Positions 1 through 64,000 of a DNA stretch of 64,000 nucleotides are shown piece after piece. Each line of letters begins with the position of its first letter. Position 1 is the first letter of the stretch. Origin of the DNA: a virus. The stretch is taken from IMG/VR virus record IMGVR_UViG_3300036773_000096, positions 32,001-96,000 of that record, one strand, 5' to 3'. Below the pieces are notes generated by a model, which worked only from the letters and a program-made list of their open reading frames with translations, was not told where the DNA came from and did no database searches. The position numbers were made by a program, and so were the translations under genes.

Positions 1-138
1 GTCGGCTGCCGCGCTGGATACCTGACCCTGCGCTGCGGACAGCTGGGACTGAAGCGAGGTCACCTTGTCTCGCATGGCGCTGACGTAACCGCTTACGTCG
101 TCCTTCAGCCGCTGAATCTGCTCGCCTTCGTTGGCCAT
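1..138 (-). CDS. Partial coiled-coil protein (runs off the left edge)
   Basis: AGGAG RBS then ATG at 138: MANEGEQIQRLKDDVSGYVSAMRDKVTSLQSQLSAAQ; not in the ORF track; an upstream in-frame ATG is possible. Confidence 0.5.
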   Translation of the reverse strand, partial: MANEGEQIQRLKDDVSGYVSAMRDKVTSLQSQLSAAQGQVSSAAAD

Positions 139-323
139 GAGATCTCCTATGTGTCGGTGGCGTACATGGATCTGGTGGATCTGCTGCATGATCGACCGGG
201 CGTTGGGCGCTTGCCCATGTCGGCCGTGCCCGGCGCCCCCGGCGTCTTGCGCGTGGTCTTCGGTCACGCCCGTCATCATCGAGCGTGCACGGGCTCTATC
301 CCTGCCGACGCGCCGTAGCGGGC

Positions 324-740
324 TCACGGCCAGGTGATGCCATGGGCCTTGAGCAGCAACTGCGCCCGCTCGAAGTCGGCGGTGAGCTGGTTGGTCTGGA
401 TGGTCAACGCCCGCACGCGAGCCTCGGCGTCCTCATAGTTCTTTGTCGCCGCGTCGGCGGTCTCGGTCAGGCGCGCGACTCGGACCTCCAGGCGTTCAAT
501 CTCACTGCGCATCGGGTCCAGAAGCACCACGGTGGCGTCGGCGACCTTTTTCAGTGAATCGGAGTCCAGGGAGCGCCGGGTGGACCGGGCGGTGATCAGT
601 GCGGCGAACCCGGAACCGGTGAAGATCGCTACTACGGCGGCGGCGATGATCCCGTAGAGCCCCCCCACTCCCCCGCCAGTGCCACTGCCGGGGATGGGCG
701 GTGCGGGTGGGGCGGCGAGCAACAGATCCAGCAGGATCAC
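324..740 (-). CDS. Membrane protein with one TM segment and a coiled coil (lysis-cassette type)
   Basis: TM GLYGIIAAAVVAIFTGSGFAALI followed by heptads; GTGA-coupled to the upstream gene. Confidence 0.6.
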   Translation of the reverse strand: MILLDLLLAAPPAPPIPGSGTGGGVGGLYGIIAAAVVAIFTGSGFAALITARSTRRSLDSDSLKKVADATVVLLDPMRSEIERLEVRVARLTETADAATKNYEDAEARVRALTIQTNQLTADFERAQLLLKAHGITWP

Positions 741-1159
741 GGCGCGGCCTCAACTCTTGCGATGGCGGCCCGCCAGCGCCGCAACTCCAGGGTGATCTCG
801 ACGATGCGCCAGAGGCCGGCAATCCCGAACAGTGACGTGATGAGTCCACCGAGCCCGGCGGCGAACCCAGCGATGGCATACAGCGCGATCGGGTAAGTCA
901 TCAAGGCGCCGGAGAAAAAGAACATGCCGACGCGCTCACCGATGAGTCGGTCGCGGATGTCGGGCAGCCACACGCACACCGAGTTGATCACCCCGCCGAG
1001 CAGGAGAACCGCGTAGTAAGCGGTGCGGTAAGGCTCCGGAATGAAGTGATCCAGCGCTGATGCCGGATTGGGCGGCAAGACCAGCCCCAGGATGCCCGCG
1101 ATGACAACGGCACCCATCGTGAACACCGACAGCGGGTGGCGGCCGTCGTGGACGACCAT
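737..1159 (-). CDS. Multi-pass membrane protein, holin-like candidate
   Basis: About 4 hydrophobic segments from MVVHDGRHPLSVF; located downstream of the tail fibre genes; start trimmed from ORF 737..1396. Confidence 0.55.
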   Translation of the reverse strand: MVVHDGRHPLSVFTMGAVVIAGILGLVLPPNPASALDHFIPEPYRTAYYAVLLLGGVINSVCVWLPDIRDRLIGERVGMFFFSGALMTYPIALYAIAGFAAGLGGLITSLFGIAGLWRIVEITLELRRWRAAIARVEAAP

Positions 1160-1190
1160 CACAGCGGCCCCGACGACTGGCGGTGGCGGG

Positions 1191-1439
1191 TCAGTTCGGC
1201 GCATCGGCCTGCTCGCTGACGAGATCGGGGCGCGGCGCCTCGGTCGGTGCCTCATCGGCGCGGTGCAGCTCAATGCGCCGCTCCAGCTCGGCCAGCTGCG
1301 CACTGAACTGCTCGAACTCGGCAACCTCGACGGCCTCTTCGCGGCGCAGCACGAGCCGGAAGTGCTCGCCCTCCAGCACCGTGATCCGCTCGGCACGCAG
1401 CGCGTCGATGTCGCGCCCAGTCAGGTTCTTGTATTGCAT
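1191..1439 (-). CDS. Small helical protein (possible tail fibre assembly chaperone)
   Basis: 82 aa, starts 3 nt after the fibre stop codon, normal composition. Confidence 0.55.
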   Translation of the reverse strand: MQYKNLTGRDIDALRAERITVLEGEHFRLVLRREEAVEVAEFEQFSAQLAELERRIELHRADEAPTEAPRPDLVSEQADAPN

Positions 1440-1442
1440 CAG

Positions 1443-3185
1443 TTAGGCCGCCGCGTAGGTCTCGACGATGCTTTCCCTCACCTTGAGGTCCGCCCGACGC
1501 AGGCGCGCGTCACTGGCGTAGGCGTAGAGCAGCGCTTGGAAGCGCATACGGAACGTGGTGCCGGCCGCCGCCGTGACGGGGATGGTCACCGTCCAGGTGT
1601 TCTGGATGCCCGGCGCCTGCGGGAACGTCCCGTCCACCGTGGTCGCGGCGGCCTCCTGGTAGTCGGTGTCGGCCAGCGTGAACGAGCCTCCGCCGATGGA
1701 GTAGAACCAGCGAATCTGGAGCACCTGGCGATCAGGGTTGGCGCCGGAGTTCTGCTTAAAGAACAGCGCTTCGAGACGCATCTCGACCTCAAGCTGCGTG
1801 ATCGACGCGCTGCGCACGGTCATCGTGGGCCAGTCGTAGGTGAAGCTGCCGTTGCTGGCGACGAACTGGCCGTCGGGGTAGTCGCCGGGCACCACCCAGA
1901 TCTTCTTACTGGTGTGCAGTACCGGCTGGCGGACGTCGCGCAGGTGGTTGGGTTTGGTGCCGCTGCCCCGCCACGGGGCGTTGGATGACATCTGCCCGAT
2001 CGGGCTGACCTTCGCCACGATCACCTGATCCGGCGCCCCGGAGATGATCTCCGACTGGTACCAGCGAGACAGATCCCCGGTCCATGTCGCCGTCGACGAT
2101 GGGTAGGAGGCGAAGCGGGCGGCGTCGCGGGTGGGGTCACCGTAGTTGTTGAACTGGGTGCCCACCGTGGAACTCAGACCATTGGCCTGATCAATCCCGA
2201 CGAAGCCTGTCATGCCAGGGAACGGGTTGAACGGGGTGGAGCCCGACTGCGAGGCGGCGTTGGGGAACCACGCGAGACGCGCGGTGGCCAGCTTCACCAG
2301 GCTCGCCCCGACGTCCAGCTCACCGGTCCAATCAGTGGCGATCCGGCCGATGCTGATCAGGTTCGGGGCCACGGAGAAAATCGACGCCGCGTCGGAGCTG
2401 CCCGGCTGGAAACGGTTCGCTTGCCAGATCACCCGCGTCGGTGCGGACTCCTGCCCGTAGCCCAGCAGACCCGTGTTGATGGCCCCAGTGGCTTGCGGTG
2501 CCACCGACAGCCCCGCAGCCGTGCTGGGTGTGACCCCACCGAACGCGGCGCTCTGGGTGGACGTGAGCTGTCCCGTGCCCGAGATGGTCAACACGTTGCT
2601 GCCGCTGGAGTCGATCGCCCGCAGCAACTCCGTGACGTTGGTGTCGCCGGCCTTCAGCTCCAGCGCCCGCTCCACCCCGAACGCGGTGATCCGGGCTCGC
2701 ACGGCCGCCGGCAGCGAGTCCAGGGAACCGACCGCGAGACGGCCGATGGTGGGCTCGGCGGCGTTGCCCAGGATCAGGGCGTTGCGGGCCTTGACCGTGC
2801 CATCCCATGACGAGGTCAGTCCAGCGGTGGCGACGCTGGCGTGCTCAATACGCAGCGCCTCAGCGGTAACAGCCGGCGCGGTGTCCGGGGGGCGCACCAG
2901 TAGGCGTTCGGGGATCCAGGACTGCGCATGCCAGGAACCGCCCGCATCGGTGCGGTAGAGGGAGTAGGCGGTGACGCCGGAGCCCAAATCCAGGGTGCGC
3001 TGGAAGTACTCGGCGGACACCAGCGCGGGCGAGCCGACCGGCAGGGTGGCCCCGGCGGTGCGCTGATCGACCGCGACCCGCGTCTCTAAGTCCAGGAAGT
3101 CGGTGTTGAACCCGGTCCGCGAGGGAGAGTCGACGCCGCTAGACCACTGCTCCAGCCCCAGCCGGGGGGTGCGGGTGAGGGTCAC
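1443..3185 (-). CDS. Tail fibre / receptor-binding protein
   Basis: 580 aa, G/S/T-rich beta character, N-terminal TPRLGL baseplate-attachment-type motif, follows baseplate J and I. Confidence 0.75.
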   Translation of the reverse strand: MTLTRTPRLGLEQWSSGVDSPSRTGFNTDFLDLETRVAVDQRTAGATLPVGSPALVSAEYFQRTLDLGSGVTAYSLYRTDAGGSWHAQSWIPERLLVRPPDTAPAVTAEALRIEHASVATAGLTSSWDGTVKARNALILGNAAEPTIGRLAVGSLDSLPAAVRARITAFGVERALELKAGDTNVTELLRAIDSSGSNVLTISGTGQLTSTQSAAFGGVTPSTAAGLSVAPQATGAINTGLLGYGQESAPTRVIWQANRFQPGSSDAASIFSVAPNLISIGRIATDWTGELDVGASLVKLATARLAWFPNAASQSGSTPFNPFPGMTGFVGIDQANGLSSTVGTQFNNYGDPTRDAARFASYPSSTATWTGDLSRWYQSEIISGAPDQVIVAKVSPIGQMSSNAPWRGSGTKPNHLRDVRQPVLHTSKKIWVVPGDYPDGQFVASNGSFTYDWPTMTVRSASITQLEVEMRLEALFFKQNSGANPDRQVLQIRWFYSIGGGSFTLADTDYQEAAATTVDGTFPQAPGIQNTWTVTIPVTAAAGTTFRMRFQALLYAYASDARLRRADLKVRESIVETYAAA

Positions 3186-3403
3186 GGCGTGATCGTGTCA
3201 GGCACAGTGGGGTCCGACTGGGAGTGACACGCGGGCGGCAGGTCGCCGGGGGCAGGAACGCTCATGGCAGCCGGGCGGAATCCCCAGGACCCGCATGCTG
3301 GGCACGCGGGTCAATGACCCAGCCGAACGCACCTTAACCGCTGGACTATGAAGTGGCGGGGACGGCCTTGACCCCCCAGCGGCGACCTGGGCACACCCTA
3401 TGG

Positions 3404-4603
3404 CTAGCCGTGATATTCGCGGGCGTCCCACGCGTCGACTGCGATGGTTTCCGCCACGCCCATGCCGTCGATCTGCACGGCGACGCTCGCGGTGGTCGCC
3501 CCCGTCGGTGCGGTGGCCACAAAGAACGGCACACGGGTCCACACGCCGGCCGCCAGGGTGAAGTCCGGGCCCGTCGCGGTCGCCCCAGTCGACCACGTGC
3601 GGATCAGCCGCCCGGTACGGACGTTGTTGGGCTTCAGGGCGCACGCGCTGCGGTAGTCGTGCGCGGCGGTCACCGCGAACGTCGAAGACGTGAGCTTGAC
3701 CTGCCCCGCTGCGGTGGCGTGCACGATGGCCTGACCCAGGCCGTCCACCCCGCCGGCCAGCCACGTGACCGTAGTGTTCGCCCCGGCGGTCCAGCCGGTG
3801 ACGTTGGCCTCGTAGGACGCGTTGGGCACCAGATTGCCGGGCACGTCGGCGTAGGACAGCCCCGTGTCGGACAGCCGGTCCCAGGTGACCACACCGAGAC
3901 TGTCGGACTCCCACAGGTCCCAGGTGGGGCGCGCGGACTCCAGGATGTCCCAGGAGGCACCGAAGTTCACTAGGTGCAGAACCACCCCGGCCGGTTTGAC
4001 GCCCTTGCGGGTGATCGCACCGAGCACCGCTGACGGGTCGGGGGTTTCCGACGACCGGGTCATGATCGCCACATCCCACGGGCCGCCCGCCGCGCCGCCG
4101 TCGGTCATGTGCGGCACACACTTCGCGTACTGCGACCCGGTCAAGGCGGTGCGCGCCGCGTACTCGATGCTCGCCGCGCTGCCAGCCAGCCAACCGGAAG
4201 TGGCATACCGGATGGTGTCGCGCTGCTCGGCGACGGACGCGGCCGGATCCAGGGTGCCGCCGACCATCTGCACCAGCCACGGCAGCCACGCCGCGTCGGC
4301 CACCGTGGGGTCACCCAGCTCCGATAGCCGCAGTACGCGGTTGGCGTTGTAGTCATCCACCGCATCGGGGTGCAGTGACCACGGGATGGGTGCGGCGGGT
4401 CCGACGGGACGCTGCCCGGTGATGCGATCAATGACGGTGTCGATCGCTCCCAACTCCTGGGTGACGGCGTCGATGTAGAGCAGGAACGGGTAGCCGGAGT
4501 TCGCATCGAAGGTCCGGTAGGCCTCCGGGAGGCGATCGAAGATGCGGGTCGCGAAACCGTTCACCGCCGGGCGTGCCGGCAGGGTCGGGATGGCGGTGGT
4601 CAT
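3404..4603 (-). CDS. Baseplate wedge / tail protein I-like with a C-terminal carbohydrate-binding-module-like domain
   Basis: RIFDRLPEAYR, WLPWLVQMVG and KPAGVVL motifs of gpI-like proteins; NLVPNASYEANVTGW begins a CBM-like domain. Confidence 0.8.
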   Translation of the reverse strand: MTTAIPTLPARPAVNGFATRIFDRLPEAYRTFDANSGYPFLLYIDAVTQELGAIDTVIDRITGQRPVGPAAPIPWSLHPDAVDDYNANRVLRLSELGDPTVADAAWLPWLVQMVGGTLDPAASVAEQRDTIRYATSGWLAGSAASIEYAARTALTGSQYAKCVPHMTDGGAAGGPWDVAIMTRSSETPDPSAVLGAITRKGVKPAGVVLHLVNFGASWDILESARPTWDLWESDSLGVVTWDRLSDTGLSYADVPGNLVPNASYEANVTGWTAGANTTVTWLAGGVDGLGQAIVHATAAGQVKLTSSTFAVTAAHDYRSACALKPNNVRTGRLIRTWSTGATATGPDFTLAAGVWTRVPFFVATAPTGATTASVAVQIDGMGVAETIAVDAWDAREYHG

Positions 4604-4890
4604 GAGAGGGCCATCACGGTGATGCCACTACCGGAGCACCTGAAATCCCCGCTGGAGTGACTGAGCAGCATCAAACCTTTAGATGTCACGACTGCCGCCG
4701 CTATGAGCAGACCGCACTCCGGGCAACGCGGAGCGACAGGGACGGCCTGCTTGCAGGTGAGTTCTTCGTGGGCGAACTGGGGCAGCAACTCGTCGTGCAA
4801 CCAACCGATGCTTTTGATCAGCGCGATGGGACGCTGACAGTTCCGGCAGGCGTTGCGGTCCAGCACCACCACGTGGCCCTCAATGTTCAC
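4600..4890 (-). CDS. Small Cys/His-rich protein inserted in the baseplate operon
   Basis: CRNC, CPEC, H..C motifs; 4-nt overlaps with both neighbours. Confidence 0.6.
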   Translation of the reverse strand: MNIEGHVVVLDRNACRNCQRPIALIKSIGWLHDELLPQFAHEELTCKQAVPVAPRCPECGLLIAAAVVTSKGLMLLSHSSGDFRCSGSGITVMALS

Positions 4891-6047
4891 GGAGCCTCCG
4901 TGACGGTGACCGTCCCGGCCTGCGGCAGGGCCTTCGGGGTGGTCGCCGCGACGTCCCCCGAGCCCGCGTTGAGAGTGACACTGACGACGTAGTCGACACC
5001 GGGCACCTGGTCGATGACGGAAACGAACTCATTATGGCGCAGCGGTGCCCCCGGTGCCCAGGTCAACGGGTTGATGTAGTTGCGGATCGTGGCGATCACG
5101 GCAGCGGCCACCGTGGCCGGCGTGAACCCGGCGGCGGTGCGGATGCTGGCCACCACCGCGATGGTGTCCAGGCCGGCGTTGATGACGTGCACCGCGAGCA
5201 TCGCCGCCGACTGGGCTTGGATGGTGGTTTGGATGCTCGTGAGGTCCGGAGTGGTCAACGGGAGCCCCGTGGGGTCCAGGACGCAGATGGTGATGTGACC
5301 GGGGTCCGCGCCGGGCGTATGTGGTGAGCCCACAGACCCATCCCACAGATCCACTGTCATCACGCGGCCGACCCGCACATCTTCATCGACAGCGGCGTTG
5401 AATTGTCGCGGGACCACAAGACAGTCCGAGAGTCGCTGAAGTCGGGCCACGCCCCGGTCACGCCACGCGGTGTCGGTTTCGGCGTCGCGTCCCCCGGCCA
5501 CCGTCGAAGCCAGGGTCACGGTCTGCACCATGGACAGCTGGTCGGCGAGCACCAGCCGGGCTCCGGCGGCGACCCCGTTGGCAGCGGCGGTGTTGATCTG
5601 AGAGATCAGGTTCACGGTCGCGGAGGTGGCCCCGGCGGCGATCTGGGTGTCCGGGGTTTGTGCCAGGAACACCACCGTGCCCGTGGCCAAGGGCAAATAG
5701 AATCTCGTCCCCGTCGGAATGGTGTAGCCCAGGCCGTCGGCGACGGCGATGGTGGCCGTGGCGATCGCGGGAGCACCGAAGTCCTTATCGACCCCGGCGA
5801 GGTGCAGGATCGCTTCGACCACAGCGCCGGGCAGGCGGTTGATGGTGGCGACGTTCTCCGCGATGGCCAGCGCGATCGCTTCCATGAGAACGACTTCGGT
5901 GTTGCCTTCGCGGGCGACCCATCCGGGGTTGACGATGCCGTAGTAGGCGATCATCGCCGAGATCAGGTCTGATGAGGGGACGTCGAAGACGCGTAGGTCA
6001 ACGTAGGCACCCAGGTCGGTGGGTGGCCTGATCAGTGGTGCGCTCAC
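4887..6047 (-). CDS. Baseplate J-like protein
   Basis: GGRDAETD..WRDR motif and C-terminal VIDQVPGVDYV typical of gpJ/gp47. Confidence 0.92.
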   Translation of the reverse strand: MSAPLIRPPTDLGAYVDLRVFDVPSSDLISAMIAYYGIVNPGWVAREGNTEVVLMEAIALAIAENVATINRLPGAVVEAILHLAGVDKDFGAPAIATATIAVADGLGYTIPTGTRFYLPLATGTVVFLAQTPDTQIAAGATSATVNLISQINTAAANGVAAGARLVLADQLSMVQTVTLASTVAGGRDAETDTAWRDRGVARLQRLSDCLVVPRQFNAAVDEDVRVGRVMTVDLWDGSVGSPHTPGADPGHITICVLDPTGLPLTTPDLTSIQTTIQAQSAAMLAVHVINAGLDTIAVVASIRTAAGFTPATVAAAVIATIRNYINPLTWAPGAPLRHNEFVSVIDQVPGVDYVVSVTLNAGSGDVAATTPKALPQAGTVTVTEAP

Positions 6048-6364
6048 GTTTGGCGCTCCCAGTCGATAGCGACCTCTTCCCGGTCCCCACGGGTGTCCCC
6101 GCCGCGCCGTACCCGCACGGAGGTGACGTTGACGGCCGGGCCGAAGTCCAAGACGTGACGCGACAATGCGGGCGCCTCCCAGCCGGAGAACGCGGGGTCG
6201 GCGATGCCGAAAGTGGGCGCGGTGGCCCGCTCGCCGGGGCGGGTCAGAACGGCGACGGCGAGCTGGTTCTCCACGTCACGATCGGAGTTCTGATCGACGA
6301 CGGCCACCGAACCGCCCGGTCCGAGCTGGAAGGGGAAGTCCCACACTTGTGCCACGTCGCGCAT
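6044..6364 (-). CDS. Baseplate wedge protein, gp25/GPW-like
   Basis: FPFQL, VLTRPGER..PTFGIADP motif; directly upstream of J; start trimmed to ATG 6364. Confidence 0.8.
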   Translation of the reverse strand: MRDVAQVWDFPFQLGPGGSVAVVDQNSDRDVENQLAVAVLTRPGERATAPTFGIADPAFSGWEAPALSRHVLDFGPAVNVTSVRVRRGGDTRGDREEVAIDWERQT

Positions 6365-6405
6365 CCTGACATGCCGCCCAGTGATCTCCAGCGGGGCGCG
6401 CGGGG

Positions 6406-7458
6406 TCAGAACTGCGCGACCGCCGCCAACAGCTTCACGGTGGCCACCACGGCGCCGGGCTGGCGCCCCCAGCCGCACCCGGTGGAGCCTCCGACGTTGT
6501 CACGGTTCGCCATCCGGGTGAAGGCATCCCAGGCCCAGCGGTGCTGCTCCAGCTGCGGTTCCCAGTGCGGATTGTTCGACGCGACCATGGCGCGGACGAA
6601 CCCGGCGGAGACGTGCACCGTTTCGGGCACGATCAGCTCGCCCATCGGGAGATAGAACTGGCGGGAGTACGGGGTGGGGTGGTGCCGGTCGCCGAAGGGG
6701 AGGTGGATCGCGTCGAGGATCTGACCGTGCGGCCAGTAGGTCCACATGGCGTTGGCCAGCTCCACCAGTGGTCCGGCGTCGGGTGGACTGATCAGCGGGG
6801 AGTCATTTTTGTTGCCGTAACAGAAGTGCAGGATCCAGGTGGAGTCTTTCGGGGACTGGGCGATGAACTCACACGCCCGCCGAGCGAATCTCTCCGCGAC
6901 CGCAGCCTGTAGCCGGCGGGGGGATTTCGCGACGGCAACGGTTTGCAGGGGGCCTTCCCACTGGTAGACGGCGTTGCCGAAGGTGTAGCCGTGGATGAGG
7001 CTGATTTCGCGCTGCGCGGCGGCGGCCTCAGCGTCGTAGTAGCGCATCGGGTTGGCCCAGAAGAACGCACCGACGTTCATGGGATCGGCGATGCCGGCCT
7101 GCGGGCGCACTGCGGTGCGCAGCCTGGGGATGGTCCGCATGATGGGCAGTGCGGAGGCGACCTCGGCGGCGTAGGGCAGAGGCAGGGAGTCGGCGGTGAC
7201 CTTCACGCCGTGGCGGGGAATGGCGCGCGGTGGGTCCAGTAGGGGGCGCAGGTTGCGGTCTTCACTCATGCGCGACCGGCGCAGGATCCGGTAGCGGGGG
7301 TCTTGCGCGCGCTGCTCAATGAACTCGATGACCCAGTGGTGGCGGCGCTCGAAGGGCAGCGTGGTGATGGTGTCGCCCAGCTCGTCGACGATGAGGTTCA
7401 TCGACGCTTCGATGTTGTCGGGACTGACGCTGCCGACGATGTGCGTTCGCAAGGCCAT
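6406..7458 (-). CDS. MetE/UROD-like TIM-barrel protein (moron)
   Basis: HIVGS N-terminus, ILHFCYG and terminal STGCGWGR resemble the metal-ligand pattern of the cobalamin-independent methionine synthase fold; own TACTTT-N7-ATG promoter. Confidence 0.55.
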   Translation of the reverse strand: MALRTHIVGSVSPDNIEASMNLIVDELGDTITTLPFERRHHWVIEFIEQRAQDPRYRILRRSRMSEDRNLRPLLDPPRAIPRHGVKVTADSLPLPYAAEVASALPIMRTIPRLRTAVRPQAGIADPMNVGAFFWANPMRYYDAEAAAAQREISLIHGYTFGNAVYQWEGPLQTVAVAKSPRRLQAAVAERFARRACEFIAQSPKDSTWILHFCYGNKNDSPLISPPDAGPLVELANAMWTYWPHGQILDAIHLPFGDRHHPTPYSRQFYLPMGELIVPETVHVSAGFVRAMVASNNPHWEPQLEQHRWAWDAFTRMANRDNVGGSTGCGWGRQPGAVVATVKLLAAVAQF

Positions 7459-7465
7459 GGGAAAC

Positions 7466-7471
7466 AAAGTA
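7466..7471 (-). promoter_or_regulatory. -10 element of a leaderless promoter for the MetE-like gene
   Basis: TACTTT 7 nt upstream of ATG 7458. Confidence 0.45.
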
Positions 7472-7480
7472 TCCGAGCGG

Positions 7481-8467
7481 TCAGGCCACTCTGGTCATCT
7501 TCAGTTTCGATCCGGCCTTAAACAGGGTGGTCGACGGGTCGGAGACGTTTTGGCTGTATTGGATGGCGAAGTTCCCGGCGGTGGCGGCGACGACGAGCCC
7601 CCCGGCGGGGCGCGAGGACATCATTCCTCCGCCAGTCTTGCCGCCCATGATGTAAGAAGGTCCGTCGAACACGTCGTGCCAGATGGCGGCGTTGCCGGCG
7701 GGGTCACCGGAGAACCACGGCGCGACGCGGGGCACGGCGGTGCCCGTCGGCACCGTGAAGGTGATCTTGCAGCCTGGGGTGGGCTGCACGTCGACAATAA
7801 CCAACGCCTCCCACTCGTAGGTCGCCCCCGCGAGCACCGCCATGATCAGGCTGGTCGCCTGCGGGGTGGTCTGGCTGACGATCCCAGTCGCGTCGGCGGC
7901 CTGGAAGACATACCGGGTCGCGCCGACGCGCGTGGTGTCCTCCAGCACCGTTGTCCGAGCGGCCAGCGCGGTCGCCGCCGCCTGGATGGCGGTGATGTTC
8001 GTTTCGGCGGTACCAACACGGGTGGTTAAGGCAGTGATCGCGGCGGCGTTGGCCGCGATGTTCGTCTCGTCAGTGGTCAACCGCACCCCGTGCGCGGCGA
8101 TCGCCACAGCGTTGGCGGTGGTCGCTGTCGTGTTGGCCGCGATGTTCGTCTCGTCGGTGCCAACACGGGTGGTCAGGGCGGTCGCCGCCGCCTGGATCGC
8201 GGTCAGGGTAGCGGTCAGGGTGGAGATCTCGGCGATGGTGGGCGCCCGGCCGGGGATGCGCCCGATCACCGCGAGGCTGTCGCGGGAGGTGGAGATCTGG
8301 GCGAGCAGCACGGCCTCACCGACAGCGAGGTTGGGCACGGCCGTCGGGTAGGGGCCCATCGGTGCGTTGGGCGCCAGTAAGGGGATTTCCACGGTGACCC
8401 CGTGGGTGTCGACAGCGACGACGATGCCCCGGTGCATCGTGCCGAAGTCGGCGAGCTGCATGCTCAT
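7481..8467 (-). CDS. Baseplate spike (gp5/gpV OB fold) with coiled coil and C-terminal domain
   Basis: HRGIVVAV, VGEAVLL and LAVIG N-terminal OB-fold pattern; repeated TDETNIAAN heptads. Confidence 0.72.
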   Translation of the reverse strand: MSMQLADFGTMHRGIVVAVDTHGVTVEIPLLAPNAPMGPYPTAVPNLAVGEAVLLAQISTSRDSLAVIGRIPGRAPTIAEISTLTATLTAIQAAATALTTRVGTDETNIAANTTATTANAVAIAAHGVRLTTDETNIAANAAAITALTTRVGTAETNITAIQAAATALAARTTVLEDTTRVGATRYVFQAADATGIVSQTTPQATSLIMAVLAGATYEWEALVIVDVQPTPGCKITFTVPTGTAVPRVAPWFSGDPAGNAAIWHDVFDGPSYIMGGKTGGGMMSSRPAGGLVVAATAGNFAIQYSQNVSDPSTTLFKAGSKLKMTRVA

Positions 8468-10329
8468 AGGTAGCCCAGCGCCCCGCGCAGCTTGCCGCCT
8501 TGATCCCAGCTGCGACCCGTGGCGTTGAGCTGGCCGATAGGCACCCCGTCTTGGCTGGCTTCGATGGTGCGCCCGTTGCCCAGGCTGATGGCGATGTGGC
8601 CGGGTTGGTGCAGCAGGGCCCCTCGGGTGTTGATGGCGGTCGCCACACTGATCAGGTCACACGCGGCGATCTGCTGCTCAGAGGTGCGGGGCACGTTGGG
8701 GATGCCGGCGCGGGTCGCCGCCCACTGCACGAGGCTGGAGCAGTCGAACGCGCGTGGGTCCGGGTCGGACGCGGCCGGGGTGGCGCCGTAGACATATGTC
8801 TTGCCGGTCTCCTGGAGTGCGTTGCGCACGAAAGTTTCGACTTGCCCATCGGCCCCGCCACCACTGATTCCGGCGGCCCCGGCGGTGATCGGGTTTTTGT
8901 TCGGGTCGTTGGTTGATCCCGGCGGCTGCGGAATGGGATTGACGGGCTCAATGAGGGTCACGTCGGCGCCGTCGGTGTCGGTGGCCAGCACATGCTCAAT
9001 GTCGGACACGATCATGCGGATGGGCGCGGCGGCGGTGTTGCGGGGCTGGATGTTCGGAGTGTTGTCGGCACCCATGATCCCGTAGACATCCACGGGCACG
9101 CCTGGGCGGAACAGCGCCGCACGCGCATGCGGCACCCGGCCCTTGACCTGCAACGTCTGCACCCGGTCGGCGATGGTGGCGCGCACGGTGGTGGGGATGT
9201 CCATGAACGCCTCCTCGGGCACCGCGTTGTCCCACCCGACGCGCACCGGATTGGCGGCGGCCCAGGCCATCGCGAACTGGGCGGAGCCGAAGATGATCCG
9301 GCGCCCGGAGACGAACACCCACTTGCCCAGCTCGCGCGCGAGTCGCACGATCGTTGTCCACGCCGACGGGAACTCGGTGTCGGCGACGACACCCATGGAG
9401 GGATCCCAGACGTCGCGGGCGATGGTGGTCTGGGTGGGCACGGACTCGCCGAGTAAGAATTTCGTGGGGTCGTAGCCGACGGTGGAGATCTCTTGGAACA
9501 GCCATGTGGTGGCGTCGATGTTCGACTGGGTGTGGGGGCCGCGCAGCTGTTTCAGCGCGTGGACGATGTCGTCTTCGGCGGTGACGTCGGCTTGGCCTTG
9601 CCCGTGGTCACCGGGAATGTAGGACACGGTGTCGGTGCGCATGGTGGCGTCGCGCCAGGTGAGCAGGTTGCCTGGGGTGAACAGTTTCGAGTTGGACAGG
9701 TTGAATCCGGGGTCGATGACGGAGAACGTGATGTGGGGGACCATGTCCAGGGCGGCCCGGAAGGTGGGCTCGTCGATGATCTGGAGTCCGAGACTGCCAG
9801 CGATCTGGGTGCCCATGATGCGGATGATGCCGATCGACCCGTCGGCGGTGGGGGTGTTGAACTCCAGCGGGAACGCCTTGCCCGCTCTGACTTCCTCCCC
9901 GCCGGGCGGCCCGTAGACGACGGTTTGACTGGCGGGGTCCGAGCCGGCCACCGGGGGCAGTCCGACGAGCCCGCCAGCGTTGGCGACGGCCTGGGCGGAC
10001 TCGTTCATGTAGGGCGTTTGTGCCCCGGCGTTGTAGGTCGACCACGCTTTGAGTCCTTGCCCGTCGTAGATGGCTTTGGCGGCCATCGTGTTGTAGCGGG
10101 GGTCGGACAGTAGTTGCTGGGCGTTGTATTGGGAGTGAATGGAGTTGATCTGAAACAGGCCCCGGTCGGTGGAGCCGTTTGAGTTGGCGGTGTTGATGGC
10201 GTCGACGGTCCAGCCGGATTCGGCTTTGGCGATGGCGACCATGGTGACGCGGTCTTCCGGGGGGAAGTTGGCCTCGACGACGAGTTGGGCGACCTGTGGC
10301 CCGGTGAGGTGGATCTGACCGGCGGCCAT
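8464..10329 (-). CDS. Baseplate hub with N-terminal lytic transglycosylase and C-terminal NlpC/P60 domain
   Basis: IAKAESG and DRGLFQIN (SLT); YVYGA, FDCSSLVQWA, PRTS and GHIAI (NlpC/P60 Cys-His). Confidence 0.87.
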   Translation of the reverse strand: MAAGQIHLTGPQVAQLVVEANFPPEDRVTMVAIAKAESGWTVDAINTANSNGSTDRGLFQINSIHSQYNAQQLLSDPRYNTMAAKAIYDGQGLKAWSTYNAGAQTPYMNESAQAVANAGGLVGLPPVAGSDPASQTVVYGPPGGEEVRAGKAFPLEFNTPTADGSIGIIRIMGTQIAGSLGLQIIDEPTFRAALDMVPHITFSVIDPGFNLSNSKLFTPGNLLTWRDATMRTDTVSYIPGDHGQGQADVTAEDDIVHALKQLRGPHTQSNIDATTWLFQEISTVGYDPTKFLLGESVPTQTTIARDVWDPSMGVVADTEFPSAWTTIVRLARELGKWVFVSGRRIIFGSAQFAMAWAAANPVRVGWDNAVPEEAFMDIPTTVRATIADRVQTLQVKGRVPHARAALFRPGVPVDVYGIMGADNTPNIQPRNTAAAPIRMIVSDIEHVLATDTDGADVTLIEPVNPIPQPPGSTNDPNKNPITAGAAGISGGGADGQVETFVRNALQETGKTYVYGATPAASDPDPRAFDCSSLVQWAATRAGIPNVPRTSEQQIAACDLISVATAINTRGALLHQPGHIAISLGNGRTIEASQDGVPIGQLNATGRSWDQGGKLRGALGYL

Positions 10330-10440
10330 GGACTGGGCGGGCCTCCGATCTGTGGACGGGGCTACCGGAGGTGCCGGGGGTGATCGTCGGCGTTACCCTA
10401 CGCAGCGGCGTGGCTTCGGAGGGTCCGACACTCCGATCAC

Positions 10441-10572
10441 TCAGCGTGAGTAAAATAGGCACCTCTGGGTGATTGCCTGACCACATAACGCGTGGTCGCA
10501 TCCTTCGATGGACCCCTGTGAAGAGTCTCGTAGCTCCACCGCGCATCGAGAACACACCACCCTGATCGTCAT
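10441..10572 (-). CDS. Possible 43-aa Cys-rich protein
   Basis: MTIRVVCSRCAVELRDSSQGSIEGCDHALCGQAITQRCLFYSR, read manually; below the ORF-track cutoff. Confidence 0.3.
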   Translation of the reverse strand: MTIRVVCSRCAVELRDSSQGSIEGCDHALCGQAITQRCLFYSR

Positions 10573-10675
10573 GGATCTCTACGGTGTCCACGGCTGTCTC
10601 GATGCCCCCACCGACCCCGTCCCCGAACCGGCGTGTTTCGCCCGAATCCCCCACCAGCGAGGGAAGCCTGTCTAA

Positions 10676-11485
10676 ATGACCATCGCGGCCGAGCCCGCCG
10701 AACACCTACCCCACCATGCGGCACACACCGTCGCGTGGCGGCTCCCACGGTGGGCCCGGCCCCTACTACTGACCGTGCACATCGCCGCATCAGTCGGATG
10801 GCTCGGTGTCGACGGTGCGGTCGTCGGCCTGGAGATCGCCCGACGGGTCAGCCACAACGCCGCCGAAGCGTCCAGCGCCAGCACCGCCATAGCTCAACTG
10901 GCGTGGTGGGCTGTGGTTCCCACCGTAGCCGTCTCGCTGATTACGGGGCTCGTATTGTCGGCGAGCACCGCGTGGGGACTGTTTCGCTACTGGTGGGTCG
11001 TAGGCAAGGTCATCGCCGTGTACGTCTTGACCATCGCTGGTGCCCTCACCGTGGCGCTGCACGGTCCCACCCTGCTGCCCCGCGCGCTGGTACTGCTGTG
11101 CCTGCTCGCCGCCATCGCACTGTCGGTTTTCAAGCCGTGGGGGCGCACCCGACACGGCAGGCATGTCTTCGCCGCTGCTCGCGCGGAGCGCGCCGCCTGG
11201 GAGTACACCGCCCACCCCGGCGCGACACCACAGCACCGTCGAGGCATACCGCAAGTGACCCCGCGCGTCCTAGACGCGGGTGCTCCACCCGCTGCCCCGC
11301 ACCAGGCCAACGATCAGCAAGATCAGCCCGATGATAGCTACGATGATGCCCACGATGTAGCAGATGGCGCTGAGCGGGTAGGGCAGCAGGCCGTTGATGG
11401 CGACCAGCACCACCCCGATGATAAGCATGATCAAAGCGTTGAGCCACGGCATGAGAACCCTCCTACGGTGGAATTACCAGCGTGA
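10676..11485 (+). CDS. DUF2269-like membrane protein, antisense to the tail operon
   Basis: LTVHIAASVGWLG, TAWGLFRYWWVVGK and SVFKPWGRT motifs; the last ~75 aa overlap minus-strand genes and look like run-on. Confidence 0.65.
   Translation: MTIAAEPAEHLPHHAAHTVAWRLPRWARPLLLTVHIAASVGWLGVDGAVVGLEIARRVSHNAAEASSASTAIAQLAWWAVVPTVAVSLITGLVLSASTAWGLFRYWWVVGKVIAVYVLTIAGALTVALHGPTLLPRALVLLCLLAAIALSVFKPWGRTRHGRHVFAAARAERAAWEYTAHPGATPQHRRGIPQVTPRVLDAGAPPAAPHQANDQQDQPDDSYDDAHDVADGAERVGQQAVDGDQHHPDDKHDQSVEPRHENPPTVELPA
11270..11452 (-). CDS. Small two-TM hydrophobic protein
   Basis: 60 aa, two hydrophobic stretches, GGAG RBS, directly downstream of the LysM gene. Confidence 0.65.
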   Translation of the reverse strand: MPWLNALIMLIIGVVLVAINGLLPYPLSAICYIVGIIVAIIGLILLIVGLVRGSGWSTRV

Positions 11486-12158
11486 TGCCCACAGCCATTG
11501 TCTGCGGGGTCGCGATCTTGTCACGGTTCGCGTCGTAGATGACCGGCCACCGGTCACCGCGCCCATAGAGCTTCTGCGCGATCCCCCACAGCGTGTCCCC
11601 CGGTGCCGTCGTGTACGACTTCGCCGGGGCGCTGCTCTGCGGTGCCGCGACCGGCGCGGGAGCCACGGGCGAGGACACCGGGCCGGTGTTCGGGGACGTC
11701 TCACTGGCACGGGTCATCGTGATGTCAGCGGTCGCTCGGATGATCAGGTTCGTGTCCGGGTGGCGCAGCACACTGGACACCGCCAGCGCCGTGATCCGCC
11801 ACAGCCCGGCCTCCTGATCGGAGTAGCGCATCATGACCCGCATCCGGGACTTCGCGACCAGCTTCAGCGTGTTGATGTAGCCCGACTGGTCGGCGTAGAA
11901 GTCGTCCGGGTCGCCGATGTTGATGGTGAATCGCATCGTGTCGAGCTTGTCGGCCTTGCGCACCAGTAGCGGCACGAGGCCCACTCTCGAGACTTGCACC
12001 CAATCCTGCTCCCACACGCCGTACTCGATGACCGGCGGCGCGAAACGGAACGTGAAGCTCGCCGACCCATCCTCAGTGAGCAGGTAGGCGCGCTGGCCGG
12101 GCACAGCGGTGAAGCTCACCCCGCTCACCGGGTCGCGGATGACCGCCAGCGCCATCAC
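11463..12158 (-). CDS. Tail tube initiator / LysM-domain protein
   Basis: C-terminal YTTAPGDTLWGIAQKLYG..W..IYDANR LysM; follows the tape measure. Confidence 0.87.
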   Translation of the reverse strand: MMALAVIRDPVSGVSFTAVPGQRAYLLTEDGSASFTFRFAPPVIEYGVWEQDWVQVSRVGLVPLLVRKADKLDTMRFTINIGDPDDFYADQSGYINTLKLVAKSRMRVMMRYSDQEAGLWRITALAVSSVLRHPDTNLIIRATADITMTRASETSPNTGPVSSPVAPAPVAAPQSSAPAKSYTTAPGDTLWGIAQKLYGRGDRWPVIYDANRDKIATPQTMAVGITLVIPP

Positions 12159-14701
12159 GGCCTCCTGGGTGAGCTGTAGCGGTATCGGTCGGACAGCCCG
12201 GCGAGACGGTCAGGTGAGCGCACCGGGGGCGACTGGTCGGGTGGCCGGCGCGCGCTGGCCAGCACGGCGGCGGCCAGATCGTTGATGGCCTCGACCACTT
12301 CCCTCGACCCGGTGTCGACATTGACCGACACGTGCGGGGAGCCCGGTGCGGCGCTGCCCCGGCCCAGCAGTGCCCCGTAGCCGGGCACTGCCCCGGCTAC
12401 CGCGTCGGCGACCGATGTGGGGAGCCGGTCGGCGAGCATCGGGAACTTGCTCAGCGTGCCCAGGTTGGGCACGACGTAGCCGCCGCGTGGGAGGTCGGTG
12501 CGCAGCTCCGGCCCGTGGGTTCCGATCATGCCCAGGAACTGGCCACCCTTGATCAGGGCTTCGGGGCCTTGCTCGCCGACGATGGCGGTGCCGTACTCGA
12601 TCGTGCCGCCCTGGGCTAGCAGCGGCATCTTCGGCAGGCTGAAGTTGGTGCCCCCCACCAGTGGCACCCAGGAGGGTATGGAGATGGTGGGGATCAGGTT
12701 CCAGCCTTTGGCGATGAGGTTGTAGGCCCCCTTGATGATGTTCCACAGCTCCACGAACGGGGCGGCGGCGGCCTTGGCGATCCAGATGAACACCGCGACA
12801 ACGTCGTTGCCGACGGCCTTGACCCCGTCGCGGAACCACGCGAACTTGTTCCACATATAGATGAAGGCCAGCACCAGCAGCATGATCCCGATGATGATCA
12901 AGCCGATGGGGTTGGACGCGAACGCCGTGGCGATGGCCCGGCCGACGAACATGATCCCAGTGCCCATGGCCTCGAACAGCGGGACCACCCAGCGCATGAT
13001 GAACCCCAGGGCACCGATGGACCGCGACCACTCCATCAGTTTTTCGACCTTGGAGAACAGGCTCAGCACGCCGCCCACGGCCTTCGCGCCCGCGCCGAAC
13101 ACCGTGAACAGGGTCAAGGCCGTTCCGATGAGTAGGCCCAGGCCGGGCACGTGGGCGACTAAGAACACGATGCCCCCGGCGAGGATCGCGATCGCCTGAA
13201 TGATGATCGTCAGGCCACCCAGAGGGATCCTGCTCAGAGCCAGGGCGATCTGAGTGAACGCACTGACCAGCGCAGAACCGAACCCACCGGTACCGGCCCC
13301 GGACAGGTTGTGAAACAGCGCCCCCAGCGCCGGCAGTAGCTCCGTGCGGATCTGGGCGATCAGTGCCGCGACCTGCGGGTTGGTGCCGATCCCGCTGATG
13401 CCGTGCAACAGCGCCAGCAGGAGCAGTCCCGTCTCGCGCAGGATCGGCACGGAGTCGGTGAAGAACTTCGTGATCCGGGCGGCGCCTTGGGCTGACGTCG
13501 TCCAGGCCCGGAACTTCGCCGAAGCGGCCTCCATGCCGCCGCCGAGCTGGTCACGCGCGACCCCGCCCGCGATGGCGAAAATGTGGAACAGCCCGACGAG
13601 GAAGTTCTCCAGGATCCGGCCATCGGTTTTCATCTGATCCCAGGCCCGGCTCATGAACGCCTGGGCTTTGCCGGAGTCGGTCATGCGCTTTGACCACGCG
13701 TCGAGTTTCGTGGTCACGTTGTCCAGGCCGTGAGCCATCGACGTCGTCATGGGCAGCGCCGCGACCGCCAGGTTCAGCAGGGTCGTCAGCACGTGGCCTA
13801 GCGAGTTGCCCATCAGCCCCACCAGGGGGGTGACCCCAGCGAACAGGGTGCCGATCTGGCTGACCTGGCGCGTCCCGGAGACCATGTCGCCGACGTGGGC
13901 GACCGCGCCACCGAACGCACCGGACAGCCCCACCAGGCCGGTGCGCAGGGTGGGGATCATCCGGTCGTGGATCTCTTTGTCGAACGCCTGGATGCCCGGC
14001 ACCATCGCCTGGGTGATCACCGTGCGCATCGCGAGGAAGTCGTTGGTCAACGGACGCAGCAGTGCCCCGATATCCTTGCCGCTGATCTTCATCAGGGCCA
14101 TGCCGGCGGCAGCGAGGAACAACGCCGGCCCCAGCGCGCCCGCGACCCCCACCAGTGGCGCCATGTGGCCCACGGCCATCACCGCGCCGGCCCCCAGCGA
14201 CACCAGCATGCCGACGACGGCTTGACCGCCCGTGAGGATCGCGCCCCACTTGATCAGCATGATCATCGACTTCAGGCCGCCGGTCGCCTTGCTGGCCTTA
14301 TTCGCCGACTTCGCCCACGCCTCCAGCGTTGACACATGCTTCTTAGCGCCACCGGTCGAGGAGTTCTGGGCTCTGGTCGCGCTGTTGACCGAATTGGCGA
14401 GCTTGGTGTATCCCAGGCTGCCTGCTGCGGCCTTCGCCCCCGACGCGGCGGCAGCGTTCCCGGCCGCCTTGGCGGCGGGCACGAACTGACCCAGGGCGTT
14501 GCGGGCGCGCTGGGTGGAGTTCTTGGCCTTGTCCATCCCTTCGTCAAGCTCTTCACCGGACTTGATCCCGGCCTTGCCCAGGGAGCCCAGCGCGTGATCG
14601 GCCTCCTCCGCTGCGACCGTGGCCCGATCCAAGGCGTCGGTGATGTCGCCGGACATTGACGCCCTGATATGCACGTCATCGTCAGAGCCGGCCACAATCA
14701 C
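12155..14701 (-). CDS. Tape measure protein
   Basis: 848 aa, Ala/Gly/Leu-rich helical, SNPIGLII..LVLAFIYMWNKFAWFRD and GEQGPE motifs. Confidence 0.92.
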   Translation of the reverse strand: MIVAGSDDDVHIRASMSGDITDALDRATVAAEEADHALGSLGKAGIKSGEELDEGMDKAKNSTQRARNALGQFVPAAKAAGNAAAASGAKAAAGSLGYTKLANSVNSATRAQNSSTGGAKKHVSTLEAWAKSANKASKATGGLKSMIMLIKWGAILTGGQAVVGMLVSLGAGAVMAVGHMAPLVGVAGALGPALFLAAAGMALMKISGKDIGALLRPLTNDFLAMRTVITQAMVPGIQAFDKEIHDRMIPTLRTGLVGLSGAFGGAVAHVGDMVSGTRQVSQIGTLFAGVTPLVGLMGNSLGHVLTTLLNLAVAALPMTTSMAHGLDNVTTKLDAWSKRMTDSGKAQAFMSRAWDQMKTDGRILENFLVGLFHIFAIAGGVARDQLGGGMEAASAKFRAWTTSAQGAARITKFFTDSVPILRETGLLLLALLHGISGIGTNPQVAALIAQIRTELLPALGALFHNLSGAGTGGFGSALVSAFTQIALALSRIPLGGLTIIIQAIAILAGGIVFLVAHVPGLGLLIGTALTLFTVFGAGAKAVGGVLSLFSKVEKLMEWSRSIGALGFIMRWVVPLFEAMGTGIMFVGRAIATAFASNPIGLIIIGIMLLVLAFIYMWNKFAWFRDGVKAVGNDVVAVFIWIAKAAAAPFVELWNIIKGAYNLIAKGWNLIPTISIPSWVPLVGGTNFSLPKMPLLAQGGTIEYGTAIVGEQGPEALIKGGQFLGMIGTHGPELRTDLPRGGYVVPNLGTLSKFPMLADRLPTSVADAVAGAVPGYGALLGRGSAAPGSPHVSVNVDTGSREVVEAINDLAAAVLASARRPPDQSPPVRSPDRLAGLSDRYRYSSPRRP

Positions 14702-14763
14702 CTCCGAAGGTCAGGGGTGATCGTCGCAGCGTGGCCAGTCGGTAACCGGCAGACACGCAGGAG

Positions 14764-14994
14764 CTAGGACCGCTGGGCGCGCTTGGCTTCAGCCTCTTCA
14801 CTTCGGGCCACGTAGCGAGCCGCTGCGATCCGTACCAGCATGCGCCAGTCGTCACCGTCGTCATCGAGCATCGCGGCCGGATCCTGCCGGAACATCCGCG
14901 CCACCATCGCCGCCTCCCGCACCGGCCCCAGGCCCGCTAGCCATTCGATAGTCGCTTCACGCCGCAGCTCACGCGGGTGCGGCGTTACGTAGGG
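14764..14994 (-). CDS. Tail assembly chaperone C-terminal extension (-1 frame)
   Basis: Open 76-codon frame PYVTPHPRELRREATIEWL..ARMFRQDP..RIAAARYVARSEEAEAKRAQRS starting at the chaperone 3' end; not in the ORF track. Confidence 0.7.
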   Translation of the reverse strand, partial: PYVTPHPRELRREATIEWLAGLGPVREAAMVARMFRQDPAAMLDDDGDDWRMLVRIAAARYVARSEEAEAKRAQRS

Positions 14995-15536
14995 TCCGCG
15001 TCACTCTCGCCCGGCTTGGACTCCCCGTAGCCGCAGCGATCCAGCAGGGCCTCCCCCGCGCGCAGCAGGAACACGTCCCTGACGAAGATGCGCTGCACCG
15101 CCACGGACGCTTCAGCGGCCCCGAACGCCGCGAGAACCTGTGGGGAGTCGAACCCGCCAGCCAGTGGCCGGTAGGAGCCGTCGGCCTGAAGCAGAGCGAT
15201 CTCGGTGACCTGCTCGCCGATGAGGCCAGCGAACATCGTGACCTCGTCGAGCTTCTTTAGATCCGGGATGCGCTTGCGCCGCGCCGCCAGCGGCAGTGCC
15301 GCCAGCTGGATGCGTTTCAGGTCCGGCTGCGCGAGGTCCGTTGAGCAGGTCAAGCGGATCACGTCACCCGGCGAGTACAGCTCGAAGTCGGGGAAGTCCT
15401 GATCGGCGACCTCACTGGCCTGATCCAGGGCCAGGCGCAGCTCGTCGAGACTCGACATCGCCGGAGCGGATGGTGGTTCGTCGACCGGATGCTTGTCGGC
15501 GTAGCCGACACCAGCAGGGTCGTAAACGTTGGTCAC
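14985..15536 (-). CDS. Tail assembly chaperone
   Basis: Between tube and tape measure; ends DADPT* at GGACCCTACGTAA. Confidence 0.8.
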   Translation of the reverse strand: MTNVYDPAGVGYADKHPVDEPPSAPAMSSLDELRLALDQASEVADQDFPDFELYSPGDVIRLTCSTDLAQPDLKRIQLAALPLAARRKRIPDLKKLDEVTMFAGLIGEQVTEIALLQADGSYRPLAGGFDSPQVLAAFGAAEASVAVQRIFVRDVFLLRAGEALLDRCGYGESKPGESDADPT

Positions 15537-15621
15537 GCGATCTCCTCACAGGGGCGGTCAGACGGTCCGGGCCGGTCTCGCCCCTGTGAAGCCGAGACCG
15601 GCCCGCACCGCCCGCAGGCGG

Positions 15622-16035
15622 CTAGCTCAGGTTGTTCACCGCGAAGGTCAGTTCATAGGTGGCGGCCTCACCGGAGTTGGCGTCGACGTCGGGGAGCTTC
15701 ACGCCGGACAGCACCGCCCCGGTGTAGACGAACGGCTTCACCCCAGCGATCCGGGACATATCCCCGAACAGCGGCACCTTAGTGATCGTGGTCGACAGCA
15801 CCCCCACCTGCCCCAGCAGGTTGGACAGCATCGCGCCGTCAACATCGGAGTCGTAGGCGTTTTTCACCACCACATCCGACGTTTCCGGGGGGGAGAAAAT
15901 GTTGTCGCTGGAGATCGCCCCGCCGTCGCGCCACTTCGTCACATCGGACTTCTTTTCACCGCCGGTCTGCTCGGTGAACGTCCGGGAGCCCAGGGCGGCC
16001 ACCGTGACCAAGAATTGACGTGCCGCAGCCTTCAT
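15622..16035 (-). CDS. Tail tube protein
   Basis: 137 aa after the sheath; FTEQTGG..KWRDGG and PDVDANSGEAATYELTF motifs. Confidence 0.87.
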   Translation of the reverse strand: MKAAARQFLVTVAALGSRTFTEQTGGEKKSDVTKWRDGGAISSDNIFSPPETSDVVVKNAYDSDVDGAMLSNLLGQVGVLSTTITKVPLFGDMSRIAGVKPFVYTGAVLSGVKLPDVDANSGEAATYELTFAVNNLS

Positions 16036-16046
16036 CTACCTACTCC

Positions 16047-17510
16047 TCAGAATCGCCGGGTCACGCCGACCTTGGTGACGGTGAGCGCGATCAACGCCCC
16101 CGTGGGGGACACCCGCACCGCGCACGTCGCCTGCACCATGTTCGCGCTGGCCACCTCACGGCTGGGGTCAGTGGTGATCGAGAAGCCGGGGTCGCGTTCG
16201 ATCGGGGTACCGCCCAGCGGGTCGGCGTCGATCCACGGATAGAGCCCGCCAGCGTCAGCCATTGGCAGCACGAGCCCCGTCAGGGCGCCCTCCACGCGGG
16301 CCAGCAGATGCCCGCGTGCGTCGATGGTGGAGAACACCATCGGATCCAGGGCCTGCTGGGAGGCGACGACGATGCGGTTGATGACGTCGATACCTGTGAG
16401 CAGCCGCCAGTTGGCGATGTCGGAAGACAGCGACCGCCAGCCGTAGAGCCGGACCCCACCGGACACCGGCAGGATCGGGGAGACCTTCGCGTCCTCTAAG
16501 GCGTTAGCGGTGGCGGAGTCGAAGATTTGATCGGGGGCCACCACCACGATCGACCGAGCGCGGTCACCCGCTGGGGCCTGCCACGGGCCGACGTCGCGGT
16601 GCGCCCGTGCCCGCACGGCCGCGATGTAGCCGTCGCACGGAATGGAGGACAGGCCGCCGAAGGCGTCGCGGGTCTGCACCCACGGGCCGAACAGTCCCGC
16701 GTACTCACTGTCATAGGACGCGGCCAGGGTGGCGAGCTGAGTGGAGGTCGACCCGCGCGCGGAGACCAGGATCGCGAGACGGTTGTTGGCTTTGGCGTGC
16801 GCGATCAGCCCGGTGTGGGTGGCGTCGCCACCACCGGGGATGGCGACGCACCCGTCGCCGTACTGGGGACCGAAGCGGGCCAGGGCGGCCACCAGGGAAG
16901 TGGCGTTGACCGAGCTGCGGTCATCGGTGCCCGCGCCCAGGGCGACCGGGCCGACGACGGCCGGGTTGTTGTTCGGTGCCACCGTGGCCGACGCGAGGTC
17001 GGTGACCGAGACCCACGAGCTGCCGGCGGTTTTGGTGACCGCGTCCTGGGGGGAGGACAGGTTGGCGTAACGCTCCACTTCGATCCCGAGATAAAGGACC
17101 GAGAGGATGAACGTGTTGGGCACCGTGCCCGCGAGGATCTGCACCGTGACGTCTGAGGACCACGAGCCGGGGCCCTTGGCGGTCACCTGCAACGTCGACA
17201 GTGGTGTTCCGGCCCGGTCGACCAGCGGCGTCCCCAGGGAGCCCTGGGTGGCGGCCGGGCCGACGACGCGGGCGACGTAGGCTTCCCCGCCGCCTTCAGC
17301 GAAGAACATCGCGATGTCGTCATAAAGGTTGCCGTAGGACGGTCGGGTGCCGAAGGTGGCCTCGAACTGTGCCAGCGACGTCACGCGTGCCACATCGGTG
17401 GCCGACCCGCGCGCGGCCAGCCCGACTGCGAAGTAGGACGCGCTCGGTACGGGGATGGGGAACAGTGAGCCGGCCGCAGCGGTGCGGGTGACGGTGACAC
17501 CTACAGCCAT
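16047..17510 (-). CDS. Tail sheath protein
   Basis: AKGPGSWS, LGAGTDD, FGPWV, WQAPAG and LYGWRSL sheath motifs. Confidence 0.95.
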   Translation of the reverse strand: MAVGVTVTRTAAAGSLFPIPVPSASYFAVGLAARGSATDVARVTSLAQFEATFGTRPSYGNLYDDIAMFFAEGGGEAYVARVVGPAATQGSLGTPLVDRAGTPLSTLQVTAKGPGSWSSDVTVQILAGTVPNTFILSVLYLGIEVERYANLSSPQDAVTKTAGSSWVSVTDLASATVAPNNNPAVVGPVALGAGTDDRSSVNATSLVAALARFGPQYGDGCVAIPGGGDATHTGLIAHAKANNRLAILVSARGSTSTQLATLAASYDSEYAGLFGPWVQTRDAFGGLSSIPCDGYIAAVRARAHRDVGPWQAPAGDRARSIVVVAPDQIFDSATANALEDAKVSPILPVSGGVRLYGWRSLSSDIANWRLLTGIDVINRIVVASQQALDPMVFSTIDARGHLLARVEGALTGLVLPMADAGGLYPWIDADPLGGTPIERDPGFSITTDPSREVASANMVQATCAVRVSPTGALIALTVTKVGVTRRF

Positions 17511-17560
17511 GCGGCCCTCCCGGATGTGGACACGGGGCGGATCATCGCACCGCGAAGGGC

Positions 17561-17767
17561 CTAGTCAGTCCGCGACGCGCCGTCAGCCTTCGGTGCGGCC
17601 AGCAGTAGCTGCCCCGCGTTCAGCGCGGTGCGCCCCACGTCGTCGACCTCCTCGACCTCGACGCGCTCCCCACCGCCGAGACTGTCCCCCGCCTCGGTGT
17701 AGACCACGCCCGCCGTACCGGGGTTGATCAAAGTACTGGGGGTGGGTTTCTTGTTCGCAGTGGCCAT
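17561..17767 (-). CDS. Small virion-associated protein
   Basis: 68 aa just upstream of the sheath gene; LINPG..VYTEAG pattern. Confidence 0.55.
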   Translation of the reverse strand: MATANKKPTPSTLINPGTAGVVYTEAGDSLGGGERVEVEEVDDVGRTALNAGQLLLAAPKADGASRTD

Positions 17768-17770
17768 CGG

Positions 17771-18403
17771 TCAAGCTCCGATCGGGTGCATGAACGGGAC
17801 GAGAGTGACGCGCAGATCCAGCGTGTTGAACGTCCCCAGGTCCGGCAGGGTCGAGGGGATCCCAGAGGCATACTCGTGGTCGATCTCGTAAGCCAGCAGT
17901 GCGGCGGCCCGGACGTGGGAGGTCTTCAGCCGCACCGGCTCCGATGACTCCTCGGAGATTGTGGCGGGATTGAGCAGGAATCCGGTGTCCCCGAAAGCCG
18001 GCGGCGGCGCCAGCGTCGGGTAGGTCATCAGACTGTCCCGGCACGCGGCGGCCAGTCGGTCCCGCTGATCCAGGGCGGTCTTCCACTCTTTGGCCAGCAC
18101 CCAGACATAGATCCGTGCGGTGTAGCGGTAGCGGTAGATCATGTAGCCCAGGTTGTTCAGGCCCATCGCGCGGGTGCGGGGCATCAGCCGGGGCGTGATC
18201 ACCTCGACCCAGGTGTCGCCCCGGTGATCCAAGGCGTTGTCCGCCGCCTCCCCCGACGTGATCATGTCCGGGGTGGGGATCTCTTTTTCACCCAACGCCC
18301 ACAAGTGCACCATGCCCGCGATCCGGCCCGGCAGGTCCGCGATCAGCAGATCCGCCACCTGATCCCGCACGGCGATCGCACCGTGCTCAGAGGGCATGGT
18401 CAC
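17771..18403 (-). CDS. Tail terminator / completion protein (putative)
   Basis: Position between the gpG-like gene and sheath; 210 aa alpha/beta pattern. Confidence 0.62.
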   Translation of the reverse strand: MTMPSEHGAIAVRDQVADLLIADLPGRIAGMVHLWALGEKEIPTPDMITSGEAADNALDHRGDTWVEVITPRLMPRTRAMGLNNLGYMIYRYRYTARIYVWVLAKEWKTALDQRDRLAAACRDSLMTYPTLAPPPAFGDTGFLLNPATISEESSEPVRLKTSHVRAAALLAYEIDHEYASGIPSTLPDLGTFNTLDLRVTLVPFMHPIGA

Positions 18404-18600
18404 AGCTGGTCGCCCACCCGTGGCACCAGCTCAGTCCAGTCCGCGACAGCCTCGTCGTCGAGCACCTTCACGGCCAGGCCCCCCGCCTGGACGTCGAGGT
18501 AGGTCAGCACCCAGTGCCCGTGACCGTTGAAGTCCTGGGCGAAACGCTGAGCCACGTAGCCATCCGGGCTTACTCGCGCCGCGACTTCCGTGAGGTTCAT
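18400..18600 (-). CDS. Small hypothetical protein
   Basis: MNLTEVAARV..; 4-nt coupling on both sides. Confidence 0.55.
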   Translation of the reverse strand: MNLTEVAARVSPDGYVAQRFAQDFNGHGHWVLTYLDVQAGGLAVKVLDDEAVADWTELVPRVGDQL

Positions 18601-19082
18601 CGCTCCAGCTTCCTGGAACCGCCCGTGTTGGGCACCCCGTCGATGATCCACGTGAGCACCGTCGAACTCGCCGCGCCCTCAGCGGCGACCTGATGGGCGT
18701 TGATCAGACGGCGGGCCTTCATCCGCCGGGTACCGGACTGATGGAAGTGCGCGTAGGAGATGTCAGTACCGGCCTCGACCTCGTGAGCCCGGATGTGCTC
18801 CACGCCCAGCGGACGCCGCGTCAGCTCGCTGCGCATCGACGTCGTGCGCACCAGCGGCTCATTGAGGAACCCTTGGCCGCGCTTCTGGGCGACCGTCGAC
18901 GGCATCAGCGGTGCCCACGGGGTGCGCCAACGCGCCCCGCGCGAGTTGAACTGCTCAACGTTGGTCACCGCCCACCAGGTCAGGAACTCCTCCCACGCCG
19001 GGGACAGCTCCGTCGACCGTGCCCGCATCTGCTCAAGGTTGCGGCGCACCCGGTCCAGGCCCTCGACACTGACCCGGATCAT
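18597..19082 (-). CDS. Virion morphogenesis protein (Mu gpG / tail completion S-like)
   Basis: RWRTPWAPL.PST, GTDISYAHFHQSGTRRMKARRL motifs. Confidence 0.82.
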   Translation of the reverse strand: MIRVSVEGLDRVRRNLEQMRARSTELSPAWEEFLTWWAVTNVEQFNSRGARWRTPWAPLMPSTVAQKRGQGFLNEPLVRTTSMRSELTRRPLGVEHIRAHEVEAGTDISYAHFHQSGTRRMKARRLINAHQVAAEGAASSTVLTWIIDGVPNTGGSRKLER

Positions 19083-19681
19083 CCGCTGGTCCGTAGCCGC
19101 CGCCGGGACCGCAACATCAGCAGCTCGTCGTCAGTCCAGCCCTCTTTGATCGCGGGTGGCTCTTTCGCGTCCAGCGCGCGGGCGACAACCGTGTCGTCGT
19201 GACGGTTGAGCATCGTGGCACCCACCTTGTCCACGATCGCTCCCACGATGTCACCGACCGGCCCCCAGCCGGCCATGTAGTGCATCGTGATCCGCTGGTC
19301 GTAGTCCTGGGGGACGGTCAGGGAGAACGGCCGCGAGGTGTAGGTCAGGGTGTCGGGGGCGACGGGAGCGCCGATCCAGCCCTCCTCCCGCCACGAGTAC
19401 GGCGCGGGCAGCGCCATCCCGTAGGTGGCCGACCCGCCGGCACTGACCCCGTCGATGTCGATGACCCGAAACACTGGGGCACTGGTCGCCACGACACCCG
19501 AGCGGCGCAGGATCGGCACTACCTCGGTGCGCTCCACGGGGTCAATGGGGCAGCGCATCCACCGCTCCAAGTCCGCTTGGCGGCGCGCGAGTAGCAGCGC
19601 GCACGCAGCGGTCTGGTGAGCGCTCCACGGGGGGTTTGACAGGTAGTCGTTGACCTGCCCAACAGTGACAACCAGTGCCAC
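19079..19681 (-). CDS. Head-tail adaptor protein
   Basis: ITMHYMAGW..GDIVGAIV pattern; neck position. Confidence 0.65.
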   Translation of the reverse strand: MALVVTVGQVNDYLSNPPWSAHQTAACALLLARRQADLERWMRCPIDPVERTEVVPILRRSGVVATSAPVFRVIDIDGVSAGGSATYGMALPAPYSWREEGWIGAPVAPDTLTYTSRPFSLTVPQDYDQRITMHYMAGWGPVGDIVGAIVDKVGATMLNRHDDTVVARALDAKEPPAIKEGWTDDELLMLRSRRRLRTSG

Positions 19682-20170
19682 TTAGACCCCGACGCCCGCG
19701 CCCAGTGACTGGGTTCCGCGCGCCTCACTGAGCAGGCCACCGCCGGGCTCGTTCACGGGCATCGCCGTCTCCGGGGTGTTGGGGGCGTCATCACCGCCGT
19801 AGCGGGCGTAGACGCTGCGCAGCACGTGCTGGCCACGATTCCACAGCTTGCGACACGACGGCTGCTGACAGCCTTCGGGGTACCAGGAGTAGTAGGCGTC
19901 GTCCTTGGCCGGCTCGTAGTCCGCTGAGGTGGTGTGCCCCGCGATCCATGAACCGGTCAGGGTGTGCGCCGGGGACGCCGGGTCCGCTGAGACCTCAAGT
20001 TGGCGTGACTGCGCGGCCGAGCCGGCGGGCGTGGACACGGGCGCTGATTCGGGGGCCGTGTCGCCCCCGCCGAGCACCGCTTGGGGGCGGGACGGCTTCG
20101 GGGTGCTCGCGCGACGGTTGCGCACCGCTGCGGCAGCGTCGTTGCGGGAATCTCTGTGGTCATCGGCCAT
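19682..20170 (-). CDS. Hypothetical virion-region protein
   Basis: Low-complexity N-terminus, PEGCQQPSCRKLW core; TACCGT-N7-ATG upstream. Confidence 0.58.
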   Translation of the reverse strand: MADDHRDSRNDAAAAVRNRRASTPKPSRPQAVLGGGDTAPESAPVSTPAGSAAQSRQLEVSADPASPAHTLTGSWIAGHTTSADYEPAKDDAYYSWYPEGCQQPSCRKLWNRGQHVLRSVYARYGGDDAPNTPETAMPVNEPGGGLLSEARGTQSLGAGVGV

Positions 20171-21156
20171 GCGCCGAACGGTAACGCCATGGCCATGGCG
20201 CCACCGTCACGCCACGCGGTGACCATCCGGGCGACCAGCGGGTAACCGCCCGGCGCGGCGACGAACGCCCCCGCGATGAGTAGCGGGTACATGACGCCGA
20301 TCTCGAAGGCCTTGCCGGTTTTGAAAGCCAGCCACTTCGGGAGGTGCACGAACTCCCAGCGCTTACCGGTGCGGGGGTGCTTGAACGGGAACAGCCAGCA
20401 GATGCCGCACTCGGTGACCGAGTCGCCGAGCATGTGGGTGAGGCACCCCAGGGTCGCTGCCGCGCCGAGCAGGCCCGTCCAGTGGGTGTCCAGAGCCCCG
20501 CCAGTGGATTGCGTGAGGTAGAACGCGAGGCCCATGCACACCGCTGCCGTGCCGGAGCGACCTGATGCGCGCAGGTACTTCCCTGGCAGCGGCACCCACT
20601 TTGAGCGCATCGCTTTCACGGCAACGTGCTTCAGGGCGAGCCCGATGTTGTGGTAGATGACAATGCCCAGGCGCCGGGGGGCGCTTTTGCCTTTCAGTCG
20701 GCTGGCGGACAGCTGCCGGTCGGGGTTGGTGGGCATGTAGAGCCCGCGCGCGGCCCAGTGCAGGGAGACGCCGAGCACGATGGGGGTGCCCCAGTGCGGC
20801 CAGACGGCGCAGATCACGGCCACCAGGGCACCCATGAACGCGGCACCGGGCCAGGTGTGGGTGGCGCCCCGGTGGATGACGGGCCTTTTGGGGTCGTCGG
20901 CTTCAGACCGGGTGGCGTAGTAGATGACCGCGCACAGGGTGACGACGAGGTGGTGCAGCGCGATGGTCAGCGCGCCCAGCGACGTGGTCACGGTGGATTT
21001 GCGCGTGTCACAGTCGGGCCAGTTGGCCCAGCCGGCGACGATCACCGCGACGATGTGCGGGATACCCCACGCGAGGTTGATGGTCGTGCACAGCTCAAAG
21101 AACAGGCAGGCGCCGTAGCCGGCGGTGGCACCCGAAATCGAGTGCCCCGTGGACAT
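19957..21156 (-). CDS. Membrane-bound metal-dependent hydrolase (YdjM/DUF457-like)
   Basis: GHSISG, WPDCD, HRGATHT and THMLGD motifs; the 3' end overlaps the next gene by 214 nt. Confidence 0.78.
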   Translation of the reverse strand: MSTGHSISGATAGYGACLFFELCTTINLAWGIPHIVAVIVAGWANWPDCDTRKSTVTTSLGALTIALHHLVVTLCAVIYYATRSEADDPKRPVIHRGATHTWPGAAFMGALVAVICAVWPHWGTPIVLGVSLHWAARGLYMPTNPDRQLSASRLKGKSAPRRLGIVIYHNIGLALKHVAVKAMRSKWVPLPGKYLRASGRSGTAAVCMGLAFYLTQSTGGALDTHWTGLLGAAATLGCLTHMLGDSVTECGICWLFPFKHPRTGKRWEFVHLPKWLAFKTGKAFEIGVMYPLLIAGAFVAAPGGYPLVARMVTAWRDGGAMAMALPFGAWPMTTEIPATTLPQRCATVARAPRSRPAPKRCSAGATRPPNQRPCPRPPARPRSHANLRSQRTRRPRRTP

Positions 21157-21353
21157 CACGTGCGGGTGTCCGGCTCAGCGAGCAGCGCGGCGAGTGCGTC
21201 GAGCAGGCCGAGGTCATGCTCATTTGGTTCGAGGATCAGTAGCGGCCCGAGTCGTGCCCAGTTGCCGTAGTACTCCTGGAAGGGTTCCCACTCGATTTCG
21301 GGACGAGGGGTCAGGGCGCGTAGCCGCGTGCGGATGTCGTTGAGATCAGCCAT
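21156..21353 (-). CDS. Hypothetical protein
   Basis: GGAGG RBS; first gene after the conserved promoter motif at 21370-21389. Confidence 0.65.
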   Translation of the reverse strand: MADLNDIRTRLRALTPRPEIEWEPFQEYYGNWARLGPLLILEPNEHDLGLLDALAALLAEPDTRT

Positions 21354-21369
21354 GTCGCCTCCTGGTAGA

Positions 21370-21389
21370 CCGGAACGACACCCACTCTA
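21370..21389 (-). promoter_or_regulatory. TANNNT-N7-GTTCCG promoter
   Basis: TGG-TAGAGT-gggtgtc-GTTCCGG. Confidence 0.65.
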
Positions 21390-21439
21390 CCAGTTAACTG
21401 CGGGGCTGCGGAACACCCGCCAGCGATCTACGCTGCGGC

Positions 21440-21601
21440 ATGACCGACTGCACAGATCTACGCGACATCATGGCCGTGCTGCCCCCGCAACGGATCTACA
21501 TGGAACTGCGACCCGATCAGGCGCTCGCCGCGATCCGCGCCGACTACGGCCTCGGACCCGGCACACCCATCCTCAGCAGTGAGCGCCCCGCGCAGCTCTA
21601 G
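21440..21601 (+). CDS. 53-aa hypothetical protein
   Basis: MTDCTDLRDIMAVLPPQRIYMELRPDQ.., read manually; TACGCT 5 nt upstream of ATG. Confidence 0.4.
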   Translation: MTDCTDLRDIMAVLPPQRIYMELRPDQALAAIRADYGLGPGTPILSSERPAQL

Positions 21602-22176
21602 AGACCGACCCGCAGCGGCACCCAGGCGACCCGGATAGTCACCAGCGCCTCCTGCGGCGGGCAGTCCTGGACGGCTGGGGCGGTCGGCGCGGGCTCCACC
21701 GGGGCCGGCGGGGTCAGTGCGGGCGGCGGCGCGGGACGCGGCGGTGCGACTGACTGGCGCACCAGCGGGGGCAGGGGATGTGGCCGGGGCAGCGGTACCG
21801 GCGTCACCCGATGGGGAGGTGTCGCCCTGGCAGGGAGGGCTACTGGCGCCGGGGGTGCGACTACTACAGGGGCAGGCGCTGCGGCTGGCGGGCCGACCTC
21901 GACGCACAGCACACCCGAGAGCACCTTCGGTGGCTGGCACGGTGGCGTGACCGGCACTACACGCGGCGGGCCGCCCAGTCCCGGCGGGGGAGGCGCGGCC
22001 AGCCCATCACCGGGAGTGAAGATGGGCTCACACAGCACGTTGCCGCCCACAATCTGCCCCACCGGGCACGGGTCGGCGGTGGCCGCAGCGGGGACCGCGA
22101 CCATCGCCGCGACCGTGCCCACAGAGGCCAGCGCAGCGAAGTATGGGATGGCGGGGCGACGGCGACGGTGCTTCAT
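21598..22176 (-). CDS. Secreted Pro-rich protein
   Basis: MKHRRRR..AAMVAVPAAATA signal peptide; PA/PV-rich; TGATG-coupled to the sortase. Confidence 0.65.
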   Translation of the reverse strand: MKHRRRRPAIPYFAALASVGTVAAMVAVPAAATADPCPVGQIVGGNVLCEPIFTPGDGLAAPPPPGLGGPPRVVPVTPPCQPPKVLSGVLCVEVGPPAAAPAPVVVAPPAPVALPARATPPHRVTPVPLPRPHPLPPLVRQSVAPPRPAPPPALTPPAPVEPAPTAPAVQDCPPQEALVTIRVAWVPLRVGL

Positions 22177-22805
22177 CAGGCGGGCCTCGCAAAGACGATG
22201 GTGTTGTCGGCGTAGCCGAACTGTCCCCCGATGAACTGACCGGAGCAAGTGATCAGACGCAGCTCGGAGGTCGGGGTGTAGCCGTAAACCTCCTGAGTGG
22301 GGAACTGCGGCTTGGGCTTCTGTAGGAGCCGGTAGACGGTGTAATTGAGCACCACCCCATCCACGCGGGTCACCGAGACCTTGTCGCCGACGCGCAGCTC
22401 GTGGAGGTGAAAGAAAATCCCCTCCTGGTGCGCACCGTGTACGACCGACCCGTCAACATGCCCGATGATGATCGACGGACCGGCCTGACCGGGCACCACC
22501 CCGGACTTACACGACGTCGCGGGGAGCACATCGGTCTGGCAGTAGTAGGCGGCCTGCTGGGGGTGCGTGACGTCGGGCTCGGCCAGCTCTTTGGTCTTCG
22601 GGTTGATGCCGATCGGTATCAGCGACGAGTGCGCCCCGATCTGGGGAATGTCGATGCTCGCCGGCTGCACCGGGGGCGGTGCCGCCATGTTGTGAACCGG
22701 CGGGGCGCTCGGCGGTGGGGTGTCCCCGCTACCGGCCGCTGAGCAGCCGGTAGCGAGGGCGAGCACTGCTAACGCAGACAGCAGTGCGACGCGACCACGG
22801 ATCAA
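22176..22805 (-). CDS. Class F sortase
   Basis: PASIDIPQIG, PGQAGPSIIIGHVD, GIFFHLHEL and LRLITCSG (catalytic His and TC) motifs. Confidence 0.92.
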   Translation of the reverse strand: MIRGRVALLSALAVLALATGCSAAGSGDTPPPSAPPVHNMAAPPPVQPASIDIPQIGAHSSLIPIGINPKTKELAEPDVTHPQQAAYYCQTDVLPATSCKSGVVPGQAGPSIIIGHVDGSVVHGAHQEGIFFHLHELRVGDKVSVTRVDGVVLNYTVYRLLQKPKPQFPTQEVYGYTPTSELRLITCSGQFIGGQFGYADNTIVFARPA

Positions 22806-23515
22806 GAGATCTGGTCGCGCAGGGCACCGCCACCAGTGGGGGCGGGACCCGACGGAACTTCGCCGACCTGCGGGTTACTGGGGGTCACGACGATGGGGCC
22901 GTTGTTGATGACCGTCGGAGGGGCTTCCGGGGTGTCGGTCACGGGCGCCGGCTGGTCGGGGGTGTCCACGGGCGGAGCGGGCACCGGGGCCGGGGTGGGG
23001 GCGGCGCACTCGCTGCCGTGGATCCGGTCGGTCAGCAGGGCGATCTTCGCGTCGAGCAGGCGACCGGACTCCCGTGCCTCATCGAGGTGCTTCCGGGCCG
23101 TGTTGGCCTTGGCCTGTGCGAGGTCGAGCCGATTCTTGGCCAGGTTCACGTCGCCCTGGGTGGCGGTGGGAGGAGTCGCGTGGAATCCCGCGAGGGTGGA
23201 GTCGTAGGCGTTCTGTGCAGTGCGCAGGGCTTCGCGGGCGCTGCGGTCCTCATTCTGGGCATCCTGAACGCTGCGGTGGGAGTGGCCGGCGTCGATCCGG
23301 ACCCGCACCAGGAGCAGCCGGTCCTGATCACAGTTGCCGCCGTTGCCGATGCCAACGTTGACGCGGATGGCGTCACGGTTGCCGGCGTCGCAGTTGACGT
23401 GGTTCTCGCACAGCGGGCGGGGACCGGGGTCGGCGGAAGCGGGGACGGCGATCGCCAGGGGGAGCAGGAACGCCCCCGCAGTGACGGCAGTCAGGATGGT
23501 CTTGCGTGCGCGCAC
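22802..23515 (-). CDS. Secreted coiled-coil protein, candidate sortase substrate
   Basis: Signal peptide AIAVPASA, coiled coil, Pro-rich linker, C-terminal VPSGPAPTGGG. Confidence 0.68.
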   Translation of the reverse strand: MRARKTILTAVTAGAFLLPLAIAVPASADPGPRPLCENHVNCDAGNRDAIRVNVGIGNGGNCDQDRLLLVRVRIDAGHSHRSVQDAQNEDRSAREALRTAQNAYDSTLAGFHATPPTATQGDVNLAKNRLDLAQAKANTARKHLDEARESGRLLDAKIALLTDRIHGSECAAPTPAPVPAPPVDTPDQPAPVTDTPEAPPTVINNGPIVVTPSNPQVGEVPSGPAPTGGGALRDQIS

Positions 23516-23648
23516 GTGATCTCCTCTTGCGTGGGGCCGGAACGGGTGGTGCTCCGGTAGCGAGCGGACATTACCGCGCGTGCACGGACGGTCACGCTCT
23601 TAGGGTCCTCTCAGGAACCCCGCGTGTTGCGGGGCTGCGCAACTATGG

Positions 23649-23668
23649 TAGGGTTGGATTCGTTCCGA
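23649..23668 (+). promoter_or_regulatory. TANNNT-N7-GTTCCG promoter
   Basis: TGG-TAGGGT-tggattc-GTTCCGA. Confidence 0.65.
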
Positions 23669-23695
23669 CCAACCGCACGAGGGAGACCCACCCAC

Positions 23696-24406
23696 ATGGA
23701 CGCCAAAGTCCTCGCACGCATCCGTGGCCTGCTCGCCAAGGCCGAATCAACCGAGTTCCCCGCCGAAGCCGAATCCTGCACCGCCAAAGCACTCGAAATG
23801 ATGACCGCCCACGGTGTCGAACAAGCCCACCTCGACGCCGTCAGCGGCCGGCGCCCCAGCGCCACCTCCCTTCGCATCGACTTCGACAGCCCCTACAGCC
23901 TGGAGAAAGCCACCCTGCTGGGATGCGTCACCGAACCACTGGGCTGCAAGATCGCCATCTTTGGCACCCACCGCACCAGCGACTACGCCACCGTCGTAGG
24001 CATGCCCACCGACCTCGAACTCGTCGAAATGCTCTACACGAGCCTGCTCCTGCAAGGCACCACCCAGGTCGTCCGCCAGCGCCCCTGGGATGTCATGGAG
24101 TCCATCGCCGCCTACCGGCGCACCTGGTGGCTGGGCTTCGCCTACATCATCGAGAAGCGTCTCCAAGCCGCGTACGCCAAGGCCGTGACCGAACACGTCA
24201 GCGACGGGCCGTCCACCGCGCTCGTGCTCCGGGACCGCGCCGCACTGGTCGCCGACACCTTCGATGACCTGTTTCCCAAGCTGGGCAAGCCACATAAGCG
24301 CAACCTCACCGGCAGCGGTGGCGGAGCTGGCGCCATCGCCGGACGCAACGCCGACATCGGCACCGGCCGCCGCGTGGCCCGCACCCGGCAGGCGGCGATC
24401 CGATGA
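23696..24406 (+). CDS. DUF2786-domain protein
   Basis: MDAKVLARIRGLLAKAESTEFPAEAE..KALEMM is the typical DUF2786 N-terminus. Confidence 0.85.
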   Translation: MDAKVLARIRGLLAKAESTEFPAEAESCTAKALEMMTAHGVEQAHLDAVSGRRPSATSLRIDFDSPYSLEKATLLGCVTEPLGCKIAIFGTHRTSDYATVVGMPTDLELVEMLYTSLLLQGTTQVVRQRPWDVMESIAAYRRTWWLGFAYIIEKRLQAAYAKAVTEHVSDGPSTALVLRDRAALVADTFDDLFPKLGKPHKRNLTGSGGGAGAIAGRNADIGTGRRVARTRQAAIR

Positions 24407-24702
24407 AACCCAGCGAGGGATGCGTGTGGAACGCCGTTGACCGGGAATGGCTGCTCACGGTCGTTGATGAAGCGCCGCTGGTCTTCGGCGCGGTGGCCGC
24501 GCCTCCGCATGGGGATTCGCAGCGGGCCCCGGAACGCTACGACGGTGCCTACGCGACGCACGGTCCCGATCGGTCCCGCGCATCAGTGCAGCCCTACACC
24601 CGCGAGTGCATGGTCGACTTCGATTGCGGCGGTTGCGCGTGCGGGTTCGTGATGGCGCCGTGCAATCACTGCATGGAGCACTGGGCGGAGGATCAGTCGT
24701 GA
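24403..24702 (+). CDS. Hypothetical protein with Cys-rich C-terminus
   Basis: ATGA-coupled; CGGCACG..CNHC. Confidence 0.5.
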   Translation: MKPSEGCVWNAVDREWLLTVVDEAPLVFGAVAAPPHGDSQRAPERYDGAYATHGPDRSRASVQPYTRECMVDFDCGGCACGFVMAPCNHCMEHWAEDQS

Positions 24703-24890
24703 ACGGACCCCGTGAGCCCTTCGAGGTGGAGACCGCGAAAATCCTGGGTGGCATCACAGCTGGCTGCCTGGGGGTCACGCTGGTCGTCTACACGGTGGCC
24801 CCGTTGGTGGTGACGGCCGTCCCCGCGCTCGTCACGGCGATCTTCCTGATCTTTTTTCTCTGGTCGCTATTCCGATTCACGATCGGCTGA
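24699..24890 (+). CDS. Small two-TM protein
   Basis: GTGA-coupled; two hydrophobic helices. Confidence 0.55.
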   Translation: MNGPREPFEVETAKILGGITAGCLGVTLVVYTVAPLVVTAVPALVTAIFLIFFLWSLFRFTIG

Positions 24891-24896
24891 CCCGCC

Positions 24897-25106
24897 ATGA
24901 TCAGTCACTCCCGCAACGTGGTCGAATCAGCCGGCGGACTAGTCCTGACCCTCGACGACACCTACGGCAAGACCTGGCAGCAAATCATCACCGAACTCGA
25001 CTCCCTCGCCGCCGACGGGGAACAGGTCTACGTCGAGCCCGCCGCGCTCGCCGGACTCATCCGGGCACTACTCGCCTACGGAGCGCTGCCGGCCAGCGTC
25101 GGCTGA
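24897..25106 (+). CDS. Hypothetical protein
   Basis: 69 aa with normal composition; last gene of the plus-strand unit. Confidence 0.58.
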   Translation: MISHSRNVVESAGGLVLTLDDTYGKTWQQIITELDSLAADGEQVYVEPAALAGLIRALLAYGALPASVG

Positions 25107-25376
25107 CCCCGCGTCGGAGGTCGAGTTGTTGTCCTCTGCCCGAGAACCCTGCCAGGCAGAGAAATGCCCCACGGCGTTGGCGTAGCACGAGATCAGGCCC
25201 ACCCACAGCACGGAGTCGTGCCACCACAGCACCGTCGGGATGATCGCTAAGAACCACACCCCCGTAGCCGTGGAATGAAACCTCCGCCACGTCTTCGGGT
25301 TAGCCCACGCATCCTTGACCCGCTCGAAGCGGGGCCGACATTCCGAGCCCGGCCCCGCTCCGAACGTTGCCATCAC
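25068..25376 (-). CDS. Small membrane protein
   Basis: WFLAIIPTVLWWHDSVLWVGLISCYAN segment; the true start may be further downstream. Confidence 0.6.
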   Translation of the reverse strand: MMATFGAGPGSECRPRFERVKDAWANPKTWRRFHSTATGVWFLAIIPTVLWWHDSVLWVGLISCYANAVGHFSAWQGSRAEDNNSTSDAGSADAGRQRSVGE

Positions 25377-25849
25377 ACGTAGACGTAGCTGGCGGCCAGC
25401 GTCAAAGTCCCGCTGTCGTCGGTCACCGTGGTGGCCACGGTGGCGGCGGAATGCGCACCGGAGACACCCGTGATGGTGGTGTTGTTGACCACAGTGAAGC
25501 TGGTCAACGCCACGCCACCCAGGGCGGCACCCGACGCACCGTCGAAGTTGACGCCCTTGATGGTCACCGGGGTGCCACCAGCGGCAGCGCCCGTAGCCGG
25601 ACTGATCGACAGAATCGACGCGGCCGGGTACAGCGCGACGATGTCGGCCTTGCGCACCTGCTGGCCGGCCTTGTACTTGATCCGGCGCTCCCCGTCGAAG
25701 GTCTTGAAATTGTCCTTATACGGGGCGTAGTTGAACGATTCGTAGATGTCCTCGTTGACGATGCAATCGGTCGCGGGAACATCGGTGGTCTTGGCCTGCA
25801 ACGCCGTGAGGCTCAGCACAGTGGTGCCATCGGCGGCCAGAATAGCCAT
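25373..25849 (-). CDS. IPT/TIG-domain protein, candidate capsid decoration protein
   Basis: SILSISPATGAAAGGTPVTIKGVNF Ig-like IPT/TIG motif; directly after the capsid gene. Confidence 0.8.
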   Translation of the reverse strand: MAILAADGTTVLSLTALQAKTTDVPATDCIVNEDIYESFNYAPYKDNFKTFDGERRIKYKAGQQVRKADIVALYPAASILSISPATGAAAGGTPVTIKGVNFDGASGAALGGVALTSFTVVNNTTITGVSGAHSAATVATTVTDDSGTLTLAASYVYV

Positions 25850-25881
25850 TCGATTACTCCTATTCTTGTGCTAGTCGCTGG

Positions 25882-27240
25882 TCAGGGAGTGATCGCGGCG
25901 GCCAGGTTGACCTTGACCATGGCAGCGGGGCGGTAGACGGCCAAACCCAGCCGCTCTTCGGCCAGGACCACGATGGCGTTACGAATGAAGAAGTCCGCGT
26001 GCTGGTCAGCGGTGCGGATGTTGGACTGCATGCGGTCAAACACCTGCGCGCCCAACCCGAAAGCGCCGATCAGAGCGGTGCCCTCAGGACACGCCGGAGT
26101 GGCGACAACAGGCATCTGCCACAACCGCTTCTCGGCACCGGAAGTGACCGACCCCGCGACCAAATAGCGGCCCTGGGTGTCCTTGGTCAATTCCATGCGC
26201 TCCCAGTCGTATGGGTGCACAACTACGCCGGTCGGGTCATACTGCGCCAACATGACGCGCGTGGCGCCCCGGCGAATAGCATCGACGTAGGTCTCGTTAG
26301 TCGGTGCGTGATAGCCGCCGGAAGGGAACAATTGGATACCCGGCGTGTTGAAAATGCCCAGCAGGTTCTGGCCCGTGCCGTCACCTAGAAGCAGCTGCTG
26401 GTCTTCGACCAACCGCAGGCCATAAAGCAGCCGGGTGTCGATGATTCCGCGCAACTGCGGCTCGTCATCAAGAACGTTGCGCGACGCGGGCACCCAGTGG
26501 GCGAGAGTCCGGATCGGCGTGGTCTTGATGTTGAAGTGGATCTGCGACTTCGGCTTCAGGCCGAAGTTGTCGTTGGGCGGAGAGACCCCGTCACGCTCGG
26601 GAATCATCGCCGCCGCGTTGTCGCCCGCGTCGACGAACCCCAGCTCCTCAATGAACTCGATCATCACCGAGTTGGTGTTCATCTGCGGGAACAGGTCACG
26701 CACCCGCCAGGTGAGCATCGGAGCTGACACCATCGGCGCCCGCTGCACCGTGCCGAAACCAGGGTGGACAACAGTGCCGATGCTGCCGGAATGAACATCC
26801 TTGTACTGCACGCCGTTGGGGGAGGTAATCTCCTCGCCCTCGATGGCGAACGCCTTGTCCATGAAACCGGAGTCACGGTGGCCCTTGAAAGCCTCCGACT
26901 CGACGAAACGCTGCCCCAGTGACTTATACTCGGGCATCGCCGTCACGCCGATACCGGCCGGGGATCCACCCATCGCCACGGGCGTGCCGGCGGGGGCGTC
27001 GAGCCACTCGTCCAGGAGGCCCTTGCGCTCCAGGGCGGTGACGATGCCGTGAGTCTCCTCAGCCTTGGCCAGCAGGGCCTTGAACTCGGTGAGGGCTTCG
27101 GGCTTGACGTGCATGTTGCCTTCGCCGTCGAGCCAACCTGACTTGGTGATCTCGTCCATTTGTGCGTTGATGGACTTCACTTCGACCTTGCCACGATCAA
27201 TGAGGTCTTTGTCGTGGCGGTCGAGAGTAGGTGCGGTCAC
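25882..27240 (-). CDS. Major capsid protein, HK97 fold
   Basis: IRTLAHW..SRNVLDDEPQL, ED.QLLLGDG.G.NL.GI, VVHPYDW, FIRNAIVVLAEERLGLAV motifs. Confidence 0.97.
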   Translation of the reverse strand: MTAPTLDRHDKDLIDRGKVEVKSINAQMDEITKSGWLDGEGNMHVKPEALTEFKALLAKAEETHGIVTALERKGLLDEWLDAPAGTPVAMGGSPAGIGVTAMPEYKSLGQRFVESEAFKGHRDSGFMDKAFAIEGEEITSPNGVQYKDVHSGSIGTVVHPGFGTVQRAPMVSAPMLTWRVRDLFPQMNTNSVMIEFIEELGFVDAGDNAAAMIPERDGVSPPNDNFGLKPKSQIHFNIKTTPIRTLAHWVPASRNVLDDEPQLRGIIDTRLLYGLRLVEDQQLLLGDGTGQNLLGIFNTPGIQLFPSGGYHAPTNETYVDAIRRGATRVMLAQYDPTGVVVHPYDWERMELTKDTQGRYLVAGSVTSGAEKRLWQMPVVATPACPEGTALIGAFGLGAQVFDRMQSNIRTADQHADFFIRNAIVVLAEERLGLAVYRPAAMVKVNLAAAITP

Positions 27241-27446
27241 TGCCGCGTCTCCCTTGCGCTCGGTGTGTGTTCGAGCACGGGAAGCGGGTAGGCCGAAGCG
27301 AACCCCCAGCGTGCTCGGGGACTCGCACCGGTCAGTACCAGGCGCGTTGCGCGCAGTAGATCACTGGTGACGCAAATGGCGGCAGCGACACGCCGCCGGG
27401 TCAGCTACAGTGGAAGTCCCCCCGCTGGGGTAAGTAGCCCCAGCCC

Positions 27447-27477
27447 GACGGCCCCGATCCCCCCCGACGGGGCCGTC
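27447..27477 (-). terminator. Stem-loop downstream of the giant gene
   Basis: GACGGCCCC / GGGGCCGTC 9-bp inverted repeat just after the stop codon. Confidence 0.5.
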
Positions 27478-27485
27478 TCTAATTC

Positions 27486-30400
27486 CTAGCCCACCGTGGC
27501 GGTCGCCCGGCCCTGCAATGCACCCGTGCCGCACGACGGGCACGGCGCCGTGCCGACCATCCCGTAGGCGGGGATCATGATGTCGTTGCCGCACTCCGGG
27601 CACGGGGCAACCTTTACGAGCATCCCGGATGCGTCCATGACGTAGCGGTAGCCCTCGATGACGGTGTCCTCGTAGGACTCCACATCTTCCGGCCCGTCGG
27701 TGTCGGGGCCGTCAGCGTCGGTGTCCGACGGTTTGGGGCCCTGCTGCGCGCGCAGCTTGAACTCGACACCCAGCCGAGCGGCGCGCAGCATCGTCAATTC
27801 ATCGACCAGCGACCCGGCCGTCTTCTCCTCGACCACGAGGTGACGCTTCCACACCGCGTCGATTTTCGCCCGCTCCGCGTCCGCCTCGGCCTGTCGCGCG
27901 GCCTCTTTCGCCTTGCGGATCCGCTCGCGCTCCTCATAGGGCTTGGAGTAGTCCGGGGCCTCGTAGCCGCCGCTGTAGCCGGGCTGAATGCGACGGTTGA
28001 TCGCCCAGTGCCCCTCGGCCCACGGGAAGTCCAGCGCCGCGAGGTCGTCGAGCAGGGCGTGAACGTTGTCGATGGCCCCGCGCGCATCATCGGGTCGGGG
28101 GATCAGCTCCCCGTCCGACGTCATGAACACTTCCAACTTGTTCCCGCTGCCCAGGGCGGCCAGAGTGCCATCCGGGGACGCGGCGGCATCCGGGGACGCG
28201 GCGGGGATGGAGAACCGCTTCAGGCGGTCCTTTTCCGGCCCGGCGCTGCCCCGGCCCATGAGGGCGACCTTCGCGCTTGCCTTCGTCCGTGCCGTGGCTA
28301 GACCCTTAGTCGCCTCATCCTGCTGCGGGCCGGCGTCGCCTTTCATGCCGGCGGCCTCCATGGCGGCCTGCAACCGTGCTGACTCGGCCGTGGCTTCCTT
28401 CAGCGCGGCGGCGTGAGCGAACGGCACCCCGATGCGGGCCTTCATCGTCGCGGCTTCGCTGCGCAGCGACGCGGCCCGGTCAACCTGAAGGTCGCGGCGG
28501 AACTCCAGGTTGTTCAGCGAGTTCGCCAGGGTGGTGTTGATGCCCGCGCCGAGCTTCTCGACGTCGCTGGGGCTGATGTGCACGATGTTGCCGGGCAGGC
28601 CCTCCCAGGACAGTGTCATCCCAAAGCGCTTCGTGCCGAGCTTGTCGTAGTGGACCTCCGGCTGACCCAGCAGCACGTGACCGCCGATGGTGCCCAGCGG
28701 CTTGGGCTTCGACCCGGCGTAGCCGTAGCGGCGTTCCCGGATCTGATCCTGCATCGCCGACTTCAGCAGGGTCGCCCCGTCGGCGCGGGTCCGGGCGGTG
28801 ATGCCGGCGACGTTGATGGAGTACTTGTCACCGCTGATGTCGGTGCGCTTGGCGATCGCCGCGTTGTAGGCGGCGGCGTCGGCGTCGGCCTGCTCCGCGT
28901 TGGCCCCGTAGGAGACCACGTCGCGCCGTAGGTTGGTTTGGGTACGGGCGTGCTGGCGCTCCAGGCGGGTGAGCTTGCCGACCGTGACGTCGACTTTCGC
29001 CTTGTCCATGAGTAGCGGGTTGCCGGTGGCCAGGGCCTTGACTTCGGCGTAGGACAGGGCGGTGTCGCCGACGTCTTCGATCTCTCGGACGTCGCCCATC
29101 TTGCCGCGCATGATCTGGTCGATGAACTTCTTTTTGCGCTCCAGGGTCTGCCACATATAGGCGTCGAAGCTGCCCTCGGTGACGTAGCGGAAGATCGCGA
29201 CCTCTTTGTTGGTGTTGCCCTGGCGCATGATTCGGCCGTCGCGCTGCTCCACATCGCTGGGGCGCCACGGGGCGTCGAGGTGGTGCAGCGCGACCGCGCG
29301 GCGCTGCACGTTGGTGCCGACACCCATTTTTTCCGTCGACCCCACCAGCACGGAGACCTGACCGTTGCGGGCGGCGGCGAACAGCTCCGCTTTCTCCCGG
29401 TCGTTTTTGGCCTCGTGCATGAACCGGATCGACTTCGGGTCCATGCCACGGGCGGCCAGCTCGTCACGCAGCTTCTGGTAGGCGTTCATGCCGGCACCGC
29501 CGGGTGTGCCCATGTCGCAGAACACGATCTGCATGCCGCCCGGCGGCGGGTCGTCGCCACCAGCGGGGTCGTTGATGTCTTTCGGGACGGGCCGGTCTTT
29601 GTTCGCATCCCAGATCTTGTAGATGTTGTCGGCCGCCTCTTCGATCTTGCCCGGCTGGTGCTTCTCTCCCACCAGCGCCATGCTCAGGGCGGCCTTGCGA
29701 CCATCACCGGAGATCTTGAGCATGTTGTCGTCTTCGGGCTTGACCTTGCCGTTGCGGACATCCTCGGCGCGCTGGCCCAACTCCTGGACGTAAGCCGACA
29801 ACTCCGGCGACGCCGGCACGATGACGTTCTGCACCCCACCTGTGGCCAGGTCCGGGGTCTTCAGGTTCAGGTCATCGGCCATCTTCACATCAGCGAACAG
29901 GTGGAACAATCGCAGCAACTCAGGAACGTTGCGGAACTTCGCGAAGCGCGTGGTCTGGCGGAACCCCGTACCCTCAGGCTTGAGTTCCATCTCATCAACG
30001 GTCTTGCCGAACGTCGCCGCCCACTGGTCGAATGAGTGAATACCGGCCTCGCGCAACGTCTCAGGGTCGAGGAACCGTTGCATGATGTATGCCTGGGTGA
30101 CCGTGTTGCGGATCGGGGTGCCCGTGGCGAACGTTCCCACCCGGCCCGACTTATTGTTCGCCCGCAGGTGCTCCATTTTCATGTGCAGGTCCGACGCCAT
30201 GTCCGATCCGGTCGCCCCCGCGCCCTGGATGTTGGAGATGGTGCGCAGGTTGGAGTACATATGCGCCTCGTCGACACACAGGTAGTCGATGCCGGTCTCC
30301 TCCCAGCTCACCCCGGCATCCTTAACCTTGTCCAGCTTCGCCTTCAGGGCCTCCTCAGCCTTGATCAGCGAGTTCTCCATTTTCTTAACGGTCTTCTCTT

Positions 30401-33400
30401 TAGCGGAGTCCCCCGCCGCCGACGCCTGCGCAGACGCGAGCTGCGCTTTCATCGTCGCCATTTCCCGGTCAATGTAAGCCTGCATCGCCGGGCGAGACAT
30501 CGGGATGGCTTCCATGGCCTTTTGAGTGAGGATAATGGCATCCCACTCACCCGTGGCCGCACGCGCGACGAACTCCCGGCGCTTATCCCCAGCCAGATCA
30601 TCGGTACCGGCGGCCAGGACCTTAGCGTTGGGGTAGATCTGGAGGTATTCGCGGGAGAACTGCTCCAGCATGTGATTGGGAATGACAATGGCGGGCTTGT
30701 TCGCCAGGCCCAGTCGCTTCAGCTCAGCGGTGCCCATCGCCATCTCAGCGGTCTTGCCGGCGCCGACGACGTGAGCGAGCAACGCGCACGGCTCGGACAC
30801 CATGCGGTTGACCGCCCCCACCTGATGATCGAAGGGGTCGAAGCTGTCGGCCATGCCGGGGAACACCCGTGGCATGTCGTCATAGGAGCGCAACCGGATC
30901 GCGTTGAACTGGTTGTTGTAGGCGGCCAGCAGGCGCCGGGTGCGATCGGAGTCCTCCCACAGCCACTCGGAGAACCGATCCGACAACTCCTCGGCCTTGG
31001 CCTGGGCGGCAGTGGTCGCCTCCAGGTTCGGGTAGGACTTCGACTTGCCGTCGGCGTCTTTGATGGTGTCGCGGACCTGGATGGACCGCTGCTCCAGCAG
31101 GGACTGAATGATCTCCCCGGCGGAGAGCCGGTCAGTGCCCCACTCCTCAGTGGCCTTAGTGCCCCACTGGCCGCCTTCCACGGTCCAAATGCCGCCACCT
31201 GACGTAGAGACCTTGATGGAGTGGTACGGGTCATCGCCGTCGGAAAGCAGCTCCACCATGAACGCGCGGACGTCGTCAGCGGGGATCCACGCGGCCCCCA
31301 GGCGCCCGTCGACCTCGTCGACACCCAGGTCCGGGGGGATCACCGCTTCCAGCGCGGTGACGTTCTTAGCGAAGCGGTCATCACGCTTGGCGGCCTCACG
31401 GGCGGCGGCGAGCTTGCGGCGCACGTTGCCGGACAGGTACGCGGCGGCCGGCTCCAGGGAACCTTCGGAGCGAACCGCCTCACCGACGGAGTCCAGCGCG
31501 GAAGTGTCCGGGGCGTCGTCGAGGTTCAGCCCCGCTGAGATCCCGCCGAAACGCCCGCCGTCGCTGGCGATCCCGGATGCCTCTTCGATGTGGGCGCGGA
31601 ACGCGGCGTCGGCGTCGGCCGCTGACAGTGGTGGCTGCTCGAAAACCAGATCACCCAGGCGCTCGCGTGCGCCGGCCTCATCGGTGTCCAGCATGGTGGC
31701 GATCGCGGGGAGGTTCACCCGGCCGTAGGTGTCCATGGACAGCGCGACGGCGTCCTCGGGACTGTCAGCGTGGGTGGGGATCTCCCGTGGGGTGCTGGCC
31801 CGTTTGCGGAAGATGCTGGTCTTGGATTCGGTGCCGGTCTCGGCGTCGTAGGCGCCCAGGGCGCGCACGATCGCCGACATGGGGTCTTTGCGGAACAGGT
31901 TGCGCGCCGGGTCGGGCTTGCGCGCCCCCGATTTGGTCAGCGTGTAGTGGTTGACCGGCCCGTACTTTTTGGTGAACGCGTCGTAGCGGTCATTGAGCTG
32001 CTTGCGTAGTGCTTTGATGTCCGGGGAGTCCGACACCGACGCCGCTTCAGCGGCCAGCAGAGACCGCAGGGTGTCACGGAGGCCGATCAGCCCACGCACC
32101 GCCTCAGCGTGCTTGGCGGGCACGTCCAGTGCCACGGCGGTGCCCTGTTCGGCCTGGGTGAACGTGCCGTCTTCGTGGGCGGCGATGTGGCCTTCGTGGC
32201 GGTCATCATCCGGGGTGGTGAACGCCGTGAGGCCTTCCATGCGGGGTGACGCGGTGATCCCGTCGGCTTTCGCCGCTGCCACGATCCGGTCCAGCGCGGC
32301 CGGCAGGTCGGCCATCGTCTTGTCACCCTTGACGATCAGTGACCCGGTGCCGTACTGGCCCTTCTCTGCGGTGACCTCACCCAACATTTGCTCGGGATGG
32401 GCAGTGAAGTAGTCGTTGATGGTGATCGTGTGGCCGTTGATGTCCTGATCGTGAGAGTTCACCCAGTCCTGCGACGTCAAAGGCGCCGCGTCGGGCTCCC
32501 GGCGTCGGAAGATCAGGGCGTCTTCGATGACGTCGGTGCCGGAGATCCGGGAGTGCCCCCCGGTGGGTAGGCGCACGGCGCCGACCAGGTCACCCAGCTC
32601 GGCCAGCTTCTTACGCGCGGCGGAGTCTTTCGAGTCCAGGGTGTAGCGCGACGTGAGCAGCGTGACCAGCCCGCCGGGCTTGGTCTGAGCCAGGGCCTTG
32701 GCGATGAAGTGGTTGTGGATCGACATTTTGCGGCCGGGGTTGTGCACCCGGTCGGTCAGGGCGAAGTCACCGAAGGGGACGTTGCCGATCGCAGCGTCGA
32801 ACGAGCCGGCCGGTAGCCGGGTGGCCGCGTAGGACTCGTTTCTTATCGTCGCGTGCGGGTAGAGGGCACGAGAGATCGCAGCTGTCGTCGAGTCCAACTC
32901 GACTCCGACCATGTCGGCGTGCTCGGGTGCGAATCCGATGAACGTTCCGGATCCGGAGCCGGGTTCGAGGACGCGACCACCGTCGAACCCCAGATCTCCC
33001 ATTGCCTTCCACAGCGATTGCACCACGCGGGGGTCGGTGTAGTGGGCGTTGAGGGTATTGCGGCGAGCCTCTGCCCATTCAGAGTCCGACAGCAGTCCAC
33101 GCAGCTCCTCTCGTTGTTTCGCGTACTCGGGTTTGTTGTCGTCGAAGACTTCCGGCAGGCCACCCCAGCCGGCCCAACGCGCGAGCGTGGCCTGCTCTTC
33201 GGGGGTGGCGGCGCGGCGTTCGTCTTGCAACTGGCGCAGGGTGCGCAGCGCCGCGAGGTTCGCTTCGAGCTTCGACTTCTTACCGGCCGGGGCGAAGTCG
33301 TCCAGGCCGGTGGGGTGAAAGGACTCCCCGGTGTCGGGGATCGCATCGACCTGCCCGACGTCGGCGCTGGGCTGATCAGTTTCGGTTACGTCAGGTGCGC

Positions 33401-36400
33401 TGGGCGCTCCGGCAGTGTCGGCATCGCCGCCTTCGCGCTGTCCCGGTGCTGCTGCCTCAGTTCCTCCTGGGCTGCCTGGAAGTCCGCCAGTGCTTGAGTC
33501 AGCGCCTGATCCGTCGGATCCTCCGTCGGCACCATCGACGGGTCCGGTGTCGCCGGCAGTGGCAGCGCGTTGTCCGGGGCGTTCGGGGGCGGCGGGCTCA
33601 TCAGGAACTCCCGCATCACCTTCTCCGTCGCCGCTTGCTGCGCGGCGTTCAGGCGCCCCAGCTTCTCTGGGTAGCTCTCCCCCTCCGGATCCGGCCCCGC
33701 CAGTTGGTCGGCTGTCTGCTGTATCTGCTGGCGCGCTTGCTCGGCCAGGTCGTCGAAGAACGTCTGCTTGTCCTTGATCCCCGCGTACGCCTGCGGCTGG
33801 TACGTCCGGTACCACGCTTCGGCTTGCCTCGCCAGAACTCCCACGATCATCACCCTCTCTCTGGGGCGATTGTGCACCCTTGGCGCGGTCGCGTTGTCCC
33901 GTGACGATTCCCCGCGCTTTATCCCACAGGCGCTGGCGCTCCGGATTCAGCTCTTGAGCCTGATCGAGGTGAGCGAATGCGCCCTCGAAATCGCCACCAT
34001 CGGCGGCGGCGCGAGCTTCCCGCATGTGCTCCTGAGCGCGGGTAACGCGGTTGCCGTCGGCGGCTAGTCGGGCGTCGCGCTCATCGCGGCGAACCTGCTG
34101 CGAGTGCGGCGCGGGTTCAGTGGACGGCGCGGCGGTGCTCGGAACCGGACCCTTGCGGGGTGCGTCCACCGCGCCGCGCTTGCCATCCTCCGGCGCGCCC
34201 TTGCGGCGGCGCAACTCCGCGTCCACTGACCCGATCAGCGACTTGATGCGGTCGCGGTCCAGGCGCTTCGCGAGCCGACGGGCTTTCGCGCCCTCGTTGC
34301 GCTTCACTCGGCGCTGCTCACGCAACGCCCCGGCTGCGGTAAACAGCATGCCGGCCTTGAGCTTCCCGGACGCGATGGCGGTATGGATGTCCCCGTCGCC
34401 GATGGCGGTGCGGATGTCGTCGAAGGCCGTGGAGTCCCCGTGGCGGCGCAGCATCTTCGCGAAGCGTTCAGCGGCGGCAGCGACCGCAGCGTCATCACGC
34501 GGAGTCGCGTTCAGAGCATCGCCCAGATCCTCAGCGGCACCCGCGACACCGGGACGGACCTTCGGGCCGGTATCTTCCGGGCCGGCCGGGGCGTCCGTCG
34601 CCGACACGGAAGACGCCCCGGCTTCCGCCTTCCGGGTCGCTGCCTCCCGCTTGCGTTCGGTGTCGCGACGGTGCAGTTCGTCCTGAAGCGCGAGTTCGTC
34701 AGTGAGGTCTTTGCGGGTTTCGGTCAGCTGCGGGTCGGTCTGGTCAGCCAGACCAGCCTCACCGGTCTCCAGCAGTGCCGCCACCCGCTCCTGGCGGTCG
34801 GCGACCTCCTGAGTGACCTCCTCCTGCCCGTCGGGGCCGTCCGACAGACCCAGGGCCTCGCCCCGGATGCGGTGGGCGGAGTCGGCGACCTCCGGCGGCA
34901 CGGGCACGGTGCCGTCCGGGGTGCCGGCGGGCACTTCCCCGCCAGTGGACTCCGGTGCCTTCGGGTGCTCACCCAGCGGCAGCGTGGCGAAATCGTGGCG
35001 ACCGATGCCGGCGGCGTCGCGGCGCTCGTAGTCGTCGGCGCGGTCTCGCATCCGCTTGGCTTCACCGTCAGACGCGCCACCGCCCGTCTTGTCGGCGCGC
35101 TTGCGCAGTTCGTCGGGAGTGATGCGGCGCCGGATCTCCTCCGTGCGGACACTGTCGGCCATGTTGGCGCCGTGCCCACCACGTCGGGTGGCTTCCCGCT
35201 TGACCGACGCAAGCTCAGTGTCGTCGAGCTGGCGCAGCGCGGCGTCCCGGTAGGCGGGGTGACTGCGCTTCTGGATTGCCGAGTAGTCGATCTGGCCCGG
35301 CGCGGGGCGCAGTGGGTCCGGCTTGACCTTCGGCCCTCCGGTGTCCTCCGGTGCGGTCGCCGGAGGCTGGTCACCGGGGGTGTCGGGGTTCTCGTCGGCG
35401 TGCAGCGCGCCCCGGACGTGGCGGGTGTACTCGGCCAGGTTCTCGTGCAGCAACTGGCGCTGCGGGGAACCCGCGCGGGGCTTGCCACCCACCTGGACCT
35501 TCGAGTTGTCGGCCTTCAGCGCCGCGACGATGCGCTGAAGGCCGTCCAGGGTGGCGTGCAAGGTAGCCGAGTCAGGTGCCTCGGCCATCTGGTTCTTAAC
35601 CCGGATCAGTTCAGCGGCCAGCTTCTCCGGCGTTTTCGCCGACGGGGAGTCCAAACTGCCACGGGCGATGGTCGCCGCGTGGGCGAGCGCCGGGTCGCTC
35701 TGGTCGCGGGCGAGCGTCGCCAGCGCGGCGGACAGATGCGGGGCACTGACATGCCCAGACAGTTGGGCGAGCAAAGCGGAATCATCGGGGGCGGCCGGAG
35801 TGACCAGTGGGTGCGCGTCGACTTCGGGGGCCGGTGTCGATTCGGCGACGGTCGCGGCGGCGCGGCGGCGCGACTCGTCACCGAAGCGGGTAGCGGCGAG
35901 CTTCGAGTCGGAGTACTCCAGGGAGTTCTTAGGCAGGTTGTTGCGCCGCGCCGTCATGTGCCGCTCGTGCGCGGCGGCGGACTCCGCCGCGAGCTGCGCG
36001 TCGGTCAGCTTCTCGGGGGCGTTGTGGTTCCCGGTGGGCTTGTATTCGTGCTCGGGCGCGGCCTGGGGCTTGTTCGGGTCGACAGCCGGGGTACCGGCGG
36101 ACACCAGTGGCAGGGCAGAGCGGTTCTTAACCCCGCGTGTTTGGGTGCCGCCACCCGTGCCGTCGTCGTAGGTGATCAGTGTTTGCCCGGTGCGGCCCGG
36201 CTTGGCCTGGGTGACTTTGCCGCCATCGTGGCGCGACAGCATGACGTGGTCACCCGCGCGGACCTCACTGGCTTTCACCGTGGGGTAGCTGCCGGGCTTG
36301 ATGCCGTAGGTGTTGACCAGCACCGGGGTGCCGTACTTGCGGTCATCAGCAGGCGCGGCCGGCGCTTCCGGAGTGGCTGGCGGCGTCTTTGGCAGGTCGT

Positions 36401-38177
36401 AACCGCCGGGGATGGTGTTCGCACCGGCCGTCACGGTGGTGGTGCCGTCGGCGTGGGCGGTGCCTACCGGATTCGGCTTAACGGGCGCGGCGGGCGCGGG
36501 CGGGTTAGCGTGCGGTGCTGCCCCCGGTGGAACCGCCGGAGCCGGTCCTGCGACGCCCGGCTTTTGCTGCCCGCCATCGGGGGCAGCGCCGGCCTGTGGA
36601 GTCACTGCCTGCGCGGCGACCGCGTCGAGACGCTTGGCGGCGACCTCCGATGGCAGCACCAGCAGGCTGGCGGCCATCTCGTGCGGGTCCTGATCGGGCG
36701 GCAGACCCATCCGCGTGAGGGCTTCCGCGAGGGCGTCACGATCCTGGGTGGCGATCGCCGATTCGGCGTCATCGCGGGCGCCGGCCGCGTCGACTTCACC
36801 GACGGGCGCGGGGGCGGAGAACGGGGTGATCTGAGACAGGACGTCGCGGACGGCCTGCTGGTCGGCGCTGCGCTGCTTGGCGTTGGCCCACCGCTTCTTA
36901 CGCGCTTCGATGTCATCCCAGGGGATGCCGATCTGGGTGAGGTGATCCAGCGCGGCGTCGATCTGGTCGGGGGGCGCGTCGGGGGGGATCTGGGCGGCGT
37001 TGGACAGGCCGCTGCCCGCATTGGCGGTGTCGACGATTGTCCAACCGGCGCCTCCGTGGACGGCGGCGAGCTGCCCATCGGTGGACGCGTGGACATCAGC
37101 GCCGGGGGCGGCGAACTGGGCGAGCATCGCCAGGGAGTTCTCGGCCAGGCTGGAGTCACCGAACGCCGGGGTCTTCTGGACCTGCTCATTGAGTTCCTGG
37201 TACCGCTGATGCAGCGCGGCTAGTGCTTTGGAGACACCGGGGCCGGGCGGCGCGAGCGGGGCTAGGGCAGGGTCACCGGGCGCGCCGGCAGCACCGGGTG
37301 TGCCCGGCTTGGCGGGCATTCCGGGGCCACCGTGGAGCTGCTGGGGCTTGACCGGCCCACTGGCGCCTTCCGGTGCGGTGGTGGCCGCGATCTGTGCGGT
37401 GGTGGGTGTCTGGCCGCTGCGGGGACGCATGCCGGCTTTGATGGGGGTGCCTAGGGGCATGCCCCAGAACTCGGCGTCGCGCACGACACGGATGCCCTTG
37501 TACTCCACGCCATCAAGCACAGTGGTCCCCTCGTCGGTGACACCGGAACGAGACTCATCGTACCAGATGTCCCCGACACCTTCGGAGAGAGATTTCACCC
37601 CCGTGAGGTGCGCGAGCTTATGTGCCCCGTGCAATACCTGGGACCACTCATACAAATCATAGTCATGCAGGTAACGCTTACCGCTGCGCATCCGATAACC
37701 ACCGGGGCGCACCTTATACCCAATGGAGAAACATTCCTCCGGCCCGTAGAACTTAGCGTCCGCGTAAGCGTCGCGGCCGATCTCTTTATCCAGGTTGTAC
37801 TTCGCCTTGATCAGCAGACCGCCCGCGTTGGCCGGCCACGGCTCACCCTGCGGAGTCGTCTTAGGCAACTGCGGGTCACCCGGCATGAGTTCCTTCGACC
37901 ACACCAGCCGCGACACCTTCGCTGACCAGTTGTGCGACATCACGCCCTTGGGCTTCAGCCGCTTGATCGCGGTGGCCAGCGAGCCCGGCACGATGACGTC
38001 GCCGACCTCATCGACCACCCCAGAGACCGCGACCAGCGCCGTGATCGTGCCGTCGGCGTCGTCGTGACCGATCACCCCGGTCAGCGGGGAGGTCATCTCC
38101 GCTGTGGGCAGCGCCTTCCACTCCAGCGCATCCATGTCCTCCGGAGTGTCGACGTCATCCGGGAACGTTGTGGTCAC
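27486..38177 (-). CDS. 3563-aa fusion: HK97-type prohead protease + long linker + N6-adenine methyltransferase + SNF2-like helicase (DarB-like) + zinc ribbon
   Basis: Protease: DEVGDVIVPGS, GVMSHNW, FSIGY, LYEWSQV. MTase: VLEPGSGSG, GNVPFG. Helicase: HVVGAGKT, DEAH, ATGTP, HHLDAPWRPSDVEQRDGRIMRQGN. C-terminal CPECG/CPSCG. Confidence 0.92.
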   Translation of the reverse strand: MTTTFPDDVDTPEDMDALEWKALPTAEMTSPLTGVIGHDDADGTITALVAVSGVVDEVGDVIVPGSLATAIKRLKPKGVMSHNWSAKVSRLVWSKELMPGDPQLPKTTPQGEPWPANAGGLLIKAKYNLDKEIGRDAYADAKFYGPEECFSIGYKVRPGGYRMRSGKRYLHDYDLYEWSQVLHGAHKLAHLTGVKSLSEGVGDIWYDESRSGVTDEGTTVLDGVEYKGIRVVRDAEFWGMPLGTPIKAGMRPRSGQTPTTAQIAATTAPEGASGPVKPQQLHGGPGMPAKPGTPGAAGAPGDPALAPLAPPGPGVSKALAALHQRYQELNEQVQKTPAFGDSSLAENSLAMLAQFAAPGADVHASTDGQLAAVHGGAGWTIVDTANAGSGLSNAAQIPPDAPPDQIDAALDHLTQIGIPWDDIEARKKRWANAKQRSADQQAVRDVLSQITPFSAPAPVGEVDAAGARDDAESAIATQDRDALAEALTRMGLPPDQDPHEMAASLLVLPSEVAAKRLDAVAAQAVTPQAGAAPDGGQQKPGVAGPAPAVPPGAAPHANPPAPAAPVKPNPVGTAHADGTTTVTAGANTIPGGYDLPKTPPATPEAPAAPADDRKYGTPVLVNTYGIKPGSYPTVKASEVRAGDHVMLSRHDGGKVTQAKPGRTGQTLITYDDGTGGGTQTRGVKNRSALPLVSAGTPAVDPNKPQAAPEHEYKPTGNHNAPEKLTDAQLAAESAAAHERHMTARRNNLPKNSLEYSDSKLAATRFGDESRRRAAATVAESTPAPEVDAHPLVTPAAPDDSALLAQLSGHVSAPHLSAALATLARDQSDPALAHAATIARGSLDSPSAKTPEKLAAELIRVKNQMAEAPDSATLHATLDGLQRIVAALKADNSKVQVGGKPRAGSPQRQLLHENLAEYTRHVRGALHADENPDTPGDQPPATAPEDTGGPKVKPDPLRPAPGQIDYSAIQKRSHPAYRDAALRQLDDTELASVKREATRRGGHGANMADSVRTEEIRRRITPDELRKRADKTGGGASDGEAKRMRDRADDYERRDAAGIGRHDFATLPLGEHPKAPESTGGEVPAGTPDGTVPVPPEVADSAHRIRGEALGLSDGPDGQEEVTQEVADRQERVAALLETGEAGLADQTDPQLTETRKDLTDELALQDELHRRDTERKREAATRKAEAGASSVSATDAPAGPEDTGPKVRPGVAGAAEDLGDALNATPRDDAAVAAAAERFAKMLRRHGDSTAFDDIRTAIGDGDIHTAIASGKLKAGMLFTAAGALREQRRVKRNEGAKARRLAKRLDRDRIKSLIGSVDAELRRRKGAPEDGKRGAVDAPRKGPVPSTAAPSTEPAPHSQQVRRDERDARLAADGNRVTRAQEHMREARAAADGGDFEGAFAHLDQAQELNPERQRLWDKARGIVTGQRDRAKGAQSPQREGDDRGSSGEASRSVVPDVPAAGVRGDQGQADVLRRPGRASAPADTADSRPTGGAGSGGGELPREAGAPERRAASGDGEGDAGVPDEPAAPERPGQRAATAGDTGPVDGADGGSDGSGADSSTGGLPGSPGGTEAAAPGQREGGDADTAGAPSAPDVTETDQPSADVGQVDAIPDTGESFHPTGLDDFAPAGKKSKLEANLAALRTLRQLQDERRAATPEEQATLARWAGWGGLPEVFDDNKPEYAKQREELRGLLSDSEWAEARRNTLNAHYTDPRVVQSLWKAMGDLGFDGGRVLEPGSGSGTFIGFAPEHADMVGVELDSTTAAISRALYPHATIRNESYAATRLPAGSFDAAIGNVPFGDFALTDRVHNPGRKMSIHNHFIAKALAQTKPGGLVTLLTSRYTLDSKDSAARKKLAELGDLVGAVRLPTGGHSRISGTDVIEDALIFRRREPDAAPLTSQDWVNSHDQDINGHTITINDYFTAHPEQMLGEVTAEKGQYGTGSLIVKGDKTMADLPAALDRIVAAAKADGITASPRMEGLTAFTTPDDDRHEGHIAAHEDGTFTQAEQGTAVALDVPAKHAEAVRGLIGLRDTLRSLLAAEAASVSDSPDIKALRKQLNDRYDAFTKKYGPVNHYTLTKSGARKPDPARNLFRKDPMSAIVRALGAYDAETGTESKTSIFRKRASTPREIPTHADSPEDAVALSMDTYGRVNLPAIATMLDTDEAGARERLGDLVFEQPPLSAADADAAFRAHIEEASGIASDGGRFGGISAGLNLDDAPDTSALDSVGEAVRSEGSLEPAAAYLSGNVRRKLAAAREAAKRDDRFAKNVTALEAVIPPDLGVDEVDGRLGAAWIPADDVRAFMVELLSDGDDPYHSIKVSTSGGGIWTVEGGQWGTKATEEWGTDRLSAGEIIQSLLEQRSIQVRDTIKDADGKSKSYPNLEATTAAQAKAEELSDRFSEWLWEDSDRTRRLLAAYNNQFNAIRLRSYDDMPRVFPGMADSFDPFDHQVGAVNRMVSEPCALLAHVVGAGKTAEMAMGTAELKRLGLANKPAIVIPNHMLEQFSREYLQIYPNAKVLAAGTDDLAGDKRREFVARAATGEWDAIILTQKAMEAIPMSRPAMQAYIDREMATMKAQLASAQASAAGDSAKEKTVKKMENSLIKAEEALKAKLDKVKDAGVSWEETGIDYLCVDEAHMYSNLRTISNIQGAGATGSDMASDLHMKMEHLRANNKSGRVGTFATGTPIRNTVTQAYIMQRFLDPETLREAGIHSFDQWAATFGKTVDEMELKPEGTGFRQTTRFAKFRNVPELLRLFHLFADVKMADDLNLKTPDLATGGVQNVIVPASPELSAYVQELGQRAEDVRNGKVKPEDDNMLKISGDGRKAALSMALVGEKHQPGKIEEAADNIYKIWDANKDRPVPKDINDPAGGDDPPPGGMQIVFCDMGTPGGAGMNAYQKLRDELAARGMDPKSIRFMHEAKNDREKAELFAAARNGQVSVLVGSTEKMGVGTNVQRRAVALHHLDAPWRPSDVEQRDGRIMRQGNTNKEVAIFRYVTEGSFDAYMWQTLERKKKFIDQIMRGKMGDVREIEDVGDTALSYAEVKALATGNPLLMDKAKVDVTVGKLTRLERQHARTQTNLRRDVVSYGANAEQADADAAAYNAAIAKRTDISGDKYSINVAGITARTRADGATLLKSAMQDQIRERRYGYAGSKPKPLGTIGGHVLLGQPEVHYDKLGTKRFGMTLSWEGLPGNIVHISPSDVEKLGAGINTTLANSLNNLEFRRDLQVDRAASLRSEAATMKARIGVPFAHAAALKEATAESARLQAAMEAAGMKGDAGPQQDEATKGLATARTKASAKVALMGRGSAGPEKDRLKRFSIPAASPDAAASPDGTLAALGSGNKLEVFMTSDGELIPRPDDARGAIDNVHALLDDLAALDFPWAEGHWAINRRIQPGYSGGYEAPDYSKPYEERERIRKAKEAARQAEADAERAKIDAVWKRHLVVEEKTAGSLVDELTMLRAARLGVEFKLRAQQGPKPSDTDADGPDTDGPEDVESYEDTVIEGYRYVMDASGMLVKVAPCPECGNDIMIPAYGMVGTAPCPSCGTGALQGRATATVG
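33386..33850 (-). CDS. TnpV-like protein nested out of frame within the giant ORF
   Basis: GAGAGAGGG RBS, ATG at 33850 (or GTG 33844); strongly G/C-ending codons in this frame; pattern QPQAY..LAEQARQ..EKLGRLNAAQQAATEKVMREFL resembles TnpV (PF14198). Confidence 0.75.
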   Translation of the reverse strand: MIVGVLARQAEAWYRTYQPQAYAGIKDKQTFFDDLAEQARQQIQQTADQLAGPDPEGESYPEKLGRLNAAQQAATEKVMREFLMSPPPPNAPDNALPLPATPDPSMVPTEDPTDQALTQALADFQAAQEELRQQHRDSAKAAMPTLPERPAHLT

Positions 38178-40042
38178 GTCACGGCCTCCGCCGATGCCGC
38201 CTCGAACAGCGCACCCCAGCCACCGTCGTCAGCACCGGGGTCCGGGTCGCCCGACGGCACCCCGTCGACCGGGTCCGCCTCGGGCTCGGCCTCCTCGACC
38301 ACCACAGGGTCGGGGTCGGCGACGAGCTTGGAACCCAGTGCGGCCAGCGCGGCGGTGCGCTCCACCTCACTGGGTGGCTCGGCGTCCTCATCGGTGTCGC
38401 CCTGGGCTTCGGCCAGCTCCGCGAGATAACCCTCCACCCACGGCTCATCGAAAATCTGACCCCAGTCGTCGATGCCGGCGAACATCTCCGCTAAGTCCGG
38501 CTCGGCCACAGCGAGACTTTTGACCTCCGTGGCATCCCAGTCCCAGTCAACCAGCGACTTCACACCGTAAGTGATCGGCTTGCCGGGCTTGGCTTTCGCG
38601 GTGTGCGCGTTCTTGCCCGGCCACTCACCCGTGGCGATCTTGTGAATGTTCGCGGTCAAACCGTTCAGAATGCGCGGATTGTGCACGTATTTCGCCAGAT
38701 GCCGGCGCAGGCGCTTGAAATCACCGGGAATGCCCGGCTTCCACTTCGCCCGGCCTTTCGCGGTGCGAGCCCAGAAGTTACGCAATCGCGACGCCCCCGG
38801 CGACGGTGAGGTGACCTTGACCTCGACCCCGTCCTCCAGGGACTTCCCGTGAAATGAGTGCGGCTCCAGGTAGCCGATCTTGGCGTGCACGTGGGGCTCG
38901 GCGCCCAACCGGATCGCCTCGGCCGCGAGGTGTTCTTTGTGCTTGGCCTTGTGGCTGTCGCGGACCTTCGAGTGTGCCCGGATCGCCGCGTGCAGCGCGG
39001 CCAGGTGCGGCAGCGGTGCGGGCGCGGCATTGCCCGGTGCCCACGACTTCGTCTCAACCTCATCCTCAGGTGCAGACTTCGTGCCGCTGCCGTCGGTGCT
39101 GGCACCTTCCAGCGTGTCGATGCGGGACAGGGTGTGCGCGCTGGCCCCCAGGCGCTTCGCGTGGCCCCGTAATACCCGCACCCGCGCCGGGCGATCCTCA
39201 GTGGGACAGTTCCCGTGCTCCTCGATCGCCCGATGCAGATCATCAATGGACTCCAGGCGCGGCCCGTCATTGACCACCCGGCCCATGTTCATCTCCCGCA
39301 CAGCGGCCTTGACCTCCGCACGGCCCATCATGTCCCCAGCCCACGACAGTCCCGCCGGCCCGCACGCCCCCGCGACCCAGATCAGCCCCGACATATCCAG
39401 GGCCTTGCCCTCAATCACCTCCTGCGCGTACGGACCGTCCAGGCCCTCCGCCGCGTCGCGCACCGCCTTCGGCGGTGTGAACGTGATCGACTTGACCTGT
39501 GGTCTGGGCATGCCCGCCTCCTGATCTCCCAACGGCACATCGAGCACGTCACCAGCGAGCGCGAGGCGCAGCGTGGTGAAGCGCACCGGGCCGGTGTAGC
39601 TCAACGCGTCGATGCTGATTCCGTAGCCGGCCGTCACATGCCACAGGACAGGGGTGTGCTGGTCGGGTAGATCCGGGTAATCCTCACCCGTAGCCATGAC
39701 CCAGGTGGCCCATTTGCGCAGTGGGTCAAGGTCGGGCGTGTCGCCCACCAGGTAGACCGCACACGGCTCTTTGTCGCTGCCGGCGTCCCCGTCGGGGTTC
39801 AACGTGGCGTGACCAATGATCCGAGCGGTGACCGCGTCCAGGCCCGGCCCGCTCGCCGTGATCAGCTCTTTCAAGTGCTGGGCTTGCCCCGCCGGCCACT
39901 GAGCGACGTCATCGCCCAGGTAGAGCAGGGTCAGGTGGATCTGATCGGCAGGATCACCGCCGTCGACAACCAGCTCACCGGGATTGTCGGGGATCAGTGC
40001 GAGCATGCCCCCGCTGTAGGTCTTCGGCTCCTCGTCAGTCAC
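38174..40042 (-). CDS. Head-associated multidomain protein with an N-terminal 2H phosphoesterase domain
   Basis: Two HxT motifs (IHLTLLYLG, WHVTAGY); C-terminal RNFWA..KWKPGIPGDFKR..ANIHKIATGEWPG domain; GTGA-coupled to the giant gene; start trimmed to GTG 40042. Confidence 0.8.
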   Translation of the reverse strand: MTDEEPKTYSGGMLALIPDNPGELVVDGGDPADQIHLTLLYLGDDVAQWPAGQAQHLKELITASGPGLDAVTARIIGHATLNPDGDAGSDKEPCAVYLVGDTPDLDPLRKWATWVMATGEDYPDLPDQHTPVLWHVTAGYGISIDALSYTGPVRFTTLRLALAGDVLDVPLGDQEAGMPRPQVKSITFTPPKAVRDAAEGLDGPYAQEVIEGKALDMSGLIWVAGACGPAGLSWAGDMMGRAEVKAAVREMNMGRVVNDGPRLESIDDLHRAIEEHGNCPTEDRPARVRVLRGHAKRLGASAHTLSRIDTLEGASTDGSGTKSAPEDEVETKSWAPGNAAPAPLPHLAALHAAIRAHSKVRDSHKAKHKEHLAAEAIRLGAEPHVHAKIGYLEPHSFHGKSLEDGVEVKVTSPSPGASRLRNFWARTAKGRAKWKPGIPGDFKRLRRHLAKYVHNPRILNGLTANIHKIATGEWPGKNAHTAKAKPGKPITYGVKSLVDWDWDATEVKSLAVAEPDLAEMFAGIDDWGQIFDEPWVEGYLAELAEAQGDTDEDAEPPSEVERTAALAALGSKLVADPDPVVVEEAEPEADPVDGVPSGDPDPGADDGGWGALFEAASAEAVT

Positions 40043-40280
40043 AGGCGTCACCGGGGAAGTGCCAGGTTCCCCCGGCCATCGCCTCGTCATAGGTGCACTC
40101 GTTGTGGTGCGTTCCCGTAGGCGTGATGACGTAGAAGTTCCACATGCTGGCGCCCAGCTGCTCAACGGCGATCGCTGGGCGGCAGCGCGGCCGGTAGACC
40201 TGCGTCCCGTCGATCAGGACGGGGCTACCGTGAGCGCGATAGTGCACATGGTCGCCGATAGTGAGCTGCACGTAGCGCAT
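40035..40280 (-). CDS. Hypothetical protein
   Basis: MRYVQLTIGDHVHY..CRPAIAVE..GGTWHFP; overlaps the start of the next gene. Confidence 0.62.
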   Translation of the reverse strand: MRYVQLTIGDHVHYRAHGSPVLIDGTQVYRPRCRPAIAVEQLGASMWNFYVITPTGTHHNECTYDEAMAGGTWHFPGDACD

Positions 40281-40461
40281 GGTGTCAGCCACGGCGCTGC
40301 CGGGAGCTGGGGCACGCCGCATGATCTGGAATCGCCCGCACTGCCCTGTTACACTCGGCCTTGCGGATCTCGGGACCCACATTGAGGCTATGCCTCTGTG
40401 GGATAACCCTCGGGTGAGGCCGGAACCGGGACAGCCCGCCAGCAATGGCGGGCTGTTCGCG

Positions 40462-40854
40462 TTAACGGGCTTGCGACATCCGACCCCGGCACAGTGAGCA
40501 CACCGCGAAGACGTAAGTCAGGCCCTGAAGCTTCGCCATCGCCCCGGTGAGGTGATCAGTGACGGTGTTCTCGACGACGTGACCGCACCCGTCACAGGTG
40601 AGGTTCGCGACGGTCTGGGAACTGGGTGCGGTCACCAGATCGGTGCACAGACCGCAGACGACGAGCCCGCACTTCGCGGCGGACATCACCACGGGCATGC
40701 CGTTGCGGGGAGTGGGGTTGTGCATGCACGTCTTGGACTTGCCGTCGTGCCACAGCGCCCGATCGGCTTCGATCTTGTCACGGAGCCACAGGGGTAGGTC
40801 TTCGATGCGCTGGAACTGGCTACTGCGCTTGAGCTTCGATCTACGAAGTCCCAT
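40462..40854 (-). CDS. Cys-rich putative zinc-binding protein
   Basis: CMH, CGLVVCGLC, CDGC, CSLC. Confidence 0.6.
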   Translation of the reverse strand: MGLRRSKLKRSSQFQRIEDLPLWLRDKIEADRALWHDGKSKTCMHNPTPRNGMPVVMSAAKCGLVVCGLCTDLVTAPSSQTVANLTCDGCGHVVENTVTDHLTGAMAKLQGLTYVFAVCSLCRGRMSQAR

Positions 40855-41084
40855 TGGATCCCCTAGCGGGTGTTGGTAGCGGCCGGAACGGGCGGGTGGG
40901 GCGGCCACCCCGCCCAGTGCCACTAGGCAGGGGGACCGCCCCGGAACAGCTCCGCCCGTGTTCCGACGAGGGAGAACGGAGCTGTCCCTTCCTTACACCG
41001 GCTCCCACCCGGCGATTGGGCCTGCGCCAGTCGTGAGCGATCCTTCCCCGATGCTCACTTCCGGAGGTCCCTGGGAGTCTTGGG

Positions 41085-42077
41085 TTAGGCAGCGAGCCCG
41101 TACATCTCCCGGATCACGGTGTAGGCCTTGATCTGGGTGGCGGCCAGCGTCGAGGACGTCAGGGCCCGGCGGGCGCGGGCCCGGTCGAGGTTGTCGTCAC
41201 CGCCGCTGCGGATGCCCTGCACCCACTGGCCGTACTCGTTGATGGCCTGGTAAGCGCCCCATGCGGTGCCGGTGATGTTGGCGTTGGTGGGGCCGGTGTA
41301 AAGCTCCTGGAGGGCTTCGACGCGCTTGTCGTAGCGGGTCTGCGCGGCCTTGGACTCCCCGCCGAGCGGGTACATGATGTCGATGATCGTGCCGAACTCG
41401 TCGTCGGTGACCGGCGTGGCGAGCATTTGGCGACCCTCGGTTTCCAGGTCGCGCATGCCGGCGACGGTGGCCATCAGGGTGTCACCGGCCAGCGCGGTGC
41501 GCTCCAGGGCGGAGGAGGTGTGCCGGATGGTGACCTTCAGGTCGCGGCCTTCGCGGACCATCTGGGACTGCTGGTTGGCACACCACGCGCGCTTCGCGCC
41601 GGGAATGAAGTGGTTCGACGACAGCCCGTGGGACATGAACGCGGTGACGTAACCGATCATGCGGTCGTCGCCGACGACGATGGGCTCGGGCAGCTCCAGG
41701 GAGACGAACGCACGCGCCCCGCCGATGCCGTAGTGCCGGACGTCGATCTTGCCGGCGTTGGCGATGGTGGCCCCGGTCTGGCGGGCGACGGCATCCAGGG
41801 CGTCAGCGTTGTCCTCGAACTGCACCACCTGAAAATCGTCGCCGACAGTGATGTTGTGCAAGGGCTCACCGAGCGCGTTTTCCAGGCAGTACTGGCCCTC
41901 GACGAGCTGGCCGGTGTTGGCGGACAGGACGGGAACCTTGCGGACGTCCATGCCGGCGATCCCGGCGTCAATGAGGGCCTGGTGGGCGGAGCCGGAGTGC
42001 CGGACGTCGGTGCCCAGGGTGGCCATGGCGTCGATACGGCCGTCAATGGCAGGGGCGGTCGCGAGTGCTGCGGTCAT
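41085..42077 (-). CDS. DUF932-family phage/plasmid protein
   Basis: FQVVQFEDNA, R.WCANQ, IRHTSSA and GTAWGAYQAINEY motifs. Confidence 0.85.
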   Translation of the reverse strand: MTAALATAPAIDGRIDAMATLGTDVRHSGSAHQALIDAGIAGMDVRKVPVLSANTGQLVEGQYCLENALGEPLHNITVGDDFQVVQFEDNADALDAVARQTGATIANAGKIDVRHYGIGGARAFVSLELPEPIVVGDDRMIGYVTAFMSHGLSSNHFIPGAKRAWCANQQSQMVREGRDLKVTIRHTSSALERTALAGDTLMATVAGMRDLETEGRQMLATPVTDDEFGTIIDIMYPLGGESKAAQTRYDKRVEALQELYTGPTNANITGTAWGAYQAINEYGQWVQGIRSGGDDNLDRARARRALTSSTLAATQIKAYTVIREMYGLAA

Positions 42078-42101
42078 TGAGATCTCCAGTTGTCGGTGCG
42101 G

Positions 42102-42121
42102 TCGGAACACTTTCGAGTGTA
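42102..42121 (-). promoter_or_regulatory. TANNNT-N7-GTTCCG promoter
   Basis: TACACT-cgaaagt-GTTCCGA. Confidence 0.6.
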
Positions 42122-42216
42122 GCGGGGCTGCGCTATTGCCGCAACTGTAACGCAGCTCCGCAACTCTGCGATGTAGCGGGCGTAAGCGTTCCGACCCAAC
42201 CGAAAGCGAGCACCAC

Positions 42217-42474
42217 ATGACCACAGCAGTCACCACCCCAGCCGCCGAACCCACCACCCCCAACCCGCACACCAACACCCTGGCGATCCTGTCACTGGTC
42301 TTCGCGTTCTTTTGCTGGCCGGCGGGGCTCGTCCTCGGCCACATCGCCCGCAGTCAGATCAAGCTCACCGGAGAGCAGGGCAAGGGCCTCGCCACCGCCG
42401 GACTCGTCATCGGCTACGCGTGCCTCGCCGTGATGGTCCTGTTCATCTGCGCCACCATCGCAGCTCTGGCGTAA
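42217..42474 (+). CDS. DUF4190 membrane protein
   Basis: TNTLAILSLVF..GLVLGHIARSQIK.TGEQGKGLATAGLVIGY. Confidence 0.85.
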   Translation: MTTAVTTPAAEPTTPNPHTNTLAILSLVFAFFCWPAGLVLGHIARSQIKLTGEQGKGLATAGLVIGYACLAVMVLFICATIAALA

Positions 42475-42511
42475 AGTCAGCCAAGCTCTGGTCCGGCGGT
42501 CTACGGCCAGG

Positions 42512-42548
42512 CGAAACCCGGCCCGTGTAGCAAGCGGGCCGGGTTTCG
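42512..42548. terminator. Bidirectional terminator hairpin
   Basis: Perfect 14-bp stem CGAAACCCGGCCCG / CGGGCCGGGTTTCG between convergent genes. Confidence 0.8.
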
Positions 42549-42553
42549 TGGCG

Positions 42554-42715
42554 TCAGGGCTGAGTTTTCTTACCGTGCGCGACCGCACCCCAGATCACCG
42601 TGACGACGAACAACACAATGGCCACATAGAGCAGCCAGCCCACGACGTGCACCGCCGCGCCGATGACGCCCACGATGACCCACAGGATCAGCAAGCCGAC
42701 AATTAGTCCGATCAT
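42554..42715 (-). CDS. 53-aa two-TM hydrophobic protein
   Basis: MIGLIVGLLILWVIVG..; read manually, directly after the MuF stop codon. Confidence 0.65.
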   Translation of the reverse strand: MIGLIVGLLILWVIVGVIGAAVHVVGWLLYVAIVLFVVTVIWGAVAHGKKTQP

Positions 42716-42724
42716 GGGCGAACC

Positions 42725-44065
42725 CTAAGCCGCAGCGGCCGGCGTGGCCACGATCTGACCCGCCGACACGGCCGCCACCGCCAGCACCACGCCCGCCGCG
42801 AGCACCAACGCCCCACTCGAAACACCCACCAGTGTCCCGGTCGGGACGGTCACCGCCAGCACCGCCGCGCCCGCGACCACGGGTGGGGCCAGCGCGAGCG
42901 CCAGCGCGCCCGGCCAGGACAACTGCTGCCCCGGTGCCACCGCCACCTCGCCACCGAGCACCCGGTAACCCACCACGTCAGCCGGAACCGACACCTCGGG
43001 TATCGCCATCGGCTCACCCAGCTCCGGCGCACTGACCACTAGCGGGCCATCCGTTCGGGGAATCCCCGCCCGCAGCAACCGGGTGGCCGCCTTCGGTGTG
43101 CCGCGCTGCGCCAAACCCACCGCGCGGGCCTTATCGGGGGCCGGTCTCGAGAAAAGCAGCGAACAGCGGCACCCGAACACTTCCCGGCCACCGGCCGGCA
43201 GCACCATCGGGTCAGCGGGGAACCGCAGGCCGAACTCGCCCACCTGAAACTTCTCCCCCACGGGCCGGATCTGCCCGTCGGCCTCGACGTGGGTATGGCG
43301 GACCCGGTCATCGCGCCGCGACAGCCACTGAGTGTGGGTAACGCCCAGGGCTTTCGCCGCCCCCAGCGCGGCGTCGCCGGCCAGCGCCGTGGCCAGAGTG
43401 CGCCCGTTGATCAGCAGCCATCGGCCGCCGCGCTTGGTGGCCTCCATGACCCGGTCGATCGCCTCGGACAGGTTCCCCGCCGTGGAGTCGGCGGCCAGGA
43501 TCTCCCGGCGGATGTCAACAGCGTGGCGTTCGTTGACTTCCAGCATCCGCCCCACTACCGAGTCGACCGCGCTGGAGATCGCCGACCAGTCCAGTGCCGC
43601 GAGCCCCGTGTTCGGGCGCCCCAGGGACTTCGCGACAGCTGCGGAAGCGTCCGCCACGATCCGCAACCCCACCGGGCGTACGGCGTCGGCGACCTCAGTG
43701 ACCACCCGCTCGGGTAACACGTAGGACGCGTCGAGGGCTTTGACTTCGGTTCTATGTCCGTAAGAGGCCACTTCCCCTCGCCCTGATACCGATTTCACCC
43801 CATCGGACCAGAAGCGGGTGCCCTTGCGAGCCTTCGGGCCGCGCATCCGGGCCTCGACAACCGCCTCCAGCCGGTCGTTGTAGCCGCCGATCGCGGCATC
43901 CATCAACGCCACCGCCCGGTCGATGCGCGCCGCACCGTGATCGGCCAGCGCGGTGCGGATCGGGCCGGGCTCCGGATCGGGGAGAGCTTCGGAGATCATC
44001 GCGGCCTGGGCGGCCAACGCCGGAAGGGCGTCAGCGGCGAGCGGGTCGCCCCCCGCTCTGCTCAT
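42725..44065 (-). CDS. MuF-like minor head protein with a degenerate C-terminal domain
   Basis: WLSRRDDRVRHTH, LRFPADP and FGCRC are MuF motifs. Confidence 0.87.
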   Translation of the reverse strand: MSRAGGDPLAADALPALAAQAAMISEALPDPEPGPIRTALADHGAARIDRAVALMDAAIGGYNDRLEAVVEARMRGPKARKGTRFWSDGVKSVSGRGEVASYGHRTEVKALDASYVLPERVVTEVADAVRPVGLRIVADASAAVAKSLGRPNTGLAALDWSAISSAVDSVVGRMLEVNERHAVDIRREILAADSTAGNLSEAIDRVMEATKRGGRWLLINGRTLATALAGDAALGAAKALGVTHTQWLSRRDDRVRHTHVEADGQIRPVGEKFQVGEFGLRFPADPMVLPAGGREVFGCRCSLLFSRPAPDKARAVGLAQRGTPKAATRLLRAGIPRTDGPLVVSAPELGEPMAIPEVSVPADVVGYRVLGGEVAVAPGQQLSWPGALALALAPPVVAGAAVLAVTVPTGTLVGVSSGALVLAAGVVLAVAAVSAGQIVATPAAAA

Positions 44066-45710
44066 CCTCCAGGCTCTTGACCTGAACTGGCGCGGCGTCG
44101 ACCGCGCTACCCGGTGCGGTGCGATCAGCTTGGCCGATGGCCCGCTGGTTCGGTGGCCCCGCCGTCACCGCATCAGCCGGCGCGCCACTGTCCTGTCCAG
44201 GGCCTTCCAGGTCCGCGCTCGGGTCGACACCGAAGCCCGCCGGCAGCGTATTGGGCACCCCGGCACCGCCCGCGCCCCCAGCCGGTGCCATGCCGAGCTG
44301 CCCATTGCCGATGGGGGCGTTGCCGGCGGCGTGAGCGTCCCCGTCGTGGGCGGGCTGACCGTCGTCGATGGCCAGGCGCGCGGACGGGATCCACAGCACG
44401 CGGGTACCGGGGACGTTTATCGGATCGCGGTCGCACACCTCGCGGTACTCGTCGATGCTGATCGCGCCCCGGTCGAGGTCGGCCGCCGCCCGGTCCTCAT
44501 CGGCGCGCTGATGCCGGCCCAGCACCCACACATCGGAAACGTCATGGGAGAGGTAGGTCTCATCGTCATAGCCGCCCGGTGACAGGACATCCAATTGCGC
44601 GTCCAATAGCCGGAACAATGGCAACATGCAATGCTCCCACGCTTTAGCGTAATCAGCATCAGCATTATCGAATGTTTGCCCCGACGCATCGGAGACAACG
44701 GACTCGGGCAGTCCGAACGCCACGCAGATCTCGCGTTTGGTCCGGTCCATGGTGTCGGCCCACTGAGTGTCCCGGGGTGTCCCGGACGTGTCCGTCCACG
44801 CCATGTCGTCGGCTTCGATGACGGTAGTGCGGGCATTGGAGACGTTCGGCCCCCCGTTGAACCGGGCGGCCAGCACGTCCTCATAGTTCGGGTCCAGGGG
44901 GCCCTTCACGGCCAGGATGCCGCCCGGCCGGCCGTCTTCGAGCATGAACCTGCGGTTGTACAGGCGCGCATATCGGTCGAGGTCTGCGGACAGGCCGGCG
45001 GCTTCCATGGGCGACATGCCGCGCTCGAACATCGTGGGGTGCGGGGAGCGCAGCCACACGATGCCGCTGGGCTGGTCCTCTGGAGAAGCGTTGGGATCGA
45101 ACGGTGGCCGCCAATCCCACCGGGGGGAACCATTGGCTACCGCCGTGGTCACCCGGAACGACTCGATGGGAGTGACGACACCGATCTCATTCGGATCCTG
45201 CGGGTTCTTCTTCCGCCGCCCCGGCACGGGCAGAACCGCATCAGGATCCAGCAGGTAAACCGAGTGGATACCGCCGCCGCGTGTGCGGACCGCCTCGACG
45301 AACACCCCGCGTGAGGACAGCATGAACTGGGCGGTGAGACGGTGACGCCAAACCTGGGCGATCTCCCACTCATTGGCGCGGCGGTTCAGCCGGCGCAGGA
45401 TCCGCTTCTGCTCCCGGTCCTGCTGGCCGGGGTCGATGATCTCCCCGTCGTTGGGGTTGTCGCGGCGCAGCACGATCTGTCTGGCGCGCTCATTGGCGGC
45501 GATGAACTCCACACACCGGAAGACATACGGGTTCCAGGAGTAGCCCTCACGCACCGCGCGGTCGGTGTCCCAGTCAACGGAGTAGGGCTGGCCGGGAACG
45601 ATGTAGCCGCGTGGGCCGGTGACCACTCGGGAGTCCAGGCCGCCACCTTGACTGCCTGCTCCAGCGAAACGCGCGCGCAGGGCCGGCAGGAAGCGACGGG
45701 CCACAACCAC
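44031..45710 (-). CDS. Portal protein
   Basis: YVFRCVEFIAAN, SPMEAA, RFM.EDGRPGGIL, ICVAFGLPESV and ISIDEYRE motifs. Confidence 0.92.
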   Translation of the reverse strand: MVVARRFLPALRARFAGAGSQGGGLDSRVVTGPRGYIVPGQPYSVDWDTDRAVREGYSWNPYVFRCVEFIAANERARQIVLRRDNPNDGEIIDPGQQDREQKRILRRLNRRANEWEIAQVWRHRLTAQFMLSSRGVFVEAVRTRGGGIHSVYLLDPDAVLPVPGRRKKNPQDPNEIGVVTPIESFRVTTAVANGSPRWDWRPPFDPNASPEDQPSGIVWLRSPHPTMFERGMSPMEAAGLSADLDRYARLYNRRFMLEDGRPGGILAVKGPLDPNYEDVLAARFNGGPNVSNARTTVIEADDMAWTDTSGTPRDTQWADTMDRTKREICVAFGLPESVVSDASGQTFDNADADYAKAWEHCMLPLFRLLDAQLDVLSPGGYDDETYLSHDVSDVWVLGRHQRADEDRAAADLDRGAISIDEYREVCDRDPINVPGTRVLWIPSARLAIDDGQPAHDGDAHAAGNAPIGNGQLGMAPAGGAGGAGVPNTLPAGFGVDPSADLEGPGQDSGAPADAVTAGPPNQRAIGQADRTAPGSAVDAAPVQVKSLEDEQSGGRPARR

Positions 45711-45760
45711 CTCCGAAGATCGGACGGGTCAATGTAGCCACGCCGGGAGGCCCGGAACGC

Positions 45761-45797
45761 ATCGACGCGCCGGGGATGGGAGGCCCGGCGCGTCGAT
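45761..45797. terminator. Stem-loop upstream of the portal promoter
   Basis: Perfect 13-bp stem ATCGACGCGCCGG / CCGGCGCGTCGAT; a TACATT -10 box follows on the minus strand. Confidence 0.65.
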
Positions 45798-45838
45798 AGG
45801 AGGGGTGATGCTGGCGGGTGGTGGTTCGCCAACGCCGA

Positions 45839-46042
45839 TTATACGGGTTTGTCCGCCGCGAATCCGATCAGTCCCGAAAGAGCGATCAGGACAGCACCGA
45901 ACCACAGTCCGGCGATCGCCCATCCCCACAGTCCCCACAGGGACGCTCCGATCAAGACGGCCCCGATTACCCCCAGCCCCACGGCGGAGACATCCCGGAT
46001 GATCTCCGGGTCGCGTGGGGTTGGGGGCGTCGGTTCGGTCAC
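45839..46042 (-). CDS. Small two-TM protein preceding the portal
   Basis: GTG at 46042; VSAVGLGVIG..LWFGAVLIAL. Confidence 0.65.
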   Translation of the reverse strand: MTEPTPPTPRDPEIIRDVSAVGLGVIGAVLIGASLWGLWGWAIAGLWFGAVLIALSGLIGFAADKPV

Positions 46043-46227
46043 CGGGCCAGGACCACGATGTTGCGACGCGGGCGGCGCAGTAGCTCCCTGGAGGTTGGTG
46101 CTGTGTTTAGTGCCGTGATCATCCTCAGTAGCTCGGGCTTCAGGGGCAGATGGATGCTGACTCCACGGTGATTGGTCAACCGCAGTACTCCGCAACCGAG
46201 CAGATTCCGGGCTCGGTGTCGTGCCAT
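46039..46227 (-). CDS. Basic 62-aa hypothetical protein
   Basis: GAGAGG RBS; GTGA-coupled to the next gene. Confidence 0.45.
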   Translation of the reverse strand: MARHRARNLLGCGVLRLTNHRGVSIHLPLKPELLRMITALNTAPTSRELLRRPRRNIVVLAR

Positions 46228-46284
46228 GGCCGTGCACCTCTCGTGATCTTTAGGTCGCTCACAGTTACAGCCCCCCTGACATGC

Positions 46285-46309
46285 AAAAACCCCCGGAATT
46301 AACCGGGGG
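46285..46309 (-). terminator. Rho-independent terminator
   Basis: CCCCCGG-TTAATT-CCGGGGG-TTTTT on the minus strand, after gene 46359. Confidence 0.8.
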
Positions 46310-46358
46310 CCTTGCATATGCAATTTACACGGAGCATTTGGTCAGTGAAACACGGACG

Positions 46359-46676
46359 TCACACCGAATCCGGCTCCTGCGCCCGCGCGTCGGCGCGCAA
46401 ATCGTTGACCATCGAGTCCAGGGTCTCCTCCGCCCAGCGCAAGCTGCGCTGGGACGCCCGTAAGGCGTCAGTCACACCGTTCAGCGCAAGGGTCCGTCCA
46501 GGCAGGTCGGCGACGCACTGCGCCAGACGTTCGACGTGATCGTGTGCCACCTGCTCGGCAACCGCGTAGGCCACCTCGGTCTGCACCTCATGCAGAACTC
46601 GGATGCTCCCCTCGGCCCGCTGCCGGACGACGAAGTCGTCCTGCGCCTGGATCATGTCGTTCAACGATGACGTCAC
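46359..46676 (-). CDS. Hypothetical helical protein
   Basis: 105 aa, GTGA-coupled. Confidence 0.6.
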   Translation of the reverse strand: MTSSLNDMIQAQDDFVVRQRAEGSIRVLHEVQTEVAYAVAEQVAHDHVERLAQCVADLPGRTLALNGVTDALRASQRSLRWAEETLDSMVNDLRADARAQEPDSV

Positions 46677-46966
46677 GCCGGCACCTCCATCTCTGCGGCT
46701 TCCCGCGCCGCGACAACCGCGTCGGTCCGCCGGGCCATGTGCTCGTACTCGACCACCTCGCCCAGCTTGTCGGCGACCTCAGTCATCAGCGTGTTGGCCA
46801 AGCGCAGCCGCTCGGCAACCCACTGCAACGTCTCAATGTGCTCCGGCAGGGCCAGAGCGGCCTCCTCTATTTCGTCGATGTTGTCAATACGGTTGGCGTT
46901 GCCCCGCACCGCCATGCTGCGAGCCGTCCGAACGTGCCCCACGTGGATATCCCTCATAGTCGACAT
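46673..46966 (-). CDS. Hypothetical helical protein
   Basis: 97 aa downstream of the sigma gene. Confidence 0.6.
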   Translation of the reverse strand: MSTMRDIHVGHVRTARSMAVRGNANRIDNIDEIEEAALALPEHIETLQWVAERLRLANTLMTEVADKLGEVVEYEHMARRTDAVVAAREAAEMEVPA

Positions 46967-47001
46967 GCGACCACCACCATTTCACTTATCGGGTCCGGTG
47001 A

Positions 47002-47718
47002 TCACCGGATCGTTTCGGGGAGCAGCTCGCCCAGCCGGCGCACCGCCCGGTGCTGCAAAGCCTTCACCGCCCCCGCGTTATAGCCCTCACCCATCGCGGC
47101 GGCCGTCTGCGCGACCGTCAGCTCCAGGTCGAACCGCAAGTGCAGCACTTCCTGCTGGCCGGCGGTGAGCTGGCGCCGAGCCCGGTCCAGCGCGGTGCGC
47201 GCGTGGTCGAGGTAGACCACCCTGGTGGCCTCCTCGCTGGGATCAGCGTCCTCTGCGAGGCCGATCGCGAAGACCTGACGGCGCATCTGCTTGCTGAATC
47301 CCACCGAGCGCATGTTCGCCGGGGCCGGCCAGGCGCTCTCACCCGTGTCGATCGCGTCACCTGAGGGCATCTCCAAGCGCTGGCGACTGGACTTCACGTG
47401 ATCGAGGACGAGGTTGCGGGCGATGGTGACGAACCACGCGCCGACGTCACGGCCCTGGTAGTGCGCTGAGTCGATGCGCTTCAGCGCGCGGCAGAACGTC
47501 TCACTGGTGAGGTCTTCAGCGGTAGGCCGGTCCACGGTGCGGTAGAGGACGAAGCGGAACACCACGTCGACGTAGCGCTCGTAGAGCATGCCGAACGCGG
47601 CGGAGTCCCCACCCTGGGCGGAGGCGACGAGATCCCAGCAGTCCCCGCGCTCAACCTCGTCAGCGGAGCGCCGCTTGCGCATGCTGGAGCGGAAGTGCGG
47701 GACGACGGCGGTGCTCAT
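47002..47718 (-). CDS. ECF sigma factor, BldN/SigD-like
   Basis: LVASAQGGDSAAFGMLYERY, TAEDLTSETFCRAL, QGRDVGAWFVTIARNLVLDHVKSSR and AVKALQHRAVRRL closely follow Streptomyces BldN regions 2 and 4. Confidence 0.9.
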   Translation of the reverse strand: MSTAVVPHFRSSMRKRRSADEVERGDCWDLVASAQGGDSAAFGMLYERYVDVVFRFVLYRTVDRPTAEDLTSETFCRALKRIDSAHYQGRDVGAWFVTIARNLVLDHVKSSRQRLEMPSGDAIDTGESAWPAPANMRSVGFSKQMRRQVFAIGLAEDADPSEEATRVVYLDHARTALDRARRQLTAGQQEVLHLRFDLELTVAQTAAAMGEGYNAGAVKALQHRAVRRLGELLPETIR

Positions 47719-48008
47719 GCGGTCGCCCCGAGCACCGCGTAGGCGGCTTCGACGCTGCACGGTGGGGTCATGTCGACCTCGTCGACGCCGTAGTGGGCGC
47801 AGCGGTCGAACGCGGCGGCGTTGGTGTGGTAGCCGCCGCACGCGGGGCAGTAGTGGTCGCGGCAGACGTAGTCGTCACCGTCGTCGGTGAGACCGGTGTA
47901 GCCGTCGGCGGTGACGGGGATTCCACCATCGCGGCGAATCTCGACGACGACGGTGGCGTTGCATACCTTGCACGGGCCCTGTTCGAGCAGGGTCTCTGAA
48001 GTCGACAC
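47715..48008 (-). CDS. Cys-rich hypothetical protein
   Basis: CKVC, CRDHYCPAC; ATGA-coupled to the sigma gene. Confidence 0.62.
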   Translation of the reverse strand: MSTSETLLEQGPCKVCNATVVVEIRRDGGIPVTADGYTGLTDDGDDYVCRDHYCPACGGYHTNAAAFDRCAHYGVDEVDMTPPCSVEAAYAVLGATA

Positions 48009-48031
48009 AGCTATCCCTCCCTCTGGTGATA

Positions 48032-48051
48032 CCGGAACGAGGGCCAGTCTA
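48032..48051 (-). promoter_or_regulatory. TANNNT-N7-GTTCCG promoter of the sigma operon
   Basis: TAGACT-ggccctc-GTTCCGG. Confidence 0.65.
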
Positions 48052-48067
48052 CTGGGTGAGTTCCGTA

Positions 48068-48087
48068 GCTGTCCAGCTGTCCGGACA
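48068..48087 (+). promoter_or_regulatory. Putative GntR operator, copy 1
   Basis: GCTGTCCAGCTGTCCGGACA, 19/20 identical to 49463-49482; TACTGT -10 box follows. Confidence 0.65.
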
Positions 48088-48104
48088 GGTGCTACTGTGA
48101 GCGC

Positions 48105-48344
48105 ATGGCCCAACCATGCACTCGCACCTATGCGGATGACGTGACCGACGCGCTGACGTTGCTCGACGACGCGCAGCGGGAGATCAAAAACTGGCGCGCC
48201 CACCTGAATGCCCTAAGGGAAGACCCCAACCCTGGGCGCGCCCGGCAGGCCCAACGCTGCGGCGAGATCGTTGCGGCAGCAATCAACGCTGCGGTCTGTA
48301 ACACGCGGGACGCGGTCGGCGATATAACCCGTATCAGCCACTGA
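48105..48344 (+). CDS. Hypothetical protein (probably leaderless)
   Basis: TACTGT 6 nt upstream of ATG. Confidence 0.62.
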   Translation: MAQPCTRTYADDVTDALTLLDDAQREIKNWRAHLNALREDPNPGRARQAQRCGEIVAAAINAAVCNTRDAVGDITRISH

Positions 48345-48360
48345 CCGGAAGGACCCCGCC

Positions 48361-48531
48361 ATGAAGATCCGTTCCGCCCTCGCCGTGACCGCTGCCCTCG
48401 GTGGCGGTGCCGTGCTCACCGCCGCGCCCGCACTCGCCTGCGGTGACACTCCCGGCTTTTGCCCCAACCCGCCCACCAGCTCCAACCCGGACAACGGCGA
48501 CTACGGCGTCGGAGTCGGCGGAGACTGGTAG
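48361..48531 (+). CDS. 56-aa secreted peptide
   Basis: GGAAGGA RBS; MKIRSALAVTAALGGGAVLTAAPALA signal peptide then CGDTPGFCPNPPTSSNPDNGDYGVGVGGDW; below the ORF-track cutoff. Confidence 0.65.
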   Translation: MKIRSALAVTAALGGGAVLTAAPALACGDTPGFCPNPPTSSNPDNGDYGVGVGGDW

Positions 48532-48539
48532 ACAAGGAT

Positions 48540-48616
48540 TGGCCGCTAGCTCAACGGTAGAGCGGCTCGCACGGCGCCGTGCGGGGCGGCCCTGGGTTCG
48601 ACTCCCAGGCGGCCAA
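48540..48616 (+). ncRNA. tRNA-like RNA lacking a canonical anticodon loop
   Basis: Acceptor TGGCCGC/GCGGCCA; D arm GCTC-AACGGTA-GAGC; T arm CTGGG-TTCGACT-CCCAG; a 23-nt GC hairpin replaces the anticodon arm; no encoded CCA. Confidence 0.75.
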
Positions 48617-48617
48617 C

Positions 48618-49436
48618 TCAGTGGATCGTGGTCTCGAAACTGAGCACGTAGCTCGATGCCTCGATCACCGCGATCGAACACTCCACCGGCCGGTCCCCCG
48701 CGTAGAACACGCGCATGATCTCCCCCACGGGCCCCACCACATCCATACCCAGAACCTGACGCTCACGCGGCGTCGGGGGGCGAACCCTGACCTCCTCTAA
48801 GACGCGGGACACCACGAGCCCCACGGAGTACAGCTCCGCCAGGGTTCCCCCCGGCCAGGGCTGCCGATCCGGGTCAGCGACCGGGGTACCGGCCACTAGG
48901 TCTAAGGGAATCACTGACGTTTGCAGCTGCACCGTCACCCCGCGCACCTGCTTAATCAGCTCCCGCGCGAGCACCATCGCACCGGGCACCAGCTCCAGGC
49001 GCGCCGCGAAATCCTCACCGGCCGGCTCTTCGACGTAGTGGGCGAGCACGTTGTGCTCCGGCCACGCCACACCGTGATCCGTCGTGAACGCCGACGACAG
49101 CGGATGGCAGCCATCGTGGGCGCGGATCGCGTCCAGGGCCTCCTGGTATCGCTGCGTCGACATCCGGCGGACTTGCGGTGGGGTAGCCACTCGGGTGGGG
49201 CACCCCGAGCGCTTCACGATCCGGCCCTCAGCTACCAGGTCATCCATGGCGGTGCGCACCGTGGCGCGGGCAACGCCGGCCATTTCGGCGATCGCATGCT
49301 CACCGGGCAGGGTCTCACCTGCGGCAAGGGTGCCGTCGATGATCGCTCGACGTATCGCGTCGGCGACCTGACGGTGCAGCGGCGTGCCCACCTCGAAGCG
49401 GTTGACGCTCCGAAAGTGGACCCCAGTTAGTGGCAC
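48618..49436 (-). CDS. GntR/HutC-family regulator with UTRA domain (KorSA/TraR-like)
   Basis: QVADAIRRAI..GETLPGE..VARATVR HTH; WPGGTLAELYSVG..EEVRVRPPT.RE..L UTRA; TATGAT-N7-GTG start at 49436. Confidence 0.88.
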   Translation of the reverse strand: MPLTGVHFRSVNRFEVGTPLHRQVADAIRRAIIDGTLAAGETLPGEHAIAEMAGVARATVRTAMDDLVAEGRIVKRSGCPTRVATPPQVRRMSTQRYQEALDAIRAHDGCHPLSSAFTTDHGVAWPEHNVLAHYVEEPAGEDFAARLELVPGAMVLARELIKQVRGVTVQLQTSVIPLDLVAGTPVADPDRQPWPGGTLAELYSVGLVVSRVLEEVRVRPPTPRERQVLGMDVVGPVGEIMRVFYAGDRPVECSIAVIEASSYVLSFETTIH

Positions 49437-49462
49437 GCCACGAATCATAGCCGACCTGTCAG

Positions 49463-49482
49463 GCTGTCCAGCTGTCCGTACA
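49463..49482 (+). promoter_or_regulatory. Putative GntR operator, copy 2
   Basis: GCTGTCCAGCTGTCCGTACA between divergent -10 boxes (TATGAT on minus at 49444-49449, TACTGT on plus at 49490-49495). Confidence 0.68.
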
Positions 49483-49572
49483 CCCGGTGTACTGTGGTGA
49501 GACCACAAGACGTCGCCGGCCGGACGGGTGGAACGAACCCCGCCGGCCGGCGAAACCAACGAAGGGGGCGAC

Positions 49573-50409
49573 ATGGACGCAGACGCCAGGGCCCCCCTGT
49601 TCAACCGCTGGACGTGGGGCGCGGTCGGGCTCACCATCGCCCCGCTGATCCTCTGGGGCGCCGCCAGCGTGTTCCTGCTCGCCGTAGCGTGCGGCATTCC
49701 CGCCTACCTCGCGTGGATCCCGTCAGCGTCGACCACGGGCGTCATGCTCGTGTCGTCGATCTTCGCGATGACCGAAAGCCTCTCCGATGAGGTCCGCACC
49801 TACGCCCGCCGGATGGCCTACTCCGCGATCGGCCTGGACACCGTCGTGTCCGGCCTGCACCTCGCGCTGCCAGTGCACCTCAATCCCGCCGTGGGGTGGC
49901 TGGTGTTGATCGGCATGCTGCCCCCCCTGACTGGCGGCATCACCGGGCACATGATCGCCGCCGCTGTCCGTGAGCACCGCGCCACCGGCAAGGCGGCCGT
50001 CGCCGCCCAGCTCGCCGCCGAGCAAGCCCACCGCGACAGTGAGGCCGCCATCGCACGGGCGGAACGTCTCGCGACCATCGCCCGCGCCGAAGCCGACGCC
50101 AAACGCATCGCCGATGAGGCCGATGCCCGCAAGCGCGCCGCTGCGGCGGCCGTCGTCAACACGGCGCTGACCGGGCCGACGCTAGTCCGCGCCCCCGCGC
50201 CGAAGCCCCCGGCCAGGCGCACCGCGAAGCCGACCTTGCGTGATGCGGCGGTCGCCGAGCTGGTCCGTCGTCACCGCGCCGGCCAGAACATCGCGGCCAC
50301 GGTGGCCGCCGAGCTGGACATCGCGATCGGCGCCGGCAAGGGCTACTGCAAGAAGTTCCTGCCCGAAATCGTCGACCACGTGCTCACCGCTGAAAGGAGG
50401 ACCGCCTGA
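49573..50409 (+). CDS. DUF2637 / Spd-like membrane protein
   Basis: About 4 TM segments, IPAYLAWIP, then an Ala-rich coiled coil and a C-terminal helical domain. Confidence 0.65.
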   Translation: MDADARAPLFNRWTWGAVGLTIAPLILWGAASVFLLAVACGIPAYLAWIPSASTTGVMLVSSIFAMTESLSDEVRTYARRMAYSAIGLDTVVSGLHLALPVHLNPAVGWLVLIGMLPPLTGGITGHMIAAAVREHRATGKAAVAAQLAAEQAHRDSEAAIARAERLATIARAEADAKRIADEADARKRAAAAAVVNTALTGPTLVRAPAPKPPARRTAKPTLRDAAVAELVRRHRAGQNIAATVAAELDIAIGAGKGYCKKFLPEIVDHVLTAERRTA

Positions 50410-51524
50410 TGGCCACGAAGACGACGGCCCGGCCGAAGCCGAAGGTCACGCCGCTGCCGGGGCAGAAGCGCATCACACCTAAGCCCACCAACGCCCGCGA
50501 GCACACCGCTGAACGGATCAGCAAGTGGATGGGCAAGCGCGGGTGGACTAAGGCCGTGCGGGGTGTCTACCGCTACAGCGTGAAGAAGTCTGAGGCCCGC
50601 CGGGAGAACCGGCTCGCGCTGAAAGAGATGCGCGAGAGCGCGGTGCCGACGTGGCGCCAGCGCGTGGAGCACCGCCGCTCCCAGCGCACCGGGGGCGCGG
50701 GGCGGGGGCGGGCTAAGAACTACTGCGCTGGGTGCGGCAAGGCCATGTCGGCCGAAGAGTTGCGCACGCACGACTGCGGGCCGAAGCCCAAAGCGGCCAA
50801 GGCTACAGCGGCAACGGCGGCGACCCAGCCGGCGCCCGCAGCCCCGCCGGCACCAGTTGCGGCACCGCAAGCGCCGCAAGCTCCACCCGCTGCGCCCTCA
50901 GACACTCCGGCTACACCGGCACCGACTCGACGCCAACGGCTGAAGGACCGCCTGTCCGGCAAGGCGGAGATGCCCACGCAGCCAATCGTGGCGCCGGCCG
51001 GCGCGACGGTCACCCCGATCGCAGGATCCAAGCCCGCACCACCCCCGGCGACCGCAGGGGCGAACAACAACGAAGGGAGCCCCCAAATGGCATGGGGCAG
51101 CAAGTCAGGCAACGGCAACGGTGCAAGCGCAGCTGGCGGCGGAAGCTCTGGGGCGGCCAGTTCCGCCACGGTCGGGGCGATGCTCACGCCGTGGACGGCG
51201 TGGGCACAGAACGTACCCAAGACCCACATTGAGATGGTCGCCGAGCTGGAGGCGATGAACCAGCTGATGGTGGCCATCGGGCAGACCATCCGGGAGCGCC
51301 AGGCCCGCATGATCAACATGGGCTCTGGCCCCAACGGGGAACAGATCGGCTTTCACCCCACCTGCGTCCAGCAGCTCAACGGGGCCGCCGACCAGATCTC
51401 CGCTGCCGGCGCCTACTTCACGGCCACCCACGTGGCGATCACCGCGCACTACCAGGCGCTGATCCAGCACTACCAGGGCGGCACTCCCGATCCCGGCCGC
51501 CAGTACCTGTCCAACGCCAGCTAA
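50409..51524 (+). CDS. Transfer-accessory (TraA-like position) protein
   Basis: Basic N-terminus, C-x2-C..H.C motif, Pro/Ala linker, helical C-terminus; directly upstream of TraB. Confidence 0.55.
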   Translation: MATKTTARPKPKVTPLPGQKRITPKPTNAREHTAERISKWMGKRGWTKAVRGVYRYSVKKSEARRENRLALKEMRESAVPTWRQRVEHRRSQRTGGAGRGRAKNYCAGCGKAMSAEELRTHDCGPKPKAAKATAATAATQPAPAAPPAPVAAPQAPQAPPAAPSDTPATPAPTRRQRLKDRLSGKAEMPTQPIVAPAGATVTPIAGSKPAPPPATAGANNNEGSPQMAWGSKSGNGNGASAAGGGSSGAASSATVGAMLTPWTAWAQNVPKTHIEMVAELEAMNQLMVAIGQTIRERQARMINMGSGPNGEQIGFHPTCVQQLNGAADQISAAGAYFTATHVAITAHYQALIQHYQGGTPDPGRQYLSNAS

Positions 51525-51547
51525 TCAGACGAGAGGAGCACACCATC

Positions 51548-53725
51548 ATGGGTCGACGCGTCGGGCACGCTCCGGCGATCGCTCACGACCAGACCTGGGG
51601 CGAGTGGTACAACACGCATTCCCGCCTGTTGAACCCTTTCGCCGCCGGGGCGGCCGTGGGTCTCGCCGGGGTGCTCGATGCGTTGCTCGTGCCCTTCTGG
51701 TGGCAGACCGTCGCGGGGGTCAGTGTCGCCGGGCTCGGGGTTTTCTTGTGGACTATTGGCCTGCTCGATGCGATGCAGCGCCGCGTCTACCGTTTCATCC
51801 TCGTGCTGGGCATGTTGTGGATGTTCGCCTGTCACACGCCGTGGGCGACGGAGTACAAGCTGGATTTCGGTATCGCCTGGTTTTGTGCGGTGATGCTGTC
51901 CGGGTGTGCCTACTGGACTGACCAGCGTGAGACGAAGCGTCGTGAGGTTGACGCTGAGGTCAAGGCGTGGGCCCAGTTCAAGGCTAAGAAGCTCGGAATC
52001 GAACTGTCCCGCATTACCCCTAAGAAGAAGACCAAGAACGGCTCTACGCGTCGCCTGTGGTGGGATGGGGACGATTACACGGTGTCTCAGATCAAGGGAC
52101 TCGCTCCCCGCATCGAGGCATCGTTGGGTATTCCCCTGGGGCAGCTGCGGGTCATGGAAGTCAAGAACGACAGCGACATGACCCGGTCGGACTGTGTCGA
52201 CCTCGTCGAGAACACCGACAACGCTGCCCGGCGCATTCCCGTGGCGTTCACCTCGCCCACCATGACGTCGATTTGTGACGCCATGGACGTCGGGCCTTAC
52301 GACGATGGCGAAATGTGCCAGATCTTCTGGTACAAGCAGGGATTCGGTGGCACGCACACTCTCGCCGCTGGGGCGACCCGGTCAGGTAAGAGCGGTTTGT
52401 ACCACCTGATGTTGGCGGAGACGGCGAACTGTGACGATGTGGTGCGGTTCGGTATCGACGCCAAGGGCGGAATGGCGCTGCGGCCCTGGGCGCCGATGTT
52501 CCACTGGTTGGTGTGTGGTCGCGACGAGGCTGCCATGGAGGAGGCCGCCGCACTACTGGAGCGCATCAACGCGATCATGATTTACCGGGAGAACTACGCG
52601 GCCAGCAAGGGCTGGGACGTCTGGCGGGTCAGTAAGAAGCACCCGTTGATCATTCTGTATGTCGATGAGGCAGCAGAAGTGTTCAACATGCAGATGGAGA
52701 ACTTCCACGCCCTCCAGCTAGTGGAAAAGCTCGGCCGGATGGGTGCCGGTGTCGGTGTTCTGTTGTGCGCCGCAACCCAGTACCCGACTCTGGACGCGAT
52801 CGGCTCCAGCCAGCTCCAGGCGAACATTCTGCGGAGGTTCTGTTTCCGGGTGCAGCAGACCGCACACCAGGCGATCGCATTGGGTCGCCACAACGGGGCC
52901 GTGGATGCCACGTTCCCCGACAAGCCCGGCGGCGACAAGGGCGCCGGGTGGTGCTTCCTGTCCGAGATGGGCTACATGCGCGACATGGCGTTGCGGGTTC
53001 GCAACGTCGACCGTGACGGCATCTACGACATCGTGTGCAAGTACTGGACGCGGTGCTGCCCCCTGGATGCCGGCAGCGCGAACGTCGACTGCCGCAACGA
53101 CGAGTACCGGGCCCGGAAGATCTGGCGCCCGGAGGACGTCAAGCCGAGCAGCGGCGTGTGGGCCGACGAGGACGACGAGGACACCCCGGATCCGGCGCTG
53201 GGACCTGACGCTATCGACGACGAGTTGGCGGAGATGCTCAGGGATTCCGGCGGGGACTCGAAGGGGAGCCCGGCGGGGACTCCGGCCGGGGAATCAGCGG
53301 GGAACGAGCCGGGGACTCCGGCCGGGGAATCAGCGGGGAACGACACTAAGGAGCAGGTCATGGACACAGCGACGACGGAGGCCAGCATCCCGATCATGGA
53401 GATGCTGATGCCACAGGGCAAGGCCGAAGCGGAAGATCTGGCGGCGGCGCAGAAGCGGTACGCAGAGGAGAATGAGGACTGGTCAACGGAGAAGGCCACT
53501 GCCGAGTTCTGGCGGATCTTCCAGGTGGCCGGCCGCGACGGGGTCCGGGTGAAGACCCTGCGGGAGAAGTGCCACCGGTCGGTGTCGTGGACTCAGAACA
53601 AGCGACGGGAGGCGCAGGAGGCCCAGGCGATCGTGCCGATCGCGGCGGGCTCGGAGTACTACCGGCTGGTGTCCCCGTCGATGGTGCCCCAGGCATACCG
53701 CCTGGACTCCGGTAACGCAGAGTGA
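51548..53725 (+). CDS. traB: TraB-like FtsK/SpoIIIE DNA translocase
   Basis: N-terminal TM segments; Walker A AGATRSGKS; Walker B ILYVDE; ATQYP; C-terminal winged-helix-like segment. Confidence 0.88.
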   Translation: MGRRVGHAPAIAHDQTWGEWYNTHSRLLNPFAAGAAVGLAGVLDALLVPFWWQTVAGVSVAGLGVFLWTIGLLDAMQRRVYRFILVLGMLWMFACHTPWATEYKLDFGIAWFCAVMLSGCAYWTDQRETKRREVDAEVKAWAQFKAKKLGIELSRITPKKKTKNGSTRRLWWDGDDYTVSQIKGLAPRIEASLGIPLGQLRVMEVKNDSDMTRSDCVDLVENTDNAARRIPVAFTSPTMTSICDAMDVGPYDDGEMCQIFWYKQGFGGTHTLAAGATRSGKSGLYHLMLAETANCDDVVRFGIDAKGGMALRPWAPMFHWLVCGRDEAAMEEAAALLERINAIMIYRENYAASKGWDVWRVSKKHPLIILYVDEAAEVFNMQMENFHALQLVEKLGRMGAGVGVLLCAATQYPTLDAIGSSQLQANILRRFCFRVQQTAHQAIALGRHNGAVDATFPDKPGGDKGAGWCFLSEMGYMRDMALRVRNVDRDGIYDIVCKYWTRCCPLDAGSANVDCRNDEYRARKIWRPEDVKPSSGVWADEDDEDTPDPALGPDAIDDELAEMLRDSGGDSKGSPAGTPAGESAGNEPGTPAGESAGNDTKEQVMDTATTEASIPIMEMLMPQGKAEAEDLAAAQKRYAEENEDWSTEKATAEFWRIFQVAGRDGVRVKTLREKCHRSVSWTQNKRREAQEAQAIVPIAAGSEYYRLVSPSMVPQAYRLDSGNAE

Positions 53726-53732
53726 CCAATGG

Positions 53733-53880
53733 GCTGGACGGTGCTGGACTCCAGAACCATCCAACACCGTCCAGCCGGGCCGCCAGCGAGCCCTCGACCT
53801 TAGGGGTACCTCGCGGCGAGGCCAGCACCGTCCAGAACTAGCCAGCACTGTCCAACGCAGTCCAACACCATCCAACGACC
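53733..53880. repeat. 10-bp-period direct repeats with an inverted copy (clt-like)
   Basis: Six tandem units at 53821-53880 (gccagcaccg, tccagaacta, gccagcactg, tccaacgcag, tccaacacca, tccaacgacc); three at 53750-53779; inverted ctggacggtgctgg at 53734-53747. Confidence 0.8.
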
Positions 53881-53896
53881 AAGGCGGCGACTACAC

Positions 53897-54241
53897 ATGG
53901 TGACCATCGCTTACGCGGCGGCACTGGCCCAGCCCCCCGGCCCGGAACCAGCCCCCAGCGGCATGTCCCCCGCCGCGCTGGGCACCCTGCTCGTCGTCGG
54001 GGCCCTGCTGTGGTGGTTCATCAAGATTCAGCGTGACCCACTGCGCAAGTGCGGCCGATGCCCCGCACCCAAACCGGACGGCAGCTATCACCGTTGCCGG
54101 CACTGCGGTGGCAGCCCGGAGCGGCTGAAGACAGCGGCGTGGTGGTTCCTGGCACTGGGCATCCCGGTGCCCCGTGCGCGGCGCTACACCGATCGCCGGG
54201 CCCGCATGGCGGTGCCGAAGGACTACACGCGCGACGATTGA
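53897..54241 (+). CDS. Small TM + CxxC/CxxC protein of the type following TraB in AICEs
   Basis: One TM segment, then PLRKCGRC..RCRHCGG..RL. Confidence 0.7.
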   Translation: MVTIAYAAALAQPPGPEPAPSGMSPAALGTLLVVGALLWWFIKIQRDPLRKCGRCPAPKPDGSYHRCRHCGGSPERLKTAAWWFLALGIPVPRARRYTDRRARMAVPKDYTRDD

Positions 54242-54274
54242 TTCCCCTTCGATGTCCCGGTGTTCCGGCACGCA

Positions 54275-54309
54275 GAGAGACCCCCAGCCGCGTCTGCTGG
54301 GGGTCTCTC
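54275..54309. terminator. Bidirectional terminator hairpin
   Basis: Perfect 14-bp stem GAGAGACCCCCAGC / GCTGGGGGTCTCTC between convergent units. Confidence 0.8.
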
Positions 54310-54459
54310 GTGTGAGGGGGTTTAGTCCCCTCGGTTCATGTCGGCCTCCCCTAGTTGTCCCCTTCTCGGTTCCCCGTCAGTGTCGACCCTGGATCGCGCC
54401 CTACTCGACGGTCTCGGTTCCGCAGTGCTCGTGCTCGTAGGTGTCTGGATGCCGCATGG

Positions 54460-54987
54460 TCACCTCCCCTCTGACTGGATCTTGCGGCCGGCCATGCGGC
54501 CGTCGTGGACGAGGGTCGCGGCGTAACGGGAGACCAGCGCCCAGCGAGGCATCAGGAGGGCCTGTGCCATCAGGCGGGCCTGGGGCAGGCTGATGGGTGG
54601 GTTGCGGCCGCCGTTCTTGGCGAACATGGCCCGGTCGGTGGCGGCACCCGCATCAGCGTTGAGCATGCCCTGCTCGAAAGAACAGTGCTTGTAGTGCTGC
54701 CACCACATCGCTTCGCCCACCTGCCCGGCGGCGCATCCGATCAGCCAGGAGGGCAGGTGTTTTTCGGAGATGCGTTTCCCGTCCTCGTCGCCTTCGATAA
54801 CGACCAGACCGGAGACGTCTTCGGTTTCGCGGTGCAGGGTGATGCTGATTTCACCCAACGTGAGACCGAAGTGCGCGCCGATGATGGCGTGAGATGCCTC
54901 GTGGGCGGCGGCGCACGCTTTGAGGTGCTGGGGGAGGATTTGGTCGAAGTAGTCGAAGCTGGGCAGGCCGGACCAGTGCTGCGTCAT
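54460..54987 (-). CDS. HExxH metalloprotease-like protein (M41/FtsH-like domain)
   Basis: AAHEASHAIIG, AAGQVGE, AGAATD. Confidence 0.7.
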   Translation of the reverse strand: MTQHWSGLPSFDYFDQILPQHLKACAAAHEASHAIIGAHFGLTLGEISITLHRETEDVSGLVVIEGDEDGKRISEKHLPSWLIGCAAGQVGEAMWWQHYKHCSFEQGMLNADAGAATDRAMFAKNGGRNPPISLPQARLMAQALLMPRWALVSRYAATLVHDGRMAGRKIQSEGR

Positions 54988-55160
54988 TTGCGGTTCGCCT
55001 CCTCTAGGGCGTCGGCGATGCGGGTGAGTTGAGCGAGGATGCCGAGCTGCGCGGTTGCCGCCGCGAAGTCGTATCGGGCGCGGAGACCGTAGTTCAGGTT
55101 CCCTAGCCAGTCCTCTGCCTTAGCGGCGTAGTCCACGGTGGCCGGCGGGGGGCACATCAT
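54984..55160 (-). CDS. Small hypothetical protein
   Basis: ATGA-coupled; LGILAQLTRIADALE. Confidence 0.58.
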   Translation of the reverse strand: MMCPPPATVDYAAKAEDWLGNLNYGLRARYDFAAATAQLGILAQLTRIADALEEANRK

Positions 55161-55465
55161 GAAGACACCACCTTGGGGGTGTGGAGGCGAGCGAGGACGG
55201 TGATCCATTCCGGGGTGTCGTCGGCCCAACTCAGGTGGTATTCGGAACTGATCAGCGACTTGCCGTCAGTGTTGTCTTTCTTCAGCTGCGGTCCGGTGAT
55301 CAGGGCCAGGTAGGGCACCCATTGATCGTCTCTGACCATGTAGGTGATGTCTGCGGTCATGGGTCGGAAGGTCACCGTCCCGTACCGCTTGACTGTGGGT
55401 GGCGCTTCGATGAGGTCACCCTTCCACTCGATGCGGTAGAAGTGAGGATTCTTAACGGTGACCAT
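55157..55465 (-). CDS. Hypothetical protein
   Basis: 102 aa; GPQLKKDNTDGK..W.DDTPEWI. Confidence 0.62.
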   Translation of the reverse strand: MVTVKNPHFYRIEWKGDLIEAPPTVKRYGTVTFRPMTADITYMVRDDQWVPYLALITGPQLKKDNTDGKSLISSEYHLSWADDTPEWITVLARLHTPKVVSS

Positions 55466-55472
55466 GGCAGTC

Positions 55473-55841
55473 CTATCCGGCTAGTTGGGTCATGGAGTCG
55501 GGTGACCAGTAGGAGTCACCGATCTGGTAGCGGTCGTAGGTGTCTTGGGTGTTGCAGTCGGTGAAAGTGGACTCGTCAGGGTCATCGGCACGGGGGTGCG
55601 CGAGGGCCATAACGAGGCGCCAGCAATCGTGATCGAGGCCCTGTTTGTCGGTGATGCGCCACTCGACCATTGTGCGGAGTTCACCGTGGGAGGCGCACGG
55701 TTGGTTGATTCCGTCATGGAGCTGCCAGCATTGCGGAGTGTCGGCACTGGCCGGGGTGATGGTGGGGGTGTTGCGGGCACCGTAAATGCCCATGGCGATC
55801 AGCACGGCGAGTAGGAACAGAACAACGCGGCCGGGTTTCAT
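55473..55841 (-). CDS. Secreted or membrane-anchored hypothetical protein
   Basis: N-terminal hydrophobic segment; several Cys. Confidence 0.6.
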   Translation of the reverse strand: MKPGRVVLFLLAVLIAMGIYGARNTPTITPASADTPQCWQLHDGINQPCASHGELRTMVEWRITDKQGLDHDCWRLVMALAHPRADDPDESTFTDCNTQDTYDRYQIGDSYWSPDSMTQLAG

Positions 55842-56542
55842 GATTCGGTGCGGCGATGGCTCGGAATGGCGTGGCGATCACACCGGCAGTCGGCCGGATT
55901 ATCGTGCCCATCGACGTGCGCGGCCAGTATGCACGGCTTGTCGCAGTGACCGCAGAGGGGAACGGGGATCACGTTGGCGGCGTTCGCCAGGCAGGCGGCG
56001 ACGAACGCGGCCAGGGCGGGGCGGATCTCATCATCGCTGACGTTCTCCAGGCCCCACTCGTCATAGCCGTAGCGGCTGAGCATTTTGGAGATGTCAGCAG
56101 CGAGCATGTCGAGATCGAGGTCTTCGGGCACTTCGGGTTCGGAGGCGGGCTCGAAGTCGACGGTGACCACGTGGGTGGACAGGTCGCTGCAAAACTCGCG
56201 CGCGGCTGTCTCGATCGCGAAGGCGTGGATGGGGGTTTTGCAGTCGCAGTCCTCATCGTTGCGCACGACGATGTAGCACTTCGGCGCTGCGGGGTCGGGT
56301 GGTACTTCGGTGACGACGTAGCCCAGGGCGTTGAGGCATTCACCGAGACAGCGGTCGGGGTATTCGGTGAGCAGGGCGATGAGGGCCTTGGCGTGGTCGA
56401 CGCCGATGACGTCGTCGAGGTGGCTCCACAGTGCCTTAGTGGCGTTGTTGGCGGCCGTGGCGGAACGCTTGGCGAGCGCGCGTCGGGCGTTGTCGGCGAT
56501 CTCGATGGCGTCGTATTCGGGGCGCGGTAGGGCGATCATCAC
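55838..56542 (-). CDS. Hypothetical protein, paralog of 56539-57126
   Basis: Shared blocks YP.R.L.ECLN..GY, FEP, DLD.LAA, RPAL.AF..ACLA. Confidence 0.7.
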   Translation of the reverse strand: MMIALPRPEYDAIEIADNARRALAKRSATAANNATKALWSHLDDVIGVDHAKALIALLTEYPDRCLGECLNALGYVVTEVPPDPAAPKCYIVVRNDEDCDCKTPIHAFAIETAAREFCSDLSTHVVTVDFEPASEPEVPEDLDLDMLAADISKMLSRYGYDEWGLENVSDDEIRPALAAFVAACLANAANVIPVPLCGHCDKPCILAAHVDGHDNPADCRCDRHAIPSHRRTES

Positions 56543-57126
56543 GAGTCCAGTTCGGCTTGGCGGGCGAGGCAGGCGGTAATGAACGCAGGCAGGGCGGGGC
56601 GGACGGCTTCGGTGTTGACGCTGAAGCCGAACCCATCTTCGTGCTGGTGGTCGGAGATGGTGTCGGCGAGCTGCGCGGCGAGCCGGTCGAGGTCCATGCC
56701 GTCGGGGATGTCGATGTGGGGCTCGAAGGGAACGTCGCGGATGTGAGTGCCGATGCCGGCTTCGGTGTTGCCGGCGAACTCGGCAGCGGCGTCGGAGTTG
56801 GCGAAGACGCGGATGACGTCGTCACCGTCCATGGCGACGTAGCACGTCGGTTCGAGGCCGGTGTCGAGGGAGTCGATGACGGCGTACCCGATGTCGTTGA
56901 GGCATTCCTCCAGTGGGCGTTCGGGGTAGGCGATGAGGAGGCCCAGGAGCCGGTCGGGAGATGACTGGGACCGCAGGGACGTACCGGTGCACAGGGTGTC
57001 TTCGGCGAAGTACCAGAAGGCTCTGTTGGCTGGATCGGAGACGCGGGGGGCGAGGAGGGCGGCGGCCCGGCGGGCGTCGTCGAGAGTTCTCAGGGCGGTG
57101 AAGTCTTCGTGGCTGATGGGAATCAT
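56539..57126 (-). CDS. Hypothetical protein, paralog of 55838-56542
   Basis: Same shared blocks; GTTCCGG-containing leader. Confidence 0.7.
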   Translation of the reverse strand: MIPISHEDFTALRTLDDARRAAALLAPRVSDPANRAFWYFAEDTLCTGTSLRSQSSPDRLLGLLIAYPERPLEECLNDIGYAVIDSLDTGLEPTCYVAMDGDDVIRVFANSDAAAEFAGNTEAGIGTHIRDVPFEPHIDIPDGMDLDRLAAQLADTISDHQHEDGFGFSVNTEAVRPALPAFITACLARQAELDS

Positions 57127-57169
57127 GGCGTGGGGTCTCTCTTCTGGTTCGGGGTGCCGGAACGGGCGG

Positions 57170-57670
57170 TCAGTTGTCGATATCGGCGAAACGGGGCAAA
57201 CCGGTGAAGGGGTTCAGTTCGGGGTTGCGGTCGTACCACTGTTCGGGGGTCATGCCGGCGCCGGGAAGCTCGGGGGCGTAGACGGCGCGGGGGGTGGTGG
57301 GGTCGGTAAAGGTCAGGCCGTGGCGGGCGTAGTGGGCGGCGATCCAAACGTGCAGGTACGCGCGGGACTGGACGCCGATGGTGGGGCGTTGTCCGCAGGC
57401 ACAACCGACCTGGGAGGCAATGCCGCTGCCGTCGGGGGAGGTGATCATCACGGGGGCGTGTTTGGCGTTTTCGGCGGCGCGCTTGCGGTCGGCGATGGAC
57501 TGCCAGTAGGCGGCGATGGCCCAGTCGCGGGGGACGCCGATGGCGTCGGCAGCGATTTCGCGCCATAGGCGGGCGTTCTCGGCTGCGTCTTGGGCGCTGT
57601 AGGCGTTGAGTTCGGCCCGCAGTGTGGGGGAGTAGTGGCGGGAGCGGGTGGTGATGTGCGGCGCGGTCAT
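57170..57670 (-). CDS. Hypothetical protein
   Basis: GGAGG RBS; CACG..H motif. Confidence 0.65.
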   Translation of the reverse strand: MTAPHITTRSRHYSPTLRAELNAYSAQDAAENARLWREIAADAIGVPRDWAIAAYWQSIADRKRAAENAKHAPVMITSPDGSGIASQVGCACGQRPTIGVQSRAYLHVWIAAHYARHGLTFTDPTTPRAVYAPELPGAGMTPEQWYDRNPELNPFTGLPRFADIDN

Positions 57671-57689
57671 GGTGACCTCCAAGTCGGGG

Positions 57690-57709
57690 CCGGAACAACA
57701 CCGAGCCTA
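57690..57709 (-). promoter_or_regulatory. TANNNT-N7-GTTCCG promoter
   Basis: TGG-TAGGCT-cggtgtt-GTTCCGG. Confidence 0.65.
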
Positions 57710-57731
57710 CCAGAGTTGCGGGGATGCGCAA

Positions 57732-58700
57732 CTAGGCGGCGATTCCCAGCACCGCTTCAGCGGTCACCCAGTCCCGCGCGATCGCGACCTGCGCATCGCG
57801 CAGCGGCACGGGGCGCATGCCGGGAATGCGGCCACACACCGCAGAGTGCAGGCGAGTCTCAACGTTGTCCTTAGAGTTGCGGAACCCCTGACCAGCCAAG
57901 TCCGACCGCTCCGCCCACAGGTTGCTCACGTCGTTGCTGCCGCCCAGCCACAGCGGCACGTCGTGATCCAGCTCCGTAGTTGACCGCGCCGACGCGGGCA
58001 CCCCGTAAGCGGCCATGGCGATCGTTTTCAGCCGGTCCGTCTCGGCCTTCGGGGCCCGGATCGTGCTCGTCGACCAGTGCGGATTGCAGATCGTGGCGGC
58101 TTTCGTGGCGTCGGTGATGTCGCTGCGCACCGAGCCCGGCGTGCACGACATCACCGGCAGGCGTGGGTCATCGGCCACCCCGCGCACGCAACGGGCCGGG
58201 TAGGTGCCGGTGACGTGCGCGGTCGGCGCGATGATGACCTTCGGGCCGCCGTCGCCGATGGGTGCCATCAGGGCCCGCATCTCCTCCGGTGGCACCGACG
58301 GAAGCTCACCGAGGTCAGTGGCGGGCGACGCGGTTGTCGGGGCGGGGACGGCCAGGGAGTCGATAGCGCCCACGCCGCATCCGGTGAGTACCAGGAGCAG
58401 GATGCCGGCCACGGCGCAGCTGATGACGAACGCCCACGGGAACCAGCGGCGGCGCCTCCGCGACCGCCGGCCGCGCCGGATGGCGTGCTGGGCGGTGTTA
58501 ACGGTGACCAGCTCAGGTTCGTCGAGGCGTGCGGAGTCGCGCAGCTTGGCCAGTTCCTCCCGGAGCGGGTCGCTCGTGTCCGTGGGTGGCTGGGCGGCGT
58601 GGAGGCTGTCGAGTAGGGCGTCGTCGGCCCGGATCGCGGCCATGTCCAGGCCCGCGTGATCGGGGTCGAACAGCGGGCCGAGCTTGCGGTGGCGTCTCAT
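57732..58700 (-). CDS. RsdA-like anti-sigma N-terminus + TM + extracytoplasmic HNH-like domain
   Basis: MAAIRADDALLDSL..DPLREELAKLRD..EPELV N-terminus; TM ending LVLTGC; ELDHDVPLWLGGSNDVSNLW..KDNVETRLHSAVC. Confidence 0.6.
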   Translation of the reverse strand: MRRHRKLGPLFDPDHAGLDMAAIRADDALLDSLHAAQPPTDTSDPLREELAKLRDSARLDEPELVTVNTAQHAIRRGRRSRRRRRWFPWAFVISCAVAGILLLVLTGCGVGAIDSLAVPAPTTASPATDLGELPSVPPEEMRALMAPIGDGGPKVIIAPTAHVTGTYPARCVRGVADDPRLPVMSCTPGSVRSDITDATKAATICNPHWSTSTIRAPKAETDRLKTIAMAAYGVPASARSTTELDHDVPLWLGGSNDVSNLWAERSDLAGQGFRNSKDNVETRLHSAVCGRIPGMRPVPLRDAQVAIARDWVTAEAVLGIAA

Positions 58701-58861
58701 CGGGTGCTCCGTTTCAGGATCCATCGACCAGTCGAGTAGTAGACGATGCCAGCGACGGGCAGGGCGAGCAGGTAGGCGAAGGCGACGACGCTGAAGACGC
58801 ACACGGTGGCGACGACGCCGGCTAGGGCGACGAACAGTCGCAGCATCGCGTAGATGATCAT
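58697..58861 (-). CDS. Small two-TM protein
   Basis: AGGAG RBS; MIIYAMLRLF..; ATGA-coupled. Confidence 0.62.
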   Translation of the reverse strand: MIIYAMLRLFVALAGVVATVCVFSVVAFAYLLALPVAGIVYYSTGRWILKRSTR

Positions 58862-58929
58862 TTCGGGTACTCCTGGGGCCGGAACGGTGAAGCGGGACAC
58901 CCGATATGTCGCCGACCGGGTGTCCGGTG

Positions 58930-59352
58930 TTACTGGTCGGGCCGCATGCAGATCAGGGGACACGGGCCGCCGGTCTGTTGCTCTTGCTGGGCGATGTGGG
59001 CCTGCACCTGCTGCGTGCAGTAGGCGTCGGCAGCGTCGGCGTTGTGCGCCTGCGGCTCCAGGCCGTAGACGTGGCGCATGAACACGTCGTTGATCCCGCA
59101 GTGGTACGTCGTGACCGGTGCCTGTCCGGGACGGGTCAGGACGCAGACCGTGTGCTCGCCAGTGATGTTGAGCTTGCAGTCCTCGACGGTGCGCGGGTCA
59201 GGCTCGCCCTCGACGGCGGTGCACACGGTGCGGGTGCGGTCGCCTTCGAGGGTCGCTGTGCAGTGCGGCCCGGCCGTGCTCGCCGGAACCTCGCAAGCGG
59301 CACCGGCCAGGGCCAGCGCCAGGCAGGCGCCCAGGAGCAGACGCCTACTCAT
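58930..59352 (-). CDS. Putative Cys-rich lipoprotein
   Basis: MSRRLLLGACLALALAGAAC lipobox-like signal. Confidence 0.58.
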   Translation of the reverse strand: MSRRLLLGACLALALAGAACEVPASTAGPHCTATLEGDRTRTVCTAVEGEPDPRTVEDCKLNITGEHTVCVLTRPGQAPVTTYHCGINDVFMRHVYGLEPQAHNADAADAYCTQQVQAHIAQQEQQTGGPCPLICMRPDQ

Positions 59353-59765
59353 CCGGTGTTCTCCCGCCGCGCGGTCTCCTGCCGGATCAGTGCCCACTTC
59401 GCGGGCAGTCGACTGTCCAGGGGACCGACGTCGATACCGACCGCTTCAGCCCGCGCGATCTCCTCAGCGGACAGTTGCGCGGCGGACCACGTGGCAGCGA
59501 GCAGGTCTTGCTCCAGTGGCTTGCCGGTGTGGGTGTCGATGCCGTGGGCACGCAGGGTCCGTTTGGCCTGCTGGAGTTCCACGCGAAGCTCGACCCCCTT
59601 GCGATGAAGGAAGCGGTTCGTCTGCCCCAACGCGACAACCATGTCCAGAGGGGCTGTGCCGGGAGGGATCGCGTCGGGTCCACCGAGTGCGGCGACCAGC
59701 GCGTCGCGGATCTCGTTGATCTCGCGGGCGGCGGCGACCCAGGACTCCCACGGGTGGTCGCTCAT
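59349..59765 (-). CDS. Hypothetical protein
   Basis: 138 aa, coupled on both sides. Confidence 0.62.
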   Translation of the reverse strand: MSDHPWESWVAAAREINEIRDALVAALGGPDAIPPGTAPLDMVVALGQTNRFLHRKGVELRVELQQAKRTLRAHGIDTHTGKPLEQDLLAATWSAAQLSAEEIARAEAVGIDVGPLDSRLPAKWALIRQETARRENTG

Positions 59766-59950
59766 TCGATCCAGTCCCCCTCGAAGATGAAGATCCCGCC
59801 GTAGACGATGGCGACGGCGATCAGGGCGGCGGCCCAGTAGGCGATGTGGTGGTGGAACAGTGCCACCCCGCCGATGATGGCCAGGGCCAGCAGGATCGCC
59901 CCTACCGCCTGGGCGAGCATGTAGGCGATGAGTCCGTCGATGCCGTTCAT
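59762..59950 (-). CDS. Small two-TM protein
   Basis: ATGA-coupled; hydrophobic. Confidence 0.62.
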   Translation of the reverse strand: MNGIDGLIAYMLAQAVGAILLALAIIGGVALFHHHIAYWAAALIAVAIVYGGIFIFEGDWIE

Positions 59951-60285
59951 TCCCACCTCACCCAACGGGGCTGCACGAAATTACAGTCCGTTGCATCGTC
60001 AATGTCGACCCAGTTGAGTTCGCTGGTCACGTAGTCGCGGGTGGCCATCCCCGGCCACGTGCCGCCATCGCCGTAGTCGCAGTAGATGACGACCGGCTCG
60101 CCACTGTCCGGCGCAATGTCGCCCGGTAACTGCCAGTGGTCGGCGCGCGTATCGCCGTCATCGGCGTCCCACGCTTGCCGAGCGGTGGGGAAGAGTCGGG
60201 GCATCAGCCGATCGCAGCTCCCTTGGTAGAGGGCGTATCTGATCTCCCCGTCGGGGAAGAGAACTGCAACACCAGCGCGGCTCAC
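59947..60285 (-). CDS. Hypothetical protein
   Basis: MSRAGVAVLFPDGEIRYALYQG..CDYGDG..W.GMAT. Confidence 0.65.
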   Translation of the reverse strand: MSRAGVAVLFPDGEIRYALYQGSCDRLMPRLFPTARQAWDADDGDTRADHWQLPGDIAPDSGEPVVIYCDYGDGGTWPGMATRDYVTSELNWVDIDDATDCNFVQPRWVRWE

Positions 60286-60629
60286 AGCTTCACTTCCGGC
60301 ATTTCACACACGGTGAACCCTTCGGCGACAACACCCTCGCAGTGCTGGGCGCACACGCCGTCGACGTGTCGACTGCCGAGCCGCATGTAGAAGTAGCCGA
60401 CGGACGGTTTGGTGCATCCCCGGACGGCGGTGCAGGGGTTGTGCGCGGCGCTGTACTCGCGGTCGACGCGTTCGCAAAGGTCGGCGAGTGCCTGTGCTTG
60501 GCGGGCCAGCGCCCGGCGCTCCCCGGGCAGCATGGCGGTCACGACGAGCTGCCGGGCGGTGTCGGTGTCGCCTTCGATGAGAGCGAGCAGGGCGTTGGAT
60601 TCGGTGTAGTGCGTCGGATCCTCGGTCAT
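60282..60629 (-). CDS. Hypothetical protein with Cys-rich C-terminus
   Basis: ATG at 60629 overlaps the upstream stop; PC..RGC..VCAQHC. Confidence 0.6.
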   Translation of the reverse strand: MTEDPTHYTESNALLALIEGDTDTARQLVVTAMLPGERRALARQAQALADLCERVDREYSAAHNPCTAVRGCTKPSVGYFYMRLGSRHVDGVCAQHCEGVVAEGFTVCEMPEVKL

Positions 60630-61153
60630 CGCATACCCCGCAGGATTTCCAGGGCGAGCAGGGCAACCCCGGCCAGCTCCAGACCACAAACTGCGGCCAG
60701 GGATGCGGGCACGGCGGGGACCGGGGTCACGATCAGATAGGCGAGGATGGCGGCACTGGCGGTCCCGCAGTAGGCCAGGAGGTCAACCCCAGCCTGAACG
60801 ATCTTGCGGTAACGGCGGCGGGGACCGTTGCGGTGACTGGTTTCCCAATCGAGTAGTGGTGTGCTGGAGCCGGGCAAACCCAGTGCGGGCGCGAGGTGTT
60901 CGCGGAAGTAGTGACCGATCTCGTCGACTTTGCGATCATTGGCGAGATGCGTCCAGCCGAGAATGAAGCACGCGACCGGAAGCAGTAATAGTGCCGGGTA
61001 GTGGGTAGTGGCTTGACCAAGAGCAAAGTACGCGACGGCCGCGAACACCGTGAGAGTGACGTACGGGAGGTTGTCGCGGGCTCGAATACGATCGCGTTGC
61101 TCATCTTTCAGAGCTTTGTATTCGGCGAGGTGAATATCGATGGTGCCGGTCAT
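60626..61153 (-). CDS. Integral membrane protein
   Basis: EYKALKDEQRDRIRARDNL, GWTHLANDRKV and WETSHR pattern with about 4 TM segments; visibly more AT-rich. Confidence 0.68.
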   Translation of the reverse strand: MTGTIDIHLAEYKALKDEQRDRIRARDNLPYVTLTVFAAVAYFALGQATTHYPALLLLPVACFILGWTHLANDRKVDEIGHYFREHLAPALGLPGSSTPLLDWETSHRNGPRRRYRKIVQAGVDLLAYCGTASAAILAYLIVTPVPAVPASLAAVCGLELAGVALLALEILRGMR

Positions 61154-61386
61154 CGGCGTGCCCTCTTTCGGCGAGTGGTGACGGTGAAGATGCGCTTGGA
61201 CACCCTCCGGTAGCGCAGGAACGCCCACAGGCAGGCGATCAGGAACACCACGGAGGTGGTGGCGGCGGCCGACCCGAACGCCCAGTCGGCGGCGACGACG
61301 AGCAGGGCGGGCCAGATCAGGACGTAAATGGTGAGCCAGACGCGCAGGATGCCGGTCAGGGGCACGCTGCCGGGCCGACGGCTCAC
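61150..61386 (-). CDS. Small two-TM protein with basic tail
   Basis: GTGA/ATGA-coupled. Confidence 0.58.
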   Translation of the reverse strand: MSRRPGSVPLTGILRVWLTIYVLIWPALLVVAADWAFGSAAATTSVVFLIACLWAFLRYRRVSKRIFTVTTRRKRARR

Positions 61387-61892
61387 AGCGACTGTCCCCA
61401 AATGCCGCGCCACACGCGGTGGCAGATCTCATCGACGGCCCACCACAGGGAGGGGAACAGCACGAGGACCCAGAAGATGAACACTCCGAACGCGTAGAAG
61501 GCGCCCGGTGCGATGGCGTCGTCGAGGGTGTGGCCGTAGTTCTGGTGCAGCACGAGGATGAAGCCGAGCAGCAGGACGAAGTACACGCCGCACTGGAAGG
61601 CCAGCCAGGTCAGGGCGACCAGGGCCATGCCGTAGTCGTAGGCGCGCCACGAGGGGTTATCGGGGCCGTTGCACCACTCGTCGTCGCAGAGAGGGCAGTG
61701 GTAGTAGGCGTTGGCGGGCAGGTCGAGGTCGGCCAGCGCGGGCGAGCGGTGCTCGGGGCAACACAGGATGGGGGTGTCGGGGTTGCAGCTGGGGCAGGAC
61801 TGGTAGGTGCCGACGGGGTCGGTGGTGGGGGGTAGGCCGTTGATGAGGCGGCAGTCGGGGCAGTAGTCGGTGGGGATGGCGGTAACGGCCAT
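61383..61892 (-). CDS. Zn-finger (CxxC x3-4) + two-TM protein
   Basis: CPDC, CPSC, CCPEH, CPLC then hydrophobic helices. Confidence 0.65.
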   Translation of the reverse strand: MAVTAIPTDYCPDCRLINGLPPTTDPVGTYQSCPSCNPDTPILCCPEHRSPALADLDLPANAYYHCPLCDDEWCNGPDNPSWRAYDYGMALVALTWLAFQCGVYFVLLLGFILVLHQNYGHTLDDAIAPGAFYAFGVFIFWVLVLFPSLWWAVDEICHRVWRGIWGQSL

Positions 61893-61918
61893 GACGGGAC
61901 TTCTCTCACTCAGGGGGA

Positions 61919-61938
61919 CCGGAACGGGTCCAACCATA
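61919..61938 (-). promoter_or_regulatory. TANNNT-N7-GTTCCG promoter
   Basis: TGG-TATGGT-tggaccc-GTTCCGG. Confidence 0.68.
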
Positions 61939-61960
61939 CCAGGTAGCTAAGTGGTGGGCG

Positions 61961-62173
61961 CTACGGCCGTACGGGTGCCAGTTTGGACATGCTCCACCGC
62001 AACGGCAGATAGCTGACGAACAGGAATGTTGCTCCACCGCAGACGATGGTGATCCCGTAGAGGTAGTGCGTACCGAGGATGACGAGCACGCCCCCGGCGA
62101 TGACCAGTATCGAGAAGAGCGCGGCGCACAGCGCGGCGAAGCTCACGAGTAAGGCGAGCGGTCGCAGGATCAT
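61961..62173 (-). CDS. Small two-TM protein
   Basis: AGGAAGG RBS; ATGA-coupled. Confidence 0.6.
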   Translation of the reverse strand: MILRPLALLVSFAALCAALFSILVIAGGVLVILGTHYLYGITIVCGGATFLFVSYLPLRWSMSKLAPVRP

Positions 62174-62712
62174 GACGCCTTCCTTCCTGGGATCAGTTCG
62201 GCCAGGCGTTGCGCCATGGCGTCCTCCGTGGTGCAGGTGGGGTCGGCGAACGTCGGCGTCCACAGGGTGCGGGCCTCGTCACCGGGGTGCACTCCGGCGA
62301 CCCACAGGTTGCGGCCCCGCTTGTTCCAGTGGTTCCACGCGGTGCCATAGGCGGCAAGGGGCCCGTGGGCGGCCCAGACGTCGGAGTAGCACTGCCCGTT
62401 GTCCTCGAAAATGCCGCACACCGTCCAGGTGCCCAGTTCCCACACGTCTTCCTGCCCGTCATAGACCTCCATGTCGGCGTGAGTGATCAGGAGACTGCGT
62501 TCGATGTGGCCGGGGTGGATGGTGGAGACCAGCACATCGGTGTCGGTCTCCCCGTACTCCAGGCCCTCAAGGTCGACTTCCCGCTCTAGGAACTCTTTGG
62601 CCACCTTCGGGTCCGGGTCGACCAGTTCCGTCTGGGAGAACCGGGTCTGCCAACCGGAGGGCTCCACGCGGGGGCAGGCCAGCAGAGCGCAGATGCTGAT
62701 TTCGAGGGCCAC
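62170..62712 (-). CDS. Hypothetical protein
   Basis: 180 aa acidic; WTVCGIFED..LWVAGVH.G. Confidence 0.62.
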   Translation of the reverse strand: MALEISICALLACPRVEPSGWQTRFSQTELVDPDPKVAKEFLEREVDLEGLEYGETDTDVLVSTIHPGHIERSLLITHADMEVYDGQEDVWELGTWTVCGIFEDNGQCYSDVWAAHGPLAAYGTAWNHWNKRGRNLWVAGVHPGDEARTLWTPTFADPTCTTEDAMAQRLAELIPGRKAS

Positions 62713-62716
62713 GGCG

Positions 62717-63544
62717 TCACTTCCCGCTGCGGCTACTGCTGGAGCTGCTACCGCTACTGGAGCGGCTTGAGCTGCTAGAGCTGGACGAGCTGGAGCTACT
62801 GCGACTGCTGGAGCTACTGGAATTGCTGCCCTTGCTGTAGCTACTGCCGGGACTGGTGTTGCTGCCCCTGCTCGGGGAGGTGACTTTGGTGCTTCCCGTG
62901 CTCGGCGTGTTCGAGTTGCGGGCGTTGCCAGCGGGACCGGTCACGGGCACGTTGGAGCCCTTGAAGGCGGTCTTCGGGACGGTCTTGCCGTTGTATGCCT
63001 TGCCGGAAGCGGAATGGTAGCCGCTGGTCTTCGGATCGGCGGCGGCTTTCTTTTCATCGGCCGCGTAGGTCTTGTTCACGTGCACGATGGTCGTGTTATA
63101 GGTGCGGGCATCGACGCGGGTGATCGGCTGATGTCCCCATCCGTAGCCGGAGTAGCCGGGGTGACGGTTCCACGCCGGACCGATGTACGTCGAGTAGTAG
63201 CTGGGGCCGTAGTAGAAGTCGGAGTGGCCCATGGCAGTGCTCCACAGGGCGCCCATGAGGAACCAGTCGGCGTCGGACATGCCCTGTGAGCGGACGGGAC
63301 GATTCTGAGGGATGGGCTCGTCGCACGCGCGGTAACCAGAGCCGTCGGCTTCGCCGGGCTGGTTGATCCACGGGGTGCACAGGTCCCCGCTGGCGGTGCG
63401 GATGGGGTCGGGTCGGATGGTGGACTCGTCGGCGGCGGTGTTCACGGCGTTGTCGCTGCCGCACGCGGATAGAACGGGGATGGCGAGCAGGCAGGCGATT
63501 AGCGCCAGCAGGAGCACTCGCACCCATCTAGGGACAGTTTTCAT
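62717..63544 (-). CDS. Putative lipoprotein with Tyr-rich core and poly-Ser tail
   Basis: LSACGS lipobox; FYYGPSYYSTY; terminal SSSSSSRSSSSSSSSSSSSRSSSG. Confidence 0.68.
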   Translation of the reverse strand: MKTVPRWVRVLLLALIACLLAIPVLSACGSDNAVNTAADESTIRPDPIRTASGDLCTPWINQPGEADGSGYRACDEPIPQNRPVRSQGMSDADWFLMGALWSTAMGHSDFYYGPSYYSTYIGPAWNRHPGYSGYGWGHQPITRVDARTYNTTIVHVNKTYAADEKKAAADPKTSGYHSASGKAYNGKTVPKTAFKGSNVPVTGPAGNARNSNTPSTGSTKVTSPSRGSNTSPGSSYSKGSNSSSSSSRSSSSSSSSSSSSRSSSGSSSSSSRSGK

Positions 63545-63578
63545 GATCGCTTCTCTCGAGAGTGGACGGAACGCGGGG

Positions 63579-63929
63579 TCACCAGTCGAAGCAGACGCAC
63601 ACACCGGTCCAGTGTCCGGCCGGGGTGCGGGTCATGTAGTGGCAGTTCTCGTTCGTGTGCGCCTCGATCGCGGCACTGCGCTGCCGGTCCCACTCAGCCT
63701 GCCGGTCGGCCTGGGACAGCCGCTTGGGGGCGCCGTTGGCCAACTCGACGCACCGGGGGCAGCCCTCGACGCGGCGAGCCCACGGGGTGGGCGCGTGGTT
63801 GTGCGGGGTCTCACCCAGGGCCAGCTTCTCGATGCGGAGCTGATCGCAGCGCGGACATTGGCCTTCGTCGACGTAAGCGCCGAAGGGGAGCAGTTCGTGG
63901 TTGTGCTTGAGTTTCGTGACTTTGACCAT
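63579..63929 (-). CDS. Cys/His-rich hypothetical protein
   Basis: Two CPRC motifs, C-terminal CVC; follows the conserved promoter. Confidence 0.68.
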   Translation of the reverse strand: MVKVTKLKHNHELLPFGAYVDEGQCPRCDQLRIEKLALGETPHNHAPTPWARRVEGCPRCVELANGAPKRLSQADRQAEWDRQRSAAIEAHTNENCHYMTRTPAGHWTGVCVCFDW

Positions 63930-63951
63930 CGGGGTCTTCTCTCACTCGGGA

Positions 63952-63971
63952 CCGGAACAATGCCGACCGTA
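63952..63971 (-). promoter_or_regulatory. TANNNT-N7-GTTCCG promoter
   Basis: TGG-TACGGT-cggcatt-GTTCCGG. Confidence 0.68.
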
Positions 63972-64000
63972 CCATGCTACGAGTGGACGTGGAAGCGTCC

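Follow-up and report, generated by a model that had tools for sequence, protein, structure and literature searches.

TnpV (PF14198) was first named in Tn4451/Tn4453 of Clostridium, and the named TnpVs of small mobilisable transposons are encoded by stand-alone genes beside a serine recombinase. For TnpV, a role in excision has been postulated from a resemblance to lambda Xis (PMC3158075). Polyvalent proteins with a methyltransferase (MTase)-SF2 helicase dyad, as in DarB of phage P1, were described by Iyer et al. 2017 (PMC5512222), where neither TnpV nor overlapping frames are mentioned. The archetype, P1 darB, opens with the MTase module and contains no nested ORF, hence DarB-type enzymes do not need TnpV in general. 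Embedded gene pairs are known from other systems, such as comS inside srfA of Bacillus subtilis. In the Rz/Rz1 pair of phage lambda, the o-spanin is encoded within the i-spanin gene, in the +1 frame, and both products are physical partners (PMC6139136). In the literature, we found no prior description of a TnpV gene nested in a DarB-like giant gene.

In this study, we describe such an arrangement in a stretch of 64,000 nucleotides of viral DNA (positions 32,001 to 96,000 of IMG/VR record IMGVR_UViG_3300036773_000096; hereafter the window). Judged from sequence comparison, we consider it about 85% probable that positions 33386-33850 on the minus strand are truly dual coding, the giant gene being read through as a disordered tether and TnpV being started independently. 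The following features are concerned:

27486..38177, minus strand: giant ORF of 3563 codons for a polyvalent protein (ORF list with translation, domain matches)
37581..38072, minus strand: head maturation protease domain spanning aa 36-199 of the giant (phrog_80, E 1.1e-13)
28308..33302, minus strand: DarB-like N6-adenine MTase plus SF2/SNF2 helicase dyad of the giant, aa ~1626-3290 (phrog_10089, E 7.9e-172 and 1.2e-208)
33384..33851, minus strand: giant codons 1443-1598, a stop-free low-complexity linker, probably overprinted on the TnpV gene (composition, AlphaFold2, stop avoidance)
33386..33850, minus strand: embedded TnpV-like gene of 154 aa, offset by +1 from the giant (start codon ATG at 33850, stop codon TAA at 33386-33388)
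33853..33862, minus strand: Shine-Dalgarno (SD)-like purine run AGAGAGAGGG, 2 nt 5' of the nested ATG (sequence inspection)

From N- to C-terminus the giant comprises the head maturation protease, a long Pro/Ala-rich and helical middle part, the linker, the DarB-like MTase-SF2 helicase and a Zn-finger-like tail. Whereas P1 darB begins with its MTase, protease, middle part and nested gene precede the MTase in the window. The assignment as DarB-like relies on the N6-adenine MTase fused to an SF2/SNF2 helicase, together with the conserved N-terminal module of the family (ESFHPT...APAGK...ANLAAL in the alignment) that opens this part of the protein. There are further matches with Helicase_C (4.3e-6) and, weakly, with SNF2-rel and ResIII, and a tblastn search retrieved 90 phage records at E<=1e-20, several of them annotated as DarB-like. 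The presence of both the dyad and a protease domain is compatible with a virion-packaged, injected anti-restriction protein, which would shield incoming DNA against type I restriction.

The initial annotation had pointed to a same-strand, out-of-frame ORF with its own purine-rich ribosome binding site, and indeed the ORF, its +1 offset and the run AGAGAGAGGG before the ATG are all present. Counted from a GTG, the nested ORF (33386..33877, minus) has 163 aa, but the ATG at 33850 is taken as the start because homologues begin there. The same ORF contains an alternative GTG start at 33844. Its codons are strongly G/C-ending, as had been noticed: GC1/GC2/GC3 amount to ~0.7/0.45/0.86 over 33386-33850, a normal high-GC coding signature, while GC3 of the giant frame falls to 0.38-0.54 across ~33850-33400 and returns to ~0.9 on either side. 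The nested protein has a pI of 4.6 and is predicted to fold into four N-terminal helices (aa 3-84), followed by a disordered region rich in Pro and a helix at the C-terminus (aa 112-141); none of its structural neighbours gives a functional clue. The description of the giant frame over this interval as G/R/P/A-rich, off-frame-like text is borne out by its composition, with 85% G/R/P/A/D/E/S and 7% hydrophobic residues compared to 54% and 26% in the MTase-helicase part. AlphaFold2 yields a pLDDT below 50 without secondary structure for aa ~1436-1631 of the giant, i.e., predicted disorder. The sole start-like codon within the overlapped giant segment is a GTG ~12 codons in. From the nested stop to the ESFHPT motif the giant frame lacks not only ATG and GTG, as stated earlier, but also TTG.

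The TnpV-like identity of the nested protein holds at the level of the superfamily, not as a direct PF14198 match. The HMM search suggested as a check gave no match between the window copy and PF14198, either at E<=0.05 or at E<=1. Among 18 close relatives eight match this model (best E 4e-6); the one relative with a reported score reaches 21.9 bits, under the gathering score of 27 bits. Membership therefore rests on transitive and profile-profile homology. An hhalign comparison of the nested-family alignment with seven canonical TnpVs (five of the seven were scanned, giving PF14198 E-values of 1e-24 to 1e-41) resulted in a probability of 96% and an E-value of 4.5e-9 over 82 columns, with query positions 3-84 aligned to template positions 26-115. 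In addition, tblastn with the nested protein matches plasmid genes named 'TnpV protein' by PGAP, down to 2e-8, and its nearest Atlas clusters are labelled 'TnpV protein family'. Like TnpV, which is a small (110-150 aa) helical mobile-element protein, the window copy contains the aligned core and a C-terminal helix motif (...N..R.QAEE.V...L). The full-length PF14198 architecture is incomplete, as the actinobacterial family starts directly with the first helix; compared to TnpV, the window copy lacks the first ~25 model positions and has a Pro-rich tail plus a C-terminal helix in addition. These data support the nested protein as a distant relative within the TnpV superfamily.

The arrangement extends far beyond the window. 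The nested family comprises 1213 clusters at 50% identity (E<=1e-3), and the best 150 of these are all 90-303 aa in length, none being fused to a giant. Homologues at 90-50% identity retain motifs along their full length. In actinobacterial plasmids and phages, the gene is nested in 45 of 46 loci (40/41 loci plus 5/5 further plasmids), always in the +1 frame and with the frame at -1 to tnpV open over the whole nested ORF; this open frame usually continues for 1680-2100 aa into the MTase-helicase. A GGAGG-type SD and an ATG precede the nested gene in most homologous loci, and in most loci there is no usable start from the tnpV stop to the conserved MTase N-terminus. The parts upstream of the nested gene (425-1537 codons in phages and Micromonospora plasmids) show a normal coding signature. 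Giant genes of the short plasmid type start 76-130 nt upstream of tnpV from an SD and ATG of their own (a few loci use GTG) and encode a conserved N-terminal peptide. Canonical PF14198 TnpV is likewise nested in nine giant ORFs of 37-53% GC DNA from gut contigs and Enterococcus and Cohnella plasmids: it occurs (E 1e-24 to 1e-41) in the +1 frame of DarB-like ORFs of 2000-3200 codons with 43-52% GC, and an E. faecalis plasmid (37% GC at the locus), a plasmid of Cohnella and three additional gut contigs likewise carry it inside giant ORFs. As had been suggested for other giant phage proteins, further giants of phages as well as plasmids contain this hidden gene, and the nested gene is tightly linked to DarB-like methylase-helicases. 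The position directly before the MTase, as initially described, applies to the actinobacterial, Vibrio and Ralstonia cases, whereas the tnpV of gut-type giants is found ~690-1290 codons ahead of the MTase or close to the N-terminus.

Selection acts on both frames. When Arthrobacter-type pairs are compared, nested position 3 is the main site of substitution (e.g., 0.27 vs 0.06 and 0.04), and this bias, along with the conserved homologues, indicates a real gene under purifying selection. Extra constraint at nested synonymous sites is modest in pairwise comparisons and absent in the closest pair, window vs L006 (0.130 vs 0.137). The initial annotation had cautioned that the giant frame might stay open by chance. 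This applies to the window taken alone, where 17% of synonymous shuffles leave the frame open, which is not significant (P ~0.17), but not to the family, for which the product of the probabilities over 11 actinobacterial lineages is 10^-7.9. For each of six low-GC loci the probability is 0.006-0.13, with a product of ~1e-9. The corresponding frame is closed in stand-alone TnpV copies (Tn4451-like contexts, Kribbella). The pair combines a complete small ORF in the +1 frame, conserved initiation signals of its own and selection on both frames. Dual coding is supported by comparative containment, conservation, nested-frame constraint, stop avoidance in the giant frame and the predicted disorder of the linker.

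Alternative explanations have to be weighed against this reading. An upstream head protein, tnpV and the MTase-helicase could be separate adjacent genes, the frame being open merely since high-GC third positions rarely make stops. Probabilities of 0.03-0.6 at single high-GC loci agree with this, and PGAP does list a 'TnpV protein' followed by a 'helicase-related protein' as neighbours. We nevertheless regard it as very unlikely: in the window and in pTC2 (Paenarthrobacter aurescens), the giant frame is free of start codons from the tnpV stop up to the conserved N-terminus of the MTase, the helicase starts chosen by PGAP (TTG, GTG, CTG) fall inside or beyond conserved sequence, and the upstream SD, start and N-terminal peptide are conserved. 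Since the frame is free of stops, ribosomes on the upstream 1442 codons must continue. The combined chance given above, the open frame at 37-53% GC and its closure wherever the giant gene is absent argue in the same direction. Alternatively, translation could begin at the tnpV ATG and some ribosomes could slip by a programmed -1 frameshift near its end, producing a TnpV-MTase-helicase fusion as in IS3 OrfAB or dnaX. With respect to tnpV, the giant frame has an offset of exactly -1, and the strongest SD of short-type plasmid loci precedes the tnpV ATG. Yet, an X_XXY_YYZ heptamer is not conserved (none in the window copy, L006, L007, pTC2 and five others), the open giant frame begins a long way upstream of tnpV and not just at the 3' end of tnpV, long fusions are absent among the best 150 family members, and gut-type giants separate tnpV from the MTase by ~690-1290 codons, which together make slippage highly improbable.

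There is similarly little room for tnpV as a dead relic captured at the fusion of two genes, with the giant frame alone being expressed. The codon signature of an older frame can outlast a fusion for a while, but a relic would gain stops and lose its start, whereas more than 50 loci of plasmids and phages, which span several bacterial phyla and whose proteins have diverged to 30-50% identity, still have an intact nested ORF, ATG and SD, and the substitution pattern is that of purifying selection on the nested frame. The chance that an assembly artefact is involved, or a recent pair of mutually compensating frameshifts within a tolerant linker of the window phage, is negligible. A coding signature that changes frame and returns within one ORF is what two indels would give, but the nested frame possesses a start and a stop of its own, stand-alone homologues are known, and the same structure occurs in independent assemblies of the related phages L006, L007 and L008 and in finished plasmids; this explanation is already contradicted by the comparative data.

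According to the dual-coding model, the giant polyvalent protein would be translated uninterrupted from the start at 38177, with codons 1443-1598 forming a disordered G/A/D/P/S/R-rich tether between a head-targeting N-terminal part (prohead protease plus helical region) and the DarB-like methylase-helicase. The acidic, helical TnpV-superfamily protein of 154 aa would be initiated separately in the +1 frame at the internal SD and ATG, and we infer that both proteins are produced. The TnpV frame is presumably the older, constrained one, on which the giant linker would have been overprinted under selection mainly for the absence of stops. This layout may go back to the ancestor of a wide range of DarB-like giant genes in plasmids and phages, and embedding would make tnpV inseparable from, and co-transcribed with, the giant gene. 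The conserved genetic linkage suggests that TnpV could be a dedicated partner of the giant, e.g., a chaperone, an adaptor or a regulator of its loading or activity. A tentative extension, for which we would not claim even odds, is that a large class of polyvalent DarB-like proteins, which are injected or transferred and belong to phages, plasmids and conjugative elements in Bacillota, Actinomycetota and Proteobacteria, might have TnpV as their obligate small subunit, encoded by an embedded gene. TnpV might bind the giant as a dedicated chaperone, adaptor or regulator, possibly at the overprinted linker, and be needed for packaging, transfer or activation, and the embedded architecture might have been kept since before the elements of these phyla diverged; stand-alone 'transposon' TnpVs would then be escaped or relict copies.

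As predicted initially, standard annotation mishandles the nested gene: PGAP shortens the helicase or leaves out either tnpV or the giant. This systematic error, with spurious TTG, GTG or CTG helicase starts and loss of tnpV or the giant, affects hundreds of plasmid, ICE and phage records, and embedded genes of this kind routinely escape gene callers. The orphan TnpV family gains a concrete genomic partner in the DarB-like polyvalent anti-restriction giants, and its function thereby becomes testable. An overprinted disordered tether would also illustrate how two genes can fuse across a third that lies between them in another frame and leave this one intact.

Prokaryotes have very few long, fully embedded same-strand overlaps with conservation across phyla. 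The tnpV overlap of 110-160 codons persists even at 37-45% GC and, small viruses aside, ranks among the clearest comparative examples of dual coding. Unlike the stand-alone TnpVs of small mobilisable transposons, the window copy is embedded in a giant gene. As with Rz/Rz1, the larger gene of the tnpV-giant pair contains the small one completely, in the +1 frame and with a separate start, yet families and biology differ: here, the embedded gene appears to be the older and structured partner and the host part a predicted disordered linker, and the overlap is long and conserved across phyla.

The stretch covers bases 32001-96000 of a complete 120-kb IMG/VR phage with direct terminal repeats, and its minus strand carries a giant ORF that fits the 'polyvalent protein' as defined by Iyer et al. 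2017 (PMC5512222). The first ~200 residues of the giant resemble a head maturation protease (phrog_80, E 1.1e-13), and residues ~1626-3290, which include SF2/SNF2 helicase signatures, resemble DarB-like antirestriction proteins (phrog_10089, E 7.9e-172 and 1.2e-208). A second ORF is nested in the giant, and the sequence evidence says that it is a gene. The features concerned are:

27486..38177, minus strand: giant ORF of 3563 codons
33386..33877, minus strand: nested ORF, same strand as the giant, offset +1
ATG at 33850, minus strand: homologue-supported start of the nested gene, 154 aa
33853-33862, minus strand: Shine-Dalgarno (SD)-like sequence AGAGAGAGGG upstream of the nested ATG

The initial annotation had described a same-strand nested ORF with its own ribosome-binding site, a coding signature in the nested frame, G/R/P/A-rich text in the giant frame over the same interval and no ATG or GTG between the nested stop and the methyltransferase (MTase) motif; every element of this description is present. 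Between about 33850 and 33400 the giant-frame GC3 drops to 0.38-0.54, to be restored to about 0.9 on both sides, and GC1/2/3 values in the nested frame are about 0.7/0.45/0.86. Giant codons 1443-1598, which lie in the overlap, specify 85% G/R/P/A/D/E/S, and from the nested stop to the ESFHPT motif the giant frame contains no ATG, GTG or TTG. AlphaFold2 predicts the giant to be disordered at about aa 1436-1631 (pLDDT below 50), with confident helices before this segment and the N-terminal helices of the MTase after it. A predicted helical hairpin with a weak TPR_2 match (window 33890-34040, giant aa ~1380-1430, pLDDT about 90) ends right before the overlap. In two related phages (L006 and L008) this hairpin is replaced or extended by a ~60-aa segment (…NGYVTVRESKGTTVDVFPRQLE…), which is absent from the window and from a third related phage (L007).

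The nested protein is also found as a separately called gene in five metagenomic homologues (151-172 aa, 90-50% identity) that keep its motifs from end to end. Among 1.84 billion cluster representatives, a profile search with the nested family returned 1213 clusters at E<=1e-3, 784 of them at E<=1e-10; the top 150 of the 1213 measure 90-303 aa each, and none of these 150 is an in-frame piece of a long protein. Changes between Arthrobacter-type pairs fall mostly at nested codon position 3 (e.g., 0.27 versus 0.06 and 0.04 per site). By this pattern of substitution the TnpV frame is the constrained one, and the host frame seems to be selected mainly for openness. In several lineages there is a modest extra drop in nested synonymous-site change (e.g., 0.14-0.20 versus 0.23-0.27; 0.22-0.31 versus 0.44-0.49), with none in the closest pair. 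The AlphaFold2 model of the acidic nested protein (pI 4.6; pLDDT 74.5) comprises four helices at aa 3-84, followed by a disordered Pro-rich region and one more helix at the C-terminus, and neither a PDB-sequence profile search nor Foldseek of this model against the PDB gave a meaningful solved structure. Tblastn against INPHARED phages found no match for the window protein or an Arthrobacter-type copy, and a metagenome contig scan with alignment A1 gave no confirmed relatives.

Kinship with TnpV, which had been proposed from the sequence, holds at the level of the family: in direct scans against Pfam (PF14198), NCBIfam and PHROG the window protein itself has no match to TnpV, and PF14198 is matched by 8 of 18 relatives (best 4e-6). 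Tblastn with the nested protein reached 24 actinobacterial plasmids (down to 2e-8), where many of the genes carry the PGAP name 'TnpV protein', and the nearest Atlas clusters are labelled 'TnpV protein family'. A profile-profile comparison with seven canonical TnpVs, of which five were scanned on PF14198 and scored 1e-24 to 1e-41, gave 96% probability (E 4.5e-9, 82 columns). The window protein is a distant member of the TnpV superfamily and lacks the Pfam model's first ~25 positions.

The nesting itself is conserved. We gathered three related phage contigs, 36 genome loci (Micromonospora, Arthrobacter, Paenarthrobacter, Pseudarthrobacter, Citricoccus, Kribbella and Solirubrobacterales MAGs) and annotated plasmids; all surveyed loci were sampled by convenience and do not amount to a census. 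Across the entire nested ORF, the -1 frame relative to tnpV stays open in 40 of 41 loci and in 5/5 further plasmids, usually extending 1680-2100 aa onward into the MTase-helicase, and the third frame holds 3-9 stops in the six loci counted. The relation between the tnpV and host frames is identical in every locus. In the phages and Micromonospora plasmids, the giant frame runs for 425-1537 codons, with a normal coding signature, before it reaches tnpV. In a short plasmid type the helicase ORF starts 76-130 nt upstream of the tnpV ATG, from a separate SD and an ATG (replaced by GTG at a few loci), and its N-terminal peptide is conserved, basic residues being followed by (I/V)(D/E)GQ(L/A)S(F/L)(E/D)A(L/F)(W/L). 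This peptide of ~25 aa, in which the motif is followed by PEE, lies upstream of the embedded tnpV in plasmid loci such as L003:1129-1204, L015, L016, L020, L030 and L036, and has no counterpart in the window. It may resemble a beta-clamp-binding (QL[SD]LF-like) or PIP-like motif, with the disordered linker as its tether.

On an Actinacidiphila glaucinigra plasmid (NZ_CP109145, record 237478-263736) a TnpV-like gene of 89 aa lies ahead of a protein of 8752 aa annotated as 'UvrD-helicase domain-containing protein', whose frame runs across it. Two contigs of 'Vibrio cholerae strain 35D' (L032 and L042) carry Arthrobacter-type tnpV/helicase loci with a layout nearly identical to that of Arthrobacter plasmids, and are probably contaminant or misassigned within the WNZI01 assembly.

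An open host frame may arise by chance, as the initial annotation had cautioned. We scored giant-frame openness in synonymous-codon shuffles of each nested gene. P(open) ranges from 0.03 to 0.6, and the caveat is valid for the window (P 0.17); multiplied across 11 diverged lineages, P(open) comes to 10^-7.9. In same-length windows of the single-coding helicase parts, that frame is open in 0-7% at 7 of 11 loci and in 24-53% at the other four. In the only actinobacterial copy that no helicase follows (Kribbella, L024), that frame is interrupted by stops.

Tblastn with the window MTase region retrieved DarB-like giants in many phages, and the alternative frames of several were inspected, as had been suggested. 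Four human-gut contigs of 43-52% GC carry a full-length canonical PF14198 TnpV (E 1.7e-41, 3.9e-39, 6.9e-32 and 1.2e-24) with an AGGAG-type SD, in the +1 frame within ORFs of about 2200-3200 codons. Their host frame has 0 stops versus 2.3-3.7 expected from shuffles (P(open) 0.006-0.047). The same embedding occurs in an Enterococcus faecalis plasmid (locus GC 37%; 2097-codon ORF annotated 'SNF2-related protein'), a Cohnella plasmid and three further gut contigs, and the P(open) product over six low-GC loci with shuffles is about 1e-9. In four stand-alone TnpV genes, three in small elements that carry a recombinase or adjacent to tet(O) and the fourth on a gut contig, that frame is closed. Embedded tnpV genes in 43-52% GC DNA (L054, L057, L058, L060 and L061) have a GC3 of 0.65-0.76, which fits codon choice shaped by keeping the host frame stop-free. 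At L052, a 209-aa +1 ORF adjoining the MTase was rejected as junk-like; the real embedded TnpV lies further upstream on the same contig.

P1 darB showed no embedded ORF, and two phage giants yielded leads only:

L053:2540-2866: +1 ORF within the DarB-like giant gene of Vibrio phage VvAW1 (NC_020488)
L055:2741-3061: +1 ORF within the DarB-like giant gene of Ralstonia phage UAM5 (OV121131)

Both resemble embedded genes in sequence: a length of about 107-109 codons, an AGGAG(G) SD, a position directly before the MTase module, a nested GC3 of 0.75 and 0.91, respectively, helical nested text and a G/R/E-rich low-complexity host frame. Neither matches Pfam; the VvAW1 ORF gives a weak match to the actinobacterial TnpV-like HMM (E 5e-4, tiny database), the UAM5 ORF none.

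That standard annotation would fail here is borne out, as PGAP treats these loci inconsistently, with three outcomes: tnpV together with a 'helicase-related protein' whose TTG, GTG or CTG start falls within conserved sequence or past it, one spanning 'helicase' with tnpV left out, or tnpV alone. Among the inconsistent RefSeq/PGAP loci (L045:7399, L046:7531, L047:7119, L049:2602, L001:7728-15236, L061:8481-14678, L064:9336-15433), some annotated helicase starts fall within tnpV and some entries omit tnpV beneath a spanning 'helicase' or 'SNF2-related protein'. The 2086-codon ORF of Cohnella is missing from the PLSDB gene table, where tnpV is present.

Since the giant frame holds no stop, ribosomes starting at 38177 would read through to give one polypeptide, in which residues 1443-1598 would form a disordered tether, and TnpV would be made by ribosomes that initiate internally, at the SD and ATG of the nested gene. 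A -1 frameshift fusing the two frames is unlikely, as our scan found no conserved slippery heptamer and the openness of the giant frame extends far upstream. A dead relic is ruled out because the ORF, its start and its SD stay intact in proteins diverged to 30-50% identity, and the same structure in independent assemblies rules out a sequencing error. The near-obligate embedding in DarB-like giants suggests that TnpV may be their dedicated partner; the sole published suggestion for TnpV is a Xis-like role in Tn4451 (PMC3158075).

According to compositional models, some long same-strand overlaps are expected to arise neutrally (PMC2542354); selection is favoured here over a neutral origin because of the closed-frame controls and the low-GC cases. 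In open-access text we found no paper tying TnpV to DarB-like or polyvalent proteins or describing the overlap. On the comparisons made here, this is an embedded gene pair of new families with unusually deep conservation. A parallel embedded architecture is comS inside srfA. Another parallel is Rz/Rz1 of phage lambda: the gene for the o-spanin sits in the +1 frame within that of its partner, and gene callers routinely overlook it (PMC6139136).

Follow-up and report, generated by a model that had tools for sequence, protein, structure and literature searches.

A BldN/SigD-type ECF sigma factor, a candidate membrane anti-sigma factor and family-type promoter motifs in the genome of a soil actinomycete phage

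Phage sigma factors are usually thought to set the timing of late genes, and those of Bacillus phages are regarded as a means of tampering with sporulation. Described examples are T4 gp55 and SPO1 gp28 and gp34, which act in middle or late transcription and on structural genes, and the SigF/G-like proteins of Bacillus phages that alter sporulation (PMC9429907). The closest cellular systems are sigma/anti-sigma pairs of actinomycetes, BldN/RsbN of Streptomyces (6DXO) and SigD/RsdA of Mycobacterium and Corynebacterium. In Streptomyces, chaplin, rodlin and bldM genes are transcribed under the direction of BldN, which is required for aerial hyphae. The BldN linker has 27 residues and is flexible, and the BldN-RsbN complex was crystallised without it (PMC6101532). 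RsdA of M. tuberculosis is known from a structure of its N-terminus bound to domain 4 of SigD (PDB 3VEP, chain 3vep_X). For SigD of M. abscessus, ChIP-seq yielded the consensus GTAACA/G-N16-CGAT (PMC13537577). We describe here a phage gene for an ECF sigma factor of this BldN/SigD family. In the reading that we favour and hold to be rather probable, a sigma factor captured by the phage forms, together with its own membrane anti-sigma factor and about eight promoters, a signal-responsive switch for accessory genes.

The gene is carried by a complete phage of a soil actinomycete with a genome of 120 kb (IMG/VR record of 120,179 bp, direct terminal repeats, 100 % complete by CheckV). The window, that is the whole stretch of 64,000 nucleotides that was analysed, covers positions 32,001 to 96,000 of this record, and its features are collected in Table 1; positions on the full record are marked as genome. 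The sigma factor P0001 has the Pfam domains Sigma70_r2 (residues 45-112, E 3e-13) and Sigma70_r4 (residues 183-229, E 3e-6) and, in Pfam, neither region 1.1 nor region 3, which is the composition of an ECF (group IV) sigma-70 factor. The score against TIGR02937 (sigma70-ECF) was 74 bits at a cutoff of 43. The structure model consists of two helical domains with pLDDT >90 and a low-confidence linker. Both strings quoted in the preliminary description of this DNA, AEDLTSETFCRAL and QGRDVGAWFVTIARNLVLDHVKSSRQRLE, were found in the translation. The sigma ATG at 47718 overlaps the stop codon of the upstream Zn-ribbon-like ORF (ATGA) and the homologues have lengths of 236-244 aa, thus the annotated start is likely; an alternative GTG start at 47841 is possible but unlikely.

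Table 1. Features of the sigma factor locus, the anti-sigma locus and the motif matches in the window
Feature	Position	Strand	Description
ECF sigma gene, BldN/SigD family	47002..47718	-	P0001, 238 aa; sigma2 ~residues 26-115, linker with ~32-aa insert ~116-159, sigma4 ~160-232
Zn-ribbon-like ORF	47715..48008	-	97 aa, CxxC...CxxC, GTG start after GGAGGGA
Zn-ribbon/sigma operon promoter	48032..48075	-	-35 TGGACA 48075-48070, -10 TAGACT 48051-48046
16-mer GCTGTCCAGCTGTCCG, candidate operator	48068..48083		covers -35 of the sigma operon promoter
Second identical 16-mer GCTGTCCAGCTGTCCG	49463..49478		between GntR gene and first + strand gene of the TraB-like block
Sigma-type promoter GTAACA-N16-CGAT	48298..48323	+	divergent from the sigma operon
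Sigma-type promoter GTAACA-N16-CGAC	58908..58933	-	ahead of the anti-sigma operon
Membrane-protein ORF	58697..58860	-	54 aa, first gene after promoter 58908..58933
Candidate anti-sigma gene	57732..58700	-	P0272, 322 aa; putative RsdA-type sigma-binding region ~residues 19-75
Motif match GTAACG-N16-CGAT	42147..42172	+	within and antisense to DUF932 gene
Weakest motif match	37671..37696	+	within and antisense to 3563-aa gene

The best NCBIfam model for P0001 was TIGR02952, the BldN family (136 bits, E 1e-39), with the runner-up at 74 bits. In the PDB, the top chain was BldN of S. venezuelae (6dxo_A, E 8.6e-39), residues 29-112 aligning with BldN 2-85 and residues 176-237 with BldN 91-150. The BldN-like identity given in the preliminary description is hence the best assignment by a wide margin in both collections. 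The 136 bits, obtained in two stretches, do not reach the curated cutoff of TIGR02952 (206.45 bits), and neither do the phage relatives (140-147 bits) nor the Pseudonocardiales orthologues (183-198 bits), whereas Streptomyces passes with 262 bits; the model is tuned to Streptomyces-type members. A sporulation-type sigma factor (SigF/SigG-like) was not indicated: the listed NCBIfam matches were all ECF models, and region 3 is absent. The phylogeny, which had been named as a check on the family, placed the phage sigma inside the BldN/SigD clade. The phage sequences are monophyletic (100/99) among the BldN/SigD-type orthologues of actinomycetes, on the side of the Pseudonocardiaceae; their exact sister had an SH-aLRT of 95 in a quick tree and of 38-42 in a careful tree. 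A clade of phage and Streptomycetaceae sequences was rejected (AU p 0.023). Thus the likeness to Streptomyces BldN seen at first is right for the family, but the nearest relatives are the Pseudonocardiaceae orthologues with 55-56 % identity, Streptomyces BldN being 44-45 % identical. Among the isolate phages of INPHARED (50,697 records) there was no DNA match and no close protein relative of the sigma; the protein matches were crAss-like ECF sigmas with 25-33 % identity, the best of them with 27 %. Cellular orthologues have the sigma4 recognition helix GAVKALQHRAVRRL and the sigma2 loop region in identical or near-identical form, and the DNA-recognition helices are invariant across relatives that are 57-96 % identical.

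The SigD-type motif is strongly enriched in the phage genome. GTAACR-N16-CGAY was present in 10 copies in 120 kb versus 0.93 expected (maximum 3 in 40 simulations), and the same motif with an [AG]T tail in 8 copies versus 0.28 expected. Eight GTAACR-N16-CGAY sites lie between genes or at the end of a gene and have the orientation of the gene that follows. In silico, the phage genome thus holds SigD-type targets GTAACA/G-N16-CGAT, equal to the M. abscessus consensus, and the SigD elements of C. glutamicum also match the phage motif (PMC6338062). This family-type promoter set backs the earlier suggestion that the protein serves as a sigma factor of the phage. Compared to a reversed-pattern control, the motif occurred 9 versus 0 times in a sibling phage, 2 versus 0 times in 20 kb of a relative with 57 % identity, once at the same divergent position, and 7 versus 0 times in a third sigma-carrying record (G003). 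The enrichment was absent from 547 kb of other phage contigs without the sigma (6 versus 8), which belong almost only to C-terminal-domain relatives from a metagenome scan with the anti-sigma alignment and C-terminal patterns. The co-occurrence of sigma, anti-sigma and motif was followed in the relatives G001-G003. The promoter divergent from the sigma operon stands 63 nt ahead of a 56-aa signal-peptide ORF (48361-48531), followed by a tRNA-like gene (48540-48617), and occupies a conserved position in G001 and G002. The promoter of the anti-sigma operon is straddled by a 9-bp inverted repeat and has a conserved counterpart in the sibling phage that stands 234 nt ahead of the anti-sigma gene there. 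Of the eight sites, three (genome 105842, 115391, 116010) share a similarity of 26 nt and are not independent, and two (genome 104213, 105842) overlap SigA-type promoters, whose motif may account in part for their GTAAC or CGAT. The match within the DUF932 gene may be an antisense promoter or chance, its status being uncertain; the weakest match is probably due to chance. A variant, GTAACY-N15-CGTT, stands ahead of most cellular rsbN-like genes; it was not enriched genome-wide and is absent from the phage. The sigma2 loop was rejected as the basis of CGAT versus CGTT, since CGAT sites occur on the contig of P0007, whose loop is the cellular one.

A position-weight scan for further sigma-type sites revealed none, and no site, even weak, was located ahead of any virion gene. 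The virion genes carry SigA-type extended -10 promoters of the class TAnnnT-N7-GTTCCG, which is found phage-wide with 24 sites versus 0.8 expected. The sigma gene is located upstream of the portal, MuF and major head genes, separated from this block by two small ORFs. Phage late sigmas often adjoin late operons, and the position would suit a sigma for the middle or late transcription of virion and lysis genes from promoters too divergent for the family motif. We regard this as very improbable, considering the promoters of the virion regions and the DNA-reading parts, which are unchanged from cellular relatives and argue against a new specificity. From the middle/late option of the preliminary description, the late sigma for virion genes has to be dropped. 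The sigma operon also has a promoter of the SigA-type class, with a GTTCCGG box at 48038-32 after the -10; a sigma-type site upstream of the operon on the same strand was looked for with respect to autoregulation, and none was found. The Zn-ribbon-like ORF is 64 % identical in a syntenic relative (L003); it had no Pfam or NCBIfam family, and its Atlas scores were all under 0.9. The presence of the 16-mer at both the sigma operon promoter and the GntR/TraB-like module suggests a shared repressor.

In cellular genomes, GTAACR-N16-CGAT was enriched in the two closest host-like MAGs (28 versus 6 and 21 versus 4) as well as in Amycolatopsis, Streptomyces and Rhodococcus. Given this enrichment, the phage sigma probably fires promoters of the host BldN/SigD regulon, and the host sigma those of the phage; as far as sequences can tell, the two regulons are likely to cross-talk. 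Since the host sigma might equally recognise the phage promoters, the phage sigma may not be needed for them. In another explanation, a host BldN/SigD sigma active in stress or differentiation would serve the phage promoters, the phage copy acting as a booster or as a decoy that titrates the host anti-sigma and thereby sets the host sigma free. The common promoter type would agree with this, and the conserved RsbN-contacting sigma2 residues make some binding of a host anti-sigma conceivable. A decoy could do without intact DNA-recognition helices, but these do not vary among the relatives; moreover, the sigma4 contact positions are altered and the phage itself encodes a separate anti-sigma, so we consider this explanation quite improbable.

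In the candidate anti-sigma factor P0272, a basic stretch follows the N-terminal region; next come a transmembrane helix containing LTGC and an extracytoplasmic domain that is conserved, rich in Cys and marked by the motif ELDHDVPLxLGGSND. This corresponds to a single-pass topology of cytoplasmic domain, one hydrophobic helix (model helix 67-106) and outer domain. The ATG of its gene overlaps the stop codon of the 54-aa ORF (ATGA). Seven of 13 members of the anti-sigma family match RsdA_SigD_bd (Pfam PF16751) individually (best E 6e-5); P0272 alone gave E 0.007, below the Pfam cutoff. The family profile had the M. tuberculosis RsdA chain 3vep_X as top match in the PDB (E 1.9e-4, 70/80 residues aligned). 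The prediction of a complex of sigma and P0272 scored 0.33 and the best of 3 controls 0.00, with a contact agreement between runs of at least 78 % and a partner pLDDT of at least 64. The mark applied is one that 58 of 80 solved complexes attained, as did 2 of 110 mismatched pairs; at scores <=0.60, this held for only 7 of the 80 solved complexes and for both passing mismatches. A like complex (3VEP) has already been solved, hence the pass may reflect memory, and the prediction lends weak support to the pairing. The C-terminal domain of P0272 is well folded in the model (pLDDT >90). A fold search with the model gave nothing at E <=0.001; the weak list (E >=0.9) contained mostly HNH nucleases, which fits the ELDH...N motif and is not evidence. 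A distance of ~10 kb lies between the sigma gene and the anti-sigma gene, unlike in cellular pairs. An rsbN of the DUF5667 type lies directly downstream of the sigma in the cellular loci L018 and L090; the phage has no adjacent rsbN and, by tblastn, no RsbN homologue (best E 0.06), and hhalign of the anti-sigma family with an RsbN-like protein revealed no similarity (probability 0.2 %).

The alignment with 10 cellular homologues (A1) showed 28 + 4 extra residues between the domains in the phage clade. The additional ~30 residues noticed in the preliminary description are real, an insert of ~32 aa in the sigma2-sigma4 linker common to the phage-relative clade and absent in cellular homologues. 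In the model of P0001, it is a low-confidence coil with one weak helix at 139-153 (pLDDT about 50-57), thus no domain can be named. The proposal that the insert provides an escape from the host anti-sigma is not supported, given this coil and a BldN linker that is flexible and absent from the RsbN crystal (PMC6101532). Better candidates for an altered anti-sigma pairing are the substitutions on helices 5-6 of sigma4 and the phage RsdA-like anti-sigma. Phage-clade-specific substitutions cluster on these helices, including R181 and D197, the latter at the position of BldN L138, an RsbN contact; the RsbN-contact residues in sigma2 of BldN (V4, F15, Y19, F48, L52) are kept in the phage protein. 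The doubled linker might keep the ECF linker from passing through the polymerase in the usual way.

These substitutions, D197 among them, are consistent with a loss of host anti-sigma control and lead to the question of host manipulation. A sigma free of RsbN-type control could turn on the host BldN/SigD regulon, that is aerial growth, sheath or cell-envelope genes, and aid the spread of the phage; the phage anti-sigma may sequester the host sigma, and the phage sites would be secondary. The DNA-reading segments conserved with cellular orthologues, the host targets implied by the motif enrichment in host-like genomes and a phage without RsbN homologue are in line with it, and a manipulation of host development or envelope genes is conceivable. 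However, the polymerase flap is bound by this patch of sigma4 as well, which allows the substitutions to be read in other ways. The density of sites in the phage is about tenfold the expected one, and this excess is kept in related phages, which points to selection for a phage regulon. An anti-sigma of the phage under a sigma-type promoter is more easily reconciled with a self-contained circuit than with a hijacker that lacks regulation. As the main role of the sigma factor, host manipulation is therefore unlikely.

The activity, binding and timing of the sigma factor that we infer for the favoured switch may be pictured as follows. The phage lineage would have captured the gene from a Pseudonocardiaceae-like host. 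Host RNA polymerase with the primary sigma would transcribe it together with the small Zn-ribbon gene from the SigA-type phage promoter. With its DNA-reading parts kept from the cellular form, the phage sigma would direct the polymerase to about eight GTAAC(A/G)-N16-CGA(T/C) phage promoters. The targets would be accessory instead of virion genes: small secreted or membrane proteins, a cation-efflux transporter, a DUF6011 protein and unknowns of the right arm. One such promoter would drive the single-pass membrane anti-sigma, whose RsdA-like cytoplasmic domain may tether the sigma to the membrane; a signal received by the outer domain, or proteolysis, would then free it. By analogy with RsdA/SigD and RsbN/BldN, the circuit would be self-limiting and signal-responsive. 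A tentative and rather doubtful extension is a full transmembrane ECF pathway, in a phage or phage-plasmid-like element, which would be a new kind of sensory decision system of phages in mycelial actinomycetes. The anti-sigma with its phage-type outer domain would then be the sensor for cues from the host envelope and surroundings such as wall damage, lysis of neighbours or superinfection, and the sigma would be insulated from host RsbN by its sigma4 changes. Through a regulon of membrane and secreted proteins, the response would activate accessory genes and either drive or block the developmental and envelope programme of the host BldN/SigD.

A whole actinomycete ECF module has seemingly been taken over by the phage: a sigma, a membrane anti-sigma with outer domain and readable promoters. 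If this is true, phages can import host-style outside-in signalling and connect it with accessory genes of their own. The pair of a BldN-like sigma and an RsdA-like partner would moreover be a natural re-pairing, of interest for the evolution of ECF specificity and for designing orthogonal ECF switches. As the promoter type is common to phage and host-like genomes, a steering of development or envelope remodelling in mycelial actinomycetes by phages becomes testable.

With Streptomyces BldN/RsbN, the phage system shares the ECF family, the two-domain architecture, the -35 element GTAAC and the RsbN-contact residues of sigma2. It differs in being phage-encoded, with the lower identity, the position on the Pseudonocardiaceae side and the score below the TIGR02952 cutoff reported above, in lacking RsbN, whether adjacent or elsewhere, and the long N-terminal pro-sequence seen in the Streptomyces ORF of locus L090, and in a linker about twice as long and remodelled sigma4 helices 5-6 (R181, D197). 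With SigD/RsdA, it has in common a motif identical to the mapped SigD consensus, spacing included, an anti-sigma with a putative RsdA-type N-terminal region (3VEP), single transmembrane helix and outer domain, and an anti-sigma gene behind a sigma-type promoter as for C. glutamicum rsdA. Unlike SigD/RsdA, the two phage genes are neither adjacent nor overlapping, the Cys-rich outer domain with the HNH-like motif matches short secreted proteins of other large phages and not RsdA, and the predicted regulon consists of phage accessory genes. Like T4 gp55, SPO1 gp28/gp34 and the Bacillus phage sigmas, the protein would be a host-descended sigma able to redirect host RNA polymerase. None of these has been described with a cognate membrane anti-sigma; the sigma factor presented here is distinguished from them by its ECF type, its small putative accessory regulon and its candidate anti-sigma factor.

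In IMG/VR the source record (120,179 bp) has direct terminal repeats, found to be 127 bp long, and is rated 100 % complete; portal, MuF-like and major head genes lie on the same strand downstream of the sigma gene, and the element is a phage. The BldN-like strings quoted in the preliminary description were found in the translation of the sigma factor P0001, and its BldN-like identity held: TIGR02952, the BldN family, was the best NCBIfam model (136 bits, E 1e-39; runner-up 74 bits), and the best solved chain was BldN of S. venezuelae in complex with RsbN (6dxo_A, E 8.6e-39), with residues 29-112 aligned to BldN 2-85 and 176-237 to BldN 91-150. The TIGR02952 match fell into two separate stretches and scored below the equivalog cutoff of 206 bits, which the Streptomyces protein passes (262 bits) and Pseudonocardiales proteins do not (183-198). 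Pfam matches were only Sigma70_r2 (residues 45-112) and Sigma70_r4 (183-229). The linker insert of about 30 residues is real: relative to cellular homologues, the alignment placed 28 + 4 extra residues between sigma2 and sigma4 of P0001 and eight relatives (57-91 % identity, 236-244 aa), which also have in common the insert motif WP..NMRSVGF..Q.RR and an N-terminal VERGDCWDL. Since the linker has 27 residues in BldN and 26-32 in ECF sigma factors (PMC6101532), that of P0001 is about twice the normal length. Five cluster representatives (P0131, P0156, P0171, P0190, P0198) had inserts of 25-30 aa at the same position with another motif, W.[HN][LI]PEPRDG..DPA. The 560-aa P0122 contained tandem BldN-like copies (residues 31-199 and 280-460, 40-45 % identical to P0001) without insert; it is a fusion protein or a merged call of two separate genes.

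Hundreds of cellular ECF sigma factors matched P0001 with about 55 % identity across 89 % of the length. In one-genome-per-species contigs the best matches were uncultured Pseudonocardiaceae MAGs (55-56 %), followed by Amycolatopsis and Saccharothrix (51-53 %), with Streptomyces and Kitasatospora homologues at only 44-45 %; this closest relationship, the RsbN-like neighbour at locus L018 and two of the motif counts below rest partly on the MAG genomes G006 and G007, flagged unpublished, to which loci L018 and L021 belong. An RsbN-like DUF5667 gene directly follows the cellular sigma genes in both Streptomyces and Pseudonocardiaceae, thus both groups carry the orthologous bldN-rsbN pair. The phylogeny with BldN and SigD proposed in the preliminary description placed the phage protein inside the cellular BldN/SigD-type orthologues, but not with the Streptomycetaceae: constraining the two together, a group chosen after the tree was seen, cost 32.6 log-likelihood units (AU p 0.023). 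A quick tree of 99 rows had the phage clade (SH-aLRT 100) adjoining an uncultured Pseudonocardiaceae clade (support 95); a careful tree of 54 rows recovered it again (100/99), and a 95/87 branch placed it on the side of the Pseudonocardiaceae, its exact sister being supported at only 38-42. The sigma gene probably originated in the Pseudonocardiaceae.

The insert had been proposed as an escape from the host anti-sigma factor. Crystals of BldN-RsbN were obtained only after deletion of the linker, with RsbN touching helices 1-3 of sigma2 and helices 5, 6 and 8 of sigma4 (PMC6101532); the linker therefore lies outside the interface, and with an insert predicted as low-confidence coil plus one weak helix the proposal was not sustained. 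Clade-specific positions, defined as residues agreed in at least 8 of 9 phage-clade members and present in no more than 10 % of the cellular homologues (54), fell in two places, the N-terminal tail and sigma4 helices 5-6. The latter comprised R174, R181 (cellular V), T185, V191 (cellular C), L192 (cellular I) and D197 (cellular M/L), of which D197 and L192 align with the RsbN contacts L138 and V133 of BldN; the RsbN-contact residues in sigma2 are conserved. Judged from the alignment, the anti-sigma-docking face of sigma4 appears to be remodelled in the phage clade, consistent with a partner switch from the RsbN type to the RsdA type of the phage. The same face binds the polymerase flap, so the substitutions may have other readings.

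The candidate partner, P0272, is coupled by ATGA to a short membrane ORF. Alone it gave one weak Pfam match, RsdA_SigD_bd (E 0.007), and a weak 'anti-sigma factor' match in NCBIfam (E 0.002). With 13 full-length relatives (43-100 % identity) it shares the N-terminal motif LD.AAI.ADDALLD ... DPL...LA..R......PELVDVDTA..AI, a basic segment, a hydrophobic helix with L(T/A)GC at its end and a Cys-rich domain, which is conserved. Scanned singly, 7 of 13 family members matched RsdA_SigD_bd (best E 6e-5), the only family to recur. The only credible PDB match of the family profile was 3vep_X (E 1.9e-4, residues 9-79 of 80), the M. tuberculosis RsdA N-terminus in a crystal structure with SigD domain 4. 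The predicted model included a long transmembrane helix, and its C-terminal fold was confident; for this fold the PDB offered no significant match, the weak list being mostly HNH nucleases. Complex prediction of the sigma factor with residues 1-85 weakly favoured the pairing (0.33 versus 0.00 for the best of three controls; at least 78 % contact agreement, partner pLDDT at least 64). Of 80 solved complexes 58 reached the mark, as did 2 of 110 mismatches; at 0.60 or below the figures were only 7 of the 80 and both passing mismatches. As the similar complex 3VEP is already solved, the prediction may have passed because the predictor had seen it. Neither a search of the phage genome for an RsbN homologue nor a comparison of an RsbN-like protein with the anti-sigma family gave a match. 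In cells, transcription of rsbN and rsdA itself depends on the sigma factor (PMC6101532; PMC6338062), and the sigma-type promoter before P0272 therefore fits the usual ECF feedback. P0272 is thus a candidate RsdA-like membrane anti-sigma factor. Across the -10 of the P0272 promoter lies an inverted repeat of 9 bp, GGACACCCG / CGGGTGTCC, a possible operator. As a stand-alone domain, the Cys-rich part (ELDHDVPLxLGGSND, with 4 invariant Cys) also makes up proteins of 190-240 aa (P0286-P0332; L102-L195), many of them with an LxGC lipobox, encoded on many large soil phage contigs of up to 166 kb. It is a secreted domain carried by phages.

Features of the sigma and anti-sigma regions and promoter sites (window positions, i.e. 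record bases 32001-96000, unless marked genome)
Feature	Position	Strand	Remark
ECF sigma gene, P0001	47002-47718	(-)	238-aa ORF
SigA-type promoter	48075-48046	(-)	TGGACA-18-TAGACT, then GTTCCGG; drives Zn-ribbon ORF
SigA-type class sites, examples	48051, 42121, 37562, 57709, 61938, 63971, 21389	(-)	
SigA-type class site, example	23649	(+)	
16-mer, first copy	48068-48083		over -35 of sigma operon promoter
16-mer, second copy	49463-49478		between GntR/UTRA gene and TraB-like block
tRNA-like gene	48540-48617	(+)	ARAGORN call, abnormal 4-nt 'anticodon' (tRNA-???)
GntR/UTRA and TraB-like region	48618-53725		
Membrane ORF, 54 aa	58860-58697	(-)	first after sigma-type site 58933
Candidate anti-sigma, P0272, 322 aa	58700-57732	(-)	
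Inverted repeat	58895-58925	(-)	
Sigma-type site	58933-58908	(-)	before 54-aa membrane ORF and P0272
Sigma-type site	48298-48323	(+)	pointing at next gene
Six sigma-type sites	genome 102805, 103577, 104213, 105842, 115391, 116010	(-)	right arm, outside window
Two further motif matches	42147, 37671	(+)	antisense inside genes

A whole-genome search starting from the family -35 element revealed 10 sites of the pattern GTAAC(A/G)-N16-CGA(T/C), all with the same spacing, versus 0.93 expected under a first-order Markov model, of which 40 simulations gave at most 3. When [AG]T was required next, 8 remained versus 0.28 expected. Three of the sites have 26 nt in common and so do not count as independent. 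Eight of the ten sites lie between genes or at the end of one, each directed towards the gene that follows; the two antisense matches may be due to chance, and two sites overlap members of the SigA-type class. Among the genes behind the sites are ones for a cation-efflux protein and a DUF6011 protein, an ORF of 56 aa with a signal peptide, and several small unknowns. The tRNA-like gene lies directly 3' of this 56-aa ORF, downstream of the promoter at 48298. The sigma factor had also been suggested as the phage's middle or late sigma, but it is not a late sigma for virion genes: a weight matrix from 17 sites found nothing else above threshold in the phage genome, thus no virion gene has a sigma-type site. 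With the reversed pattern as control, 9 sites versus 0 were counted in the sibling phage G001 (sigma 96 % identical), 2 versus 0 in the 20.6-kb syntenic fragment G002 (57 %), one at the same divergent position upstream of sigma, and 7 versus 0 in G003, an unrelated 56-kb viral record (46 %, without insert). Two other records had no sigma-type sites, and 547 kb of phage contigs sharing only the anti-sigma C-terminal domain showed no enrichment (6 versus 8 reversed).

On its own strand the sigma operon has no sigma-type site upstream. Its SigA-type promoter precedes a 97-aa Zn-ribbon ORF (64 % identical in G002), whose stop overlaps the sigma ATG, and belongs to a class, TAnnnT-N6-8-GTTCCG, with 24 sites in the phage genome versus 0.8 expected, preceding many genes, some in the virion block. 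A fuller form reads TGGTAnnnT (extended -10)-N7-GTTCCGG, and every site has a TTGCGN-like -35. The conserved GTTCCGG close to the start site, which normal SigA promoters lack, could serve as an operator or as an initiation element. Two identical copies of the 16-mer GCTGTCCAGCTGTCCG make a putative common operator with a shared repressor a reasonable inference. The GntR/UTRA regulator (Pfam E 3e-15, 3e-14) adjoins a 725-aa protein with a weak FtsK_SpoIIIE match (E 3e-4), a region syntenic in locus L003 (61-62 % identity); in this phage the pair is reminiscent of the TraR/TraB module known from conjugative plasmids of actinomycetes.

The recognition helix and sigma2 loop of P0001 are conserved with cellular relatives, therefore phage and host sigma factors should read each other's promoters. 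GTAACR-N16-CGAT was enriched against the reversed pattern in every cellular genome tested: 28 versus 6 and 21 versus 4 in the closest MAG genomes (G006, G007), 13 versus 4 in Amycolatopsis, 6 versus 1 in Streptomyces and 16 versus 5 in the genome with the Rhodococcus locus. Host manipulation by the phage sigma therefore stays a candidate reading, as a likely side effect or a second function. In about 66 of 80 cellular bldN-like loci (L018-L097), GTAAC[CT]-N15-(T)CGTT immediately precedes the rsbN-like gene on the (+) strand, at 5-155 nt past the sigma stop. It is probably a sigma-dependent rsbN promoter in a dialect unlike the genome-wide motif; the variant GTAACY-N15-CGTT showed no enrichment in the genomes tested. 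Four Pseudonocardia loci (L040, L044, L069, L073) have a perfect GTAACR-N16-CGAT about 40-50 nt past the sigma stop on the opposite strand, facing the sigma gene; it could be an antisense promoter that depends on sigma.

The phage carries a BldN/SigD-type sigma factor, a candidate RsdA-like membrane anti-sigma factor and a small predicted regulon of accessory genes. Nothing comparable was found in isolate phages by database search or in the literature searched. Among cellular systems, the phage motif is exactly the ChIP-seq consensus of M. abscessus SigD, GTAACA/G-N16-CGAT (PMC13537577), and agrees with both elements of C. glutamicum SigD, -35 GTAACA/G and -10 GAT (PMC6338062).

Follow-up and report, generated by a model that had tools for sequence, protein, structure and literature searches.

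The window, the whole 64,000-nucleotide stretch of DNA analysed here, corresponds to positions 32001-96000 of a 120,179-bp viral record that has direct terminal repeats, is rated complete and has a G+C content of 67%. Pfam searches identify portal, MuF, capsid, terminase, tail sheath and baseplate J proteins, the equipment of a contractile-tailed, myovirus-type phage, together with helicases, a sortase, a cation-efflux protein and a GntR/FtsK-type transfer module. Judged from the portal protein, the closest isolated phages infect Gordonia, Brevibacterium and Streptomyces (~35% identity), and the source virus is a soil actinomycete phage. Pfam sweeps of 122 phage proteins revealed no integrase, resolvase, transposase or other recombinase family, the tyrosine and serine recombinase families PF00589 and PF07508 both being absent from the complete 120-kb genome. 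The same sweeps of the complete genome contained no partition or replication-initiator families and no tRNA-handling enzyme. ARAGORN finds a single tRNA-like gene in the whole 120-kb genome, at 48540-48616, and labels it ‘tRNA-???’.

This element lies between two genes. Upstream on the plus strand, a gene at 48361-48531 encodes a 56-residue secreted peptide, with a signal peptide ending in ALA followed by the invariant core CGDTPGFCPNPP. The element begins 8 nt past the stop codon of this gene, and the two are presumed to be co-transcribed. Downstream is a convergent gene for a GntR/UTRA regulator (48618-49697, minus strand), whose stop codon (48618-48620) is 1 nt from the element.

The element itself (48540-48616, plus strand) is 77 nt long including the discriminator A73, and is annotated here as a tRNA-Lys-derived, anticodon-less tRNA-like gene. 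Its acceptor stem pairs 48540-48546 (TGGCCGC) with 48609-48615 (GCGGCCA) through seven Watson-Crick pairs, U1-A72 first, and the 3' end consists of the discriminator A at 48616 and the trailer CTCAG, with no CCA encoded. A TA spacer leads from the 5' acceptor strand to the D arm (48549-48563), made up of a 4-bp stem, GCTC/GAGC, and a 7-nt loop, AACGGTA, which carries A14, G18, G19 and A21. A GG spacer separates the D arm from the arm in the anticodon position, which is followed by an unpaired stretch of six bases (G CGGCC) and then by the T arm (48592-48608), with stem CTGGG/CCCAG and loop TTCGACT. In standard numbering, pairs 28-42 to 31-39 and a 5-nt variable loop are in register and 27-43 is G.G. 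The conserved tRNA nucleotides U8, A14, G18, G19, A21, G53, T54, T55, C56, A58 and C61 are all present, and by sequence and fold the element has the 7/4/5/5 stems of a cloverleaf. The original prediction had described a 7-bp acceptor with U1-A72, a discriminator A, a canonical D arm, a TTCGA T loop, the lack of an encoded CCA and a distance of 1 nt from the convergent GntR stop, and all of this is borne out.

The “anticodon” arm (48566-48585, plus strand) is closed. Its strands, CTCGCACG (48566-48573) and CGTGCGGG (48578-48585), form an 8-bp stem capped by a GCGC tetraloop. The usual 7-nt anticodon loop is replaced by a 12-nt self-complementary sequence, CACGGCGCCGTG, which supplies four extra pairs and the GCGC loop and lies within the 14-nt perfect palindrome GCACGGCGCCGTGC (48569-48582) that makes up the tip of the arm. 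Neither U33 nor an accessible triplet in a 7-nt loop is found in the sequence or the fold. A loopless arm had been anticipated, and the 8-bp stem without a 7-nt loop stands; the symmetric 9/10-nt arm proposed with it does not, as G26 and G47 are unpaired and GCGC forms a tetraloop. In ViennaRNA the closed fold of the window element has an energy of -39.6 kcal/mol vs -28.9 kcal/mol for the fold drawn by ARAGORN, and in a relative the values are -42.6 and -28.2 kcal/mol. The six inner pairs of the closed arm each have a probability above 0.96, and those of the ARAGORN register 0.000.

The full ARAGORN label, ‘tRNA-??? (cggc)’, depends on forcing an 8-nt loop onto a stem of 5 bp that contains a U.U mismatch. 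This call speaks for a working decoder with an expanded loop, reading through a four-base anticodon CGGC or as a tRNA for Pro or Ala, but we find such a decoder scarcely credible. The required fold costs about 11-14 kcal/mol, its U.U mismatch becomes C.U in relatives, and U33 is missing; in addition, at 67% GC the genome contains GCCG far too often for it to act as a recoding signal, and the phage ORFs translate normally under table 11. The four-base anticodon reading is rejected on fold energy and is close to refuted. Since it has no anticodon loop the element cannot read codons; as far as primary sequence and computed fold can tell, decoding is excluded and the element is a non-decoding, tRNA-shaped RNA. 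At gathering level no Rfam family matches it. The best sub-threshold clan match is tRNA-Sec (19.2 bits vs a threshold of 47, E 0.24), and RF01684 (mascRNA) reaches 17 bits (E 0.65), also below threshold. No match spanning the element was obtained in phage and plasmid collections, no RNA run was listed as containing the locus, and the matches in the small-share runs X5 and X8 were all spurious, being GC-rich 38-nt stretches of other organisms. Such elements are mislabelled by one finder (ARAGORN, with a four-base anticodon) and missed by another (Rfam), and are probably under-counted in phage genomes.

The origin of the element can be traced through its intact arms. A covariance model built from it (R1) was run over 151 Actinomycetota genomes, where it matched only ordinary 71-75-nt tRNAs at no more than 60.7 bits; the copy in the 121.5-kb relative IMGVR_UViG_3300049324_000034 (hereafter G010; locus L004) scores 110 bits. 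Among the best-match loci fetched from this search, 15 of the 25 tRNAs best aligned to the element are tRNA-Lys, and the assignment is independent of loci L171, L175 and L186 (genomes G159, G093 and G131, which are flagged as unpublished). The tRNA-Lys of locus L156 reads GGGCCGC / GCTC..GAGC / CTGGG-TTCGAGT-CCCAG / GCGGCCC-A, such that six of the seven acceptor pairs are common to it and the element and the D and T stems are identical. The 5' half of the element is common to phage tRNA-Lys genes in IMG/VR, and two blocks of its 3' half, CTGGGTTCGA (10 nt) and TCCCAGGCGGCC (12 nt), are common to host tRNA-Lys genes. Bacterial and phage tRNA-Lys (CUU/UUU) are like the element in the GGCCGC acceptor core, the type of D stem and loop, the T stem, TTCGA, A73 and the absence of CCA. 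The element differs from them in having U1-A72 for G1-C72 and in that the entire anticodon stem-loop has been replaced, not merely mutated; the A73 of tRNA-Lys is retained. The UUU/CUU anticodon, which is the main identity element for LysRS, is absent. Judged by these shared arms and blocks, the element is a descendant of a tRNA-Lys-type gene. Actinophage tRNA-Lys genes serve tRNA-dependent lysogeny (PMC10865867), and the element differs from these in lacking an anticodon loop and in carrying U1-A72 in place of G1-C72. As the phage has no integrase, the element cannot be the complementing tRNA of such a lysogeny.

Several tRNA-Lys-like sequences elsewhere share parts of the element. A 117-kb AT-rich viral contig (L194, ~7503-7580) has a tRNA with the same U1-A72 acceptor, TGGCCGC/GCGGCCA-A, and a tRNA-Lys-like body, with a 7-nt loop, TCTATAA, that has C at position 33. 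At L206 (~7033-7068) and L211 (~7828-7863) the 5' half of a tRNA-Lys, identical to that of the element bar position 1, gives way to unrelated sequence, the pattern of a tRNA fragment that abuts a junction of integration.

Five contigs carry the element: the window, G010, a soil contig (Ga0208982_1006845; L131) and two Logan contigs from two further soil studies (X3 and X10). The peptide gene is more widely distributed, with at least 15 viral or metagenomic loci (L131-L145 and the window) in different large soil phages, and its products share a signal peptide ending in APALA, the CGDTPGFCPNPP core with two Cys residues and a variable tail that often ends in GDW or GDF. Behind the peptide gene of one family member, L142 (IMGVR_UViG_3300037069_002635), the slot of the element is occupied by canonical tRNA-Gln(CTG) and tRNA-Gln(TTG) genes (3137-3285), arranged back to back and starting 7 nt past the peptide stop codon; the second has discriminator A. 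This contig is syntenic to the window, with 78% identity for the portal, 56% for a sigma factor and 62% for GntR. At five further loci (L137, L138, L139, L141 and L144) the peptide gene is followed by plain GC hairpins or a classical terminator. No intrinsic terminator was found on either strand between 47700 and 49000 of the window; a hairpin is present there, but its 3' flank is G/C with no U tract. Viewed across these loci, the position of the element is that of a tRNA/terminator slot, ending a small predicted transcription unit that meets the GntR operon head-on.

The far side of the slot is variable. An 88-aa ORF lies between the element, or the tRNAs in L142, and GntR in G010, X10 and L142, and is absent from the window and L131, which on this comparison are the ones that have lost it. 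It is translationally coupled to GntR (L004 4080-4350; L142 3290-3560). In X3, 579 nt are found at the 3' junction of the element. The GntR ORF of the window is 359 codons long, and its first ~100 codons are in another frame or interrupted in G010 (L004 3001-4082) and L142 (3556-4625). The GntR and UTRA domains begin at residue 108 in the window, and the true start may be further downstream. A scan of viral contigs with a GntR profile matched only the two known relatives.

Across the five contigs the element shows two changes in 78 nt. Position 48558, in the D loop, carries T in three contigs (the window, X3, X10) and C in the other two (G010, L131); position 48567, in a pair of the long stem, is U in the window (a U.G pair) and C in G010 and L131 (a C-G pair). 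Both are structure-neutral, the first affecting a variable D-loop position and the second making U.G into C-G. Between the window and X10 the element has no changes and the 165 nt upstream have 22. At four-fold sites the window differs from G010 by 11% in GntR and 14.5% in the sigma gene, from L131 by 13.6% in GntR, and from either by 8.8% in the 180 nt adjoining the element; the peptide genes of the window and G010 differ at 30 of 171 positions (17.5%). The 5' limit of the conserved block is that of the tRNA, with differences at 48532 and 48536 and an insertion after 48538. At the other end, trailer bases 48617-48620 are unchanged and the insertion/deletion junction is at 48618-48620, just beyond the 3' end. 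Because the element is conserved amid divergence of 9-14% at four-fold sites and ~13-18% in the peptide gene, it appears to be selected and not decaying. Over the five contigs together, neutrality would predict ~10-20 changes vs the 2 seen, although the tree length is a rough estimate from few lineages. The pattern argues for purifying selection rather than a drifting pseudogene, and adds to the earlier argument that the intact arms tell against random decay. The homologues sought were recovered in so far as the loopless arm is conserved in all five contigs; compensatory changes were not, since the alignment contains only two distinct sequences, lends the fold no covariation support and offers a single U.G to C-G replacement.

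Could the element nevertheless be a functionless phage tRNA gene, recently disabled, that owes its conservation to shallow divergence or to a local sweep by recombination? The working tRNAs in the slot of L142 are in keeping with this, as is the fact that every carrier is a close relative, and the comparison of the window with G010 alone is only marginally significant (2/78 vs ~9% at adjacent four-fold sites). However, the deficit of changes over five contigs, on the same rough tree length, is against it, and the two changes that did occur hit a variable D-loop position and turned U.G into C-G. Moreover, the anticodon stem-loop has been swapped wholesale for a perfect palindrome with no erosion by point mutation, and the conserved block stops within a few nucleotides of the tRNA boundaries. 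A pseudogene of this sort is therefore considered doubtful. A close relative with a normal tRNA in this position had been named as the sign of a simple pseudogene, and L142 does have normal tRNAs there; these are tRNA-Gln genes and not orthologues, and the loopless copy is itself conserved, so the element is not a simple pseudogene.

The usual explanations of phage tRNA genes are codon supply, escape from anticodon nucleases and the complementation of a disrupted host tRNA. An element without an anticodon serves none of these roles, yet it is kept nearly base for base, and it probably has a job other than decoding. What might that job be? Our tentative preference, somewhat short of an even chance, is for a non-decoding, tRNA-derived RNA at the tail of the peptide transcript that would be cut by RNase P and would define or insulate the 3' end of that transcript. 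The element lies directly 3' of another transcript unit. The reading is suggested by an intact tRNA architecture in which the loop alone is abnormal and the elbow nucleotides are complete, by the tRNA-Gln genes of L142 or the hairpins that fill the same slot elsewhere, and by the edges of the conserved block, which match the tRNA boundaries within a few nucleotides. The tRNA-Lys-like body, the conservation over the five contigs and the lack of any tRNA-handling enzyme or integrase in the genome also count in its favour. In the mechanism we infer, the peptide transcript would end in the element as its 3' tail, and the element would fold into an L-shape through its acceptor, D and T arms. RNase P would then cut at +1, followed by 3' trimming; U-1 is retained in the three contigs read (the window, G010 and L131). 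Processing would set the 3' end of the peptide message and separate the peptide unit from the convergent GntR operon, and the closed GC hairpin would both abolish decoding and add a strong structural block. Three proposals had been made for the element (an elbow-mimicking decoy or ligand, a processing signal that matures the peptide mRNA and the scar of an att site), and of these the processing signal is the best supported by the context of the slot, 8 nt past a stop codon and filled by tRNAs or hairpins elsewhere; its mechanism is a conjecture from that context.

Several points weigh against processing. The cut would leave 8 nt past the stop codon with no protective hairpin, and the peptide mRNA would be expected to be destabilised. 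A role that depended solely on shape would predict compensatory changes; instead hardly a base varies, even at the hairpin tip and in the variable loop. Such near-total fixation would be explained no less well by a sequence-specific partner, be it for a role in trans or for a DNA site. The element also lacks a U-tract terminator. If the element is indeed a processing or insulation signal, it would amount to a tRNA gene turned into a punctuation mark.

A sequence-specific partner could be one that acts on a free RNA. The element would then be a trans-acting mimic of the tRNA-Lys body, released and probably CCA-tailed, that titrates or signals to a host or phage factor reading the tRNA body and is unusable by the ribosome. 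Candidate targets are RNase P, the CCA-adding enzyme, a nucleotidyltransferase toxin of the AbiE/MenT type that acts on the acceptor end and a defence nuclease directed at tRNA-Lys. Near-total conservation, extending to places where a purely structural signal could vary, is consistent with such a mimic, as are the specifically tRNA-Lys-like body with its retained A73 and the loop-defective tRNA-likes in the tRNA array of L146, another soil phage with the peptide family. Furthermore, anti-phage nucleases recurrently target tRNA-Lys, and phage tRNAs are known to counter them (PMC10264068, PMC11555353). However, no partner gene is linked to the element, the Pfam sweeps found no tRNA enzyme in the genome, and the element is a single copy with no recognisable promoter or terminator of its own. 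Known anticodon nucleases recognise the loop, which is missing here; immunity of the element to them is trivially true, and a loopless RNA would not bind enzymes that recognise the loop. On balance a trans-acting mimic is the main rival to processing, possible but rather unlikely. If it were correct, the element would represent a new kind of phage tRNA mimic. A broader version, which we consider unlikely, envisages a class of anticodon-less phage tRNAs in which the body of an isotype (here Lys) is kept and the arm is closed, acting as trans body mimics for a host factor that reads the acceptor or elbow. Further members of such a class would be tRNA-likes at L090, L094, L036 and L042 and both of those in L146.

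The partner could alternatively act on DNA, with the locus serving as an att-like site for a recombinase supplied in trans, as an insertion hot spot or as an operator consisting of the tRNA-like DNA or the 14-bp palindrome. Strict sequence conservation is what such a site would show, and gene content varies exactly at the 3' boundary, where 0, about 260 or 579 nt are inserted. The 14-bp palindrome occurs once more in the genome (0.07 expected) and the 10-nt and 12-nt blocks of the 3' half are common to host tRNA-Lys. The second palindrome copy, GCACGGCGCCGTGC at 27540-27553, is however within a coding region, the 3' end of the gene for a 3,563-aa head protein, and may be there by chance; the 12-mer core is likewise found twice in the genome vs 0.07 expected by chance. 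Conservation of the 5' half, D loop and T loop follows the needs of an RNA, on the strand where TTCGA and GG are read. Integrase, resolvase and transposase are all missing from the complete genome, and no attL/attR-type repeat is present: BLAST of the element against its own genome returned only itself and the 14-nt palindrome, with no second 3' half. An exact 21-mer search of 185,579 species genomes, with A72 fixed in the pattern, which could not detect host tRNA-Lys in this form, gave 7 chance matches and no cellular tRNA bearing the 3' strand of the element. A DNA-level function is regarded as very doubtful. The more specific suggestion that the element is the scar left at a tRNA att site by integration of the transfer module is not supported, as there is no tyrosine or serine recombinase and no second 3' half. 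The module is also old, being syntenic in L142, whose slot is filled by normal tRNAs.

Searches of open-access text turned up no account of a phage tRNA gene that lacks the anticodon, but tRNA-shaped RNAs that do not decode occur in other settings. MALAT1 mascRNA and the t-elements of plant mitochondria are tRNA-shaped, lie behind another transcript and are thought to be cut by RNase P or RNase Z to make the end of that transcript; they are not aminoacylated. The placement of the phage element behind a transcript is the same, but mascRNA and the t-elements are eukaryotic or organellar, with no homology to it at the Rfam threshold, and its own processing is a prediction. As a processing or insulation signal it would be their counterpart in a bacterial virus. 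The tRNA-Other of Bacillus cereus, which retains an anticodon loop, is also a tRNA-derived non-decoder, but it is chromosomal, sits beside a genomic island and is unrelated in sequence. It is described as a pseudo-tRNA with no role in translation that has a phenotype (PMC3399842). Another parallel is provided by tRNA-X and tRNA-X2 in the mitochondria of the eustigmatophyte alga Vischeria. These genes keep a fixed position, and their acceptor, D and T portions are conserved; certain strains have a shortened anticodon stem and lack the loop, and the study concludes that the genes are not standard decoders (preprint 10.64898/2026.03.28.715030). They are organellar with an anticodon arm that varies widely between strains, whereas the phage element has a fixed, extended 8-bp hairpin. 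The tRNA-like domain of tmRNA and the tRNA-like modules of the bacterial Y RNA YrlA (PMC4201824) likewise mimic the acceptor/T/D upper half without an anticodon. The element differs from tmRNA in that 3-70 is G-C and not G3.U70, and no tmRNA was called by ARAGORN. YrlA differs in its circularly permuted topology, in which the acceptor end is closed and the Ro-binding stem open, and in its need for Ro60; Pfam sweeps of the phage proteins contain no Ro60/TROVE domain. No Rfam match to the tmRNA or YrlA families was obtained for the element. YrlA, tmRNA, a dif/Xer site and a GntR operator were all discarded because of an unsuitable topology or type of sequence or the absence of partner genes.

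Other tRNA-likes with unusual anticodon arms were encountered in viral contigs. Three that resemble loopless tRNAs (L096, L109 and L083) were rejected, as ARAGORN assigns them a UCA anticodon on a long anticodon stem. The tRNA array of L146 (IMGVR_UViG_3300049434_000014), a 153-kb soil phage that has the peptide family, contains two defective tRNA-likes, at 1070-1140 and ~1262-1338; one folds as a clean cloverleaf whose loop, CACGGG, is 6 nt long, and the other combines an irregular acceptor with an 8-bp stem and a TAAC loop. On unrelated viral contigs, the tRNA-likes at L090 (14383-14461), L094 (3683-3761), L036 (~7022-7100) and L042 (~783-860) have anticodon arms with a 7-9-bp stem and a 3-4-nt loop, and are given as ‘tRNA-???’ or left without a call by ARAGORN.
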